A stretch of 64,000 bases of DNA from Lama guanicoe. Its lineage: Eukaryota. A program made the translations under genes and the position numbers. The notes under the pieces are model-generated. The model saw nothing but the letters and a program-made list of their open reading frames with translations, searched no databases and had not been told where the DNA came from. Position 1 is the first letter of the stretch, and each line of letters starts with the position of its first letter. Below are positions 1-64,000 of this stretch, one piece after another. The stretch lies in contig MU053802.1 in assembly GCA_013239625.1 (NCBI GenBank), positions 79,363 through 143,362 on the forward strand. The letters are read 5' to 3'.

Positions 1-320
1 CCCTGACCTCACCACGCGCGCTCCCAGGAGCAGGCTGACTTCAAAGGCTTGAGTTCAGTGAACTTGGGGGAGCGGATGCCACCCCCAGGCAAGGCAGGTA
101 GGGACATGGGAGAAAATCCTCTGGCTCTCGAGGGGCACCGTAGTCCCCGGTCGCCGCCGTCGAACCCCTTCCCCAGACCGCACCACGCCTCTAGTTTGTC
201 TGTCTGTCTGACTACCTGCCCTACTGCCTACTGATTGGAGGATGGGAGAGGCTAGTCTGTGTGTCTGTCGTTTTACCTAATGGAGGAGGAGCCGACTAGT
301 ATGTCTCTGTATTTGCCTGC

Positions 321-388
<68 letters not shown>

Positions 389-411
389 GTATCTATCAAT
401 CTATCTATCTA
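321..411. repeat. (CTAT)n tetranucleotide microsatellite
   Basis: About 17 perfect CTAT units from 321, then interrupted units to ~411; seen directly. Confidence 0.97.
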
Positions 412-872
412 GTGGAGGCATAGCAGTAGCCAAGTTTGACTTTTTATTTGTCTGATCCATCCTCTGTCCATTTATCCATCTACCATCCACCCATCCGTCT
501 ACATTTTCAGCTGGCCCAGCAGGCCCCCACCCACCCTCTATCCGTCTCCCCACCCAGCCGTCTGGCAACCTGTTCCTGTGTCCGTCCCGCAATCATCTGT
601 TCCAGCAAGAGCCTGATGCTCTGGGGCAGCCTAGTCCCCGGCCCCCTGCTCCTGAGGTGCCAGTTCCACCACACTACACCCCTAGGGTCATGACCAGGCC
701 GGGGCTCGGGGAACGTATGTCTTCTGGCCAAGAGGCAGGCAGAGCTGTGGTCCCAGGGCCACTGGGCCGGACAGCCCGGACTCCAGGCGCCAGCCCGGCA
801 CTCCGCTCTGAGCTGCGCGGCCGCCCCGAGGGTGGGAACGGCCTGGGCTCGGGGCCCCGCTCACCGCCGCAG

Positions 873-1032
873 AGCCCCGGCCGCCCCGCGGGCTGGCTGT
901 CCTGCCGGCCCCCGCGCACGTCCCCGCGGAGCCGAGGGGCCATGGGAGGTGTCACGTCGCCGTGGTGGGCAAGGGGGCTGACACCAAGCCGCCCCATGAG
1001 GCCAGCCAGATGGACGAGGATGGCATTGAGGG
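873..1032 (+). pseudogene. OTOF: OTOF exon ~12 copy, heavily GC-shifted
   Basis: 160-nt segment between cag and gtgagg. The 3' half reads CHVAVVGKGADTKPPHEASQMDEDGIEG (otoferlin [28 protein letters not shown]); the 5' half keeps its length but is recoded to Pro/Arg/Ala/Gly codons. Confidence 0.85.
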
Positions 1033-1958
1033 GTGAGGCACCCGTCTCCCCGGGCCCCTGGTGATCTGGCCCGGCCCTTCCAGGGGCACAAGGGAGCACC
1101 CGGGGTGGACCTGGCCCAGAAACCGTGCCCTCCCTCTGTCTCTCTCAGCCACACACTCAGACGGCTCAGCTGTCCCTGGAAGGAGCCAGCCCCAGTATCC
1201 ACGGACTCTCCACATGGGACAGAAAGGCCTGAGGCCAGGTGGGCAGGGTTCACAGAGGACAGTCAGGAGTGACAGTCGTTTGACATCCGGACTTCTGTCT
1301 GTGAGAAACTTTGGAAAAAAGGGGCAAATTCCCAGAGCTGCTGGATATTGAGTCTACACCCAGGAGAGCAAAGCCATTTTGTTTTCTGTGCCAATTTTAA
1401 GCAGCTGACAGTGGCTGTTGAGAAGTATTCTAGGACCTTGTCTGAACACAGTGGGAGAAAGTGCTGGGATCCAGTGAGTCATGACTTCGGTGGGCCAGGG
1501 AGGGAGCGTGGTGGCCATGGGTGAGGTTTCTGTGTGGGAGAGAAAAGATGTGATACACAACTAGGAAAGGGGACAGTGTTACCAGGATGGATCTCCCCCT
1601 CTGCAGTTTCACTCCTAGAAGGGAGCCTTAACCTATTTATCATACTCCCGGGAAGGGGCTGTTATTCCCATCTTTCAGGTGAGGAAGCTGAGGCTCAGAG
1701 CACTGGGGAGGTTTGCCCAGGATCCCATGAGAGACCAGGTACTGTCAACTTGAGCATCTTCAGTCCTGGTGTGGTCCTTCTCAGCCGTCCTTCACATGCT
1801 GTCCTGGGCCCCAGGGGTGTGCAGATGCTGAGGCAGGAGTCTGGGCGCCCGGTCTGGCCACCACAGTCCAACTGTATGCGCCGGCAGGGACTTGCTGCTC
1901 CCTGAGGGGGTGCCCCCGAACGCCAGGTCACATATGGTTCTACGTGAAAATTTATTGA

Positions 1959-2108
<150 letters not shown>

Positions 2109-5100
2109 TGAGGTGACAGGCACCAGGGTGCAGAGGGATGGTCAAGGGGTCCAGGGGACAGACATGAGGCAGAATCAGAAGCCACCAGACTGGATTTTGA
2201 TCACCTTGGTGCATTCACCTCTGGAAGTGAGGAGAGATGAGAGGAGCTCCAGCTCAGAGGGGCTGGGGGCCAGGCCAGTCTGGGCCTTAGGGATACCTCC
2301 CTGCCCCTAGGTCACAGAGACCAAGAGCTGAAGGGGGGGACACTGTGAGGCAGGAGGGTCTCAGAGGCTGGTCAAGGGGAAGAGTGAGGAGAGGAGCGTG
2401 CACACACACACACATACACACGTGCACAGCTGCCACAAGCCACACATAACACATATATACCCACTCACCCGCAGATACACGCGCTCACACACAAGCAAAC
2501 TCTCACCCCCTCCCACCAGGGCAGGACCTCAGTGCAGAAGAGCAGCTATGAGCCGCTGTGGAATGAGCAGTGGTCTTTACAGACCTGTCCCCCAACTCTG
2601 CAAGTGCATGAAAGTACAGACCCGGGACTTGGACAAGGTCAACGACATGCCCATAGTTGCCCACTTCACTGACCTGCTCAAGGTTTCCAATGATGGAGAC
2701 AAAGGTGAGTAGCAGGAGGCCGGGGGTGTGGGGGTGGGACTGAAGGGGCGGAGTCAATGAGACTCCCACACAGGCCCCCACCATCCCACGCCTCTGCTGG
2801 AGCGGCAGTGGGCTTGCTCAGGGCTTTGCCAACAGCCTCTGCCTCAGGGGAAGGGTGGAAACTCAGGACTCATCTCTGCACAGAGCTTCCTGGGCCTGTC
2901 TGTGCCAGGCTGCCTGGATTCGAAGCCCAGCTGCTCTGACAGAAGCTGAGGCAGAAGTGGGGCTGCACAGGAGGCACTGAGCCAGACCACCCAGGAGGCC
3001 CCTCCTGCACTGACAGCCGTTGGGGGACGGGGGTGACCAAGACTTTCACCCTGTTTGATGTTCTTCCCACTGGATCCGTGGGAGGAGAAGGAAATCCCAG
3101 CATCAGGGGTCCTTCCCTCCATGGGTCGAGGGCTGGCCAAGGGGTAGGACCTCTCCTTTATGGGCCCCCACCTGCCCACCGCAGGCCCGCACAGCATCCC
3201 CGATGTCTTCATCTGGATGATGAGCGATGACAAGCACATGGCCACAGCCCGGTGCATCCCCAGGACCTGCTCTTCTCCATCGTGGGGGAGGAGCTGGGTG
3301 AGGACCGCGCCAGACCAAGACGCTCTTCCTCAAGGTGCCGGAAGGGAAGTCAGATTAGGGGGTGGAGGGGTCCGTGCTTCGTTCAAGGGGTCAGCCTCCC
3401 TTGGAAGGAGTAGCGTGCCCACCCCGGGTCTGGCTGGTCTGAGCTGATGGGGTGCTTAGAGAAGAGGTGGAGAGAGTAGGAATGGCAGAGGGCCCCATCC
3501 CATCCATACTCCTTGGAGCTCTGCTCCCGAACCCACAGCCCAGTGGGATAGCTGTGGAGGGACAGAGGCCCTCTGACCACGGCCTCCTGCAGCCCCCTGC
3601 GCCTTCCTCACCCCACGGGCTCTGGAAGCTGACCCTGTGTTCACCCCCAGCTGCCTCAGAAGCAGGGATTTGGAGTGGTGGGCTGGACAGTGCAAGCCAG
3701 GCTGGAGCCCTGCCTGTGGCTGGGCCACAGCAGGCAGCGCAGGGACTTCCAGTGGGGCCTGCCCTGTGGCTTCGAGGGGGTCCAGGCAGCCCTGGGTTTG
3801 GGCCTGCACTCCCTCCTGCCCAGCAGCCTGGTCTGCATGAGTGAGTGAGGCAGGTTGCAGCCAGGCCCAGGGAAGCCCCTGGCTCCAGCCCTTACCCTGG
3901 GAGAGCGCTGGGGTCACCTGTTCCCAGCCTCCAGGCCTGTACCCCCTGCAGAGAAGCAGGCCTTCCAGCCCCACGCCCTCAGGTACCAGGCTCGGAGCCT
4001 CTGTGTAGCTGACTGCAGTGGCCTCTCAGGCCCCTCACCTGAGTCTTTTTATCAACCAGAGTCAGTGCACAGAGGTGAGGGCCAGGGGAGGAGGGAGTGG
4101 CACTGGCTTTGCAGGCACTGGGGTAGGCCTGTGAGCTTCTGGGGCCTGGGGAGACAGATCAGCCAGCATCCCAGACCCACAGAGGGAAGCCTGGCATATA
4201 CCTGGGGACCCGGGCCACATGGTGGAGGCTTTAATGTGCTTACATTCTGCATGGAGGACAGGGAAGACCTGGTAGGGGCTGAGGGAACAGGGTCAGGAGC
4301 AGACCTCACATCAACCTTCATTTTAAGATTCCCAGAAGAGTCAGGGGATATGTCCCTCCTGACCCCAAGCCCCCTGGAAACCACAGTGACTGGGGGTGAC
4401 TCCTGCTCGGGTATCTACCCACCCACCACCACTGATTACCCATCCCCCCCGCCCTGAGCTACAGGTGCTGAATGAGACCCTGTGCCCCACCTGGGACCAG
4501 GTGCTGGTGTTCGACACCCTTGAGTGCTATGGGGAAGCTCATGAGTTCATAGACGACCCCCCCATCATTGTCATTGAAATCTATGGCCAGGACACTGGTG
4601 TAGGTGGGCTCTAGCACCAGGGACCATCCCAACATCCCCTCACTACACCCGCACTGGTGGCCCCCTCCCCTGCTCTCCCCTGAGCCCCTCGGCCAGGTGC
4701 TTGCTGGGAAGCTGGAGGGTTGGGCAGCCCCTCCAGGACACCCCAGGTGTCCGCTGGCCTGTCACTGCAGTCTGACTCCTTCCTGATGCTCGGGGACTCT
4801 GGGGCCTCAGGGAGGAAATGGGCCAGGGCTTCCCACCTCCCAGCACAGACAGACCAAACTCAGAATCTTCAAGAGATTTGTCAGCAAGGCCTGCTGTCCC
4901 CAGCCTCCCCCACCCCAGGGACTCCCCAGCCCCTGCCCACACCTACCACAGTCAGCTGCCCAGCTTTCCATGGGAGCGCTGGAGTAGGGGAGTGGGGGAC
5001 TGGGGTGCCCTGAGAGAGCTCTGGGCTAGAGGCAGGTGCACCCATTTCTAGTCTGAGTACTGCATCTGCCATTCACTACCAATCTGGCCTGAGCTAGCCT

Positions 5101-8100
5101 GAGACTTGGTTTCCCCATCTGTAAAATGGGATGATCACCCCTGCAGCTACATGGTGCTGTGGGGGACTGAATGTGATCCAGGATGTCAACATGCTTGGTA
5201 AATTCAAGCACTGCGAGCCTACCCTGGCTGTTTGTCATGTCAGAGCAAAGCTGACTACATGGGCCAGAACTTTGTCAAGCCCGTGGTGAAGCTGGTCAGT
5301 GAGGCATACTGCCCACTCTGCTTCCCGCCCCAGCTCGAGTCCTACCAGATCTACTGGGGCAGGGCCACCGCGGGGGACCTGCTGGCCACCTTCGAGCTCT
5401 GGCAGGTGGGGCTGCAGGGAAGAGGGGACTGATTGGGGGCCAGTCTCCTCCCCATCCTGCTGTGAGGTCCGTTGTGATGGAAGCTGAGGATGTGGTTCTT
5501 GGGAACCCGGGATGTTCAGCTTTCCCTGTATCCCCAGGTCACATATGGCAAATAACTCATCAGGAGAGGGAGCTCTCCCCAGGCTCCCCAGGCTAGGACA
5601 CTATGTCCCCCATTTCCCAGATTGGACCAGCAAGAAAGGCCGACCCACCACCCATCAATTGTCCAGTGGACACGGACTGAGGTCCCATCATGCCTGTGCC
5701 TGTGGGCATCCGGCCCGAGCTCAGAAAGTACCAGATTGAGGGATGTGAGGACTTTGCTGGGCCCCTGCCGTCCCTGCCCACAGCAGGCCCTGCTGTGCTC
5801 TGCTTCCGGGCCCCCTTGCTCTCTCCATATCAAGGGTCTGTGCACATATTACATGGTTGACATCAGACTCCAGCCATCTTTGGCAACCTCAGGCCATGCC
5901 TCATTTTCCAGATAAGGGTGATGAAGGCCAAGGAGGGGAAGTGACTGGCCCCAGGTCACACCCAGGAACTGGCAGCAGACCCAGGCTGCTGCCCACCCAT
6001 TGCCTGCCCCTTTTGCACCATCACACTGCCGCCATCCAGGACCTATCCCAGCCTTCCGTCTGACCCCGACACCCACCCTCACCCTGAAGCCCCTTCAGGA
6101 CACCTGCCCCTCGTCAGCTCTTCCTGCCCGGCCCCCACCCATGCACTGCCCACCCATGGGCCAAGTCCTTCTCAGGTGGCCTGGCACCCACAGCTGGTGC
6201 CCTTGACTGAGGGGCTTTCCTCTTAGCCCACCTCCCACCAACTCACGCAGATGCTGTTCTGGGGCCTGTGGGACCTCAAGCACGTGAACCTGGCCCAGGT
6301 AGACTGGCCACGGTGGACATCGAGTGTGCGGGGAAGGGGGTGCAGTCATCCTTGATCCACAATTACAGGAAGAACCCCAACTTCAGCACCCTCATCAAGT
6401 GGTCTGAAGTGGTACATCTGGGCCCCGGGGTCGCTGGGCAGAGCTGGGTGCAGCCGGGCAACTGGGCAAGGCCGTGTGCCTCTGGCCCTTCTCTGGGCTC
6501 AGACCTTCCGGAGAACGAGCTCCTGCAGCCGCCATCGGACATCAGCGTGGCGGCTGCTGGGCCTTGGCCTCTGCACCCTGGGGGGCTCCCAGCTGTCAGC
6601 TCCCTGCGGTGCTTCCTCTCCCGGCCCCCAGACAGCTGGCCCCCAGGTGGAACAGCTCAGGGACAGCCATGCCCCGAGGCCCATGGATGGGGCTCCAAGG
6701 GTTTCTTCCTTGGGCTCATCCCCTAGTCAGAGTCAGGGAGGCCAGGAGGGATGACCCACCCAGGGGCCAAGGAAGGTTGCCCCGGGGTGCCCCTCACTCT
6801 CAAGCCAGAAAGGTCCAGGGCCAGGCATCCTTAGAGGGACTGAGGGCAGATGGCTTCCTCTGCCAGGTCTTGTAGAAGACCCAGGACCCCTCCCAGCCTC
6901 ACTGTATCACTCACCGCAGCCCACTCTCCTCTCTGGCCACCTCATCCTCTGCCTGTGCCCATCTTTTCTCCCTCAGCTGTCACCTCCCTCCCTCTCCCCT
7001 CAGAAAGCTCCAGAATCAGCTTTAACCTCCGGTCATTTCATCCACCCCTGACTCTCACCATTACTCCTGCTCTTTCCTGTCTGTCTGTCTGTCCATCTCT
7101 CTGTCCAGGCAGACTCCCCCAGGGCTGCCATGTGCTGTACAATGGGGGGGCACTCCTCTCACCCCACAGGGGAGGTCGTGGTGAACATGGAGCCAGAGGT
7201 GCCCGTCAAGAAGCTGGAGACCATGGTGAAGCTGGACAAGGTGAGGTGCCTGGGGTCAGTCCCACGCTGGCTGCGGATGTGCACCTGCATGTGACACTTT
7301 ACCAGAGCCAGGCCAGTCCACCTGTGAGACAATACATTAATGAAGTCACTTCTCCTTCAGCATGTGATGGGACAGGGCCTCCCCTGACTGCACGTGCACA
7401 CAGCCCTGTCCTAGACTGTCCTGGGATGGAGGACTCAATTCTGCGTGTGTGTGTGCATGCATCAGGGGACACATGCCTCAAAATGTGGTGCGCATGTATG
7501 AGAGGCAGGGAGAACAGTGACCATGTGAAGTCATAGCCTGAAATTACTTTTATTCCAACAAACACCATAGTCAATGGATTCCTTGTGTGAACAACAGGGT
7601 TCTTTCCAGAGGGTCCCTGGGTTCCTTCCCAGCCATTCACAAAAGGCCCTCCCCACGCCTGGCTTGGGGACGAATTTCCTGGTGGAAGCTCCTTACTCGT
7701 CCTTTGGGACTAGGGCTGTTTATCTGCCAGAGGGAGACCTGGGGGTTCAGGTGTGGAGGTGGCCTCTGCCGAGGAGGGCAGGATGGAGGCTGGCCTGGAA
7801 CAGGCCATCCTGGGTCCAGACAGTGTGGAGGAAAGGGGTCGGGGCTCCCCCCAGCCCCCCATCACTTGCTCTGTACTCCATTCCTCACATCATGTGCTTC
7901 ATGCAGCCTGGGGTGCCCCCTAGCTTCTGAAGCCTGAGCTGGGTCTGAAAGGATCTTCCCTTACCCCCATCATCCTGGTCCCCAGAGGGTCCCAGCCAGA
8001 GAGTCCCGGCTGAGTTAGTGCGGGCGTGGCTCTGGGGAAAGGGGAGCAGTTGAGGCCCAGGCCTGGCCCACAGGCCCGGGTGGTACGGCCAGGGCTCCGG

Positions 8101-8329
8101 GGCTGCACCCGGAGACTCCACGCCCCCCTCAGCTCCCAGCCTCCTGACCTCCCCCGAGGGTGTCCAGGCCATCAGTGAACAGAGGACGGCACTGGCCCGA
8201 GCTTCCCCATCATCCCACAGGCCCTGGGCTCCTGTGGGGCCGTGTTACCAGGATCCTCTTCAGCTGTGTCACTGAGCGTCCACTTCCCTGTTGAGGCCCT
8301 TGTCCCCCTGTAGCCAACATCACCGAGCG

Positions 8330-8510
8330 CTGGCCACATGCCTTGCCAGCCTCTCCTCCCGACGCGACCTGCACACTGCAGGGATCTCCTGGCTGTGCGC
8401 AGCCATACCGGCGCCCAGCACCCCCATTTAGACTCGGTGGAGCCCTGAAACCGGTCACTTTTGAAAGCCCCCAGTGATTCTAACATGCAGCCAGGGTTGC
8501 TAGCCACCGC
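8330..8510. mobile_element. MER5A-like hAT DNA transposon remnant
   Basis: Ends in ...cccagtgattctaacatgcagccagggttgctagccacc, typical of MER5A; boundaries approximate. Confidence 0.55.
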
Positions 8511-10097
8511 CCTGGAAGGTCTGAGGAAACATCTGCGAGGCAGATCCTTCATGGCCTCAGAATTGGCTGTGTGAGCACAGGCGCTCACAGCGCACAGGGA
8601 GTGGCCCTGTGTCAGCTCCCTTTCCTCCTCCTTCCCTGGCTGGGCCTCTGCCTCCATGTTCAGCCCGGTGGCTAAGGCCTGTCCCTGTCTTCTTGCTTCC
8701 CCCCTGCAGACTTCTGATGCGGTCATCATGGTGGATGTGGTGAGTGTGGGGACCACAGAGGGCTCTGGGGAGAGAAGACCCTACACCATGCAGGGTATCA
8801 GGCCAAGGGGAGCAGCTTCAGGGACTGAGACACCCCCAGCCCCTGGCACTCCGGCCAGCACACCTCCCTGGGAGTGGTAGCTGGAGAGAACTGCTTGGGG
8901 AGCAGGGCCCCCAGCTGCTGGTTCTGCCTCAGCTGGTGGTTCACGCTGGCAGGTCATGACCCTCTGTGGGCCGTGGCATCCATTTCGACAAATCAAGGCC
9001 CTGCCCCTTTGACATTGGTGGCCCCCCAGGGCCTCCTGGAGCCCAGGGCTTCCGGGGAGCAGATGGTCAGAATGAATGGGGGACTCCCAGATGGTCCAGG
9101 GCTCTGGGAATGGCCAGGGTGCAGGGATGTATGCAGGACTCCGGACCTGGCCAGCCCTTCAGGCTGATGAGGACGAGAAGAAGGAGAAGGAGAAGGGCAT
9201 ATCAGAAAAGATGGAGGAGGAGGAGCTGGGTGAGAGCATGCAGGACTGGCGGTCCAAGAGCTTCGCTGCCATCGACACCATGAAGGAGCTGAGGCCTCAG
9301 GCCAGGGTTGGGGCCCGAGGAGGGACTAGGCTGTGAGAGCTGACCATATCTCCCCATCAGACCCTCCAGTCCAGCTTCTTTCCTGCCCCCTTCTCTGTCA
9401 ACATGTGCTTGGAGCAGCCTGTCTCACAGCCTTGAAGTTCTAGCTCAGGACTCACTTTTTCCAGGATGGAGGGCCAGTCCCCCTTCCCTGGCTTGGTTTT
9501 CTCTTGTCTTCATTTATTTTCTGCACAAATATCTCTTGAGTATATATGATCAGACACCAATCTGGGTGCTATGGGAGCCTAAAGAGAAGATGCCGTACCT
9601 GCCCTGGGTATTTCCTGGACATGCAAAATGGACATGTAAGCAGATCCATCGCGGTGCAATAACAAAGACAATTCAGTGCCTGGGGGAGTCAGGGGAGGCT
9701 TCACAGAGGAGGTGACCTTTGAGGAAGAAGAGAAATATGCACTCAGAGGCCAAAAGCGAACAACTTCTCAGTAGCACTTGCACATCTATTTCTATCTAAC
9801 ACCTCATGCTACTTTATTTTACACACCTCGGTCACTGTTGCTGTGAAATGTTCTTCCCTATCGTGTGCACGTGGGTTCTGTCTGCTGAGCCAGATGGCAG
9901 TTTCCAGAAAAAGCAATTCTCCTCGTCCTCATTTGTCCCTTCTCCACACTGCTGACCGAGCTCAAGGCACCCCCTGACTGACCGGCTGACCAGGAGGGAT
10001 GTGTGCCTGTGGTGGTGTTTCCTCAGCTGAGCTGATCCAGCCGCACTCTCCCCCCAGGCCCTTTCTGGGTCCCAAGTTGGGTGTGCTGCTTACCATC

Positions 10098-10500
10098 CAT
10101 GTTAGTCAGAGCACAGGCTAAGCTGCTGTAGTAAGTTAGACTGGTGTGAGCAAGGAGAAGGTGGTGTGGTGATTCCATGGTGTCAGGGAGCAATACCCTG
10201 GCATCTTGTTACTGGCATCTGTGTGGCTAGAGATGGCTTGCCGTCACATCCCAACACCAGTGCGCAGGAATTGTCAAGACAAGAGGAGGCTTCTCTTTTC
10301 CCTTTAAATGCCCAACCGAGAAGCTGCAAATACCACTTTCACTCATGTTGGCTGGAATCTAGACCCATAGTCACACTTGGCTGCGAGGGAGGCTGGGAGA
10401 TGCCATCTTAGCTTTGCGGCTGTGTGTCCAGAAACATGTTTGAAGAGCAGGAGAGCTGATAACTGGGGGACACCTAGTAGTATCTTCTCCCGCCATCACT
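10098..10500. mobile_element. Old MLT1-type (ERVL-MaLR) LTR remnant
   Basis: Starts tgttagtcagagcacaggctaagctgctgta and contains tagtcaca...ctgcgagggaggctgggagatg, both MLT1-like; recognised from memory. Confidence 0.5.
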
Positions 10501-10650
10501 TCCTGGATTCAAGTTGGCCAGGCAGGAGCTCCATCCAAGAGGCAGCCTTGTGTCTACTCCTGTCATCTGCACAGGCTACCACCAGGTGGCGGTGGCACCT
10601 TGGTTGAAACCTGGTGATTTAGTGTCCAGTGTGTACTGACTGAAGCACAT

Positions 10651-11811
10651 TTTCTTTTTTTTTTAATGGAAGTATAGTCAGTTTAAATGTACAATTTATA
10701 ATGTGCAATGTAATAGTTCAGGCATACATATATATACACATTTGTTTTCATATTCTTTTTCATTATAGGTTACTAGAAAATGCTGAATATAGTTTCTTCT
10801 GCTATACAGAATAAACTTGTTTATCTATTTTATATATAGTAGTTGGTATCTGCAAATCTTGAACTCCCAATTTATCCCTTCCCACCCTCTCCCCTCTTGG
10901 TACCCATCAGTTTGTTTTCTATTTCAGTGAGTCTGTTTCTGTTTTGTAAGTGAGTTCATGTGTCTTTTTTTAGATTCCACATGTAAGTCACATCATGTGG
11001 TATTTTTCTTTCTGTTTCTGGCTTACATCACACAGAATGGAAATCTCCAGGTCCAACCATGTTGCTTCAAGTGGCATTATTGTATTATTATTTATGGCTG
11101 AGTAGTATTCCATTGTATAAATAGACCACAACTTTTTCATTCAGTCATCTGTTAATGGACATTAAGGCTGCTTCCATGTCTTGGCTATTGTAAATAGTGC
11201 TGCTGTGAACGTTGGGGTGTGCATATCTTTTTGAATTAGAGTTCTCTCCAGATCTCTGCCCAGGAGGGGGATTGCTGGATCATATGGTAAATCTATTTGT
11301 AGTTCTTTGAGGAATCTCCATGCTGTTTTCCACAGTGGCTGCACTAAACTACTTTCCCGTCAACAGTGTAGGAAGGTTCCCTTTTCTCCATACCTTCTCC
11401 AGCATTTATCATTTGTGGACTTTTTGAGGATGGCCATTCTGATACCAGGTGTGCGGTGATACCTCATTGTAGTTTGGATTTGCATTTCTCTGATAATTAG
11501 CAATATTGAGCATTTTACATGCCCCTATTGGCCTTTGTACGTCTTCATTGGAGAATTGCTTGTGTAGGTCTTCTGCCCATTTTTGGATTGCATTGTTTGT
11601 TTTCTTCTTATTAAGTTGTATGAGGTGTGTATATATTCTGGAAACTAAGCTCCTGCCAGTCTCATCTTTTGCAAATATTTTCTCCCATCCCGTAGGTTGT
11701 CTTTTTGTTTTGTTTATGGTTTCCTTTGTTCTGCAAATCTTATAAATGTGATCAGGTTCCATTTGTTTATTTTTGCTTGTATTTTTATCGCTTGGGTAGA
11801 TGGCCTGAGGA
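10651..11811 (-). mobile_element. 5'-truncated LINE-1 (ORF2 C-terminus, 3' UTR, poly(A))
   Basis: Poly-T at ~10651-10664. Minus-strand ORFs give [28 protein letters not shown] and KETINKTKRQPTGWEKIFA, which are L1 ORF2p C-terminal motifs. Confidence 0.95.
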
Positions 11812-12278
11812 TTTGACTTGGAGGAGAAGGAGGAGATGGGCAACACTGAGGGTGAGCCCTGGAGCCCTGCGGGGTGGGTAGCCCCCCTGCCTGTCACATC
11901 CCGGTTGTTTCTCTTTCCCCTTCTCGTGGGCCTCTAAAGCTGCAGCAGCCAATAGCAGATATCAGGCATCCCTGGCCACCAGGAAGCAGGCTGAGGCCCT
12001 TATCTACAGTGGCTTTTACTCTGATCAATTCAGCAGAGTGATGGACAGACACTTAGAGCCACAGAGCATCAGAGCTGGATGAGACCTCAGAGCTCATTTC
12101 ATTCAGTATTTCTAGACATGTTCCATGGAACACTGTGAATGGGTATTCTGAAGGAAGTTCTTGGGTCAAATGGGTTAAACAGATCCTTGGGTACAGGACT
12201 TCTCAGTGCCTTTAGTATACAAATGCTATTCTGAACCTCTAGAAGGCACAGAATAAATTATTTCACCAACTTATTATC

Positions 12279-12304
12279 TGTGTGTGTGTGTGTGTGTGTG
12301 TGTG
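12279..12304. repeat. (TG)n microsatellite
   Basis: About 13 TG units. Confidence 0.9.
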
Positions 12305-14305
12305 AATTCTTCTAAAGCATTCCAAGAACTCCTACGCCTGGTGTTCCACTTAATGCTGTTTAGAAAACACTAGTATAGAACAATCCTCTTAATGTTAAAG
12401 ACAGGTAGACTGAGGCCAGAGACAAGAGCAAGCTGGCACCAGAGCCAAGCTTCTTTCTTGCCCCTGTCAGTCAAAGGGCACACAGCAGTCTTTGCACATT
12501 CCCCGCATCCTGGGTCCCGGCCCCGTGGGAGGCAGGCATGCCAGGCAGCATTGTCTGCATGTTCCAGATGAGCACACAGAGACCTGCAAAGTTAACCTAA
12601 CAAAGTGCCAGATCTGGGTCTCCAACCTGGCCTTCCTGCTCAGATCATCTCCACCTCTTTGTCTGTTTCTGGCCAGGCCTGAAGAGGCCAATGAAGGGCA
12701 AGGAGAAGGCAAGGGCTGCAAAGGAGGAAAAGAAGAGAAGCCAGAGCCTGGGCCCCGGTCAGTCGTCTGATGCCCCCGAGAAGAAGAGACCCAAGATTGA
12801 TAAGCTCAAGGTGAGGGTCTGGAAACAAATGCTGTCAGAGTGTGGGGGTCACACCTGGGGTACCAGGTGGCAGATGGGGCAAGACAGAGGCCCATGGACT
12901 GTTCTTGCCCCCTGAAAGCCAGGCCCAGCTCAGGTGTTTCCCAAGGAGCTGGAGTCAGATTTGGACAACTTCAAGGACTGGCTGTACACTTTCAACCTGC
13001 TGCGGGGCAAGACAGGGGATGATGGAGATGACCTGATGGAGGAGGAGCACATCGTGGGCCAGTTCAAGAACAGGCAGGGAATGTGGTCCCAGCCCCTGAG
13101 CCCCAGGCCCTGAGTCCTGAGCCCCCTAGTTCTTCTCCCCACCCCAGGCCCAGGGCTGACAGCCAGGTGGAACCATCAGTTGTCCTGCTTGATAAAATAT
13201 GAAAATACTTCCATGCTGATTGACAAAGAGCATCTGCCCTGAACCCAGCTCCCCACCCCTCCTCTCGTAGAGTTGCCTCCATGGCCACTCCTTCCAGAAA
13301 ACCTGACTCCCTGTGATCCAGCAACTAAAGGGTTAAGGCCCCACCACAGCAGGGTGCAGACCCTCAGTGCTCTTGGCTGTTTTGAGTGCCAGCCCTGCCT
13401 ATGCCCGTGGGAACCTGCACCCTGACCCACGCTTGCCTCACCCCAGGGCTCCCTCTGCATGAACAAAATGCCCCTCCCAGAGGATGTGTCTTGGGAAGCC
13501 AGCTACAACCCTACCTATGGCATGTCACAGGGCATCCCCAGCAATGACCCCATCAACATGCTGCTCCATTGCTCTGAGTCTATGTGGCTTGGGTGAGAGT
13601 CCCCTCTCATCCCCTCCCTCCAGCCCCAGTCCTCCCACCCAGGAGGGACTGAAGCAGCTGCAAACTGATATCCTCCAACTGGGAGGCACCAGGGAGGTCA
13701 GATAGTCTGGTTCCCATCATTTATAGGGGACGAAACCAAGGCCCAGGGAGAGTCGGCATCTTGCCTAGGGTTACACGAGCCTCTGGTCCTGTTCTCCTGC
13801 CCTTCACCATCACGGAACCATCAAGGAGAGGGCAGGGGCACTGGGAGATGAGGAGGGTGTGGGGAGCCTACTCAGGACCACCCCTCCATCCCAGGCCACA
13901 GACCTGCACCCTGCAGACATCAATGGCAAGGCCAACCCCTACATCACCATCCAGCTGGGCAAGACTGACGCCTGTGAGAACTCCATCTCCAAGCAGCTCA
14001 AGCCTGTCTTTGGGAAGTAAGGCCTCTTGGTTCTCCACCGCCACCCCAGCCTGACCTCCTCAGCCCAGAATACCTCCCACCCCACCCTGACCCTCAGCCT
14101 TTCTCCCAACCCCTTACCACTAGGGCCTTTGACATCGAGGCCTCCTTCCCCATGGAATCCATGCTGACGGTGGCCATGGATGACTGCGATATGCAGGCAC
14201 TGACAACCGCATCGGGGAAACCAAGACTGACCTGGAGAAGGGCTTCTACAGCGAGCACCGCGCCGCCCGCACCTGCTGCACCTGAACTCTATAAATGAGA
14301 TTCAG

Positions 14306-14603
14306 GCCGTTTGTTCTCGGGATAGGAACAGGCACCTCTCCGGGCGCCAAGCGGTCATCCGCTTCCCCTGCCTTCCCGCAGGCCCTGACCCCGCGAGCCC
14401 CAAGTAAGGGACTGGGGCCTTAACTCGGCTGCAGGCACGCGCCCGGGGCGCGTCCACGCCCAAACCCCCAGCCCACGGGGGCGGCGGGCGGCGGGCAGCA
14501 GGCGAGCAGGGAACAGGGGCGCGGGGCGGGGTGGGAGGAGGAAGGGCGGGGGCTGCCGGAAGCTGAGGCCGGTCTGGTAGTCAGTGCTGCGCCCTCGGCC
14601 GAC
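14306..14603 (+). promoter_or_regulatory. CpG-rich CASP6-derived 5' leader with promoter-type motifs
   Basis: GC box GGGGCGGGG at 14523-14531, a second GGGCGGGG at ~14544-14551, ETS-type CCGGAAG at 14556-14562 and many surviving CpGs. Activity is untested. Confidence 0.5.
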
Positions 14604-17024
14604 ATGAGTTCAGCGCTGGAGTTCCGAGGGACTGGCTGTGCAGGTGAAGAACACAACGTGACAGAAACAGATGCCTTCCCTAGGAGAGAAATGTTTGATC
14701 CAGCAGAAAGGTACATAATGGACCACAAGAGGAGAGGAGTTGCTTTAATCTTCAAGCATGAGAGGTCCTTCTGGCACCTGACGCTGCCGGACTGGCGGGG
14801 AACCAGCGCGGACAGAGACAATCTTCAGCGCAGGTTTTCAGATCTAGGATTTGAAGTGAAACGCTTTAATGATCTTAAAGCAGAAGAACTACTGCTCAAA
14901 ATTCATGAGGCATCAACCTCTAGCCATGTAGATGCCAATTGCTTTTTGTGTGTTTTCCTGAGTCACGGTGAAGGCAACCCCATTTAAGCATATGATGCCA
15001 AAATTGAAATTCAGACACTGACTGGCTTGATCAAAGGAGACAGGTGTCAGAGCCTGGTTGGAAAACCCAAGACATTTATCATTCAGGCGTGTCGGGGAAA
15101 CCAGCACTATGTGCCCGTCATTCCTTTGGATGTCGTGGATCGTCAGACAGATGTGCTGGATGCCAACATAACCCAGGTGGACGCCGCCTCGGCGTGCGCA
15201 CTGCGTGCCAGAGCGGACTTCCTCATGTGCTACTCGGTGGCAGAAGGTTGTTATTCTCATCGGGAAACGGTGAACGGCTCATGGTACATTCAAGATTTGT
15301 GTGAGATGCTGGGAAAATCTGGCTCCTCCTTAGAGTTCACAGAACTCCTCACACTGGTGAATAGGAAAGTTTCTCAGCGCCAAGTAGACATTTGTAAAGA
15401 CCCAAATGCAATTGGAAAGAAGCAGGTCCCCTGCTTTGCCTCACTGCTAACTAAGAAGCTGCATTTCTTTCCAAAATCTAAATGATAGGTGCTATTTTGT
15501 TCTATGTATCTGTATTTAAAATAGATTTTCCCTTCTTTTTATAAAAAGAAGTATCCCTAGGTTGAAGTTTATGGTATAGCAATATAAAATGTTTTAAGCT
15601 TTAATGACAGAACTTCAAAAAAGCAGTTCATATTGGAACATGGTGAAGGGGTTTGATATGTAGTAATGAAATACTCAGGGAATTCCTGTAAGTTAAAAAT
15701 GCATTAGCATTTCTAATACTTGAGTTTTAGAGTAAATTGCAAGGTTACTCATAATATCTGGCTGATTTAACTTTTATTTTCTGACTTTTTTACATGAAAC
15801 TTTTTAATCTTTTTAAGGGTTTTTGAATCCTAAGAGTCAGTTTTCCTTTAATATTTGAAATTCATGTTTTATTAAATTTTTCTAATTCACATTCTTATTT
15901 GCATAATTTATAGATGACTTGTATTACTTGGTCATGTAAATCTACATATGAGTTACCACTTTTTGTATAGGACTTGAACACTCACATTTTAAAAAATGAG
16001 CCTTCAAGAACAGTTCATTTTTTTCAAAGTGAACATTACAGTCTTGTACAAAAAGTGATATTTCGTGCATAGATATGGCATTCTGAGAAGGAAATAGAAA
16101 ACATAAAACATAGTGACTTCTTAGTAGAGGCTACACACTTGCAGAGTTTGATTTTGTCAGTACCTTCTGTGTTAAGTTGCTATACACTGTCCAGCAGTCC
16201 CACATGCGGACTGTTATGTTAATGGAATAACAGATATTACTTTTAAGATTCAATTCTTACTAATATGATATATAAAATTTGAGTAGTATGTTAATAACCT
16301 ACCGGAGGCTGAAGATGGTTACGTTTGGGCTCTGATAGCAAATGTGAGGGTTGCTAGCTCAGAAGCAGCAGTTTGCTTATGTCATTTCAGTTGCAGTTCA
16401 AAACATGTGCCAACTCTATGTTAAGGTCAGTGGGACATTTATACCTCTTTTTGTGTCATAACAGGGACTTCACGTCAGTTGAACATTTTAGCTGTCCTTT
16501 AAGCCCCTACTCACAGGCGTTGCCATCTCCATGGTTCTACCTACAAGAGCAAATGACTACAGATGATTTCAAGTGACAATTTATAATAATCTAAGCTATA
16601 TTTAATGATAAAAATTTTCAACTATGAATTTAGAAAGTAATGGCAAGATGATTCTAAATGAAGCCTAAGAATCAATGTGAAGCCAGGCACACCGACAGTT
16701 TCACTTCCGCATGGGAGTGAACGAACACAGGACACTGATGAGGAATCTTAACTCACATGCTGAACTGCAGCAGCAGATGCTTTGATTTTGTTGGACGCAT
16801 CCAAGCTCCTTCCAGCAGCAACTTCAACGAGCCATGAAAATCCACAAACCAAAAATCTCATATGAGGATATTAAAGAATACCTGTGCTTTGCAAGCATTT
16901 TTTTTTACTAACAAAAGTGACTGAAATAGTCAAATTCAAATGAACTACAGGACTCAGAAAGTTCCAGTTTCTAAGCAGCAAATGAACACAATGCAAAAAT
17001 TCACTGACATTTAAAAATGTAAAA

Positions 17025-17098
17025 TTATTTCTTTTCATTGAGTTCCTCTACTGGCATCTGCAAATAGAGTGGCCCACCCATCTCAGGGCTTCAGTAGC
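17025..17098 (-). pseudogene. MCUB: MCUB (CCDC109B) last coding exon, in antisense inside the CASP6 retrocopy 3' UTR
   Basis: Minus strand reads ttttcttcctgtggacag|GCT ACT GAA..., giving ATEALRWVGH-(4-nt loss)-YLQMPVEELNEKK*. This matches the recalled human MCUB end AKESLKQARHSLCLQMQVEELNEKN*. MCUB is the tail-to-tail neighbour of CASP6. Confidence 0.85.
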
Positions 17099-20000
17099 CT
17101 GTCCACAGGAAGAAAACGAGGCAGTGATCAGAAAGGACTGCAAGCCAATGAGCATTAGTGGTCATGAGGAACTCTATACCTTCAATGTCTCCTTAGGTCA
17201 ATACATAGATCTAAACTATGAGTGGCAACTGCCTACTATTAATATTACAATTTATGTGAATCCTTTTGTAAAACATGAGTTCAAGCTTTCTACTACATCC
17301 CTAGAGTTCTTGTTATGTTAGTTTTCACCTTTACAGTGGTTTTCCCAGTTCATATTAAAAAACAAAAACAAAAACCTCAAAAATAAATAATAATAATAAT
17401 AGTAATAATAATAACAATAATAAAAAACAAGATTCAGACCATATGGTTTGGGAAGGGAGACCTATTATGATTCCTGTCCCAGCCAGGCCTCCACCCCTAC
17501 AGGCTTTGGGCTCAGCCTTCAGGGGCCAGGACAGCAGATTCCAAGACAAAGAGAGAGCCAGGGGATTCCAGGACAGAGAAGGCAAGATGAGAGAAAAGGG
17601 GGCTGAGAAGAGGGGCAGCACTGTGTGCTTGGGAGCATCCAAAGGGGATCAGTCTGGCCTGTGGGCTGTGTGACCCTGGTCAAGCCCCTTAAACACTGTG
17701 ATGATCAGTTTCCTCAGGGAGTCTTTGACACTGTGGAGGAGTGGACACAGTAGGGGAATGATGCAGGCCGCACTGGGGGAGACTGGATGCTTGTCCTTGG
17801 AACACTGAGCACGTGGGGTCAGAGCCCCGGGCAGGAAGCCCTAGTGTCTCAGCCAATCCTGGAACACAGGGCAGGACTCACTGACACGCAGCAACAGCCA
17901 GCCCAAGAGAACTGGCCGGGACCATTTCCCCCAGCAAGCCCGTGTGTCTCCTCCCACAGACATGGCTGCAATATTTAGCGGGACCCCATGAAGCCCAGCC
18001 AGTTCCTGACCCGTCTCTGCAAGGAGGGCAAAGTGGACGGCCCCCACTTCAGCTCCCCTGGGAGAGTGAAGGTGTCCAACCATGTCTTCATGGGACCCTC
18101 CGAGATCGAGGACGACAACGGTAACAGGATGCCAGACGCAGCCGAGGGGATGTCAGAGGCTGAGAAGGGGCCCACAGTTCCCTGTGGTGGGACAGCCCCC
18201 CTGATCATCACCCTAGCATCCTCCTTCTGTCCCCTCAGCCACTGCCCTTCCACCCCACCCCACACAGCCTTGCCCACTTGTAGCCTTTTCTCTCCCTCTC
18301 AGCATCCCTGTGGGGTATGGAGGTTCTCCCCATTCTGCAGGTGAGAAAACCAAGACCCAAAGGGTTTCAAGACTTGCCCAAGGTCACACAGCTCTTTGGA
18401 GGCAGCATGAGGGTGTGGGCCTGGGTTGCTGTGGCTTTCCCTATCCCTGCACCCATGTAGCACTTTCCAGAAAACCAGCAGGTGTCTCTTCCGGGAAACC
18501 ACCACCTTCAAGGTGCTGGGACAGGATGTGGGGTCTTCCCCCTCTGACCTCAGAACTCAGAAGGATTCTCTGGTCAAGTTCCCCAGGCAGAGGAAACCAA
18601 GGACACAGACCTCTCTGGGCCTGTGTGGCAGCTGGACCAGCTTGGACCAGCCATGTCTCCCTCTGTGCCTCAGTTTCCCCCACAATCACCTGGAGGTGGG
18701 GCCTTTTTGCCCCTGCATCCCTGGCCCAGCACAGGTGTCTTGTTCTGCTGAGCCTCTGTGTACAGCTGACCCACTGGTACCCACAGGTCAGAGGAAGCCC
18801 ATGGAGGAGAACGTGGCGCTGTTGGCCCTGAGGCACTGGAAAGACATCCCAGGTGTGAGCTGCCACCTGGTGCCTGAACATGTGGAGACGCAACCCCGGC
18901 TCAACCCTAACAACCAGGGCATCGAGCAGGTGACTGGCCTGGCCAAGCGCTGAGGTTCTCCAGCATTTGGGATCAGGGAGTCCCAACCTGGGTCCATAAG
19001 AACAGGTCCTCATGCTGTTCACTGCATTCCCCAAAGCTGGCGGGCACCCCACACACGCACATCACGGCACTTCCTGGCTCACGTCTTAAGTCTGAGTGAG
19101 AATTCTGTCAGCTACGGTGGACACCTGGGGTTGCAATGGCTATTGGGGACGTCATAGGAATGGCTGGCATCCAAGGACAAAAACTGATGTAACGGGTCCT
19201 GATGGGACAAAGGTTGGGAGGAAGAGGGTACCTGGCCTTGCCGGGCAGAGGGAGGAGTCTGTGAGAAGACCTGCCACAACCTCCTTCCTCAGGGCCACCT
19301 GGAGTTGTGGGAGGACTTGTTTACCACAGATGTGCTGGCTCCTGGGACAACTCCGGACATCTCCCCATGGAAGCCTGAGGAGTGAGCTGCTCGGACCCAG
19401 CACCCCTTCCTCCCTGCTCCGCCTGGTGTCCCTTCTGCAGGAGGCTGCAGGCCCAGGTCACTGAGTCAGTCCCATGTAGCCTTGTAGGAGGGAACAGAGC
19501 AACTCATCAAGAAGGCTATGGGGCCCAGCCAAGGTGACTCCCCTTTGCTGGGACAGGAGCCACACCCGCACTGTGCAGTTAGTGAGGGTGATGAGGACTT
19601 TCACCCTCACAGACCCACCCCTCCCAGCGCACGCGCACGCGCACACACCCACAAGACGCAGAAGCCCTGAGAGTCTTCTCTGCCCCCTGATCATCCCCAC
19701 TCCGGGCTGTCGTGCAGCTCTGCCAAGTTTTATTGAAAGCACCTGCTGATGAGATGTGCAGGGTGAGTGCCCAGAGGAGCGGGGTGGGTCGGAGAGCAGA
19801 AAGAGCTCTGGGTCAGGAGCCGAGCCACCTGTCTTTCCTGGTTGACACTGGCCAGGTCAGTGTGCCTCCCTGGTCCTCAGTTTTCCCATCTGTCAAATGG
19901 CAGGATCAAGTCACTGCCAGCACTGGCCTGGGTACCTGGAATCAGGGCCAACTGCGCAGACCCATGAAGTTGCTCAGGACCCCACACTTATTTCAAGATG

Positions 20001-21559
20001 GCAGTCTTAGAATTCTTCATGTACTCTAACCAAAGGCCCAAGATTTCCATTTTACACTGGGCCCTGCAAGTGATAACAGCCAATTCTTCCTGGAATAGCC
20101 TCCAGGTGGGACCCCCCATGTATGTTGTTCCAGGGCTTGCCATGAGGGGGCACCCCAACCCGCCGTGTCACCAAGACTTGCAGTTCAGGGCATAACTCTG
20201 CGGACAGTCACACTCCAGTCAATGTTTAGTGGTTGACTCCACCTCACTCCTAAGGGTTGAAATGTAACTACCTCACTGATTGTGACAATTACACCTCTGG
20301 GGAAAATCCCTCTGGGGGACAATAACATAAAGGGGACCAGATTCAATGGTGGTCCACTGGGAGCTGGAGCGGAGCTTCTGGCCTCTGGTGATGGGGGATC
20401 TTGCTCCCAACTCTCCAAGCCCCGCTTCAGCCACCCCCCAGCAGCCAGCCCCTCCCCTCCTGAGGCAGCCTCCCATAGACCTAAGTCAGTCTCCCAGTCC
20501 AGGAGTGTGGGCTGGGTCCTGCTGTTCCAGCCAAGCAGACTGCCCCCTACCTGGGGCTCTCCTCACAGCAGCCAGGCTGGCTGGATGACCCTCTTTCTTT
20601 TACTCATTGGTCCTCATATGTCCCCAGCCCCCCAGCTTCTCTCCACACCTGCTCTCTCAGCTCCAGCCTGGCCGAGGCCTCAGGCCCACCCCCAGTCCCT
20701 AGGACTCGTCCTGGCCATCTGCTCTCCAGCCCCAAGACCCTGGGGTAACCCTCCCCCTAGACTGTTAATCAGCTTTCTCTCCCCACCCAGGTATGAGCTA
20801 TGGGTCATCGTGTGGAGCACAGATGAGGTGGTCCTGGACGATGGTCACTTCTTCACTGGGGAGAAGTCCAGTGACATTTTTGTGTAGGGGTGGGTGAGAG
20901 GCCCCTGACTGGGAAGGGGCTGAGCTGGGTGAGCCCACCTTTCTGGGAAGCAGGAGAGGAGGGGCCAGAGAGGGGAGCTGTGGGCTGAGAGAGGCCCTAC
21001 CAGCTGTGGCCATAGGTCTGGAGCAGGTGATGCCCCACGGGTGGCCAAGGGGTCACCAGGAGGTCCAGCAAGACATGGATGTCCACCACCACCCCCTCAC
21101 TGGCAAGGGCAGGCTCAGCTGGCACTGCCTGTTCCCCTTCGACTGTCATCTCCAAGATGTAGTCCATGCTGTCCTGGGATGAGACCGAACACCAGATCCC
21201 CGTGCGGCTCACCCTGCAGATCCGGGGTGTGACCACTTCTCTGTGGATGACTTCCTAGGTGTGGGGCTAGGGGACTGGGACTGGAGGGGAGGGGGCAAGG
21301 GATGGGGGGGCAGAGACAGGGTGAGCCCACCCCAGGTGGGGAGATCAATCAGACAGGATGTCAGAACTGACTCTGAAGTTGCCACAGGGGCCATCAAGCT
21401 GGACTTGAACCAGTTCCCGGGGGGCATGAAGACAGCCAGGCCGTGCACCACAGAGATAGCCACCGGGGAGGTGGACATGCCCCTGGTCTCCATCTTCAAG
21501 GAGAAATGTGTCAAAGGCTGGTGGCCTCTCCTGGCCCACCATGAGAATGATGAGTTTGA

Positions 21560-21976
<417 letters not shown>

Positions 21977-22240
21977 TGAACCAGACCAGGGGCAACCAGT
22001 GCAGGGAAGCAGCACCTCCCACTGGGAGGGCCCCACTCAGCTGAGTTCAATGCCTTCCCTAGTTTTTGCCACAGGCAAGCAGCTGCCGTGGTGGACCTGG
22101 GGCCCCAGGCAGACTTGATGGCTGGGGAGGGGCCAGGAATTCTGTCCTCCTCTGAGGGTCAGCCCGCAACTTGGCCGCACCCCAGCCCTCATCCTCTGGG
22201 TCCTTTCTCTGTGCTCCCTCTGTTCCTCCTGCTGCTCCAG

Positions 22241-22437
22241 CCGGCCCCACACCAGCTTCATCTGGCTCTTGAAGCCCCTCAAGTCTGCCGCTACTTCTGG
22301 TGGCACACGTGTCGCTGGCTGTGCCTCCAAGTGCCGCTGCTCACACTGCCACTCCTCCCCCTCGCCCTTTCTTCTACTCTGAGCCTGGCCACCTGGTCAG
22401 GAAGATCCTTGGGGCCAGAGTCTGGCATCGTCCTGGG
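22241..22437 (+). pseudogene. OTOF: OTOF transmembrane exon ~46 copy
   Basis: RPHTSFIWLLKPLKS...RYFWWHT with frameshifts; the stop position after KILGA reads AGA. Confidence 0.88.
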
Positions 22438-23753
22438 TCTGGTACTCCTCCCTTCCTCCTGGACCTAGGGCTCATGCACTGGGCAGCAGGTGGAACATGC
22501 ACACACGCAAGTGCACACATAAGTCCACACACAGCAACTTTCAAGATTTCAAATGGTATCATACACTCAGACCTGCAAATGACTGTCTCTCATGATTCCA
22601 GAGTAGGCCAGAGAGGAGACATAACTTGCCCAAGGTCACCTGGCAAATCACCTGGCTACGACTCAGCCAAGGTTTCCAAATTGCCAATCCAGTGTCCTTC
22701 ACACTGTGCTAACTCCTCTCCCAGCAAGATTTGGGCAGATTCAAACCCAATTCCACTGGTAGGAAAAAGTTGAGCTACGAACAGGAAAGGGGAAAGGCTT
22801 TGGCTAGGATTAGCCAGCAAGTCCTGAGGAGTTTCTACCAGCATCCTCCTCCCAGCCCAGAGCCGTTTTCCACCCTGCAGGACAGTGAGTGGCTCCATCC
22901 ATTTCAAACACCTCATGAACCAGCATGTGCGTTGCATCACTGGGTTCCAGGCCAGGCTGAGAGCTTCACGTGGGCTTTCTCACTTCACCCTTTCACCAAC
23001 CCTGGAGGTGGGCTTTACTGTTAACCCTGTGGTACAAGTGAGGAAACTGAGGCTTGAAGGGGTGCCTAACTTGCCCGTCAGAGCTGGGACTGGAAGCCAG
23101 CTGCCCTGTGCCCATGCCCCCCACCCCACGCTGAACAGCCCTGGAGGAGTTGGTGGGGCAGGATTTTGAAGAAAGATATTCAGTGCTTTGATTGTCCATC
23201 TTGACATTTTATAGAACCTATTGGTTTTGTAACACGATCAACAGAATGTAAGGTCCCCGGGCACTTCTTGGCTCGGAGGCCCCTCAGAAGGCAGAGCAGT
23301 GGTGCTGGTGGGCAGGTCAGGGCTCAGGGGGTGTGTGCCCACCCGGGGCCCCCAGACCCCTGGCAGGGCCTGCTGTGGACTGAAGCAGAAAGGGGGAGAG
23401 GCTGAGAAACAGCCACCTCACTGTGGACGTGGGGCAGCACGGGACCGCATGGTGAACGGCCTGACAGGGGAGCGTCCTAAGAAGCAGACTGCGGCTGTGC
23501 ATGTGCAGGGGAAGTGGCGGCTGCCCAGCTGCTGGATGTGCCATCTCAGCCTTGGGAGGAGGTGGGGCGCCGGAGGGCCCCGCAGAGAGGACAGGGAATG
23601 TAGGTCGCAAACCTGGTGCTTAGAGAGGGGCCAGATCCTCACAGCAGCACTAGCACTGTGGCCAGGAAGAGGCCCCTCTTGGGATCTGGAAGGGCTGAGG
23701 GGATGAGGGGTCTTCGAGGTGCCCCCATCTGACCAAGGCTCCCCCTCTCCCAG

Positions 23754-24735
23754 CCGGCCCATGACGGCCATTGCCTGGTTCCTCAGCTCCCTCAAGTCCA
23801 TCAGGTACCTCATCTGCACGCGCTGCCAGGGGCTCATTGTGACGTTCCTGCAGGCTTTGCTGGGGCTGCTCCTGCCAGCCCTCCTCCTCTGCAGCCCCCC
23901 TGGCTATCTGGTCAAGAATCTCTCGGGGGCTGGAAGGCCCCATGGCCTCCCTGCGGCACCCCATCCTGGTCCGGCATGTTCGCCCCTCCTCTGGCATGGA
24001 GGCCTCGGGTCTTGGGGCCTTCGTCATGCTGGCTGGGCTGGTGATGCCCCCTCCCTGCCTGTCCTCATCACCCCGAGCCTGCTGCTGGCCCAGTCCCAGC
24101 CCCTGTCCCTGCCTGCAGGGTGGGGCATGTGGGGAGGGGTGGGGGCCTGCCCCATCTTGCAGAGCCCCTAAGGAGGCTGCTCCACACCCTCCCCCTGGCC
24201 TTCCAGTCAGCACTGAAGCTTTAATGGAATTAACCGAGAATCCTGCAGGGGCCAGTGCCCAGGGCTTTAAAACAAATGAACAAACAAGGAGCATCACCCT
24301 CCTGTCCCCAGACAGACTCTCGCAAGGACAGCCGACGCCAGCAGTGTGGGTTCTGCAGAAGCGGGCCAGGCCCTTTGTATTAATCCCATGGGGTGGCCTC
24401 TTCCTGGGCTGCTCAGCCCTGGGGGCTAAAGCCCAGGCCCAGCCCTGTTTGTGGGTTTTCCTCACTTCCCAGAACTTCCTCAGCCCAGCCTGGGGCTGCA
24501 GGCCTTGCCCAGAAGCGGGGGGTGTGAACCCCATTCCCCTCCCCCATACCCCCCCACAGGTCACCTCCGCCATGCCCTCCTCGCCCTGAAGGGCCTGCCC
24601 CTCCAGCCCTCCAGGTGCAGCTGGGAGTTTGTACTCAAAGTGCTGCCCCCTGCCTGCATGAGCTGGGTTTCTCTGGGCTGTTCTTCCTTTCCTGAGTGGT
24701 GATTTTTCTCTTAATAAAAGAAATCAAACACTGAG
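23754..24735 (+). pseudogene. OTOF: OTOF alternative transmembrane terminal exon ~47 and 3' UTR
   Basis: RPMTAIAWFLSSLKSIRYLICTR...PGYLVKNLSGA; the stop position reads GGA (23932-23934); AATAAA at 24713-24718. Confidence 0.88.
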
Positions 24736-25403
24736 CTGGCAAATCTGCCATTGGTCAAATGAGGGGATTGGTGTAGGGTCACAGGGCTGGAAGGCAAACT
24801 CAGCACAGGATGGGCCCCTAAACCTGTGGGGGACTTTGTGGCCCAGGGTTCAAGGTGGGTCTAAGGTACAGGGCTGCCTGCGCAGGCTGCCCACGAGAGG
24901 ACCCTTAAACCACAGCACAGGGTGCACAGCAGAGTGGACCCAGGGCCACAAGTTTACCAAAAGGGTCCTGCAGGCCCAGGGACAGTCTGAAGGCATAGAC
25001 TTTAAAATGGCTGAAAAGCACCAGCTGCCACCCACAGATGCCAAATGCTCCCCAAAGTCAGCAGGGAGTCTGTGCCACTGGCCTGGTCCCGCAGCCATGT
25101 ACCTGTTTTCACACCACACTCTGAGACTGGGGGCAAAGCCCCTCATGACACACAGGCAGGGCTGGGGCCCATGCCTCACTGGACCTGACTTCTTTAGAGA
25201 GATTCAGACACAAATTTACAAAGACTTGAGTCATGACTGCAGGACACAGGTGACTTCTGTTGTCACCTTGCTGTGACAGACCCTAAGAAGCTAGCTCTGG
25301 GAAAGCCAGGGAGTGGGCCCAGGCCGCTGCCCGGGGGAGACCACCTCCGGCACCAGGTCCCACACCAGTGTCATCCCTAAAAACACAGCCTCTCGAGGGC
25401 CCT

Positions 25404-25460
25404 TTATTTTGTGGGGACCAGGAACAGCTGAGTGGGAGGAACTTGCAGTTCAGAATTGAT
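25404..25460 (-). pseudogene. DRC1: Orphan last coding exon of DRC1 (CCDC164)
   Basis: Minus strand ttctccag|ATC AAT TCT... gives INSELQVPPTQLFLVPTK*, matching the recalled human DRC1 end INSELQVPPTQVLRVPTK. It is convergent with OTOF, as at the native locus. No upstream DRC1 exon was recognised. Confidence 0.85.
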
Positions 25461-25899
25461 CTGGAGAAGAAAGGGTGAAGGTCATCACATTTTCCCCCGG
25501 GCTCTCCTTTCACCGGCCTCCCAAGCTCGGTGATCATTCCCTCCCCAAATGTGTCTGGCTGCCTGGGAAAGCCCGGCCTGCCTGCCTCAGAGCACGTGCC
25601 CTGGGGCTCTCTGTCTGGGTTCTGCTCCAGCTTGCAAGACTCTGATATCTCTGTTAACCTCCCCCTCGGATCCATCCTCTGGAGCCCTCCCCTCCCCTCT
25701 TTCCCTGCCCACCCCACCCCCGATTTAGCTCCCGGGGTCATGCATCCCCAGGGCCTGGGCTTGTAGCTGGTCCCCGTTGATGAGGGAGGCCCTGCCCTTG
25801 ACCCTGGGTTACGCCCCTCAACCCCACGTGAAGAGCTCAACACCAGGAGCAGGGCAGAGCGAGACACAGGCTGGGGCAGTGGGGGAGGAAGCACATCTA

Positions 25900-26635
25900 G
25901 CCTAGGGTTAGAGAAAAATCTCCCAAGGATAGTGAAATGTTTAAGCTGACGGCCAAAGGATCAGTGTCCCTGGAAGAAGGAATAGTATACAAAACCCAGA
26001 GGCAACAGAAATAGAATTAGAGGAATTGAAAGAAATTGAACATGTCTCTCAAGGGAAGCATCAGAGATGGAACAAGAAAGACCAGCTGCACGCTGATGGG
26101 GGGGGTCTGGGGACCAGGTTTAGAATTGTGACTTTACCACAAAGGAAAGGGGTCACTAAAGGGTTTTAAGAAGGTGGGTGGGAGTAATGTGACTGATTCT
26201 TCCTTTTAGGAAGAGCACTATTGCTTACATGTAAAGAAAGAGTTGGATGCAAGAAGTCCAGGTGAGAGATAAGTCACCTCTGGAGTGGGGTGGGTCTACA
26301 GCCATACCACCCTGAACGCTCCCAGTCTCGTCTGCAGTGGGATGGGGGTTGGTGGTGGTAGGGGTGATGGGAAAGGACTGACTTGAAAGATATTTAACGG
26401 ATAGAATCAATAGGACTTGCTGATTCATTTCATGTAAGCTTGCTAATGTTAGAGGAAAAAAGAGGCTCCATAGAACTGGTGCGAGTCCTGGGTGAGTGGT
26501 GGATTTGCTAAGTGAGGAACACAGGGAGGGGGCAGATTCTGCGGGGGGATAATGAGTTCCCCTGTGTATGTCTGGAAGTTTAGTTAACTCTGAGCCACCC
26601 ACATGGTGATATTGCCCACAAAGTAGTTTGAGATA
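25900..26635 (-). mobile_element. L2 LINE remnant
   Basis: Purine-rich degenerate sequence with L2-like phrases (agaatcaataggacttgctgatt...; gataatgagttc...); boundaries approximate. Confidence 0.6.
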
Positions 26636-27131
26636 TAGGTAGGTAGGTGGGTAGATAGATAGATGTGTTATAATTTCAGGAAAAGGACTTGGAATTCAAA
26701 GAAGAGACTGTTTAGATAAGGATGAGGAACCCTGCTCAATAAATTTACCTGAAGTCTTCAGGAGTTCATCACACTCACCAGCACAGCTTCATAAAAGGCC
26801 AGGTAAGGAGGAGACAGGACCAAGAAGAGGGCAGAAAAATTTATTGCTGAAAATGGAAACTTGAATAGGAAACTAACAAATGCCTCTAGGTCTATAATGA
26901 AATATCACATGGAGAATGGTGTCCAATTTTTATTCATCTCCCTTAGGACAAAAGAACAAGCTATCTACAACAGGAGAGATTTCTAATAAAAGGCTTCTTT
27001 AATAAAGTTGTTAAAATCTGGAATGAGTTTCTTATGACTGTGGTAGACTCTTCTTGCTTCGAGGATTTTTATGTCATAATACTGTTCCTATCACAGATAT
27101 TTTAAGCTCTTCAGAAGTGCAGGGATCTTCT

Positions 27132-27454
27132 CAGTGCCTTTTGCACCAACCTATTTTTTGCATGTGACACTCAGCCTTGATTTTTAATATTTAAAAAAAT
27201 TAATTCATAAGGCCAAAAGCAATTTTTACTTCTTAGCAATGGAACTGACCAGAGAACATTTGTTGGATACATTTGTGACCCCAGGATCTTGCACAGTGCC
27301 TTTTGCACCAACCTATTTTTTGCATGTGACACTCAGCCTTGATTTTTAATATTTAAAAAAATTAATTCATAAGGCCAAAAGCAATTTTTACTTCTTAGCA
27401 ATGGAACTGACCAGAGAACATTTGTTGGATACATTTGTGACCCCAGGATCTTGC
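27132..27454. repeat. Perfect tandem duplication, 2 x 161 bp
   Basis: 27132-27292 and 27294-27454 are identical on manual comparison and separated by one A. Confidence 0.95.
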
Positions 27455-28179
27455 CCTTGCAGCCTTGTCTGCAAGTTTCTGCATTGACTATGATACCACA
27501 GAACACAGCCAGAAAATGGGACCCACCAGCAAGGTCCACTAAAGTTGAAGAAACAATGAGCTGCAACCTAAGCTTTCAGGTTCTTGAAAAAAGAGCTATG
27601 CTCACTGCACTCGAGAAGCCCAGGCAGCCTCAGGGAGGCATATTTTGGAGGCACATTAAGAAGCCTCAAAGCCAAAGGGAATCTACTCTCTTCTTTCACT
27701 TTCTCAGAGAAGCCACTCAAGGCTCCCCAAGGAGGAGCCCGAGCTATGAATCTTGTTCAGATCTCAGATTCATGGCAAGGAGGGCCACGTAAGATCTCTT
27801 TTATCCCCGCTGTGTTTAAGGCTTCTCTCCTCGACTCCTTATTGTAAATTTTCCAGTGCTCTTGATTAAGCCAGGAACTCTTCTTGACCACCATTTAACC
27901 TATATGGGTGATTGCTTTAAACACAATCTCAACTCTGCCTTGAACCCTTGATCAAACACTTCAAATCTGAGGATGTTGACATGATGGTAATTATATTTTT
28001 AGAACATATGGATGAGAAAACATGTAAATGCAACAAGCTCCTATTAACTCCATGAAATGTTTAATGAATTTGTATCTGAGTTATTGTGTTCATAAATTAT
28101 AGAGAAAAAGCAATACAAGGTATGTGTGGATATATGGTAATTCTTCAGTCTACAGACACTCAGGTATTCATAGAATAGA

Positions 28180-28345
28180 GCAGTGGTTGGCAACCCTGCC
28201 TAACACTGGAGTCACTTGGAGCTTTAGGCAACTTCTGATGCCTTAGCCCCACACTAATCAGTTAAACCATAATTGGTGGGAGAAGGGGTTGACCAGGAGA
28301 TTTGACTTCTGACTGTTGATCAGGGTTAAGAATCACTGAATTAGA
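28180..28345. mobile_element. MER5A-like DNA transposon remnant
   Basis: Termini cagtggtt... and ...cagggttaagaatcactg form an inverted repeat typical of MER5A. Confidence 0.6.
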
Positions 28346-30082
28346 GGGACCGTAATAAATTTAAGGCCTTCAGGGCTTCTGCAGAACAGACTGTAAACCA
28401 CTGCTTTAGAGCTTTCAGGACAAGTTTCTTTGTTAGCTTTGGTTTTGTTTTGATTTGTTGTTTCCCATCCACTTTCTTTGTAGGCTTAACGCACTGGACC
28501 TGCATACCTTACCCAGAACCCTACTATCTGAACCCATCACCTGGCCCCACAAAGAAAGTTTAGGAGACCAAGTTTAGTCCCACATGCCATCTACATTCTC
28601 CTCCAAATGCCTTATGGAGTTGCAATGTAGAGAAGCTAATGGAAATATAAAATATAAAATGAATAAGCCATTGAAACTCAAACCAATAGATTGCCAAACT
28701 GTCTGAAGTTTAAAAGAAAATTACTTTTATTGGCACATCAGTTAGTAACACACATTTAATTCCAATTCGTAGATACATATCCTTACATTTATGACTTATC
28801 ATAAACACCACTTATTTTCCAAAAACTGCTTTGAAGGCCAAGTTCTCAAAAATTTTGGTTAGTCTTTAATGATTTGAAATATACTATTCTGCATTTCTCC
28901 ATACAAAGAAGTAAGTAACTAAGTGTTCCAAATTGATGGAAGATTTCAAGTCATATTGCATAAAAACAAAAACATGGCATATGGTAACCAGATAGCTAAT
29001 GCTTTGGGCCTCCTAATTTGATACTTCTGGGGAAAAAATGCAAAATTATCATTGTTCTTAATATATATTCACAGAATGTCATCACTCTACAGCAAACAAA
29101 AATCTTGTCTCTCTGAATGATTTCACCAAAAAATGTGCAGGGTTTTAAATGCTACAAAACAGTTTCTGAAGCATCATTCTTTTATGGACCTGAATGGTGT
29201 GATAGGTGGTGGAGTGGTTTAGAAATACATACAGGTCAGCTCTACTTGGTAAATGTTTACTGGACACACTTGAAGTCTTTCAAACTGAATGGGTGGTTAA
29301 CAGACACCATAAAATTATTAGAAACAGTCATCATTATGACCAAGTTACTTTGTTATTTGTCATTGTTATCTCCAAGTTACTGTCCTTTAGTGGTATTGCT
29401 AAAATAAATTTGGTTTGCTGATCTCATTTCTTTGTTCTCCCTTCCTCAGTTGACATTTTTTGGTCCTGTCTTATTGTTGTCATCATGACTATTATTATTT
29501 ATCTTTCCTATGACAAATACAAATATATCTCAAGGCATTAGACACATGAAAATGGAAGAGGCACAGTACAGTTGAAACCAAAGTTGCAGGTGAGGTGGTA
29601 CAAAAGAAAATGATGAATTCTTAAACTTCTTTGATAGCACAGATCTCTGTTACAGATATATTGTAAATATGCAGATAAATTGTATGCGGAGTTAAAATCA
29701 ACCCTGTGCTCTATAAGATTCATTGTATATAATTAAAATGTCTGAGCCAAAGATCAGTATATGAAGAGAGAGCTATGGGAAGAGTCAGTCAGCCAGAGCA
29801 CCTTTCTTCTTGTCATGGTGGAGCCATCTAAGAACTCTGGTGAAACAGGGAGGTGAGACTACAGGTGGAACCAAGCAGGCCAAGAAGTCTGTGAATATGG
29901 ACAAGGGATGCTCAACATGGAGTGGTGGTTCAGACACCAAACAGTCAGGAACCAGGAAATACAGGGAAAACCAAAGTCAAAACAGTGATGCATGAAAAGC
30001 CAGGACTGGGATCAGGATTACAGGTTAACAGTGACACACCAGAGATTTGGTCTTATCCATTTGTTAAAATCTAACAAGGATC

Positions 30083-30489
30083 GTAGGGAAAGAGATCAGA
30101 TTTGTGGTTACCAGAGGTGGGGAGGGGTGGGGGGAAGGGAAAACTGAATGAAGGTAATCAAAAGGTACAACCTTCCAGTTATAAAGTAGTAGGGATGTAA
30201 TATAAAACATAATATAATGAACACTGCAGTATGTTATATATGAAAGTTGTTAAGAGAGTAAATCCTAAGAGTTCTTATCACAAGGAGAAAAATGTTTCTT
30301 ATTTCCTTAGTTTTGTAGCTCTCTGAGATGACGGGTCTCATAATAACTTATTGCGGTAATCATTTTATGATGTATCTATGTCAAACCATTATCCTGTACA
30401 CCTTAAACTTACACAGTGCTAGACGTCAATTATATCTCAATAAAACTGGAAGGAAAATTAAATAAAAGCTGAGTTAAAAAATAAAAACC
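30083..30489 (+). mobile_element. Truncated L1 3' UTR (L1MA-type) with target-site duplication
   Basis: gtggttaccagaggtgggg...tatatctcaataaaactgg plus A-rich tail, flanked by AACAAGGATC at 30073-30082 and 30490-30499. Confidence 0.85.
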
Positions 30490-32302
30490 AACAAGGATCC
30501 CTTCCAACAGAAAGCCTATTGTACCCTTCCCACTGTAGCCAGTTGAGACAAACCGAAAAGTGGACCCAGAATGTAACTGATTTGTAAGCAGCTGTCTTGA
30601 TCAGGTCCTGACTTTCCCACATCTATGGCAAACACAGTAATTTCTAATATCACAGTATATGTCATATACATACATACATACATACATACAGTATATGTCA
30701 TAATACATATTTTATTTATATTTTATTGTTAATATGTGGAAGTTATTGTTTCTGTTTGACAAATGTTAAGCGTTAAAGTAATTTTAAAGTTTGCTTCAAA
30801 AAGTTCTAAAGATTCAAAAACATTTTAAAATATGTTCAAAAATATTTTAAATCATTCTTTCTTGTGAGAACATGATGATAAAAATGCATGACTACCTGAT
30901 ATTAAAATATACCTTAAAGCTACAGTAATTAAAACAGTAAGATATAGGTTCTAAAACTAGAAAAATTGAGGAAAGAGATTAGAAAGCCAAACATATGTGT
31001 GTATATACATATGCACATATGTGTATGCATAAATGTATTTAGTTAATCATAAGAGTATCATTTCAAATCAGTCAGAAAATAATGGATGATTCAATTAGTT
31101 ATGTATTTGGGAAAAGTAAGATTCTTTTCTCACATTATATAACAAAATTAATTTCAAGTAGAACAAGGAGATAAATGCCCTCATCCCTTGATGAACTGCA
31201 AAGTAGGAGAGCAGATTACTCAAACCCTGCCAAGACTCATTTCTTGTTTTAACATGAAATACTACAAGAAAAAGTCTGAATATTATTTACAAGTCAATAA
31301 TATGAAAATGCAGATATCCCACATTTTATCAAGTATATCCTAGATTTGCACTCAGAAAAGTCAACGGCCTTATGTTCAAATGTTGGCCTTCTTTTTCACC
31401 AAACCCTTAACTAAAGCAGCTGATATAAGTAAGATGAGTTCCATTTCTTTCATTTGTTCTTTTCAGTTAAGAGTTTTATCAGAAGTACAAATGGTCAAAA
31501 GTTCTCAGTAGATGAATGAATAATTACACAATGAACTATAAACTAAATCAACATTGACTTTACTTGAAAATTATATTAAAATATTTTCATGATTTAAAAA
31601 GTTAAATGTCAAAAATAAAATAATAAAAGAATGGAAGAAATATAATTGAACATTTGTCTGATCTCATGAGGGGAAATCATTTCAACCCATGATACCAAAA
31701 GAAGAGGGCATAAAGACTGATAAATTTGACTAATAAACATTTAAAATTTTAGTGCCTCAAAAATAACATAAAAAGAATTAAAAGTAAAATCAAATTGTAA
31801 AAATATTTTTAAACACATATGGCTGATAAAGTGTTAAATCCTAAACACACAGAATTCTTACAAATAAATGAGAAAAAAATGAGCAATGGGTAGGAAGCAG
31901 AAATTTACAAATGAAAAAATTTTGATGGGAAAAATTGTCTCATATTTCACATGAATATGTGAAAACTGTCATGTTACAACAGCAGTTATAGTTTTTCTAC
32001 AAAATTAGCAAAGATTAAAAATTTAAGACATCAAAATACCTAGGTTTACTGAAAGTTTTTGTGAAAAGTCTACTTTTATACATTGCTGGTGAGAATGCAA
32101 ATTTGTGCAATATATATGGAGGTCAATGTGGCAATAAGTAACAAAAACTTTTTAAATTTTCATACTTTTCAATACAGTAATTTAACTTCTAGGAATTCTT
32201 AAGGAAAAATTGAAAAATACCTTAGTATTCAATAGGAAATGGATTATGATATGGTCTATCCACACTATCCCTAAAAACGTGGTATATGCTATTATTACAC
32301 AC

Positions 32303-33040
32303 ATTGCTGGAGAGGCTGTGGAGAAAAGGAAACCCTCCTACACTGTTGGTGGCAGTGTAATTTGGTGCAACCACTATGGAAAACAGTATGGAGATTCCTT
32401 TAAAAACTAAAACTAAAGTTACCATATGATCCAGCAGTCCCACTCCTGGACATATATCCAGAGAAAGCCCAATTTGAAAAGATACACACACCTGAATGTT
32501 CATAGCAGGACTATTTACAATGGCTGAGGCACGGAAACAACCTAAATGTCCACTGACAGATGACTGGATAAAGAAGTTGTGGCATATTGACCCAATGGAA
32601 TACTACTCAGCCATAAAAAGAATAAAATAATGCCATTTGCTTCAACATGGATGGGCCTAGAGATTATCATACAAAGTGAAGTAACTCACACAAAGAAAGA
32701 TAAGTATCATGTAATATCACTTACATATGGAATCTAAAAAAATGACACAAATGAACCAATCTACAAAACAGAAACAGACTCATAGGCATTGATAACAAAC
32801 TTATGGCTACCAAAGAATAAAGGCAGGGAGGGATAAATTAGGAGTCTGGCACTAGCAGATATAAACCTCTATACACAAAATAAACAATGAGGTCCTACTG
32901 CATAGCATAGGGAACTATATTCAGTATCTCATAATAACCTATATTGAAAAAGAATGTATGTATAAGTAAATCACTAGGCTTTACAGATGAAACTAAAATC
33001 AACCCTGTAAATCAACTATACTTCAACAAAAAATAATAAT
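32303..33040 (+). mobile_element. L1 3' end inserted in an older L1 remnant (~31600-32300)
   Basis: [18 protein letters not shown]2-type peptide; 3' end aaatcaactatacttcaacaaaaaataataat. Confidence 0.9.
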
Positions 33041-34929
33041 TTTATTATGACATGAGAAAGGGACACAAGGAAAAGAAGTATAAAAAGCACTAATTAGCAT
33101 AGTTACCCGAAGGTGATGGGATTACCATTCAGGACAACTTTATAGTTTCAAAAGTGCCCTCCAAAAAGATAGAAGTCATTACACTATTGGATTGCCAGTA
33201 AAAATAGATAGGCAAGGTAGCCCATATGACAACTGTCAAGATGGAGGTGGGTCAATCTTCACAAATAATATAAATATGTGAAAAACAGACAGCATTGCAC
33301 TGTATATTTTTAGCAGGATATAGCAGCAGTCTAAAAGGCCCTGTTACTTTTTAAAGCCATTGTCATCCTGGCTATAAAACACTTTACCATAAAAATTAAG
33401 TCCAATTGAATTGCTACACAGAATACCAGATGAGTTTGATATTCTCTGAAAAATCACAGAGCACTAAGAACAAAAAGATTGCCAGGATACTATAGTTGGA
33501 CAATGTTCTGATGTGTGAAATGGATGGTTTGTTCAACTTTCTCAGACGCTGATCCTCTCCACATGTAACTGGTAAACATCACAACATCTTATGTGGCATA
33601 GCATATACAGTATAATGATGGAAAATGCCTGATCTTCCAAAAGGATGAATACCAGAAACCAAAAACTAGTAGCCCCATATTGGTTTCTAAAACAAAGTTC
33701 TCAACAAACTATTAAACCGGTAGATGTGAAAATGATAAGAACAAATCTTCCAGCCACAAGAGTATGTTCAGACACTGAAAACCCAGGTTGGAAAAGAGGC
33801 AGCAACATCCACTGCAAAGAGGACTTGGAAGCAACATGTCCCCAGTTTCCACCGACCTTGCAGGTGGCTCCCTGGAGCTAGATGGTTTCCATACACATTC
33901 CCTCCCCACCCTGTAAGACACTATATCCCTGGCACCTTTCTTTCCCCTTTCTGGGCCAGGCTTTCTATTTCACTGGTGCTCACCCTAGCTTGGTGCAAAT
34001 AAGCAGCTGTGCTGAGAACATGTGGACTCCCTCCAGAAGTTACATGGCCAAGTGTTCCATGAAATAACAGGTGGCAGGCCAGGCAGCTCCAGCTCTCAAA
34101 TTTGAGAGGAAGAATGATAAATCAAACTGAAGGTGTCAAAATGTGGTTTGTTTCTACCTGAGGATTGTTTCCATCAGCAGGAATCATTCATAAACAGTCT
34201 AGAGAGATAAAGGTATGGACTCAGCACCCAGGGTGCCTTTTCCCAGATAAAGCCCCAGGATACTTTCTAAGAAATCCTTGTAAGTAGAAGCCTTCTAGAC
34301 AGACACACTAGAGAACTAAGTCACCCTGACTTTGGGCAGCCTTGTCTAAGTTATTCCACCTTAAATAGGTTTGGTTAGCCCTTCCTGGAACTGGTCTTCT
34401 GCCTGCTGCCTTATTCCAGATATTTCCTTCTTACAAACTAGATAAAGCCTTTAGCAGAGCCAGTCAATTATATCACTCATCATGTTTTTCAGGTCTGGGT
34501 TCTGCTGGATTAGAAAGATTGGACACCTCAGCTAGCACTCACTTTCATAGAAGCAACAGGGAAAGGAACCATTCCTTAAACCTCAATTCACCTCTGAGAT
34601 GTTTCAATAAAATGAGCAATCAATTTAACCAACTACAGTTCTTCCCAGATTTAGGATCTGCATAGGGTGACAAAGGAAGCAGAAATCACAATAAGTCCTG
34701 CTCCTCAGATTCATAAGATTTCCACATGCTCCTTCAGACAGGTAATAAGAGACTTTCAATATCTATGGAAACTCCAACTTTAAAACTCAGTAGTGTCCTA
34801 GTCCCTTTGTCTTACTTAAAAATAAAACTTATCTTATGGCATCAATAGTTATTATCTCCCCAACCATAACCCACCCACCAACAAGCTCATATCCAAGTGC
34901 ATCTGATACATCTGGCTATACACTATCCC

Positions 34930-35750
34930 CAGCAACAGGACACTTTATTATAACTGTCAGGTCGACACTAAATATATATGAAAATTGACTAAAAGCTAGG
35001 TCATAAAGCTAGCCAATTTGAAATCACTATGTGAAATAATAATGGTATCATGAAGAATATATCATTTAACCCCAATACACTTCAGTTATTAAAAAACGTA
35101 ACTAAAGGGAAAAATACTTAAAAATTTTAAATATATTTTGGAACAACCTATCAATCATAAAAGAAGTGTAGATTATGAACTCTTTAGAAAATAGTTAGAA
35201 AAAAATATTGACAAAAATACCCAAAATACCATAAATATTAAGTGCCAAAATGGCAGAACACTTAAGTTCCAAAAAATTTAGTCTTAAATGCTTACATGAA
35301 AAAAGAAAAGCTCAACTTAATGAAGTGATCATCCAACCATAAGGAATTAGGAAATAACACAACAAAATAAACTCAAGAAGATGAGAGAAAATAATAAAAA
35401 TAAAAGCAGAAGTTAATGAAAGAGAAAGTGAACATATAAGAAGAGGATTGAGAGAGGTCAGAAAAATAATAAAAGATACAAATCTCTGGAGAGAATAATT
35501 AAGAGAAAAAAGAGAGATGCATTTCATTTTTTAAAATCAAGAATAAAAAGGGGGCAAAGCTATAGTTGCTACACAGATTAAACAGACAAGATGCTATGAA
35601 CAAGTCTGTGTCTCAACTTGAAAACTTAGATGAAATATACAGATATATACAGCTTAACAAAAAACAAGTCTTTTTAAAAAATAGAGAACATAAAAAGTCC
35701 TCTAAGCTATAAAGAAATTAAATCAGTCATTTAAAATAATCCCATTAAAG

Positions 35751-35781
<31 letters not shown>

Positions 35782-37765
35782 AGATAGATTTCTAGGCAAT
35801 TCTACCAAACATGTGAGCATTGGGAAATTCTAATCTTATGCAAACTATTCCACATAATGGGAAAAAAAATCACTTGTAAAAAAATCACATATTTCAAAAC
35901 CAGATAAATATACTATTTTAAAAAATAAAAAACATAGGCTGATCTCACTTATGAATGAATGTAGATGCAAAAACTCTAAAAATAAATATTTTTATAAAAT
36001 AAATCAGATAATGTACAAAAAGGTAAGTGGATATGACCAAGTTGGTGTTTCCTAGGAATCCTAGATTGGCTTATCATGAGAAGATCAATTAAAGTAAATC
36101 ATCATATTACCATGTTAAGGTGAAAATAACTGTGTCTTAATAGAGGCAGAAAAAACTGGATAAAATTTCACATCTATCTGTGATGAAAGGAAATAATAGC
36201 AACAACTTCCTTAGCAAACTGGGAACAGAAGACACATTCTTAGCTCAATAAAGGACATTTCAAAAAACCCACGGAAACCTCATATCTAACAATGAAACTT
36301 TTAACAGCACCTTCTGTAAGAGCAGCTTCAATATAAGGATGCCTGTTTTCATCAGCCTTATACTACATTGTTCTGGAGGTCCTTGCATAGTAAATCAAGA
36401 GAAAGAAGTAAAAGGTAAAGGGCTGGAAAAAAGAAACAAAAACCTTGATTATTTTATAGATGATGTGATTGCTTATATCAAAAATTTCAACAAAAAAAGG
36501 TTAACATAGGGGTTAATAAATGTTTGCTGAGAAAAATAAGCAACAAAATAGTTGTGAGGATTAAGTAAAATAATCTATGTTGACTATTTGGCACCTAGTA
36601 GCAACTTAGTAAATATTAATTTCCTTTCCCTTAAAATTTACTTTTAGGTATCTATGTCACATGGGAGAGGGATTTTTAAAAAGTAAAAATTTAAATTAAT
36701 AAAAAAGGTATTAGATTCAAAATTAATATGCAAAGTAAACTCATTTCTAGGTACCCACAACCATTGACTAAAAATGTAAATTTCTTTAAAGGTGCAATTT
36801 AAAACAGTGATAAACATTTTAAATACTTATGATAAAATAAAAAATGTGTCTAAGTCTTCTGAAGAGAAAACAAATAAACTTTATTAAAGAAACATTAAAG
36901 AAGACCTAATAAATAGGGAGATATCTCATATTATTGGGTGGGAAGACTGACTATCATAAAGCATACCATAATTCTCTCCAAACTGATCTAAAACATCCGT
37001 ACAATTCAAATACAAATCCTATCAGAGTGTGCACATGCATGTGAAACTCAACAAGCCAATTATAAAATTTACATGAAAGATTAAGGGCCAACAAAAGCCA
37101 AGAAGCTCTTAAGAACAAAATGTGGGATGCTAGTGTGAGATACTCGCTACTAGATATCCGGACTACTATAAGCTATGGAAATGAAGTTGGTGCGGTACTG
37201 GTGCAGGCACAGACTAACAGGCCAAAGGAAGAATAGAGAGTCTGGTAACAAACCCATGCCAATATGGAAAATGTATTTATGAGAAAGCAGACATTATAGA
37301 TCATGAGAGAAAAATGAACTATTCAATAAATGACACTAGGGCAACTGTTTATCCAAATAGAAAAAAAATCAAGTTGCATCCTTATTCCAACACAAAAATG
37401 AATTGCATTAGATTAAATACTTCCTATGAAACACTAAATTATAAAATTTTCTTAAGCTCTTATTTCTTAAACAAGAAGCAAATAATGCAAACTTTAGTGA
37501 GAAGATCACTACATTAAATTGCATTAAAATTAAGAACTTGAGTTCACCATTAAGAATGAAATTCAAAAAATAGAGAAGATATTTGAAATATACATAACCA
37601 GTAAAGGGGTTGGTGTTTGGAAAATACATACACATACATAAAGAATTCCTACAAAACATGAAGGAAAAGGCACACTCACATGTACTAGACACGTTTTTCA
37701 TAGAAATGACATGGACAAGTATTCCATAGAAAAGGAAATATGAATAACAGAAACATATGAAAAGA
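34930..37765 (+). mobile_element. Old, degraded L1 ORF2 region
   Basis: A-rich strand with ordered L1 ORF2 remnants (aaaacttagatgaaat; ttctaccaaacat; gatgcaaaaactct; tagatgatgtgattg; ctattcaataaatg); (CA)n at ~35751-35777. Confidence 0.75.
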
Positions 37766-37789
37766 TGATTGAGGGAGTATTCACAGGGT

Positions 37790-38915
37790 TCACCATGGGG
37801 CATTGGGCATGGCTTGCTGGCCACTGTCACTGGCCTCTTCTTTTTCTGGCTGGGAGGCAAATGAGAGCCCTGAATCAGGTGGCTATGAGTAGAATGAACT
37901 CAGTAAGGGGGGCCAGACTTTGTGCTCTGATGGCAGTGGTTGTGCTGGCCCAATACATTTTCACCTTGAAGAGGACGACCCAAAGAGGAAGATCAAGATC
38001 TTTGAGATGAATATTGGATAGCTAAGAAATGACTAATCGAGTCCGCTGCCTTTATAAAAATGATGCCAAAATTGCAGAAACATTCGGTTCACGTCAAGAA
38101 TCCTACGAGGTTAGAAGAAATTATCTATGGTCTTGTCAAAGGAGGAGTTGTCATACTTCAGATTATAATATAGTTTGATATGACATTAAGTAAATACAAA
38201 GGAAAAAGATGCTCAACATGTCATTATATCATAAACAATTGTAAACAAGTTACAGATCAATGTCAAAAAAAGATATTTAACCCAAGGAAAGATACTATTC
38301 TTTTAAAGTTGATCTTGGTCTTACCAGAGATGACAAGTTCTTTTATATGGTAGAATAGTGTACTAAATCACATAATCTGCTTGTTGAACTACCTTAATCA
38401 AAAGCTAAACTTAAAGACATTATGAAAGAACCTGATGACATATTCAAGGAAGGATATGAGAATTTATCTGATAAGCTCCAAAAGCACAAAATCCCTGTGT
38501 GCATATTTTTACACTGCATAGGTGATATACCACGGGAGGTTTTCTGTCAAGCTAGTGTTATCATCCAAATGTCAAAGTAGGGTCCAAATAATGGGTTTTT
38601 ATGAAAATGGGGCTTTTAAAGGACATAAAGGGGAATAAATACACATATTTAACAAAAAGTGAACATTTCAATCTGCTAAAAGACAACAGCAACATAATTC
38701 TGTCAGGAGACTCTCAAGGAGACTTGAGAACAGCAGATGGAGTAGCCAATGTTGGATACATTCAGATAACTTGGTATCTAAGTGATAGAATGGGTGAACT
38801 TTTAGAAAAAAGTACATAGGCTCTTCTGATACTGTTTTAATACAACTTAGTACTCATTGGAGAGAGTCAACACTATCTTACAGGAGATTTTATAAACAAG
38901 TGTCTTTTAGGAAAC
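37790..38915 (+). pseudogene. NT5C3A: Processed cytosolic 5'-nucleotidase IIIA pseudogene
   Basis: Intronless. ATG at 37861, then [61 protein letters not shown], ending ILQEIL* (TAA 38893-38895). Many frameshifts and stops; 3' UTR cut by L1 sequence. Confidence 0.92.
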
Positions 38916-38919
38916 TACA

Positions 38920-40190
38920 GAAGATTGCTTTGGCAGTTTGACGTCTTTTATGGTTCCATATAAATTTTGGAATTGTTTGTTTTAGTTCTGTGAAAAATGT
39001 TATGAGTATTTTAGCAGGGATTGGATCTGTGGATTGCTTTCGGTGGTGCGGCCATTTTGATAGTGTTGATTCCTCCAATCCAGGAGCACAGAATATTTTT
39101 TCCATTTCTTTGTATCATTTTCAATTTCCTTCATCAGTGTTTTACAGTTTTCAGAGTATAGGTAACCTCCTTGGTTAAGTTTATTTCTATGTTTTTTTTT
39201 TACATTTTTTATTGATTTATAATCATTTTACAAAGTTGTGTCAAATTCCAGTGTTCAGCAAAAATTTTCAGTCATTCATGGACATATACACACTCATTGT
39301 CACATTTTTTTTCTCTGTGACTTATCATAACATTTTGTGTATATTTCCCTGTGCTATACAGTGTAATCTTGTTTATCTATCTACAATTTTGAAATCCCAG
39401 TCTATCCCTTCCCACCCTCTACCCCCCTGGTAACCACAAGTCTGTATTCTCTGTCTGTTAGTCTATTTCTGTCCTGTGTTTATGCTTTGTTTTTGTTTGT
39501 TTGTTTGTTTTAGTTTTTGTTTTTTAGATTCCAAATATGAGCGATCTCATGTGGTATTTTTCTTTCTCTTTCTGTATTTTGTTGTTTTTGATGCAATGGA
39601 AATGTTTATGCCAATTTTTGAAGTGAAGAAAAAAGTGAATGAAAGGCTGCAAATGGCAAAATATCCTTCTTTATGTGTGAATTGCATTCTATTACATATA
39701 TATGTTCCATCTTCTTTATCCATTCATCTATTGATGTGCACTTAGGAGGCTTCTATATTTTGGCAATTATACATAATATTGCTTTTAGTAGCAGAGTTTA
39801 TATATCTTTTTGAATTAATGTTTTTTTTTCTCAGATACATGCCCAGGATTGGAATTGCTGGGCCATAAGGTGGTTCTATTTTTAGATTTTTGAGAAACCT
39901 CCATATTGTTTCCCATAGTGGCTGCACCAACTTACATTCCCACCAACAGTGTACAAGGGTTCCCCTTTCTCCACATCCTTGCTGACATTTGTTATTTGTG
40001 TTCTTCTTGATGATGGTCATTCAGGTGTGAGGTGATATCGCATTGTGGTTTTGATTTGCATTTCCCTGATACTAGTGATGCTGAGCAACTCTTCATGTTC
40101 CTGTGAGCCATCTGCACCTCCTTTTTTGGAAAAATGTCTGTTCAGTTCTTCTGCTCATATTTTAAATAAGTTGGTTGTTTGTTTGCTTTT
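38920..40190 (-). mobile_element. Cluster of L1 fragments, including a nested L1 3' end (~39191-39570)
   Basis: Minus-strand ORF2 peptides ([41 protein letters not shown]). A poly-T-headed 3' UTR fragment interrupts the first piece. Confidence 0.88.
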
Positions 40191-41669
40191 TAATTAAAGT
40201 ACAGTTGATTTTTTTTAAGTCATTTCTGCTACAACTAATAGCTTTAGGGAAACTGAGAAAATAGATCCATTTAATACTAAGCTCATATATGACAGAACTG
40301 GCAGGAAGATCCCTATTTTCCAAAAGTGCTGCTCATATGAAAGCTTTTCTAAGATTACTATGAATATATATTCTTCATTTTAATATTTCCCCAAATTCCA
40401 GGTAATTATTAAAGAAAAATGATGTTTCATGTGGATAACTTACATTAGAAATATGTTACAGTTTTTTTCCATCATAAAATTTACACATGCTGTAAAGATA
40501 GCAAAAGGTCTGCTGAGCTCTAAACTTCTACAGTTCTTTGAAATATGAGTTCATCACATTTCAGACTTTAATTTCCTTTAAGGAAACATGAAAGTCTGCA
40601 GCTTCTTTTTACCTCAAAGCCATTGATAAAAGACTAAAAAATGCACAAAAGTGCCTTGACTTCTAGAAGCAGAACTTTTAAAAAAGTAATTAAAAAGAAA
40701 GAAGAAAAAGTAGGAGGAGAAAAAAAGAAGCACAGATACATACACAAAGATAAAATTATGGTATAAAATCCCACAAATATTACCAATATTATTGCCCAGC
40801 CACTGATACATTATATTTCTGTTCTCTCACTTCTTTGCAAGGGTTCAACAGATATATATCAAAGACAAAATCATTTTTCAGAGTGAATTTTATCACACAT
40901 AGACGTTTCAAATCTTGTTTATTTTAAAATAAACATAGAATGTTGTTGGGAGAAAGAATGTGGGAGAAAGAGAAAAAGACAGCAAGTGGGAAAGCTCAAT
41001 CAAAACAAACATTTGCTACATTTTTTCTGGGCTTAAACCAACATTGACCAATCATGTAAGACACATACAAGACAGAAAACTAGATCTTTATTAGAGTAAG
41101 CTATATTTTGTTAAAGAAAGATAGTGTCAACTAAATGCATCTGTTATTGAGGTTAAAAAATTCATCTTTACTTGTAAACCATGAGCAAATTCATAATGAA
41201 AAACTATTTATAAAATGAAAAATATACTCATTTCCAAAAGTGCAATATACCAGGTTCTCCTGAATAGGTATTTTTGTAATGACTTCAGTGAATTTTGGTT
41301 TATTTTTTCTAGAAAAGTCTATATGACATGACCCTAATATTTTCATAGTACTTTAATGAGGAAAATGCTGTATGTACATACACTAAGTAAACACTCCCTC
41401 TGAGGAATTTTTAGTCTCCCAGAAACAGTCTAAATATCATCCAGTGCCAAGAGGAATTCTAAGCAGTTGCAGAAATGAGAAATAGAGCAAAGACTGGAGC
41501 ATTTATACTACTGTACTCCTGCAATGAGTCTTCCTTCCTTCCCTTCCATCTTCCTCCCTCCCTTCCTTCCTTCTTTCTCTCTCTCTCCCCTTCTCTCTTT
41601 TAGTTTACCAGATTGCCTTTAGGGATTTCCAAAACATAATATAAAAATTTATATTTATTATTCACTTAC

Positions 41670-41801
41670 TTCATTGCCCTCCAATTCAAAAAACTCAGAC
41701 TTCATAGAAGCTCTGTACTGTGTCGGTGCGGCCATTTGCCACACGCAAGCCTGGAGTGGCTATGGTGCCATTCAGTTTTGTAAGAAGTCTGTCACAAGCC
41801 G
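41670..41801 (-). pseudogene. TLL1: TLL1 exon ~15 copy
   Basis: tag|..[17 protein letters not shown] / [26 protein letters not shown]|gtaagt. The WPKEYPPNKN segment is missing (~29 nt, frameshift). Confidence 0.9.
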
Positions 41802-42831
41802 CTAGAGAGAAAGAAGAGGAAAAGCTTTCTCCAAATAAAGTCATCCCCTTCAAAGCACCTTTCAACTGATAATCAAACATCTCAGCATTAAATTTCAACT
41901 GTCTTCTGGACTTCTTGAAATCTAGAAAGTTGCAGTCTCTGTCCTCAGTCTTCAGGACAACTGTTTTGATCATCTGATCCCATTTACGAGGGGTTATTTT
42001 GTAGCTTTGGAGCCAAACAGGTGATGGCTGGACTATGACATTTTAGATCACTTTAAAGTGGGAGAGCAATATAAAGAAAACTGGGGGTCAGTTTTCTTCT
42101 CTTTTAAATGTGTGTAATAATATCTACTCCATATGGTGGTTGTGAAAATTAGTAAAAAGATTTATGTAAAGCACAATATAGTCTGATGGTAAGCATCAGT
42201 TATTTAGTTCCTCAAATGCTCTTTTCCAAGACAAGCAACTCTTGGAGAAAGTTGAGCTAGCATGCAAGATAAATAGTAAATATGCATAAAAGAGGTGCCA
42301 TTGACTATACTTTAATTTTTTAAAAAGGTACTATTTATTTTACCTCTCCTTTTTATTGATAGGGAAATTAGCAAAATTAGGATATTCAAAAGCAAGTCAG
42401 ATGAAAAGAACACATATTGTACGCAGTTTCTGATTAATTCCTGGGGAGTCAAGACTTAGCTAAATAACTGGTCTCTTTAATTGCTTCTTTGGATATATGT
42501 ATATGTATGTAAATGTGTTTATGTATGTGAACTAATATAAATATCAATATATTTATGAATATACTTTAAAAACTCTATCTGTACTTTTATGTTTTGGGTA
42601 AATTTTTATAATGCAAAATATTTATTTTTAGGAGTCCCACAGAAATAACAGCTACATTATTATTATCTGATATACAATGTCTTCTGTTTCAAAAGTATCA
42701 CATTTTCTTCATAACTGTGTGCATTTCATTCCAGTAGAAGAGGGAGGCAGAAAGAGAGAAAGAATGAAATTGAAAGAAAGAAATGGGCAGGGGTTTCGGG
42801 CAGGGAACACCACGTGCAAATCCAGCGCTAC

Positions 42832-42957
42832 CTTCACAGGTCCTTTTGTCAGGTCCCAGCTTGTAACCAGGCTCACATGAGCACTAGTAACTGCCCAGTG
42901 TTTTCAGACAATGCTCCTGGCAGCCTCCATGGTCAGGTTTGGCACACTCATCTTCCC
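42832..42957 (-). pseudogene. TLL1: TLL1 exon ~14 copy (EGF domain)
   Basis: [40 protein letters not shown], 126 nt, TAG at 42884-42886. Confidence 0.92.
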
Positions 42958-44657
42958 CTACAAATGTGGCAACAATCAGACAACAGCTAGAATATTTCAT
43001 TTTTATAGACTAATGCATAATTTTTTGAAAATACAATGTTTAATAGCTCTGAATGAAATTGAGACAATTGATTTTTTCAACAAAGGAGCCAGAACAATTT
43101 GCAAGCCCTTGATGGATGAAATACAGGAATCCATGTCATTACAATCTAAGAATTGTTTAAGAACCAGAAGGACTGGGCCAATGGAAGATCACCTTATCTC
43201 AGACACAGAATGTGTTTTTTCCTGAACTTAATGTCAAAGAGGATTATTAAAATTTAGAATGAAATAAAAAACTTACAGAAAAAAAGATTCACCTGTTCAT
43301 TTCATAGTATAGTTTGCTAGGTAGTCTAAAAAGTGCTTTAAAAGAAATATCATTATTAAGAAACAGTTAATGGTGACTAAAAATTAAAAAGAAAGAAAAG
43401 TTTAAAAAGAAAAATTTAAAGCATGCAGTACTTTTTTCATATAGACATACTGATCCAGAATATACAATAATCATTTTTTATAAACACATACACTATTTTA
43501 ATTGTATATGAAAACATGAACCATACATATGAAATAGACACATAAAAATATATACTATCTTAAAAAAACATATAACAGAGTACTCCATAATTTCACTCTT
43601 TAGGAATAACCTATTTTGAGCTAGGAAAACAGCAAACTATATTCTCTGGAGAAATTATGCATTACCAAAACACTTAAGCATTGTGATAACCCAATATATA
43701 AACATCGCATGAGAGACATAGCTTGTTTCTTCTACTGTAAAGTGTAACACATAAAGAAGATTCAAAGCATGTAAATGAACATTTTAATGAATACTTTGAA
43801 TACATACCATAAAAGTGCCAAGTTCTCCACCTTTCAATTCATATAATGAATATCTAAGTAAAGCTCAGGGGAAATCTATTATATTGTTGCTCTTTGAATA
43901 ATAAAAATATCGAGATATTAGTCACACTAAAATCTGACATACACAACTGAATCCATCATCTATTCTGTAAAAGTCAGTGGAGAGAAAATTTATTTTCTCT
44001 TCCCATAAAATAATCTTATTCTACAATAACACACTTCCTAAGCACCTAGGAATTTTCTAAATGCAAATCTGGTATTATTTTCACTAACACAGATTTCTTT
44101 TTAACTCAGAAATACACACCAAACATGGGACACAAAAATAAACTAAAATTTGGTTATGCAATTCAAAATTAAAGCTGATTGCTAATATTATTTGTCAAAA
44201 AGTCATTTTAGGTATCAGAATTTTCCACTAAGGAGTGTAAATTATTTCTAATGTGGTGGAATGCTCTTCTCTAAGGGATGGTTTAGGAATGCTCCCCCCC
44301 TGGAAATAAATTGATGAACTGTATGTCAATAACCCCCTTTAGGCTATGAACCCTTTATTGATTACATTGCAAGTATTTCCATTCTGCATGTATATCCCTT
44401 TCTGGATTTTGCTCTTTTGGCTATTTCATAAAAAACAGATGGCAGATTATCCTAATGGAGTTCCTACACTGTGCTATAAAGCTCCAAATTGCAGTATTTT
44501 ACCAATAAGCTTTTCCATCAAAAAACCATTGAAATATCCTTATGAACATACTTCAACCTTCAAAATTACTTTACTCTAGTTCTCCCCTAATTCAAAGCTA
44601 AATATCACATTTATTCTAGAGATAGAAAAGCTTACACTTTACATTATTTCAAAATAC

Positions 44658-44847
44658 CTTTTTAAAAAATTGGTAGCAAACCCTGCCGTGTTCCATCAGA
44701 AACAAATTTCTTCCATAAGGTATTGGAGGTAGATCTGATATCTTTAGGTTTATTATAACCACCAAAACACCCTATCAAAGGGCTATTTTCACTGGTTCCA
44801 TCTTGAACTTCTAGGTAGTCATAGGCACAATTATCATGCCTTTCAAT
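44658..44847 (-). pseudogene. TLL1: TLL1 exon ~13 copy (CUB2)
   Basis: cag|[53 protein letters not shown], then a frameshift to TAA; donor gtattt. Confidence 0.93.
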
Positions 44848-47800
44848 CTGCAACAGTAAACATATGTGAAGATCTATCTCATTAATAGATAAAACAATTA
44901 CTATGGAAAGAACATTATGCGTTCTCAGTGCCATAGTGCTGACCTGGCCGGGGAACAAATGATGTATACCAAATGAGAGCGTTTCTGATGAGGGTGCCTG
45001 GTAATACCTACACTATCTGTGAATAAAGGTTGTATTAATCTGGTAGACACAGTGGAAAAATATCTATGAAACAGTGCATCCACATGCTTTAGGATCAATG
45101 GAAGCTAACCACCTTTTAAAATAAAATAAAAATACAAGAATTAATTCTTTGGAAAACAGAATTCAAGAAAATTCGGACTTAAAGTTATCATTAGATATCT
45201 GGGCTAGATATGTTATTTCATCATAGTTCAGCAACAAAGCCAGAATTTTATTAATAGAGAAGCTGAATTCAAGATATTGTAGTTTTAGGTTGTGTATCTC
45301 TTTTGAAGACAAATTTGATAACATGGGATTACATATTTTTCTAGTCTATGGAATTCTTTATTTGTAGTTAGCATAGCTGTGTGTGAGAAGACTCGTCCAC
45401 TGCAGAACCAGCACTGGATCCCCGCCTCAGGGTAATGGGGCTTATTTAGATGAGCCCTTTTACCTTAACACATCCCACTCAACCTGTGCAACTTGGAACT
45501 CAGTCTCCTTCTTAAACAATTAAAATGCAAATATTAGCTCAGACTATTGATCTATAAAACTTTATAAAGAAGTACATGTTCATGGACCTGTGTTTTAGCC
45601 CTGAACTTCTCAAACAAATCAAAATTTATACATTGTTCTACAAATCACAAGACCATTTCAAAATAAATTCTTGCTTTTTATTTTTTCATAGAAAATGGGC
45701 AATAACCCTGAAGTCTTAGCAGAGTCAATTACTTATTAGGTATTTGAAGCCAGAAAGCACTGACATCTGTAATTAATAAACCATGAACAATATTACATCA
45801 CATCAACCATCATTCAACATACAATTCGCTAAACTATGGGATTCTCCTAATACAAAAAGAATGTCAAGAATCACGTTCATTCCATGAACTAAAACCTGTA
45901 TGCCTGAAACTGCTGGTACAGTTGGGTGAAGATCCATTTCCTGATCTGTGAATATATTAACAATTACAGTCTTCAAATTAGGCAGCAGAAGAACAAACAG
46001 ACAAAAACAGATTCTGAAGCAGATTTGATTAAAACTAAGTACTGCCTTTGCTGCTGCCCTTTTCCCAATCACAAATCAGGATTCATTCATTCCTTCATCA
46101 AATATTCAGTGCCTGTTCTCTGCTGGGCACCCCTCCTAATGTAGTATACATTGTCCTGCCAAATAACAAAGAACCTCACCTTCCTGGAGCTTATCCTGGT
46201 GGGAAAAGAATGAAGAAACAATAAACAGGGTAAATAATAATCATAAAATACAAGAAAGCAATGCATTCTATGGAAAAATACAACATGAAACAAGATAGGA
46301 AATATGAGAAGCGGATGCAGGGAGTTAAGGTTGCAATTTTAAATTACAGTATCAGTAGGAAGTCACTTTGACTCATAAATATAGATTTTTTTCCTAAAAA
46401 ATGTATTCTGTATGTGTGGAATTATGAGAAAGAATTAGAAAATATTTAACATTAAAAATATCTCATTTTAAAAGCATATTTAAACAGGGAGATGAGAGCG
46501 AGCTAGCAGTCCCACTGGTAATGAAATGTCACCAGGGATGGCAAGGGCCATCTGACCAGCTCTCAGTCCTTAATATACTCCCTTCAAAATCAGAGGTCTC
46601 TATAAATATGAGAACACTTTCAGATGACCAAAGGCTATTCTCTGGTCAAGGGGACATATAAAATAACATCTAAAACTCTTACAGTATAGAGCCTGGTAAA
46701 AGCATAAAGAGAACTGAACTAGTGATGAAAAGTGTAGGGAAAATAACCAAAGGTCTCAGTCAGCCAACGTTTCTTCAGCTGCTTGATCAGCACAGAATGA
46801 ACTGCTCCCAACTCATGAATCACACTGGAAGAGGCAGGAGAGGCTAAGTTCAAAGAGGAAAGAAAGTGAGAACACACAATGAAGAAAAGATGCTTGCCAC
46901 AGAAGGTCAATTAGTAAAATAAAATCACAGTGCTTCATACTAGGAGCCATACCAGGCAAAAAAATAAGGAGGTTAATTTAAAAAGATTTTAAATGACTAT
47001 TTTGAAGAAATCACTGCTTAAAAAATTACAGTACAAAGAAAACAGGATACAAATTATTGAAAAAATTACATTTCTTCAATGATTAAAGAGAAATAGGATG
47101 ATGGATATTTCCCCATATATAAAACTCACTCTGTCCCTTTAATAGTTACACAGTAGATCTCTTTAAATTTAAATTTATAACATATTCAATGCTTACTTGG
47201 TAAAAGTTAGAGGTTCAAATATTTTATATGACATACAAAGTATAAATATCTCATGGGTAAGTACACAAAAAATGACTAATTTTAGGATTAACTCCATCAG
47301 TATCTATTTATGAATTACCTATTAGTTACATATTAAGTATTATGCACCTGGTATTAGGGGTAACACAATGGAAATACACACTATATTCCCATAAGTAAAT
47401 GTCATTGTTGTTGACATAAGATATCAATGACCTCAATGATCTTTATTTACATATTTTTTCCAGTGTAATTGCAGTAATCCTAATTGCAAAGTCAGCACAA
47501 TAAATCTGCTCTATTGGTGTTAAAATTATACCTCTTCAATTATATTTACACAACAGTAATGATGGTGAGCACAAATGAGAGCTTGAGTTATTCTATTTGT
47601 TATTTGTATAACGTTTTCTACAGCTGTATCAATTACTGTATCAATTAGTATACAGAATAGATAGAAATAAATATGGTTGAAGCTAAAAAGTGGGTAAGTC
47701 CATTAATGTTATGCTAGTAACCTCAAGAACTTTGAGAAAAAACACCAAAGTCAATGGTTCACAAAATCAAAGAAAGAAAAGCAATTTTGTCTTGATTTAA

Positions 47801-48499
47801 AGCATGGACAACAGTTCATAGATCTGGGACCTGAACTCAATGTCACACACAATTATACATGTAATAAATGTTTTGATACTGATGATGCTGGTTTATTATA
47901 GACTTTAAGGTAATCAGAGCATAAAACATATAGCAGTGTGGCAAGTTTATCATAATATAAACAGATCTCATATGTATATAGAGAAAACAGTGAAAGGGAT
48001 AGTAAGCTGTGAAGATCTTTTTGGAAACTGATTTATAAATGACAATGGAAGTAGATCTAAATACACAAAGAAGGAAGGACAAGTACAAAGTTTAGCTGGA
48101 AGGAATTAATACTACATTTCATTACTAAGTGGAGGCTCAGGCCTTTTACTGGCAGGTTAGAGAGGAAGCATGGAAAAGCTGAGTGATTTTATTTAGCAAG
48201 AACTAAAATCAATTAAATGTAACCTGAAGTAGTCAGCTTTTCATTCTAACACTGCCTAGCAGTGCAGAGCTTTGTGGCCAGTGCGTGGGGGTGAGCCCTA
48301 ACACTGCAGGAAAGCCCCCCCTGGTGCAAGAGACCAGGCCAAGGGTTAGGACACATTCACACACTTTGCCTTAATTTTATAATCAAATTTCCAACTGTAA
48401 CATTGCAAAATCATCTACTGTGATACCTAGATGTTTGTAAAAACCTCTGAAAACTCCAAAACTTATAGGTAATAGTTTCAGCAAAAGCTCTCTCATACT

Positions 48500-49080
48500 C
48501 TCTGAAAAATTGAAAATAAAATTACCATATGGTTCAGCAATTCCACTTCTGGGTATATATTTTAAAAATTGAAAGCAGGGTCTTGGAGAGAGATTTGTAT
48601 ATCCACATTCATACCAGCATTATTCATAACAGCCAAGAGGTGGAAGAAACCCAAATGTCCATCAGTGGATGAGTGGATAAGCAAAATATTGTATATACAT
48701 AATGGAGTATTAGCCTTAAAAAGTAAGGCAATCCTTTCATGTGCTACAGCATGCAAGAGCCTTGAGGATATTACACTAAGTGCAATTTTAAAAAGTCACC
48801 AAATAATGTTAAATATTGTGATTCCACTTACATGAGGTACCCAAGAGTAGTCAACTTCATAGAGAAATAAAGCAGAAGTGTGATCACCAGGGGCTGGGGG
48901 GAAGAGGGAATGGGGAATTGTTGCTTACTGGGTAAGGAGTTTCAGCTTTGCAAGATGAAAAGACTTCTTGAGGTTGATTGCACAACAGTATAAGTGTACT
49001 TAACACTACTGTGTTGTACACTTAAAAAACAGTTAAGATGGTAAATTTTCTGTCATGTCTATTTTTACCATAATAAAAAT
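48500..49080 (+). mobile_element. L1 3' end (L1MB-type)
   Basis: STFIPALFITAKRWKKPKCPSVDEWI ORF2 peptide followed by a typical 3' UTR. Confidence 0.88.
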
Positions 49081-50158
49081 ACTGTCTTCTATGACTGCTG
49101 GAATGCAATTTCAAAATATAATGAATGCTACCAACTACAAAAATGATTAAACTTTTTATAGATAATGTAACTTAAAATTGTATACACTTGAAATAATTTT
49201 TAAATCATTATTTTTTGCTTTGGGAAAAATATTAAAGAAAAGTATGACTAACAAAAACAATTTAGATTAGCATTTATTATTAAAAATAAATCAATTTTAA
49301 TATAGGAAAATACAGTAAAGTCAAAGTAATAATGCTATTGTTAAAAGGAATTTTGAAAAAAGGAAAAAAGTTGAATAGATAAACATTTTCAGATATACCA
49401 GTATAATGTTTAATTTTTTATTATTTCTTTTTAATATTTAACAAATACTGATACATAAGTAACTATAGCTCAGAAATGGAGGAGAAAAAAAAATATGCAC
49501 AACCATGTGAAAATCAAAACCACGAGTCTGGGTTAGGTCTATTTTCATATGATTCTGGTTTTTCAATATTGCCATTTGATTTTTTTCCTTCATGACACAA
49601 TTATTTTTAACTCACTCATAAATTTAATAAATATTTACTGAAAATCTATTGCTGGCTAATATATACTTGATAGTGTATGAACAGTGATGAATAAACAGAC
49701 ACGTCCCTGACTGACATTCAGTGATCAAACAATACAAATGTACAAATGACAGTACTTATGAAGGGAATAAATTTAATGCCATGAGAGAATACAGATGCCT
49801 CACTTTGTGACCAAGACCTGGGTGCAGGAGTGCCAGGCCATGAAACTGGTTTCAATCACAGCGCTACCAATAATTATGCAAGCTTGGGCAAGTTTATTTG
49901 ATCTAATCTTTCAGAGTAGAATGGTAACCTAAACTGTAATTCTGAAGAGATACTTCTCTTTTATTGTCATCAGCCAATATATATTCGTAGCCAAATATCC
50001 AAAAATAGGACAGGGAAAGCATAAAAATTTTAACTAATTAAGATCTCCTTGTTCTGGCTTCCTAGTTCATTCACAAAGACTAGTCTACTTAACTTTAACT
50101 AATATAAAACATTTAATGAAATTAAAGGATTATTTTTACTCAGGTAATTCAAAAGGTA

Positions 50159-50440
50159 CAGTTGACTCTTGAACAATGTTGGAGTTAGGGGTGCCAAGCT
50201 GGTGCAGTTGATAAACAAACAAATTGATAAATGACTTATCCAAGGGAAGGAGGCTGAAATGGTCTGGAAAGATTCACCACTCAAACCCTAGTTCTTTTGA
50301 TTCCATATATTGTGATCTCTAATCAAACAAAAACTCTTCCCCACACTTAAAGAAAATGAAAATATCAGGTACTATGCTTTTTTTTAAATCCACATAAAAG
50401 TGGATCTCTGTTGAACCTGTGTTGTTCAAAGGGTCAATAG
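50159..50440. mobile_element. Tigger2-family non-autonomous DNA transposon
   Basis: Terminal inverted repeats CAGTTGACTCTTGAACAA ... TTGTTCAAAGGGTCAATAG flanked by TA on both sides. Confidence 0.8.
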
Positions 50441-50456
50441 TACCAAGATAAAAATT

Positions 50457-50905
50457 TGGGGGGAAGATGGCCAAGATGGCAGAGTAGGACTCAGCTCACG
50501 CTCTCTCGTGAATACATCAAAACTACATCTGAATAAGGAACCTCACAGAATACATACTGAACTTTGGCAGAATATCTTACAATCAGAAATACAAAGATAA
50601 TCCTCACAAAACCAGGTAGAAAAAAAGGAAATTGGGGTGGCACCTGTCCCCTGGGGGAGGGAGCAGCAAAGGAGGAGAAGCATCCTCCCCTGGGAAGCCC
50701 CTTGTCCTGTGGGGAGGTCCACTGGGACAGAAAGGAAGCTGGAGCCTTGGAGGAGACCACAGCAGCCCCTTGGCGGCAGCTGAGAGCAACTTAGGGTCTC
50801 TGAGACCCAGAACCCAAGGCTGGAGCTGGCGGGGTCAGACTGGGACTGGGGGCTGGAGCTGGAGCTTCCACAGATGAACCCTGGAAGAGGACTGGACACA
50901 GGCCT
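50457..50905 (+). mobile_element. Isolated L1 5' UTR fragment
   Basis: Begins gggggggaagatggccaagatggcagagtagga...acatcaaaactacatct, a typical laurasiatherian L1 5' end; no ORF1 follows. Confidence 0.7.
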
Positions 50906-51469
50906 CTGACTGGCCTTTGGTTTATTCTGCCCTCACCTAATAATGCAATGTTGGTGCTGAGCTTTTTCTCAATAAATATTTTTGATGAAGTCAAAAGCTC
51001 TTAAGAATATTTAAATCTCTATTTCTGATATAAACAATTTCCTGCTTAATGATAAAAAATGAAAAATGGATTTCCCCTAACAACAATAACAAAGGACAAT
51101 CTACCTTTTCACCTCTTAGTTTAGAAGAGAAATAAAAGTTTTCTTATTTAATGGACCCTTCAAGTATCCTTTGTGATACAAGCCTGGGCATTTGGTAAAA
51201 TAAACTGTTGTCAGGGCTTCAAACATTCTAATTCAACAAGCACAGATAATGTAAATTCACTTTAATCTTCTTGAAAATGTCTGCAGTAAGAGGAAAGAAG
51301 AAAAAAAATCCCTCCTCACTCTTAATGTTACATTTTATAGGCAATCCGTTGCGTCTTCGCTGATTAAAAAGCTGCTTCTCTAGTTCTTTGTTTCTTTAAT
51401 GAGGATCCCCTTAAATGTACAGTCATTTATGGAGGATGTGCCCTGGGAAGGCTGCCTGAGGGACTTTAC

Positions 51470-51614
51470 CTCAAAGGCCTGAAAGGTCGGCCTGACATAG
51501 CAGCCTTCTGTCACTGCTGTTTTCCATACACGTTCTTTCTTGAGCCTGTAGTCATCAGGCTAGTTAGAAGAATGAATCTTCCTTCATTTTTATGTATCTC
51601 ACCTCCACAAACAG
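51470..51614 (-). pseudogene. TLL1: TLL1 exon ~12 copy
   Basis: VCGGEIHKNEG-(1-nt loss)-IHSSN*PDDYRLKKERVWK...TFQAFE|gtaaag; TAG at 51560-51562. Confidence 0.9.
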
Positions 51615-52769
51615 CTGAGGAAAGCCAAAAGAAACAAGTAAATAAACCCAGACATGCATTTTCATTTTCTTCTAAGGTAACATTTTAGTTCCATGCCTGT
51701 AGCTGAGTACCTACAGACCAGGTTAGAAACATCAAGGTTGGCTGGTTGTAAATATTTAGTTGGCAAAAACAAAACCCCAAACAAACAAACAAAACAGCCT
51801 AACCACTCAACTATAAACAATAGGTAATAGTCAGCAGAGGAGTAACCACTGTTAATTCACATCTTTACAAAAACAAGCATTTTTTGGTTTACTTTTAAAA
51901 AACTTTCAGAGATTCTGTAAATTTCTTCTGTGTGAGTTTGTTCTGTGACTCCCTGAACTGCTTCTTTTGGTCTTTCAACCTCAGGTGAAGTTGCTGCACA
52001 GAACTCCCTGGGCCTCTGGCCCTGAGCAGGCCTTGTGCTCAACATCCATGGCTCCATCCAAACCAGCCTCTTCACTGCCACCCAGTTAATCTCGAAAACA
52101 AATGCCTCTGTTCTCTTAAAAGTCTAAGGGAAGAAGAAATCTTCTGTCTTTTAAATTATCTTAATTTAGATAAAATAAATTATCCGGGCAGAGGCAGGAG
52201 CAAGAAGGGTCTTCTCCACACATTACCTGGAAAGAAGGGAGCTGTTTTTAAAGCCAGGAAGCATGATGCCAGTTTATTGTTTTAAAGACGTATAGAGTGA
52301 ACCATCTAGGAAATTCTTCTTGAATGCCTGTGCTCTCATTTAGACAAAGCCCCAGAACTGTGCAGTTTCTAGTAGTATAGGTACTTCAGCAGTACAGGCA
52401 TCAAACACACACCAGCTCAGTAAAGGGAAGTGGCTATTTCTTCATATATTACTACTACCATGAAAACACAGCTGAAGTCTAAGAACTCTTGCACCATTTG
52501 TTGCCGTTTCTGACACATCCCTGATGAGTTTTCCCCCACACTTCCTGGATGAGTACATTTATGTTACAACATTACTGGTACCAGAAAACAGGCTGTTCTT
52601 GGGATTTAAATTTACCAGGGATTTTTATGAAAATCATCCTGATAAACATTATAATACAGGTTAGGAAACTTCATAATTAAAATAAGATCATTCTAATGAA
52701 ACTGAGAGAAAGGACACTTCTGTTAAGAGATCTAAGGGGAAGTCACCTGTAAAACTCAGTGTGACCTGC

Positions 52770-52886
52770 CTATGCAGGCAGCTGCAAACCCCTGTCCCAC
52801 CCAGTTACTGCTGCTGTGAAGCTCAGCCCACATTCTGCTGTCTGCGGAGGTAAGAGCTTCAGGCAATCTGTCCCCACAGAATCTAC
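52770..52886 (-). pseudogene. TLL1: TLL1 exon ~11 copy
   Basis: [35 protein letters not shown], 117 nt; donor reads gc. Confidence 0.9.
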
Positions 52887-54005
52887 CTAAAAGAAATAAA
52901 AGAATAAAGAGAGCCTCCTAAATGTGACTCTATATTCTAACTGCTTTCTGCTTAGCTACAAATTAAATACATAAAACCTGATTTGGTTCCTATCTCTACC
53001 CCCAGTACTAGAGCCATGACCATTACCAAAACACATCACCCTGACATGACCAAAAGAGTTTAATGAAATGTTTTCTTTGGAACATACATACATATATTAC
53101 AAATGGCTTCAGCTAGGCTAAGATACAATGTTCAAGACAGTATTTTCCTTGACCTGACTTATCAATTAGATCAGATCCTTATTTTTCCTTATTTTTAAGC
53201 ATTTCTAGAGATCTCTTGGACTTAAGACTGCTGTCACCTTTAATACAACAGTGTCCATTCAGCAGGTTTTAGATGTTAAGAAAAAATATCTGTATGAAAC
53301 ATAGACATAATTGAGCAAAGCTACTTCAAAAATAAAGGAAAAGATACAATCTCAAAAGAAAAATTCAATAGAGTAGATGCTCAGACACTCACAGCAGCTC
53401 TCACCTTTAAGTAAAACTGAGGGCAACAGTAAAGTGCCTCACACAAGCTAATGGTGTAGTCTGTGGTTACATGTTGGCAGCAGACTTTGTAAGCACCAAA
53501 TCTGAGCTATAACTTACGACACAAACTACAGTTTCTCAGCCACAAAAACCTGCAACACTGTGACATCTTCAGTAAGAGCCAACATCTTTGGTTTAGGAAG
53601 CCAGTGACCAAATGTGTTCCTAACAGCTCATGCTCTAGTGTCTTAGCAAACAAAACACACACACACACACACATACACACACACAATTTATCTGGTTTTC
53701 TCATTAAAACTGATTTTTAAATTAAAAACACAGAGACATGTGATGAGTGGTCACTAAAAGCTTAATGCATGTGAAAGCTATTCTAAACCAGTATGTTCAG
53801 ACAGAAGCACCATCTCATACTTTAAGCTACTTTAAATCAATCATCTATTTATCCATCTGTATTTTTGCTGTGGTTGGAAAAAGGCATAATACAAATGAAA
53901 ATGTTAGTCTCATACATTGTAAACTCTGAGATGACTCTTGAAAGAACTGCCTTCAGACAGGACAGACCATATGCACAGCCACAGAGGGGGCGAATCATCT
54001 CTTAG

Positions 54006-54094
54006 CAAGGAGAGGGGTTTTCTCCAGCACCCATGTTGTCACACCAGCACAAGCTACTTTCGTACAGGTCCACTGCAGTAAAATTTAAAACGAT
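54006..54094 (-). pseudogene. TLL1: TLL1 exon ~10 copy
   Basis: IVLNFTAVDLYESSLCWCD...GCWRK..PLL with EVRD deleted; donor reads ct. Confidence 0.88.
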
Positions 54095-57000
54095 CTTCAA
54101 AATGGAGCAAATAAACACACAGATTAAAAATGACCGTAACTGCACATGGGTGATTTGATTCCTAGAGGCTAGGAACCCGGGACTACTGTGAAAATGGGAT
54201 TCACAGCAAATTCTTTTTATTTTCTTCCTGTATTATTATCTCTCTATAATTTCTTCTTAAAAAACACCTCAAAAATCCCATTTTCTCATTTACGTGAATG
54301 TTTAACAAAACAGAAGCACAATGTCAATAAGCAAACTAAATTATTTTAGCAATGAAACCAAAGTTTCTGTAAAGTTAATTTGCATAGTTGCATAATTATG
54401 AAATAAACAGAAATCTTTATTCAAATGGCTTGTTTTGAATTTTCTTAAATATTAAACCATGAAAACTTCTGATTTTGCCATGACTTTCTACTTTTCAATA
54501 ATTTATTTCAGACATGTTTAATCATACTAAAAATAACCACCATGTGCCATCTTTGAAGATCATTATCATTGCATATGTTGAAATGTTTTAAATAGAGCTC
54601 TAGAATTCAAATTTGTCCCTGTAACTGTCATCAAAAACAGATGTCACTATGTTTTTCTAGATCCAAGAATATATATTTAAAGACCTTTCAAGTTAAAAGA
54701 TCTTGTACATAAGCCTTTATTATGTACTTTGTTTTGAAATAATGCTTTTTAAAATAATTCAAGAATGTTAGAAAAGGCAATTTTCTTACTGCTTTACAAA
54801 AAGACTCAACTTTTCAAGTAATCAACTTTTTTTTCTTAATTACACCAAAAATAGAGCCAAACTAAGAAATGCATGTATCTAATGAGGTAAAATTCATTCA
54901 GAAAATATTTTTGTATTCAAAAAATTATTTCTAACTCTATTCTGCTTAAAATATCCAAGATGCTTAAGGTATATAGTGAACCTGTTCTTTACTCTAGAAA
55001 CAGAAATGGACTTTGGCCAAAAGCAACAGTTTATGAGTATTTGAAATACTTCTAATATAAAACTACAGTTTGTAACACTATTTAAAGAATCCCTTTGTGA
55101 CCATATAAAAATCTGAATTTTAGAGGATTCTCAAGGAATGAAAAAAAGCAAAAAAAAAAAAATACATACGTAATCAATCTTGAACCCATGTTTCCTAAAA
55201 GTAACTACCATTTTGGTGTTAGAAAACATATACTTCTCCCATTTCTTGAGCATAGTATTTAACAGAAATGTAAATAGTAACAGAAAGGCAAATCAATCCT
55301 TAACTAGCTTACTTCCTGAAATGAAAATACAGCATAACAGTATTTCTCATGGCATCTTATATCTCAGTACCACAATTATCATTGATGAAATTGTATACCA
55401 ACATTGGTTTTAATTCCCAATAAAAATAAGAATTTGTCTAGCTATAATGAGATTCACTTGTACTTTATAATGGTGTTAGCCGTTCACCAGTAAATTCAAC
55501 ATTTATCAGTTTCTTTAAGCATGTACTTTCTTGATTACAAAAGGGTGAAGTCTATTAAAAATGTGAGAATAGAGACATGCTTTCTTAAATGCAATACAGT
55601 AGGTATGGCATAATTTGATTTGGTTTAATAAAACTTTTCATTTATCTGTCTGGATTACTCACATTTTTCTTTTTCCTTCATTTTTCTTTTCCTTCACCTG
55701 ATTTTATCATTTCAAATATTCTAAAAGTGTACAAAATTTCCAAAATATCAAAGGGCAAAAGACTCATCTTTCTTTTTTTCTGTATTTTCCAATAATCCTC
55801 AGTACTTGATTATGAAAACGCATGGCTTCTATTTTCCTGATGTTCTCGATATGTTTGCTCCTCTATCTCTGAGTACCAATGCAACATCAAGTTATTCTTT
55901 GGATGTAACTGGCAAATAATTTCTGGTTTCCCCCTTAACTTTGTACTTGCTTTAAGTCTGCTACAAATAAGGAATACGACCACTGTCTGGTATTAAGTTT
56001 CAGTCTGCATTTGTAGTCTCCCTATAGTGACCACTAGGGTTTCAACTCCACATTATCATGTGGGAACTCATTTATTATAACAGAGATGGCAAAACTAGAA
56101 CATAGACACAAACAGTAGACCTCAAGGCTCATTTGTGGTTTCCCTCTGAGATTTAAAGATTTTTTTAAATAATAGTATGCAAAGAGTTTCAACTTCTTTC
56201 TGAATGAGGGGAAAAAACAGCTAAACTGGAGGGATGTGTATCATCAAAATTTATTCAAAATTGAAACAATGCAGTTGCATTGCTAACAAATAGTTGATAT
56301 TTGAAGCTTGGAACACACCAAAACACACACACACAGTTGGAAGAGGGGTGTAAACCTAAACAGCACAGTTTCCTATCTTGTTTTTAATCTTCTATTTTAA
56401 ACTCCAAGCACTGCGAAAGACCAAAACTGGCCTACTTTAATATAAAACAGTCCTTTAGAAGTAGAAAATGTAATAAAGATAGGTTTCCTAAAATCAAATC
56501 TTAGGGAGAAGAAAAATGTTGGCCTTTGACTAAGGTTACTAGCAGAATCCATACTTGAATTACAAATTAAAAGCACTTGGAAAATATCTGGTTTTCTATT
56601 ATACTATTTTATGTAAATGTGTTGCATCTTGTTTCAAAAAAATGATGAAATAAAAACTACATAGCACAATTTTATAAATGTTTTATGTCTTATGGTAAGT
56701 GTCAATTTACCATTTATCAACTGAAAATTAATCATAGTTCCCTTGGAACATGGGATTGAGGGAGTTACAAAGAATTCTAAAATTTCCTCTGCTCTGTTAT
56801 GAGTCTTGGTTGCTATTCTGCAAAGTTAAATTGATACAATTGCTGTGGATTTTGCTTATTAAAGACTTTGTATTACAATCCTGCAGAGTGAAGAATCTTG
56901 AAGAAAGGCAGATCAACAGTCAAGGGACCAGATGTCTGGAAGCCTCCAGAGAAAGATGTAGTCAGTGAACTTTGTTAGCATAATTAAGTCATCACTGACT

Positions 57001-57259
57001 ACCTAAACTAATTTCATGAACACCATCAAAAGACCAATTAGAATAGTAATTTATACATTATAGTGCTGAGAATGGGGAAGATACAAATCTTGTCAATTAG
57101 ACTGATATTATTAAATAGCTCTTTAGAAAGAGACATTAGAATCAAAAGCAGTAAAATAAAATAGATTTCTGGGCTCCAGCCAGAAGTAGTTTGGACAAGT
57201 CTAATAAACTCTCTAGGGAGTCAACAGTTTTCTTCTCAGAAGTCAGAGTACAGGCGAGA

Positions 57260-57465
57260 TCAGGGATCAGTAAACTCTACCCCATGGGTGGAATCCAGCC
57301 TGCAGCCAGTTTTTGTAAAGAATGTTTTGTTGGACACATTCCTTTACATACTGTCTGTGACTGCTTTTGTGATACAACAGTAGAATTGAGTATCTGAACA
57401 AACTGTATTAGTGGCAAAGCCAAAATATTTCCTGTATGCCCTCTCCAGAAAGATTTACAACTTCT
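57260..57465. mobile_element. MER58-like hAT DNA transposon remnant
   Basis: cagggatcagtaaact...gtttttgtaaa...gcaaagccaaaatattt pattern; recognised from memory. Confidence 0.7.
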
Positions 57466-60400
57466 GGAATAATTGATAATGAAGGTTTGGTTCAGCACTG
57501 GATTGTATCATACTAAAGGGAAAATCTACATCTTTTTCTACAACTAGAAGCTGTTTGTGACTGGGAGTCAGAAAGCCTGGGTTCGAGTTCTAGCTTCTCA
57601 GTTTGCTAGTTACTTTCTGAGTTTGAGTGAATTTTCTTGCTATAAAATGGAGATGATTATTTCAGGCTGATCTGGGCAGGGTTAAGTCAGAAAAATGTAA
57701 TTGGATAATGTGTAGAAAAACACTAAGGTAACCTAAATACATTGTTAAGATTCTCATATATTATTATCCTGAACAGTTATAAAATGAATAAAAATATTAA
57801 TCCAATTTACTTAATCCAACTATGCTGGGAAACATAAAAACATTAATTTTATATTTCCAAAGAAAAATCAACATATTAAAGTAAGATATTCTTAATTTAA
57901 AATCTAAAGAAGAATGGACAGGCAAACTTTGGCCTCGAGTTGAGCGATTGCTTTATAATAGACTAGTTGTGTGACTCAGGTAGATCTTAATTCCATCAGA
58001 GATTCATTATTTGACAGGTGAAAACTGGAAGCTGGATTAGGTTATGAAAATAATTTTTCAGCTTAAACTTATATATTAATATCTGGATTTTGAAATTTTG
58101 ATTTGTCATTGCCAACTATTCATAGGAACATTTTTTTCTACCTGCCTTTCTTTAATCCCCACTCCGCCCCTATCTCTAACCAGTTGCCAGTTTCCACAGG
58201 TACTCTGCGGTGCCCCCGAGACGCCCTCTTTCTCACTGGCCATGTCCTCTGTGCTTCTTTGAATGAACGCAGCAGCTTCACAAGCTGTGCTTAGGTTTTC
58301 AGTCGTGCCCTTCTCCAATTCATCCTCCACTCTATCATCATTTTAATCCCACTAAAGTTGGGGTCCCATTATGATGTTGGTGGCTTTAAGTCCAACTCAG
58401 TGTACATTTCTGAGCCTGTGCATCAGGTTCTAGGTTGGGACCTCCCTTTGGCTGCCTCACTTTCACTGTGTCCGAGTCTTCATAGCACTCATCCCGACTC
58501 CTGCTGTCGTGTCCTGACAAAGGCTCCAGTCTGAGGATTCCTCTCTTCAGGGTGCACATCATTCTACCTGAGATTCCACTTTCCCCTTCTCTGTTTTTGG
58601 AAACTCTTCACATCTCTCAAGGTCTAAATTAAATGCTACCCTTTCTTCAGTCATGCTTGGATCGCCCAGTAAGATCTGAGCCCTGTTATCTCTGCAAGTC
58701 CATGACAAGATATATCTTGCTTTCTTCAGTTAATTTTCAGTTTGCCTACTATATTACTAGGCCTTGCCCTTGCTATATGTTAGTAAGATTCTTGATGGCA
58801 AAGATTTCTTTCACACACCAGAAAGATGCATATATTTTAATGAAATAAAAGATTTTTCTACAAAGTAAGTGTTAAAGTTAAGCAGGGCCTTTGGCAATAT
58901 AAATATTCTGTTGTGAATTGACCCCATATGTGTAAATCATCAGATTCTGTGAAAAGAAAGTTTTCACAGCATGAAAGTGGTCAATTGATATCTTTTCACT
59001 GGGGCTACAACTGGGGCTAGAAAAAAATAGAGCTAACTCTATTTACAACATAAGCAATATGCCCTTGCTAAAAGGCAGTCAGTTCTAAGGAGTGGAAAAA
59101 TCGATATTGTGTGCTTTCATAAGCTCAACACGACTACTTTCTCAGAGGCACATTCTAGACTGTTCCCAGCAGCATCCAAGACAGTCTGAGACTGGACAGG
59201 ACTCTGTCTGTATCTTTTGAGGCTCAGTTATAAGAAGACATGTCTGTACATTGACAGTCTTATTTTTTTAACTGTAGTTAAAACAGAACATACAATTTAA
59301 CATTTTAACCATTTTAAGTACATGGTTCTATAGCATTAAATAAATTTACACTGTTGTGCAACAATACTTCTTCTTAAAAAATATTTTTCCTGGATAACAT
59401 AGTATATGTTTATTGTAGAATATAAAAGGAAGAAGAAATAAAAGCCTATTTGTAAATCCACCAGGGAGAAATAACCATTGTGTTGGTATATGTCCTTTCA
59501 TAATTTTGCCTCTAACATATGTAATTTAAAAATTAGATCTTTTCATGCCTGTGATTTTTAACCTGTTTATTAAATTTACCAATAGTTTGAAAACAGTCCT
59601 CTAGTTACAGGAAATAATCTTAAAAAAAAATTTTTGTAACAAAGGCACCATGATATGTTTCGATAATAACTCATGTGATTATCTTCAGAGAGATAAATTT
59701 AGCAACAGTCCTATTTTATACCATGTTTTATTCCTTCTTTATAAACATAATTTGATAAGAAAATTATCAAATAAACATTTTACTTTTACACTGGCCATTA
59801 TGTATGTTTTTGTAAAATAGAATATTTAATCCTTAAAAAATCAACATTTTCTTTCTGCTTTCAAAGTTTATTTTATTTTCAATTTTTCATTATCATAAAT
59901 AACTATCTTTGCACATACCCAGATAATCACTGTAGGATAAATTTCTAGGATAAAGTGCAGGCATGTTTTGCAAAATGTGACACAGGTCAACAAAGTTCTT
60001 CAGAAAAGATATTTCAGTGTTTACTTCCAGAAGCTGTGCACCCTCACAATCATTTGGTATCATTCTATTCCTTCTTTGCTAATTTGATAGGTGAAATACA
60101 ACACACTGTTGTTGGTTCAAATAGCATTTCTTTGATAAAGAATGAGAGTAAACAAGTTCATATATTGATTAAATATCTATTTGCACTGATACTTCAATAA
60201 ATATTCTGCTTCCTTAGTCATTTTTATATGTCAATCTTTATTAATTTACAGCAGCTATTTATACATGATTAATACCAAAGTTTTCTCATTCATTTGTGCT
60301 ATATTACTCATTTTGACTTTTTACATGTGTATTTGCATTTTATGAGATTTTATGTAAGTAATTCTGAAAAATTATTTTACATTTTATTCTCAGCTTATGT

Positions 60401-61646
60401 ACCCAAGACACAAATCACTTATATTTTCTTTAGAAAAAATATGCAGTATGAAGTAGAAGCTTTATTTTTTCAAAAATATTTTAAATGATTTCATTACTAT
60501 TTGTTGAAACATTATTTTCACAATTTATTTGAAAAATCATGTCTGTAGATGATTTCTTATATGATTAAAGTCTTTCATTCCCTTGGACATAATTTTCTCC
60601 TTTTTAGATTGTTCTACTAATCAAAAAGTCTATTTTGACATTATCATAGAATTTGAATTAGTGAAACTTCATAATGTTTTTCTACTATCTTACCATGCAA
60701 TTCACTCTCTTTTATTAATTACTTTCAAACTTGCCTTGGTTATTTCCAATCCTTTTATTTTAGAAATAAACTCTAGAAATATTTGGTCTGGGTACAGAAC
60801 AAAAATCTATTGGAAATTTATTTGGAATTAATTAAAACTCTACATTAACTTTGGAAAAATTGACAAGTTATTACAAGTCTTACAACACAGTCAATTGATC
60901 TGTTTTAGTTCCAAAGTCTTCAGTTCTCTAAAATCTACTAGATTTAAATATATTTGTTTTTATTTGATCACCTCTAGTCCTGTTTTCTAATTGCTTCTTT
61001 TAAATTTTTGAGGAGGAAATAACATATTCTTCATAACTAAACAAATGTGATGATTAGCTCTGCCAAATGAAATCTGTGTGATGTTAGGCAGATTACTCAA
61101 TTCTTTCTTAAGTTCAATCTTCTTCATCTATAAAATGTATGTAATTGTAATATTAAACTCAGCTGGGGGTGAATAGATTAGAGAAATTTGGTACAGCATC
61201 TTGTATAATGTAAAAAACTCAATAAAGATTAGTTTCTTCTATTTATTGTCTAAATCTAGTCTTAATTCATCAGGTTATCTAGTCCTAATTCATCTTCTAG
61301 ACTTAATTCATCAAATTATTATTAAATATACATACTGAATTCCAGCATTAACAGCATTTATAGAAAACTTTAAGGTTTTTTTTTATTGTGATATTATTAT
61401 TTTTCAAATTAACAGATTTTATAACACTGAACTACTCTCAAATTACCAAATCAAAACACTTGCAAATTTATAAATTATAGAACATGATTTGATTTGATTA
61501 TATATATATAGCATCTGTGTGTTTATATTTGTATGAGAAGGATTTCATATTTTTTTCACATGAGTTGTATGCAGTATGCCTATCAGAATTTTACCAGTTT
61601 TATAAAGTAAACAAAGAGGCTACACATTGTTTTAAAATGCACTTGA

Positions 61647-61800
61647 GAGGGCAGGTATAGTTCAGTGGTAGAATGTGTGCTTGGCATACACAACATCCTG
61701 GGTTCAATTCCTGGTACCGCCACTGAAGTAAATAAATAAATAAATAAATAAACCTAATTACCTCTCCCTCAAAAAGAAGTAAAATAAAATAAATAAAATC
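61647..61800 (+). mobile_element. tRNA-derived SINE, camelid vic-1 type
   Basis: A-box tagttcagtgg, B-box ggttcaattcc, (TAAA)n then cctaattacctc tail. Target-site duplication TAAAATGCACTTGA (61633-61646) / TAAAATACACTTGA (61801-61814). Confidence 0.85.
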
Positions 61801-62299
61801 TAAAATACACTTGAAATACATTTTTGTTATGTGGGAAGTATCTGAATTTTTACAGTTTGAAAAGGATTCCTTGAGAAATCACCTGCAAGCAGCATGACTT
61901 CAAATAACTTTTTGTCAACTTACTTCATACTGTTATTAACTTATGAAACGTCTCATGCTTATTAAGTCAGTTTTAGTAGCTTGAATTTCCAGGATTCTGC
62001 ATTAAGAAATACTTCAAAAAGAACTATTTCTGCAGGTTTTGATGTTTTACAAGTTGAATATACAGCCAATGAAACCATATTATCATGAATTCAGGTGAAA
62101 AAAAAACTTTAAATGAAGTACAACATATATAAATATTAAATCACTATGTTGTACACCTGAAACTAATACAATATTGTAAATAAACTATACTTTAATAAAA
62201 AAAATCCAAATTTCAAACAGGAAAAATACCACCAAAACAAGCTAAGATAAAAATCTAATCTAAAATATAGACTATATTCAGGATAAAATGAGCTTTGAT

Positions 62300-63375
62300 G
62301 GAAGTCTGAGATACAAGAAGGAATACTAAATAAAAATATTTGGTATATCTTCAACAAATGTTGTTGGGAAAAATATATCTACATACAAGAAAATGAAGTT
62401 AGACTCATCTTAAGCCATAGACAAAAATTAACTTGACAATGGATTAAAGACCTAAGCATAATACTTAAAACTCTAAAATGACTAGGAGGAAACATAGGGG
62501 AGAAGCTTCATTGGATATGGCAATGATTTCTTGGATACTTCCTCAAAAGCAAAATTAAAAAAAGCAAAAAATCATTAGATCATTAGTACTACATCAAGGT
62601 AAAGAACTTTTGTGAAGCAAAGGAAACAATCAGTGCTGTCAAAAGGTAACTATAGAGAAGGAGATAATATCTGCCAATTTTATGTCTCATAGGGGGTTAA
62701 TAGCCAGAATATATAAAGAACTCCCATAACACTAAAATAAAATAATCCAATTAAAAATGAGCAAAAAACTTGAATAAACATTTCTCCAAAGATGGGGTAC
62801 AAATAGCCAACAATCATATTTTTTTAAATGATCAATATCACTAATCATTAGAGAAATGCAGATTAAAGCCACAAGGAGGTATCACTTCCCACCCACTACA
62901 ACGGTGACTATAAAAGATGTGGAGAAACTGGACCCCATGTGCATTGCTGGAAAGATTCTAGAATTGTGCAGCCACTACAGAAAACAGCATGAATGTTCCT
63001 CAAAAACTAAAAATAGAACTGCCAAATGATCCAACAATCCCCAAGAATTTATGCACGCTACACCACGGATAAGCCTTTCGGCCATTATACACAGAAGATA
63101 AGCCACTTAGAAAAAGACAACCACTATGTCACCCCACCTATATAAGGTTTCTAAAGTAGCCAATTCATAAAAAACAGAAAGAAAATGGTGCTTACCAGGA
63201 ACTAAGGAAGGGGAAAATGGAGAGTTGTTTAATGAATAGAGTTTCAGTTTTGCAAGATGAAAAAGTTCTAGACATCTGTTTCACAAAGTGTGCATGTATT
63301 TAACATGGCTGAATTGTGTATTAAACAATGGTTAAGATAGCAATTTTGTATGTTTTTATCACAATAAAAATGTTA
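62300..63375 (+). mobile_element. Old L1 (ORF2 3' part and 3' UTR); further L1-like sequence continues to the window end
   Basis: tcttcaacaaatgttgttgggaaaa..., cactaatcattagagaaatgca..., gagtttcagttttgcaagatgaaaaagttct..., cacaataaaaa. Confidence 0.85.
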
Positions 63376-64000
63376 CATAAATATCTGCATACAGTTAAGT
63401 GCAAAAAACAATAATAGCATTTCATTTGTCTCAGAGAGAAAACAAGCTTGAAAACAAAACAAAACAATATCATATAAGATGAAGGCATGTGAATCATCAT
63501 CTTTTTTTAGAATCTTTTTATGGTTTGGTAGGGAATGTAAAGATGTTAATTATATGTGACTCCATGCTTAGAGTAAGCTAGTAGAAAGAGGTACCAAAAA
63601 ATAGAATACACACTTAAAGTTTTCAAACCAATAGAGGGGAAAAAAAATGAAATGAGGGAAAAGAAAACATAATTCAATACATTAGAAGGCAAAACACAGA
63701 ACAAAAGAAACCAAGCGGGACATATAGAATGTAAATAAGATGCAGTAATACATCAGTAATCAGATGTAACTCCAAAAAGCAATTTAGTTAAAGACAAAAC
63801 TAGCCATCATGAATTCAATAAAATAAAAAAGCAAAGTATTTGGTATCTAAAAGGGACACACATGAGACACAAAATCTCAAATGGTCAAATGTTTAAAGAA
63901 GATAAAGATATACAGGCAGAAATATTAATCAAAAAAGTATAATCTATTAATATCAGAAAAAAGTTTTAACCTAAACCATGACTAGAGATAGAGATACACT

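What the first reader, a model, noticed from the sequence alone, without database searches (positions are those of the whole stretch)
770..1032. OTOF exon ~12 rewritten towards G/C, creating a small CpG island
Seen: the exon keeps 160 nt, both splice sites and an open frame, but its first 25 codons read PRPPRGLAVLPAPAHVPAEPRGHGR where otoferlin has [25 protein letters not shown] (recalled). Most differences are A/T to G/C (CAC>CCC, CAG>CGG, AAG>GGG, TCT>CCG, CTG>CCG, AAG>AGG). CpGs are dense from ~770 to 970, and the effect fades in the 3' half. Neutral pseudogene decay normally loses CpG. Inference: footprint of a strong GC-biased gene conversion hotspot, possibly yielding a new promoter-like island.
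Basis: partly seen in the sequence, partly recalled or inferred. Interest (0 to 1): 0.8.

Follow-up and report, generated by a model that had tools for sequence, protein, structure and literature searches.

The report
Extinct GC-conversion hotspot in OTOF pseudogene
One exon of a dead, duplicated copy of the hearing gene OTOF was flooded with A/T-to-G/C changes long ago, most likely by GC-biased gene conversion, leaving a small CpG-rich patch that is now decaying: a clear example of a known process.

Summary
Window 873-1032 is a 160-nt exon with AG/GT intact, inside an intron-containing partial duplicate of OTOF (window 455-25860). The intact parent lies on another contig. Against the parent exon there are 34 W>S, 8 S>W and 5 other differences, with 25 W>S in the first 80 nt. 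The 100-bp window at 865-964 has 27 W>S. The mean over 22 kb of alignment is 5.3 (SD 2.9) and the next best window has 13.

In 815-965, 33 of 52 parental A/T sites became G/C, against 11.9% elsewhere. S>W is not raised, and the implied equilibrium GC is 0.93. The parent peptide is 52/52 identical to otoferlin of many mammals, so the exon changes lie on the pseudogene lineage.

New here: all four assembled copies of this exon share the rewriting, so it predates amplification of the pseudogene family (at least 5 copies). Since then the tract has evolved the other way, with 45 S>W against 6 W>S distinct changes. Its CpGs are lost at the same rate as background CpGs.

The best reading is an extinct gBGC hotspot that left a methylated "BGC island". 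A living promoter island is not supported. This is a known kind of event, but an unusually intense and well-dated example.

The parts
455..25860 (+). Partial, intron-containing (unprocessed) duplicate of OTOF. It is colinear with the parent gene on G000:C2832 at 81-87% identity, introns included.
   Evidence: BLASTN blocks 455-2942, 2948-11811, 11802-14267 and 17423-25860. tblastn with otoferlin P0061 gives window matches of 40-87% identity, several with stops, while the parent gives 40 matches with no stop inside an exon.
873..1032 (+). The rewritten exon: 160 nt, encoding the counterpart of otoferlin residues ~349-402. AG and GT splice sites are kept.
   Evidence: The parent peptide is 52/52 identical to PDB otoferlin 9qe2_A and 100% identical to otoferlins of many mammalian orders.
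815..965 (.). Core of the W>S substitution cluster, spanning the 3' end of the intron and the 5' half of the exon.
   Evidence: 33 of 52 parental W sites became S, against 1083 of 9110 elsewhere (OR 12.9, p = 3e-18). S>W is 7 of 99 against 986 of 12062 (p = 0.85). Implied GC* is 0.93 against 0.60. On the stem of the copy family there are 35 W>S, 3 S>W and 8 other.
455..1200 (.). Wider shoulder of W>S excess around the core.
   Evidence: Stem counts W>S:S>W are 22:5 (455-700), 15:5 (701-814) and 9:2 (966-1040).
671..1080 (.). CpG-island-like stretch: 200-bp windows with GC >= 0.5 and CpG o/e >= 0.6. Of the 29 CpGs in 770-1032, 22 are absent from the parent.
   Evidence: The parent meets the criteria in only 2 windows at this place.
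1888..2075 (+). The next OTOF exon, disabled. It is 188 nt against 187 in the parent (frame shift), has an in-frame TGA at 1956-1958 where the parent has CGA, and its donor GT has become GG at 2076-2077.
2942..2948 (.). Deletion junction. About 4.09 kb of the parent (parent_rc 16004-20094) is missing, including the exons for otoferlin residues ~527-841.
   Evidence: Copy C1025 keeps this segment.
14267..17423 (+). Insertion absent from the parent. It holds an intronless caspase-6-like retrocopy, with ORFs 14424-14987 and 14988-15485 in one frame separated by one stop.
   Evidence: One search matches caspase-6 at E = 1e-93.
1..454 (.). End of a tandem repeat with a period of ~1.8 kb, which abuts and truncates this pseudogene copy. 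It includes (CTAT)n at 321-411.
   Evidence: units about 83% alike, reaching to window -3683. (41 matches in the genome, several in arrays)..

Best explanation
The exon belongs to an old, dead, intron-containing duplicate of OTOF.

**What happened.** The duplication came first. Before the pseudogene was amplified into a family, a recombination hotspot sat on about 150 bp at the intron/exon junction (815-965), with shoulders across about 455-1200. Repeated heteroduplex repair in favour of G/C (GC-biased gene conversion) gave A/T>G/C mutations a transmission advantage. They were therefore fixed at about two thirds of all A/T sites, regardless of codon position or transition/transversion class, while G/C>A/T changes were not accelerated. 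As a by-product the stretch crossed CpG-island thresholds.

**What followed.** The hotspot then died. In the descendant copies the tract relaxes back through S>W changes and methylation-type CpG loss. It is a relic 'BGC island', not a working promoter island.

**Shown:**
- homology with the parent;
- direction of change in the exon;
- W>S specificity and the size of the excess;
- timing relative to the split of the copies;
- the present decay.

**Inferred:** that the cause was meiotic recombination with biased repair.
For: 1. **Cluster.** 27 W>S in 100 bp, against a mean of 5.3 (SD 2.9) and a next best of 13 over 212 non-overlapping windows.
2. **Specific to W>S.** 33/52 W sites changed against 11.9% elsewhere (p = 3e-18). 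S>W is 7/99 against 8.2% elsewhere (p = 0.85). GC* is 0.93 against 0.60. That is close to the equilibrium GC3 of 94% reported for 'punctual' exon-scale gBGC episodes in rodents (PMC12290510, passages read).
3. **Direction.** The parent peptide is 52/52 identical to PDB otoferlin and 100% identical to otoferlins from many mammalian orders. Of the 34 exon W>S differences, 27 are at codon positions 1-2 (11, 16 and 7 at positions 1, 2 and 3). These are therefore derived in the pseudogene.
4. **No mutational signature.** W>S transitions:transversions are 25:8 in the tract against 808:275 in the background. Changes fall on both strands (T>C 16, A>G 9, A>C 5, T>G 3). Sixteen of 33 do not create a CpG.
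5. **Homologous sequence, not a patch.** 39/45 parental S sites are identical, the exon length is unchanged, and a genome search with 600-1300 found only OTOF-family hits (5 of 5).
6. **Timing.** All 4 assembled copies of the exon (the window, C1025, C47427, C37156) share the rewriting. Stem counts in 815-965 are 35 W>S to 3 S>W. Terminal branches show 22 S>W to 3 W>S.
7. **Context.** In copy C1025 a ~9-kb domain upstream also shows a 2-3:1 W>S excess, with a second peak. The window copy abuts a 1.8-kb-period tandem repeat. Patches of near-identity between copies show that gene conversion is active in this family.
Against: - **No direct recombination evidence.** There is no DSB map, LD map or crossover data.
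- **Intron half not polarised.** No outgroup DNA was available, so differences at 815-872 could in part be S>W losses in the parent. Ten of the 33 W>S differences are TpG/CpA>CpG transitions, the class most exposed to that error.
- **GC-conservative changes are also raised.** They are 9/151 in the tract against 403/21172 elsewhere. This hints at some general mutagenicity or multiple hits.
- **The implied intensity is very high.** About 1.0 W>S substitution per W site accrued on a stem that a clock-like reading puts near 0.03 substitutions per site. That is roughly 30-fold acceleration, which is my inference.
- **Crude ancestral states.** Ancestral copy states came from majority-rule parsimony on 4 copies. 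Two of these (C1025, C37156) are sisters, so their shared changes are counted twice.
- **Short contigs.** Two of the copies are contigs of 612 and 301 bp whose status, paralogue or haplotype, is not established.
Confidence: 0.78

Rival explanations
1. The same biased-repair mechanism acted through non-allelic (ectopic) gene conversion among the pseudogene copies. On this view it was concerted evolution, not an allelic hotspot on the single ancestral copy. W>S alleles arising in any copy were spread preferentially to the others, so the shared state reflects homogenisation after amplification and not inheritance from a common stem.
For: The family has at least 5 copies. Window and C1025 show short patches of near-identity (1805-2104 with 3 mismatches in 300; 4205-4354 with 2 in 150) within a background of 5-9% divergence, as ectopic conversion would produce.
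Against: The tract itself is not homogenised. Window against C1025 gives p = 0.073-0.094 across 755-1054, equal to or above background. Terminal-branch changes in the tract are S>W-biased (22:3), so any biased spreading must have stopped long ago.
Confidence: 0.1
2. A local W>S-biased mutational process, not a fixation bias. One example is aberrant base-excision repair of the kind proposed for CpG islands. Another is error-prone repair synthesis at a fragile or recombination-prone site.
For: GC-conservative changes are also about 3-fold raised in the tract (9/151 against 403/21172). A paper proposing TDG-initiated aberrant repair as a source of mutational bias in CpG islands exists (PMC4041421; seen only as title and abstract start in the listing).
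Against: The W>S spectrum matches the background in transition:transversion ratio (25:8 against 808:275) and affects both strands and both CpG-creating and other contexts (17 against 16). S>W is not raised at all. The process was confined to one period and reversed afterwards, although the GC-rich sequence that such a mechanism would act on persisted.
Confidence: 0.07
3. Positive selection built a new GC/CpG-rich regulatory element (a promoter-like island) out of the dead exon.
For: The stretch meets the 200-bp CpG-island criteria.
Against: After the episode, CpGs in the tract are lost at the background CpG rate (0.098 against 0.129, p = 0.21). That is 6 times faster than other G/C transitions. 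Inferred GC falls from 0.794 to 0.748-0.771 in every copy. Neither sign points to constraint or to germline hypomethylation.
Confidence: 0.03
4. The 5' half of the exon is foreign: an inserted or ectopically converted patch from an unrelated GC-rich sequence. Alternatively, it is an assembly or sequencing artefact of a GC-rich region.
For: Assemblies often break or err in GC-rich DNA. Two of the copies are very short contigs.
Against: 39/45 parental G/C sites are conserved against 10/35 A/T sites (p = 1e-9 against unrelated sequence). There is no indel in the exon. The genome search returns only OTOF-family hits. Four separate contigs carry the same rewriting with their own private differences. 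Seventeen DNA runs under six organism labels hold at least half of the sampled 31-mers of 455-4455, although this was not checked for the tract itself.
Confidence: 0.02

Closest known systems
Episodic, exon-scale gBGC hotspots ('punctual gBGC episodes', biased clustered substitutions, phastBias tracts)
   Same: It is a short tract of clustered W>S substitutions on one branch that ignores coding constraint and then stops. Equilibrium GC is about 0.93 here, against 94% GC3 reported for punctual episodes in Murinae (PMC12290510). The sub-kb tract size lies within the range of predicted human gBGC tracts, whose medians are 276-1008 bp depending on the setting (PMC3744432, Table 2). W>S bias decays with distance, as described for accelerated human exons (PMC2631073).
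   Different: It lies in a pseudogene, so selection does not oppose it and no compensatory phase is expected. It is far more saturated, with 63% of A/T sites replaced in 150 bp. It is dated by a later amplification into several copies, which record the decay independently.
Fxy (Mid1) in Mus musculus after translocation into the pseudoautosomal region
   Same: A wholesale W>S rewrite of part of a coding sequence. The Fxy case has 28 replacement substitutions, all W>S, in the part exposed to very high recombination (as summarised in PMC2631073). Here 27 W>S differences sit at codon positions 1-2 of one exon, and 20 of the first 25 residues are changed.
   Different: Fxy is a functional gene, and the cause (PAR recombination) is known and ongoing. 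Here the gene copy is dead, the tract is about 150 bp and not several exons, the chromosomal setting is unknown, and the episode is over.
'Biased gene conversion islands', a class of CpG-island-like sequences (Cohen, Kenigsberg and Tanay 2011, as summarised in the review PMC8286816)
   Same: It is a CGI-like sequence whose CpG richness comes from BGC and not from hypomethylation, with rapid CpG deamination. [quoted passage not shown] Here the CpG transition rate is 0.098 per lineage-site against 0.129 in the background and 0.016 for non-CpG G/C.
   Different: Methylation was not measured here and is inferred from the decay rate only. The original paper was not read; only the review's summary was. 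This island is no longer being replenished.
Unprocessed (segmental-duplication) pseudogenes
   Same: Introns are retained and colinear with the parent. There are multiple disabling lesions. The parent is intact elsewhere in the genome.
   Different: Nothing unusual as a pseudogene, apart from the amplification to at least 5 copies and the juxtaposition to a 1.8-kb tandem repeat.

Membership tests
gBGC tract / extinct recombination-hotspot footprint | Local cluster of substitutions well above the regional rate | tested here: met
   Divergence is 0.33-0.36 against a mean of 0.12 (SD 0.044). It is the extreme of 2111 sliding windows.
gBGC tract / extinct recombination-hotspot footprint | Excess specific to W>S, with S>W not accelerated | tested here: met
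   W>S is 33/52 against 1083/9110 (p = 3e-18). S>W is 7/99 against 986/12062 (p = 0.85).
gBGC tract / extinct recombination-hotspot footprint | Changes polarised to the affected lineage by an outgroup | tested here: inconclusive
   Met for the exon at the protein level. The parent is 52/52 identical to otoferlin of other mammals, which polarises the 27 W>S at codon positions 1-2. Not testable for the intron part or for synonymous sites, because no outgroup DNA was available.
gBGC tract / extinct recombination-hotspot footprint | Indifference to site class (codon position, transition/transversion, strand), as expected of a fixation bias | tested here: met
   W>S at codon positions 1, 2 and 3 is 11, 16 and 7. 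Transitions:transversions are 25:8 against 808:275 in the background.
gBGC tract / extinct recombination-hotspot footprint | Coincidence with a meiotic recombination hotspot, past or present | not testable with these tools
   No recombination, DSB or polymorphism data were available. Only indirect context exists.
CpG island by sequence criteria (Gardiner-Garden and Frommer: >= 200 bp, GC >= 0.5, o/e >= 0.6; criteria recalled) | Thresholds met over at least 200 bp | tested here: met
   200-bp windows starting at 671-881 all pass. Over 770-1032, GC is 0.768 and o/e 0.75. The stricter recalled criteria (>= 500 bp, o/e >= 0.65) are not met: 600-1200 has o/e 0.52.
Functional (germline-hypomethylated, promoter-type) CpG island | CpGs protected from methylation-driven decay | tested here: not met
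   CpG transitions are 27/276 lineage-sites in the tract against 116/903 in the background (p = 0.21). Non-CpG G/C transitions are 9/553 (p = 2e-7).
Functional (germline-hypomethylated, promoter-type) CpG island | Transcription start or open chromatin at the island | not testable with these tools
No CAGE or ATAC data are held.
Unprocessed duplicated pseudogene of OTOF | Introns retained and colinear with an intact parent, plus disabling lesions | tested here: met
   Colinear blocks at 81-87% identity. The parent exons are open. The lesions are a stop, a frame shift and a lost donor in exon 1888-2075, a 4.09-kb deletion of exons and a retrocopy insertion.

The most novel reading that the evidence does not exclude
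The tract records an exceptionally intense and short-lived hotspot. About one W>S substitution per A/T site accrued on a branch of roughly 0.03 substitutions per site. This may have been a self-reinforcing, CpG-island-type (PRDM9-independent) hotspot. On that reading it was born inside a pseudogene in a repeat-rich, perhaps subtelomeric, region and was switched off when the locus was amplified and methylated. The four or more dated descendant copies would then be a natural replicate time series for the birth, death and decay of a BGC island.
Probability: 0.15. Interest if true: 0.55.

Novelty: new member of a known kind. Interest (0 to 1): 0.35.

Why it matters
This is a clean, almost saturated example of what GC-biased gene conversion can do when selection does not resist. 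It replaced two thirds of the A/T sites in 150 bp and made a CpG-island-like sequence out of a coding exon.

The later amplification supplies several independent descendants, and these show the tract decaying once the drive stopped. The locus could therefore serve as a worked example for calibrating gBGC strength, hotspot lifetime and the decay rate of 'BGC islands'.

It is also a warning for annotation pipelines. A CpG island called from sequence alone, and an open reading frame in GC-rich DNA, need not be functional. The finding does not challenge current understanding.

Tried and rejected
- **Whole genome as a file.** I used own-genome searches and fetched stretches instead.
- **RNA and transcription-start evidence.** The look-up of sequencing runs listed three RNA or possibly-RNA runs holding 5-6% of the sampled words. 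That is about what a 9%-diverged paralogue would leave. These small shares are therefore no evidence either way, and expression remains untested.
- **Earlier notes of this scan.** The look-up found nothing near this place.
- **Unrelated insert or ectopic donor.** Rejected.
- **Tandem repeat or minisatellite in the tract.** None was found in 455-1400 apart from a weak 9-bp repeat of two copies at 508-526.
- **Open frame as a sign of constraint.** Rejected, because all three frames are open and the chance probability is about 0.47.
- **Recent homogenisation of the tract between copies.** Rejected.
- **ADAR-type or APOBEC-type editing.** Considered and rejected from the spectrum. The changes fall on both strands, mix transitions and transversions, and run W>S and not C>T.
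- **Human PRDM9 motif.** Not searched, because it would be meaningless in another species.
- **Exon number (~12).** Could not be verified.

Full report
**What the window holds.** The window is G000:C1709:79363-143362 of a 2.05-Gb, 55,231-contig assembly. Window 455-25860 aligns colinearly, introns included, with a region of contig C2832 on the minus strand (about 8.10-8.127 Mb) at 81-87% identity.

A tblastn with a 1998-aa otoferlin (P0061, taken) shows which locus is the functional gene.
- The C2832 locus gave 40 matches of mostly 90-100% identity. None has a stop inside an exon, and the single flagged stop lies in a match that runs into an intron. This is the intact parent OTOF.
- The window copy gives 40-87% identity, with stops in several matches.

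The window copy carries several disabling lesions.
- The exon at 1888-2075 is 188 nt against 187 in the parent. It has TGA where the parent has CGA (1956-1958), and its donor GT has become GG.
- About 4.09 kb of the parent is deleted at 2942|2948, including the exons for residues ~527-841.
- A 3.2-kb insertion at 14267-17423 holds a caspase-6 retrocopy.

The finding's premise is therefore right: this is an unprocessed OTOF pseudogene.

**The observation.** The exon is 873-1032, 160 nt in both the copy and the parent, with AG and GT splice sites kept.
- Against the parent there are 47 differences: 34 W>S, 8 S>W and 5 S<>S.
- The first 80 nt carry 25 W>S, 4 S>W and 2 other. The last 80 nt carry 9, 4 and 3.
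- Only 5 of the first 25 residues are kept, against 17 of the last 27.
- Exon GC is 0.75 against 0.588 in the parent.
- Over 770-1032 the CpG count is 29 against 14, and o/e is 0.75 against 0.50.
- Of those 29 CpGs, 22 are new.
- The stretch 671-1080 passes the 200-bp CpG-island criteria. The parent passes in only two windows at this place.

The open frame is uninformative, because all three frames are open over 873-981 and the chance probability is about 0.47.

**Is it more than chance?** I scanned about 22 kb of window-parent alignment in 100-bp windows, 2111 overlapping and 212 non-overlapping. The windows at 845-964 are the extreme, with 27 W>S. The mean is 5.3 (SD 2.9) and the next best non-overlapping window has 13. 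Local divergence is 0.33-0.36 against 0.12.

Within 815-965, 33 of 52 parental A/T sites are G/C in the copy, against 1083 of 9110 outside 455-1200 (odds ratio 12.9, p = 3e-18). G/C>A/T is 7 of 99 against 986 of 12062 (p = 0.85). The implied equilibrium GC is 0.93 against 0.60. Over the whole alignment the two directions are nearly balanced, at 1170 against 1026.

**Direction of change.** The parent exon's 52 residues are identical to PDB otoferlin 9qe2_A. The dysferlin paralogue also keeps much of the motif. The same 52 residues are 100% identical to otoferlins of many mammalian orders (906 hits at E <= 1e-5, of which the best 120 are listed).

Of the 34 exon W>S differences, 27 are at codon positions 1 or 2. 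Those changes therefore lie on the pseudogene lineage. For the intron part (815-872) and for synonymous sites I had no outgroup DNA, so direction there is assumed and not shown.

**Not an insert, not an artefact.** In the first 80 nt, 39 of 45 parental G/C sites are unchanged, but only 10 of 35 A/T sites are (p = 1e-9 against unrelated sequence of the same composition). A genome search with 600-1300 returned only OTOF-family places, 5 of 5. Four contigs carry the rewritten exon, each with private differences.

**New: timing.** The genome holds a family of these pseudogenes. The contigs involved are the window, C1025, C2730, C3882, C5250, C2211 and C7680, plus many short contigs. Copies differ from each other by 5.4-7.2% and from the parent by 12-13%.

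Only four assembled pieces cover this exon: the window, C1025, C47427 (612 bp) and C37156 (301 bp). All four share the rewriting. I inferred each column's ancestral copy state by majority rule, using the parent to break ties.

| Region | Branch | W>S | S>W | Other |
|---|---|---|---|---|
| 815-965 | stem | 35 | 3 | 8 |
| 815-965 | four terminal lineages together | 3 | 22 | 4 |
| 455-700 | stem | 22 | 5 | 5 |
| 701-814 | stem | 15 | 5 | 4 |
| 966-1040 | stem | 9 | 2 | 2 |

In 700-1040 the terminal changes number 65 rows: 30 CpG transitions, 21 other S>W, 8 W>S and 6 other. Eight of these rows are changes shared by two copies. C1025 and C37156 are evidently sisters. By my count from that listing, the distinct changes are 26, 19, 6 and 6, which gives 45 S>W against 6 W>S. 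The contrast with the stem is significant (p = 4e-15). Inferred ancestral GC of 770-1032 is 0.794, and the four copies now have 0.748-0.771. The drive towards G/C was therefore confined to the period before amplification and has since reversed.

**Is the island alive?** I compared the tract with a 4-kb control alignment of four copies (window 5000-9000), using the same method.

| Class of change | Region | Count | Rate per lineage-site |
|---|---|---|---|
| CpG transitions | tract | 27 of 276 | 0.098 |
| CpG transitions | control | 116 of 903 | 0.129 |
| Non-CpG G/C transitions | tract | 9 of 553 | 0.016 |

The two CpG rates do not differ (p = 0.21). The tract's CpG rate is far above its non-CpG rate (p = 2e-7). 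The tract's CpGs therefore decay as ordinary, presumably methylated, CpGs do. This argues against a germline-hypomethylated, promoter-type island. RNA evidence could not be obtained.

**Mechanism.** The W>S changes fall on both strands (T>C 16, A>G 9, A>C 5, T>G 3 in 815-965). Their transition:transversion ratio matches the background (25:8 against 808:275). Sixteen of 33 create no CpG. The spectrum is ordinary, and only the rate of fixation towards G/C is extraordinary. S>W is untouched. That is the expected signature of GC-biased gene conversion at a recombination hotspot. It is not the signature of editing, APOBEC-type damage or general hypermutability.

GC-conservative changes are about 3-fold raised (9/151 against 403/21172). 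This is compatible with some recombination-associated mutagenesis or with multiple hits, and it is noted as a point against a pure fixation-bias reading.

A rough, clock-based inference puts the stem near 0.03 substitutions per site, while the tract gained about 1.0 W>S per A/T site. That is acceleration of the order of 30-fold. This number is an inference, not a measurement.

**Context.** Several observations fit a recombination-active, repeat-rich setting, but they do not prove a hotspot.
- In copy C1025, which extends 8.6 kb further upstream than the window copy, a ~9-kb domain shows a 2-3:1 W>S excess relative to the parent. It has a second peak of 40:9 in 300 bp.
- The window copy is truncated at ~455 by a tandem repeat with a ~1.8-kb period, which has at least 41 matches genome-wide.
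- Window and C1025 share patches of near-identity (1805-2104, 2255-2404, 4205-4354) amid 5-9% divergence, which suggests recent ectopic conversion.

**Comparison with what is known.**
- The pattern matches episodic exon-scale gBGC. Passages of PMC12290510 describe punctual episodes with equilibrium GC3 of 94%.
- Passages of PMC2631073 describe W>S clusters confined to single exons and decaying with distance. They also summarise the Fxy case, with 28 replacement changes, all W>S.
- The size lies within the range of predicted human gBGC tracts (PMC3744432, Table 2).
- As a CpG-island-like sequence with rapid CpG loss, it matches the 'biased gene conversion islands' class of Cohen et al. 2011. 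I know this class only from the summary in the review PMC8286816; the original paper was not read.

The locus is thus a new, unusually saturated and well-dated member of a known kind.

**Limits.**
- No outgroup DNA was available.
- The ancestor was inferred by parsimony from four copies that are not fully independent.
- Two of the copies are very short contigs of uncertain status.
- There are no recombination, methylation or expression data.
- The exon number is not verified.

Noticed in passing
window 1-454 and upstream (L016; window -3683 to 454): A tandem repeat with a period of ~1.8 kb (units about 83% alike) runs up to the exact point where OTOF homology begins. The first 310 bases have 41 matches in the genome, several in arrays on other contigs. 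(CTAT)n lies at 321-411.
   Followed up: partly
window 14267-17423: An insertion absent from the parent OTOF intron. It holds an intronless caspase-6-like reading frame (14424-14987 and 14988-15485, same frame, split by one stop), which is a processed pseudogene. Its 5' part is one of only four CpG-island-like stretches in the 64-kb window.
   Followed up: partly
window 2942-2948: A window-specific ~4.09-kb deletion relative to the parent removes the exons for otoferlin residues ~527-841. Copy C1025 still has the segment.
   Followed up: partly
window 1805-2104, 2255-2404, 4205-4354 (against C1025): Patches with 0-2% difference between two pseudogene copies that otherwise differ by 5-9%. This looks like recent non-allelic gene conversion between copies.
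   Followed up: partly
C1025 (L009/L010), c1025_rc 2200-10500, peak 7001-7300: Upstream of the part present in the window, this copy shows a ~9-kb domain with a 2-3:1 W>S excess relative to the parent. A second local peak has 40 W>S to 9 S>W with divergence 0.20.
   Followed up: no
window 10001-10400, 22001-22400, 23201-23600; 12801-13200: Other 400-bp bins with skewed window-parent differences. W>S:S>W is 31:6, 27:10 and 33:11 in the first three, and the reverse (11:35) at 12801-13200. None comes close to the exon tract.
   Followed up: no
genome-wide (contigs C2730, C3882, C5250, C2211, C7680, C1025 and many contigs under 1 kb): The OTOF pseudogene is amplified to at least 5 copies, with 5-7% mutual divergence. 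Several copies break into contigs at the same places, for example at the (CA)n near window 2401-2421, so true copy number and arrangement are unresolved.
   Followed up: partly
window 26000-64000: A sharp drop from about 58-64% GC to about 27-41% GC just beyond the end of the OTOF homology. The contents of this part were not examined.
   Followed up: no

Follow-up and report, generated by a model that had tools for sequence, protein, structure and literature searches.

A stretch of 64,000 nucleotides of Lama guanicoe DNA, referred to here as the window, was analyzed. It contained a CASP6 sequence lying between an OTOF-like exon that ended at about position 14270 and the next OTOF-like exon, which started at about 17960. 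The orientation of the CASP6 sequence was shared with the host gene. The OTOF-like exons matched otoferlin in the PDB at E 1.6e-21. The OTOF duplicate in the window had an in-frame stop and a frameshifted C2 exon; intact versions were found on contig C2832. Insertion into an OTOF exon was rejected, since the intact OTOF copy shows an earlier end of that exon and has HGYNIW at the start of the following exon. The features of the locus are listed in Table 1.

Table 1. Features at the CASP6 retrocopy in the window (positions are those of the window; C5323 is the contig of the parental gene).
Feature	Position	Strand	Remark
Decayed OTOF duplicate, exons and the intron hosting the retrocopy	13901–18140	+	dsrm_Ferlin and Ferlin_C matches
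Target-site duplication, 5' copy (AAATGAGATTCAG)	14293–14305	+	comparison with three paralogous empty sites
Retrocopied CASP6 5' UTR, from parental exon 1	14306–14603	+	85.6% to C5323:137741–138084
Retrocopied CASP6 coding sequence of 293 codons and stop	14604–15485	+	TGA at 15483–15485
Retrocopied long CASP6 3' UTR, 1892 nt (parent 1888 nt)	15486–17377	+	collinear with parental genomic DNA
Proximal ATTAAA, bypassed by the putative template mRNA	15871–15876	+	parent 151644, 383 nt past the stop
Imperfect palindrome in the UTR	15940–16072	either	folds to a long hairpin
Second upstream ATTAAA	16870	+	parent 152639
MCUB terminal coding exon in antisense, 74 nt (parent 78 nt), stop TAA at 17027–17025	17025–17098	−	4-bp deletion
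Final 279 nt of the last MCUB intron, in antisense	17099–17377	−	acceptor AG at 17100–17099 and polypyrimidine tract
ATTAAA poly(A) signal	17354–17359	+	18 nt ahead of the last templated base, 17377
Non-templated A-rich tail, decayed to an (AAT)n-like microsatellite	17378–17424	+	parent instead continues ACTCTGATTTATCAG...
Target-site duplication, 3' copy (AAACAAGATTCAG)	17425–17437	+	sequence comparison

The parental CASP6 gene was found on contig C5323 of the genome (G000). Positions 137741–153148 of this contig matched positions 14305–17377 of the window as seven collinear blocks. The alignments had E = 0 in a searched genome of 2.05 Gb; therefore, chance was excluded. The parent had six introns, all GT-AG, and 6/6 were missing from the retrocopy, with exon junctions in agreement. 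The parent encoded an intact caspase-6 of 293 aa. The coding region of the retrocopy had 94.2% identity to the parental one without gaps, and its codon 128, which is Tyr in the parent, was a premature TAA (14985–14987). Peptidase_C14 (PF00656) gave two matches in the retrocopy, with E values of 3.3e-13 and 1.2e-36. Among solved structures, the retrocopy product was closest to caspase-6 (E 1.1e-93, versus 3e-35 for caspase-3). The reading frame contained the pentapeptide QACRG, a caspase motif. Since the coding region closes with the stop codon listed in Table 1, the 3' UTR begins at the next base, as placed in the first-pass annotation.

The last exon (15245–17377) formed a single alignment block to C5323:151020–153148, with 93.2% over 2142 columns. 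The first-pass annotation had described a 3' UTR of about 1.9 kb ending in ATTAAA and poly(A), and on its minus strand a splice acceptor, the MCUB terminal coding exon, and about 280 nt of presumed MCUB intron. The alignment agreed with each of these points: the UTR measured 1.89 kb, the hexamer and the A-rich tail were at its end, the sequence followed the DNA 3' of parental CASP6 collinearly across the terminal exon of MCUB and for 279 nt of intron, and the exon had an intact counterpart in the parent. On the minus strand of the window, the exon read ATEALRWVGHS, a frameshift, and LYLQMPVEELNEKK followed by a stop, and was preceded by a polypyrimidine tract and AG; its 4-bp deletion was near 17055. 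The parental terminal exon (C5323:152792–152869) had an acceptor AG, a polypyrimidine tract, and an intact frame of 26 codons, ATEALRLVRHSLYLQMPVEELNEKK followed by a stop; its junction to the rest of MCUB is predicted. The penultimate MCUB exon was at C5323:154338–154469 on the minus strand and ended with AAG/GT.

The neighbor of CASP6 was identified as MCUB and not MCU, as had been proposed. PF04678 exons were found on the minus strand of C5323:154338–156694, just past the poly(A) site. In the alignment, the pore loop of the neighbor showed W...V where human MCU has R...E. According to a passage of PMC7279490, MCUb typically differs from MCU in its pore region by R251W and E256V. MCU proper was found elsewhere, on C3072, with 68/68 residues the same as in human MCU. 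CASP6 and MCUB were convergent neighbors on C5323, which confirmed the arrangement given in the first-pass annotation.

The long UTR also contained a palindrome. Its fold had a minimum free energy of −45.5 kcal/mol (z −7.0) in the retrocopy and −57.7 kcal/mol (z −9.5) in the parent. A repeat-family (MITE-like) origin of the palindrome was unsupported, since its matches in this genome were the parent and three retrocopies only. An Rfam scan of positions 14000–18000 with E up to 0.1 gave 0 matches, the UTR hairpin included.

The target-site duplication was 13 bp with 2 mismatches (AAAtgAGATTCAG and AAAcaAGATTCAG). At the three paralogous empty sites (C2211, C2832, and C3882), the 5' duplication sequence was present once, and the downstream flank followed directly. 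The A-rich tail began after ...AAAAACCT, downstream of a genomic A-rich tract; all three copies had it, and the parent lacked it. Independent insertions of the three copies were rejected, because the flanks, the target-site duplication, and the tail were common to all. Intron loss, full-length mRNA content, the non-templated A tail, a short target-site duplication that begins within an A-rich target, an unlinked insertion site, and neutral decay are shared with L1-mediated processed pseudogenes, and no difference in mechanism was seen. The general mechanism of L1 retrocopies is outlined in a passage of PMC5470649. The results suggested, with a probability of about 0.88, that positions 14306–17424 are a processed CASP6 pseudogene, formed by LINE-1-type target-primed reverse transcription from a fully spliced mRNA with its 3' end inside the last MCUB intron. 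The absent introns, the collinear UTR, and the non-templated tail upheld the earlier proposal of such an mRNA. Particular to this retrocopy were the unusually long 3' UTR with an antisense neighbor exon and intron piece, and the later segmental duplication to three copies.

The CASP6 retrocopy was a pseudogene by loss of coding capacity and by neutral evolution. Its divergence from the parent was similar in the coding region (5.9%) and the 3' UTR (5.9–7.3%), and diagnostic bases made up roughly 6.5%. Disabling changes differed between the two full retrocopies; the stop of the one on C2730 was not that of the window, and this copy also had deletions of 6 bp and 4 bp. The dN/dS between retrocopy and parent was 0.37, below the naive neutral expectation. 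This value was read as the result of a constrained parental branch and a CpG-inflated dS, and a brief early constraint on the retrocopy may have contributed.

The template would have been a full-length, spliced mRNA, with 302 nt of 5' UTR ahead of an 882-nt coding region and 1.89 kb of 3' UTR behind it. It would have passed over two upstream ATTAAA hexamers and been cleaved and polyadenylated about 18 nt past the third. The cleavage point is 279 nt inside the last MCUB intron, and therefore the mRNA would cover the last MCUB exon in antisense over its full length, the coding portion as well as the 3' UTR. The retrocopy probably landed in the same orientation in an intron of an already duplicated and decaying OTOF fragment. 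It would then have decayed neutrally, and a segment made up of the retrocopy and its flanks would have been duplicated to at least three places.

Since the tail is non-templated and begins past the genomic A-rich tract, a real cleavage and polyadenylation event was recorded. Internal priming on the genomic A tract is considered below. The hexamer was ATTAAA in 3/3 retrocopy paralogues, and it is ATTCAA today at the parental locus (C5323:153124–153129) and likewise in a tiny duplicate contig of the parent. We infer that the parental gene carried ATTAAA at the time of retroposition and that this changed to ATTCAA later. The comparison covered the parent, its duplicate contig, and the three retrocopies; a single change, on one branch or the other, would account for the two hexamers.

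An accidental read-through CASP6 RNA, as opposed to an isoform with a genuine distal signal, is an unlikely, though conceivable, template. The parental hexamer would then always have been ATTCAA, cleavage would have relied on the A-rich tract (AAAACA-type variants), and ATTAAA would have been gained by a C-to-A change on the retrocopy stem before duplication. ATTCAA in both the parent and the duplicate contig is consistent with this. A single substitution is mutationally equally good on either branch, at a divergence of about 6–7%. However, read-through requires a chance mutation that makes a canonical hexamer at exactly the right 18 nt from the cleavage point. The U/GU-rich sequence downstream of the parental site also speaks against it; such a stretch is expected 3' of a genuine poly(A) site. 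A longer, unprocessed transcript that was primed internally by L1 reverse transcriptase at its genomic A-rich tract was rejected as scarcely credible: the parent has AAAAACAAAAAACAAAAACC just ahead of the end point and, about 60 nt beyond, a run of A14, but such priming would stop within the A-rich tract, whereas the aligned copy has the whole tract and CCT, and only then the A-rich tail of about 46 nt that the parent lacks.

With polyadenylation at the distal end as the preferred reading, a CASP6 mRNA spliced and polyadenylated there would have existed in the germline. Because the copy is inherited, the event itself would have taken place in the germline or early embryo. The retrocopy is proof of one CASP6 molecule and not of a regular isoform. 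Of 24 sequencing runs listed for the parental stretch, the RNA or probable-RNA ones contained 0.35–0.40 of the sampled words; such shares do not separate a long CASP6 UTR from the MCUB exon of the opposite strand and do not count as evidence for the distal site.

Part of CASP6 is within the Ensembl CCDC109B (MCUB) gene region in human, according to a table in PMC5998544, and CASP6 is one of the genes that a review table in PMC11208690 gives as having a lengthened 3' UTR in triple-negative breast cancer. The overlap of both genes in human annotation and the lengthening of the CASP6 3' UTR are thus already published. The human CCDC109B (MCUB)/CASP6 pair has both genes in the same convergent (tail-to-tail) arrangement as at C5323. 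A CASP6 mRNA across the MCUB terminal coding exon is undescribed in the tables of PMC5998544 and PMC11208690; here it is deduced from a retrocopy in a non-human mammal. Literature searches turned up no paper that deals with this retrocopy or with CASP6 and MCUB as an antisense pair. Shemesh et al. (PNAS, 2006) reportedly treated processed pseudogenes as 'genomic fossils' of past transcript isoforms. The CASP6 retrocopy likewise records a transcript variant, namely an alternative poly(A) site; it differs in that the record is about the 3' end, with a signal that the parent has perhaps since lost. By its mechanism, which is textbook, it is an ordinary genomic fossil.

The 5' end of the retrocopy still had the properties of a CpG island (14305–14650, 346 bp, GC 0.717, CpG o/e 0.75), and 23 of the 33 parental CpGs were retained. 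Changes of CpG to TG or CA were fewer in these 346 bp (4/33) than in the rest of the copy (26/57; Fisher p = 0.0011). The retrocopies might be functional if their RNAs, begun at the CpG island or made as part of the OTOF-like host transcript, regulated MCUB or CASP6 in trans; to MCUB these RNAs would be antisense, and to the CASP6 UTR they would be sense. The low CpG loss is as expected of germline-unmethylated DNA, the orientation is that of the host gene, and 39 exact matches of at least 21 nt to the parental last exon were found, the longest of 62 nt. Pseudogene-derived siRNAs are known in mouse oocytes, as stated in a passage of PMC5470649. On the other side, the divergence is neutral-like everywhere, the host is itself a pseudogene, and the CpG retention may equally come from GC-biased conversion in a GC-rich region. 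Function of this kind is very improbable. The same low credence was given to the specific form in which the three retrocopies would have unmethylated CpG-island 5' ends and their RNAs would base-pair with the last exon of MCUB mRNA while sharing the long CASP6 3' UTR and its hairpin of about 125 nt. Trans-antisense action on MCUB is speculation. The regulatory RNAs derived from pseudogenes that are named in the same passage of PMC5470649 include mouse-oocyte endo-siRNAs and PTENP1-type decoys; the retrocopy resembles these in that long stretches of it are exactly complementary to MCUB and that it shares identity with the CASP6 UTR, which gives it a capacity for such action.

This locus provides physical proof of a caspase-6 mRNA that at one time spanned the whole last MCUB exon. 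In this lineage at least, the known tail-to-tail overlap thereby grows beyond the ends of the 3' UTRs and takes in a coding exon and a splice acceptor. The analysis gives a concrete candidate poly(A) site at C5323:153148 and a possible case of a distal signal that has since been lost by a change of ATTAAA to ATTCAA. Each of the three retrocopies carries an antisense MCUB exon together with a near-complete CASP6 mRNA. The retrocopies can mislead gene prediction and draw multi-mapping RNA reads of CASP6 and MCUB. If the trans-acting RNAs were real, a family of pseudogenes derived from a caspase would tune either MCUB, which is the inhibitory subunit of the mitochondrial calcium uniporter, or CASP6; the means would be double-stranded RNA, small RNAs, or a contest for binding factors.

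Window 15486-17424 was searched against the guanaco assembly (2.05 Gb), where the window occupies C1709:79363-143362. Four long matches were found, the window itself among them. Window 13500-18000 was aligned with C5323:131300-171299, the contig carrying the parental CASP6 gene. Seven collinear plus-strand blocks covered window 14305-17377 without gaps between blocks in the window, and once they were trimmed to splice sites, 6/6 parental introns were GT-AG. The spliced parental sequence encoded an intact caspase-6 of 293 residues, with a 5' UTR of 302 nt and a 3' UTR, as kept in the copy, of 1888 nt. The first-pass annotation had placed the distal part of this UTR downstream of parental CASP6. 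This was borne out: window 15245-17377 aligned to C5323:151020-153148 in one block at 93.2%. That annotation is right in what it observed and in its structural inference; its conditional idea, that a transcribed retrocopy could act as a trans-antisense RNA to MCUB, is an unsupported possibility.

Features of the CASP6 retrocopy, its host DNA and its parental locus
Feature	Location	Strand	Identity or divergence	Remark
CASP6-like frame of retrocopy	window, ATG 14604 to TGA 15483-15485
OTOF-like block	window ~455-25860
Match to 15486-17424	C4186		96% identity	query 1-1937
Match to 15486-17424	C2730		95% identity	query 1-1937
Match to 15486-17424	C5323:151261-153148		93% identity	query 1-1892, ending just 5' of tail
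Parental CASP6 blocks	C5323: 137741-138084; 144181-226; 144736-886; 145300-379; 147155-332; 150216-380; 151020-153148	plus
Retrocopy 5' UTR			8.3% divergence from parent
Retrocopy CDS			5.9% divergence from parent
Retrocopy proximal 3' UTR			5.9% divergence from parent
Retrocopy distal 3' UTR			7.3% divergence from parent
Proposed parental MCUB terminal exon	C5323:152792-152869	minus		open for 26 codons, ATEALRLVRHSLYLQMPVEELNEKK followed by a stop

Retrocopies as transcript fossils are an established idea, reportedly associated with Shemesh et al. 2006. Across the end point, the parent reads ...CATATTCAAAAACAAAAAACAAAAACCT and then ACTCTGATTTATCAG..., and the window reads ...CATATTAAAAAACAAAAACAAAAACCT and then CAAAAATAAATAATAATAATAATAG... 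The copy spans a genomic A-rich tract plus CCT, and its A-rich tail of ~46 nt begins only after them. Internal priming on this tract was excluded, since the copy contains the whole tract and CCT before the untemplated tail. Because the tail starts beyond them and is absent from the parent, the 3' end of the retrocopy records true polyadenylation. The ATTAAA near the end of the ~1.9-kb UTR is at window 17354-17359, and the final templated base comes 18 nt after its end.

The distal hexamer was ATTAAA in 3/3 retrocopy paralogues (window, C2730 and C4186). It was ATTCAA in the parent (C5323:153124-153129) and in a very small contig that duplicates part of the parent, in a comparison within this assembly. 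The distal signal was possibly lost in parental CASP6 since the retrocopy was made. Loss in the parent was judged about five times likelier than a gain by the copy, since the latter would have required a canonical hexamer to arise by chance at exactly the functional distance. Two further ATTAAA hexamers, 383 and 1378 nt past the CASP6 stop, were present in both parent and copy and were bypassed by the template. Downstream of the proximal one, the UTR contained an imperfect palindrome of ~125 nt (window 15940-16072; parent C5323:151714-151859), folding as a long hairpin with z -7.0 in the copy and -9.5 in the parent. Only the parent and the three retrocopies matched it in the genome, and no Rfam match was found. 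As the element is palindromic, a long MCUB 3' UTR would also fold this hairpin.

The flanks of the retrocopy also occurred elsewhere in the genome, some copies having the insert and others lacking it. On contigs C2211, C2832 and C3882, both flanks were joined directly, with ...ATAAAnnAGATTCAG present once; the window carries it twice (14293-14305 and 17425-17437, 2 mismatches). C2730 and C4186 shared with the window the insert, tail and target-site duplication, and their flanks matched at ~95% over at least 1.1-1.5 kb, so a single insertion was later spread by segmental duplication. The window copy shares the ordinary mechanism of L1-mediated retrocopies, which is covered in a review (PMC5470649). 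The host DNA was ferlin-like, with otoferlin as its closest solved relative. Its exons had stops or frameshifts in the window, C2730/C4186, C2211 and C3882, and intact canonical sequences in C2832. The retrocopy thus sits within an intron of an OTOF duplicate that has decayed, and it is oriented like its host. The OTOF-like block is a ~25-kb duplicate of the OTOF 3' part, 81-87% identical to C2832:8099653-8126602, where the OTOF gene is apparently intact. At least five decayed copies were seen, three with the CASP6 retrocopy and two without. Two interspersed repeats, one in this block (10650-11811) and one in the AT-rich region beyond (~32305-33040), had dozens of 79-84% genome matches and are presumably transposable-element fragments. 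Tiny contigs (C25761, 228 bp; C24526, 224 bp; C32259; C26315; C44076) repeated pieces of the CASP6/MCUB locus or the retrocopies and are probably assembly redundancy or collapsed duplicates.

A single internal TAA (14985-14987) interrupts the CASP6-like frame of the window, both halves of which matched Pfam Peptidase_C14. Its C-terminal 165 residues matched solved caspase-6 chains at E 1.1e-93 and the best caspase-3 structure at 3e-35. The C2730 copy, 3.1-6.5% different from the window copy, was disabled separately by a stop at codon 8 and 6-bp and 4-bp deletions. The dN/dS of the retrocopy against the parent was 0.37, and dN, 0.044, was about the value for one neutral plus one constrained branch. 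The CASP6 retrocopy is a pseudogene. Its first 346 bp (window 14306-14650, retrocopied exon 1) had CpG-island composition equal to parental exon 1 (GC 0.72, o/e 0.75). CpG had changed to TG/CA at 4/33 parental CpGs there versus 26/57 in the remaining copy (Fisher p = 0.0011). This suggests that retrocopied exon 1, once inserted, escaped methylation in the germline; alternatively, GC-biased conversion could account for the CpG retention.

MCUB had been named as the neighbour of CASP6, and the domain search agreed. Pfam MCU (PF04678), searched genome-wide, matched minus-strand exons at C5323:154338-154469, 155028-155249 and 156533-156694, immediately past the 3' end of CASP6. The search also found a locus on C3072, with an exon identical to human MCU at 68/68 residues. 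The C5323 exon aligned to MCU had W and V in place of the pore-loop R and E, and a review (PMC7279490) describes MCUb as typified by R251W and E256V. The adjoining gene is MCUB (CCDC109B). Its proposed terminal exon and acceptor, with ~280 nt of intron beyond, were recovered in the parent: the penultimate exon terminates in ...EDLAK followed by GT, a polypyrimidine tract and AG lie upstream of the 26-codon exon, and 279 nt separate the acceptor from the end of collinearity. The exon image in the window (17098-17025) has a 4-bp deletion, which has no relevance on the CASP6-sense strand.

Processed MCUB copies were observed on C32524 and at C2821:67269-67870. The latter (PF04678 141.8 bits, 164-aa open stretch, ~84% identity to the parental last exon) has a match beginning exactly at the last-exon boundary, a disrupted C-terminal frame, and an A run at its end at AATAAA ~120 nt past the MCUB stop.

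No paper describing an antisense relation between CASP6 and MCUB turned up in literature searches. According to a table in PMC5998544, the Ensembl CCDC109B region contains part of CASP6, and a review table (PMC11208690) names CASP6 as one of the genes whose 3' UTR is lengthened in triple-negative breast cancer. AATAAA/ATTAAA hexamers on the MCUB strand begin ~120 nt past the MCUB stop, and the farthest come within ~110 nt of the CASP6 stop, so the 3' ends of CASP6 and MCUB would probably overlap even given the short CASP6 UTR.
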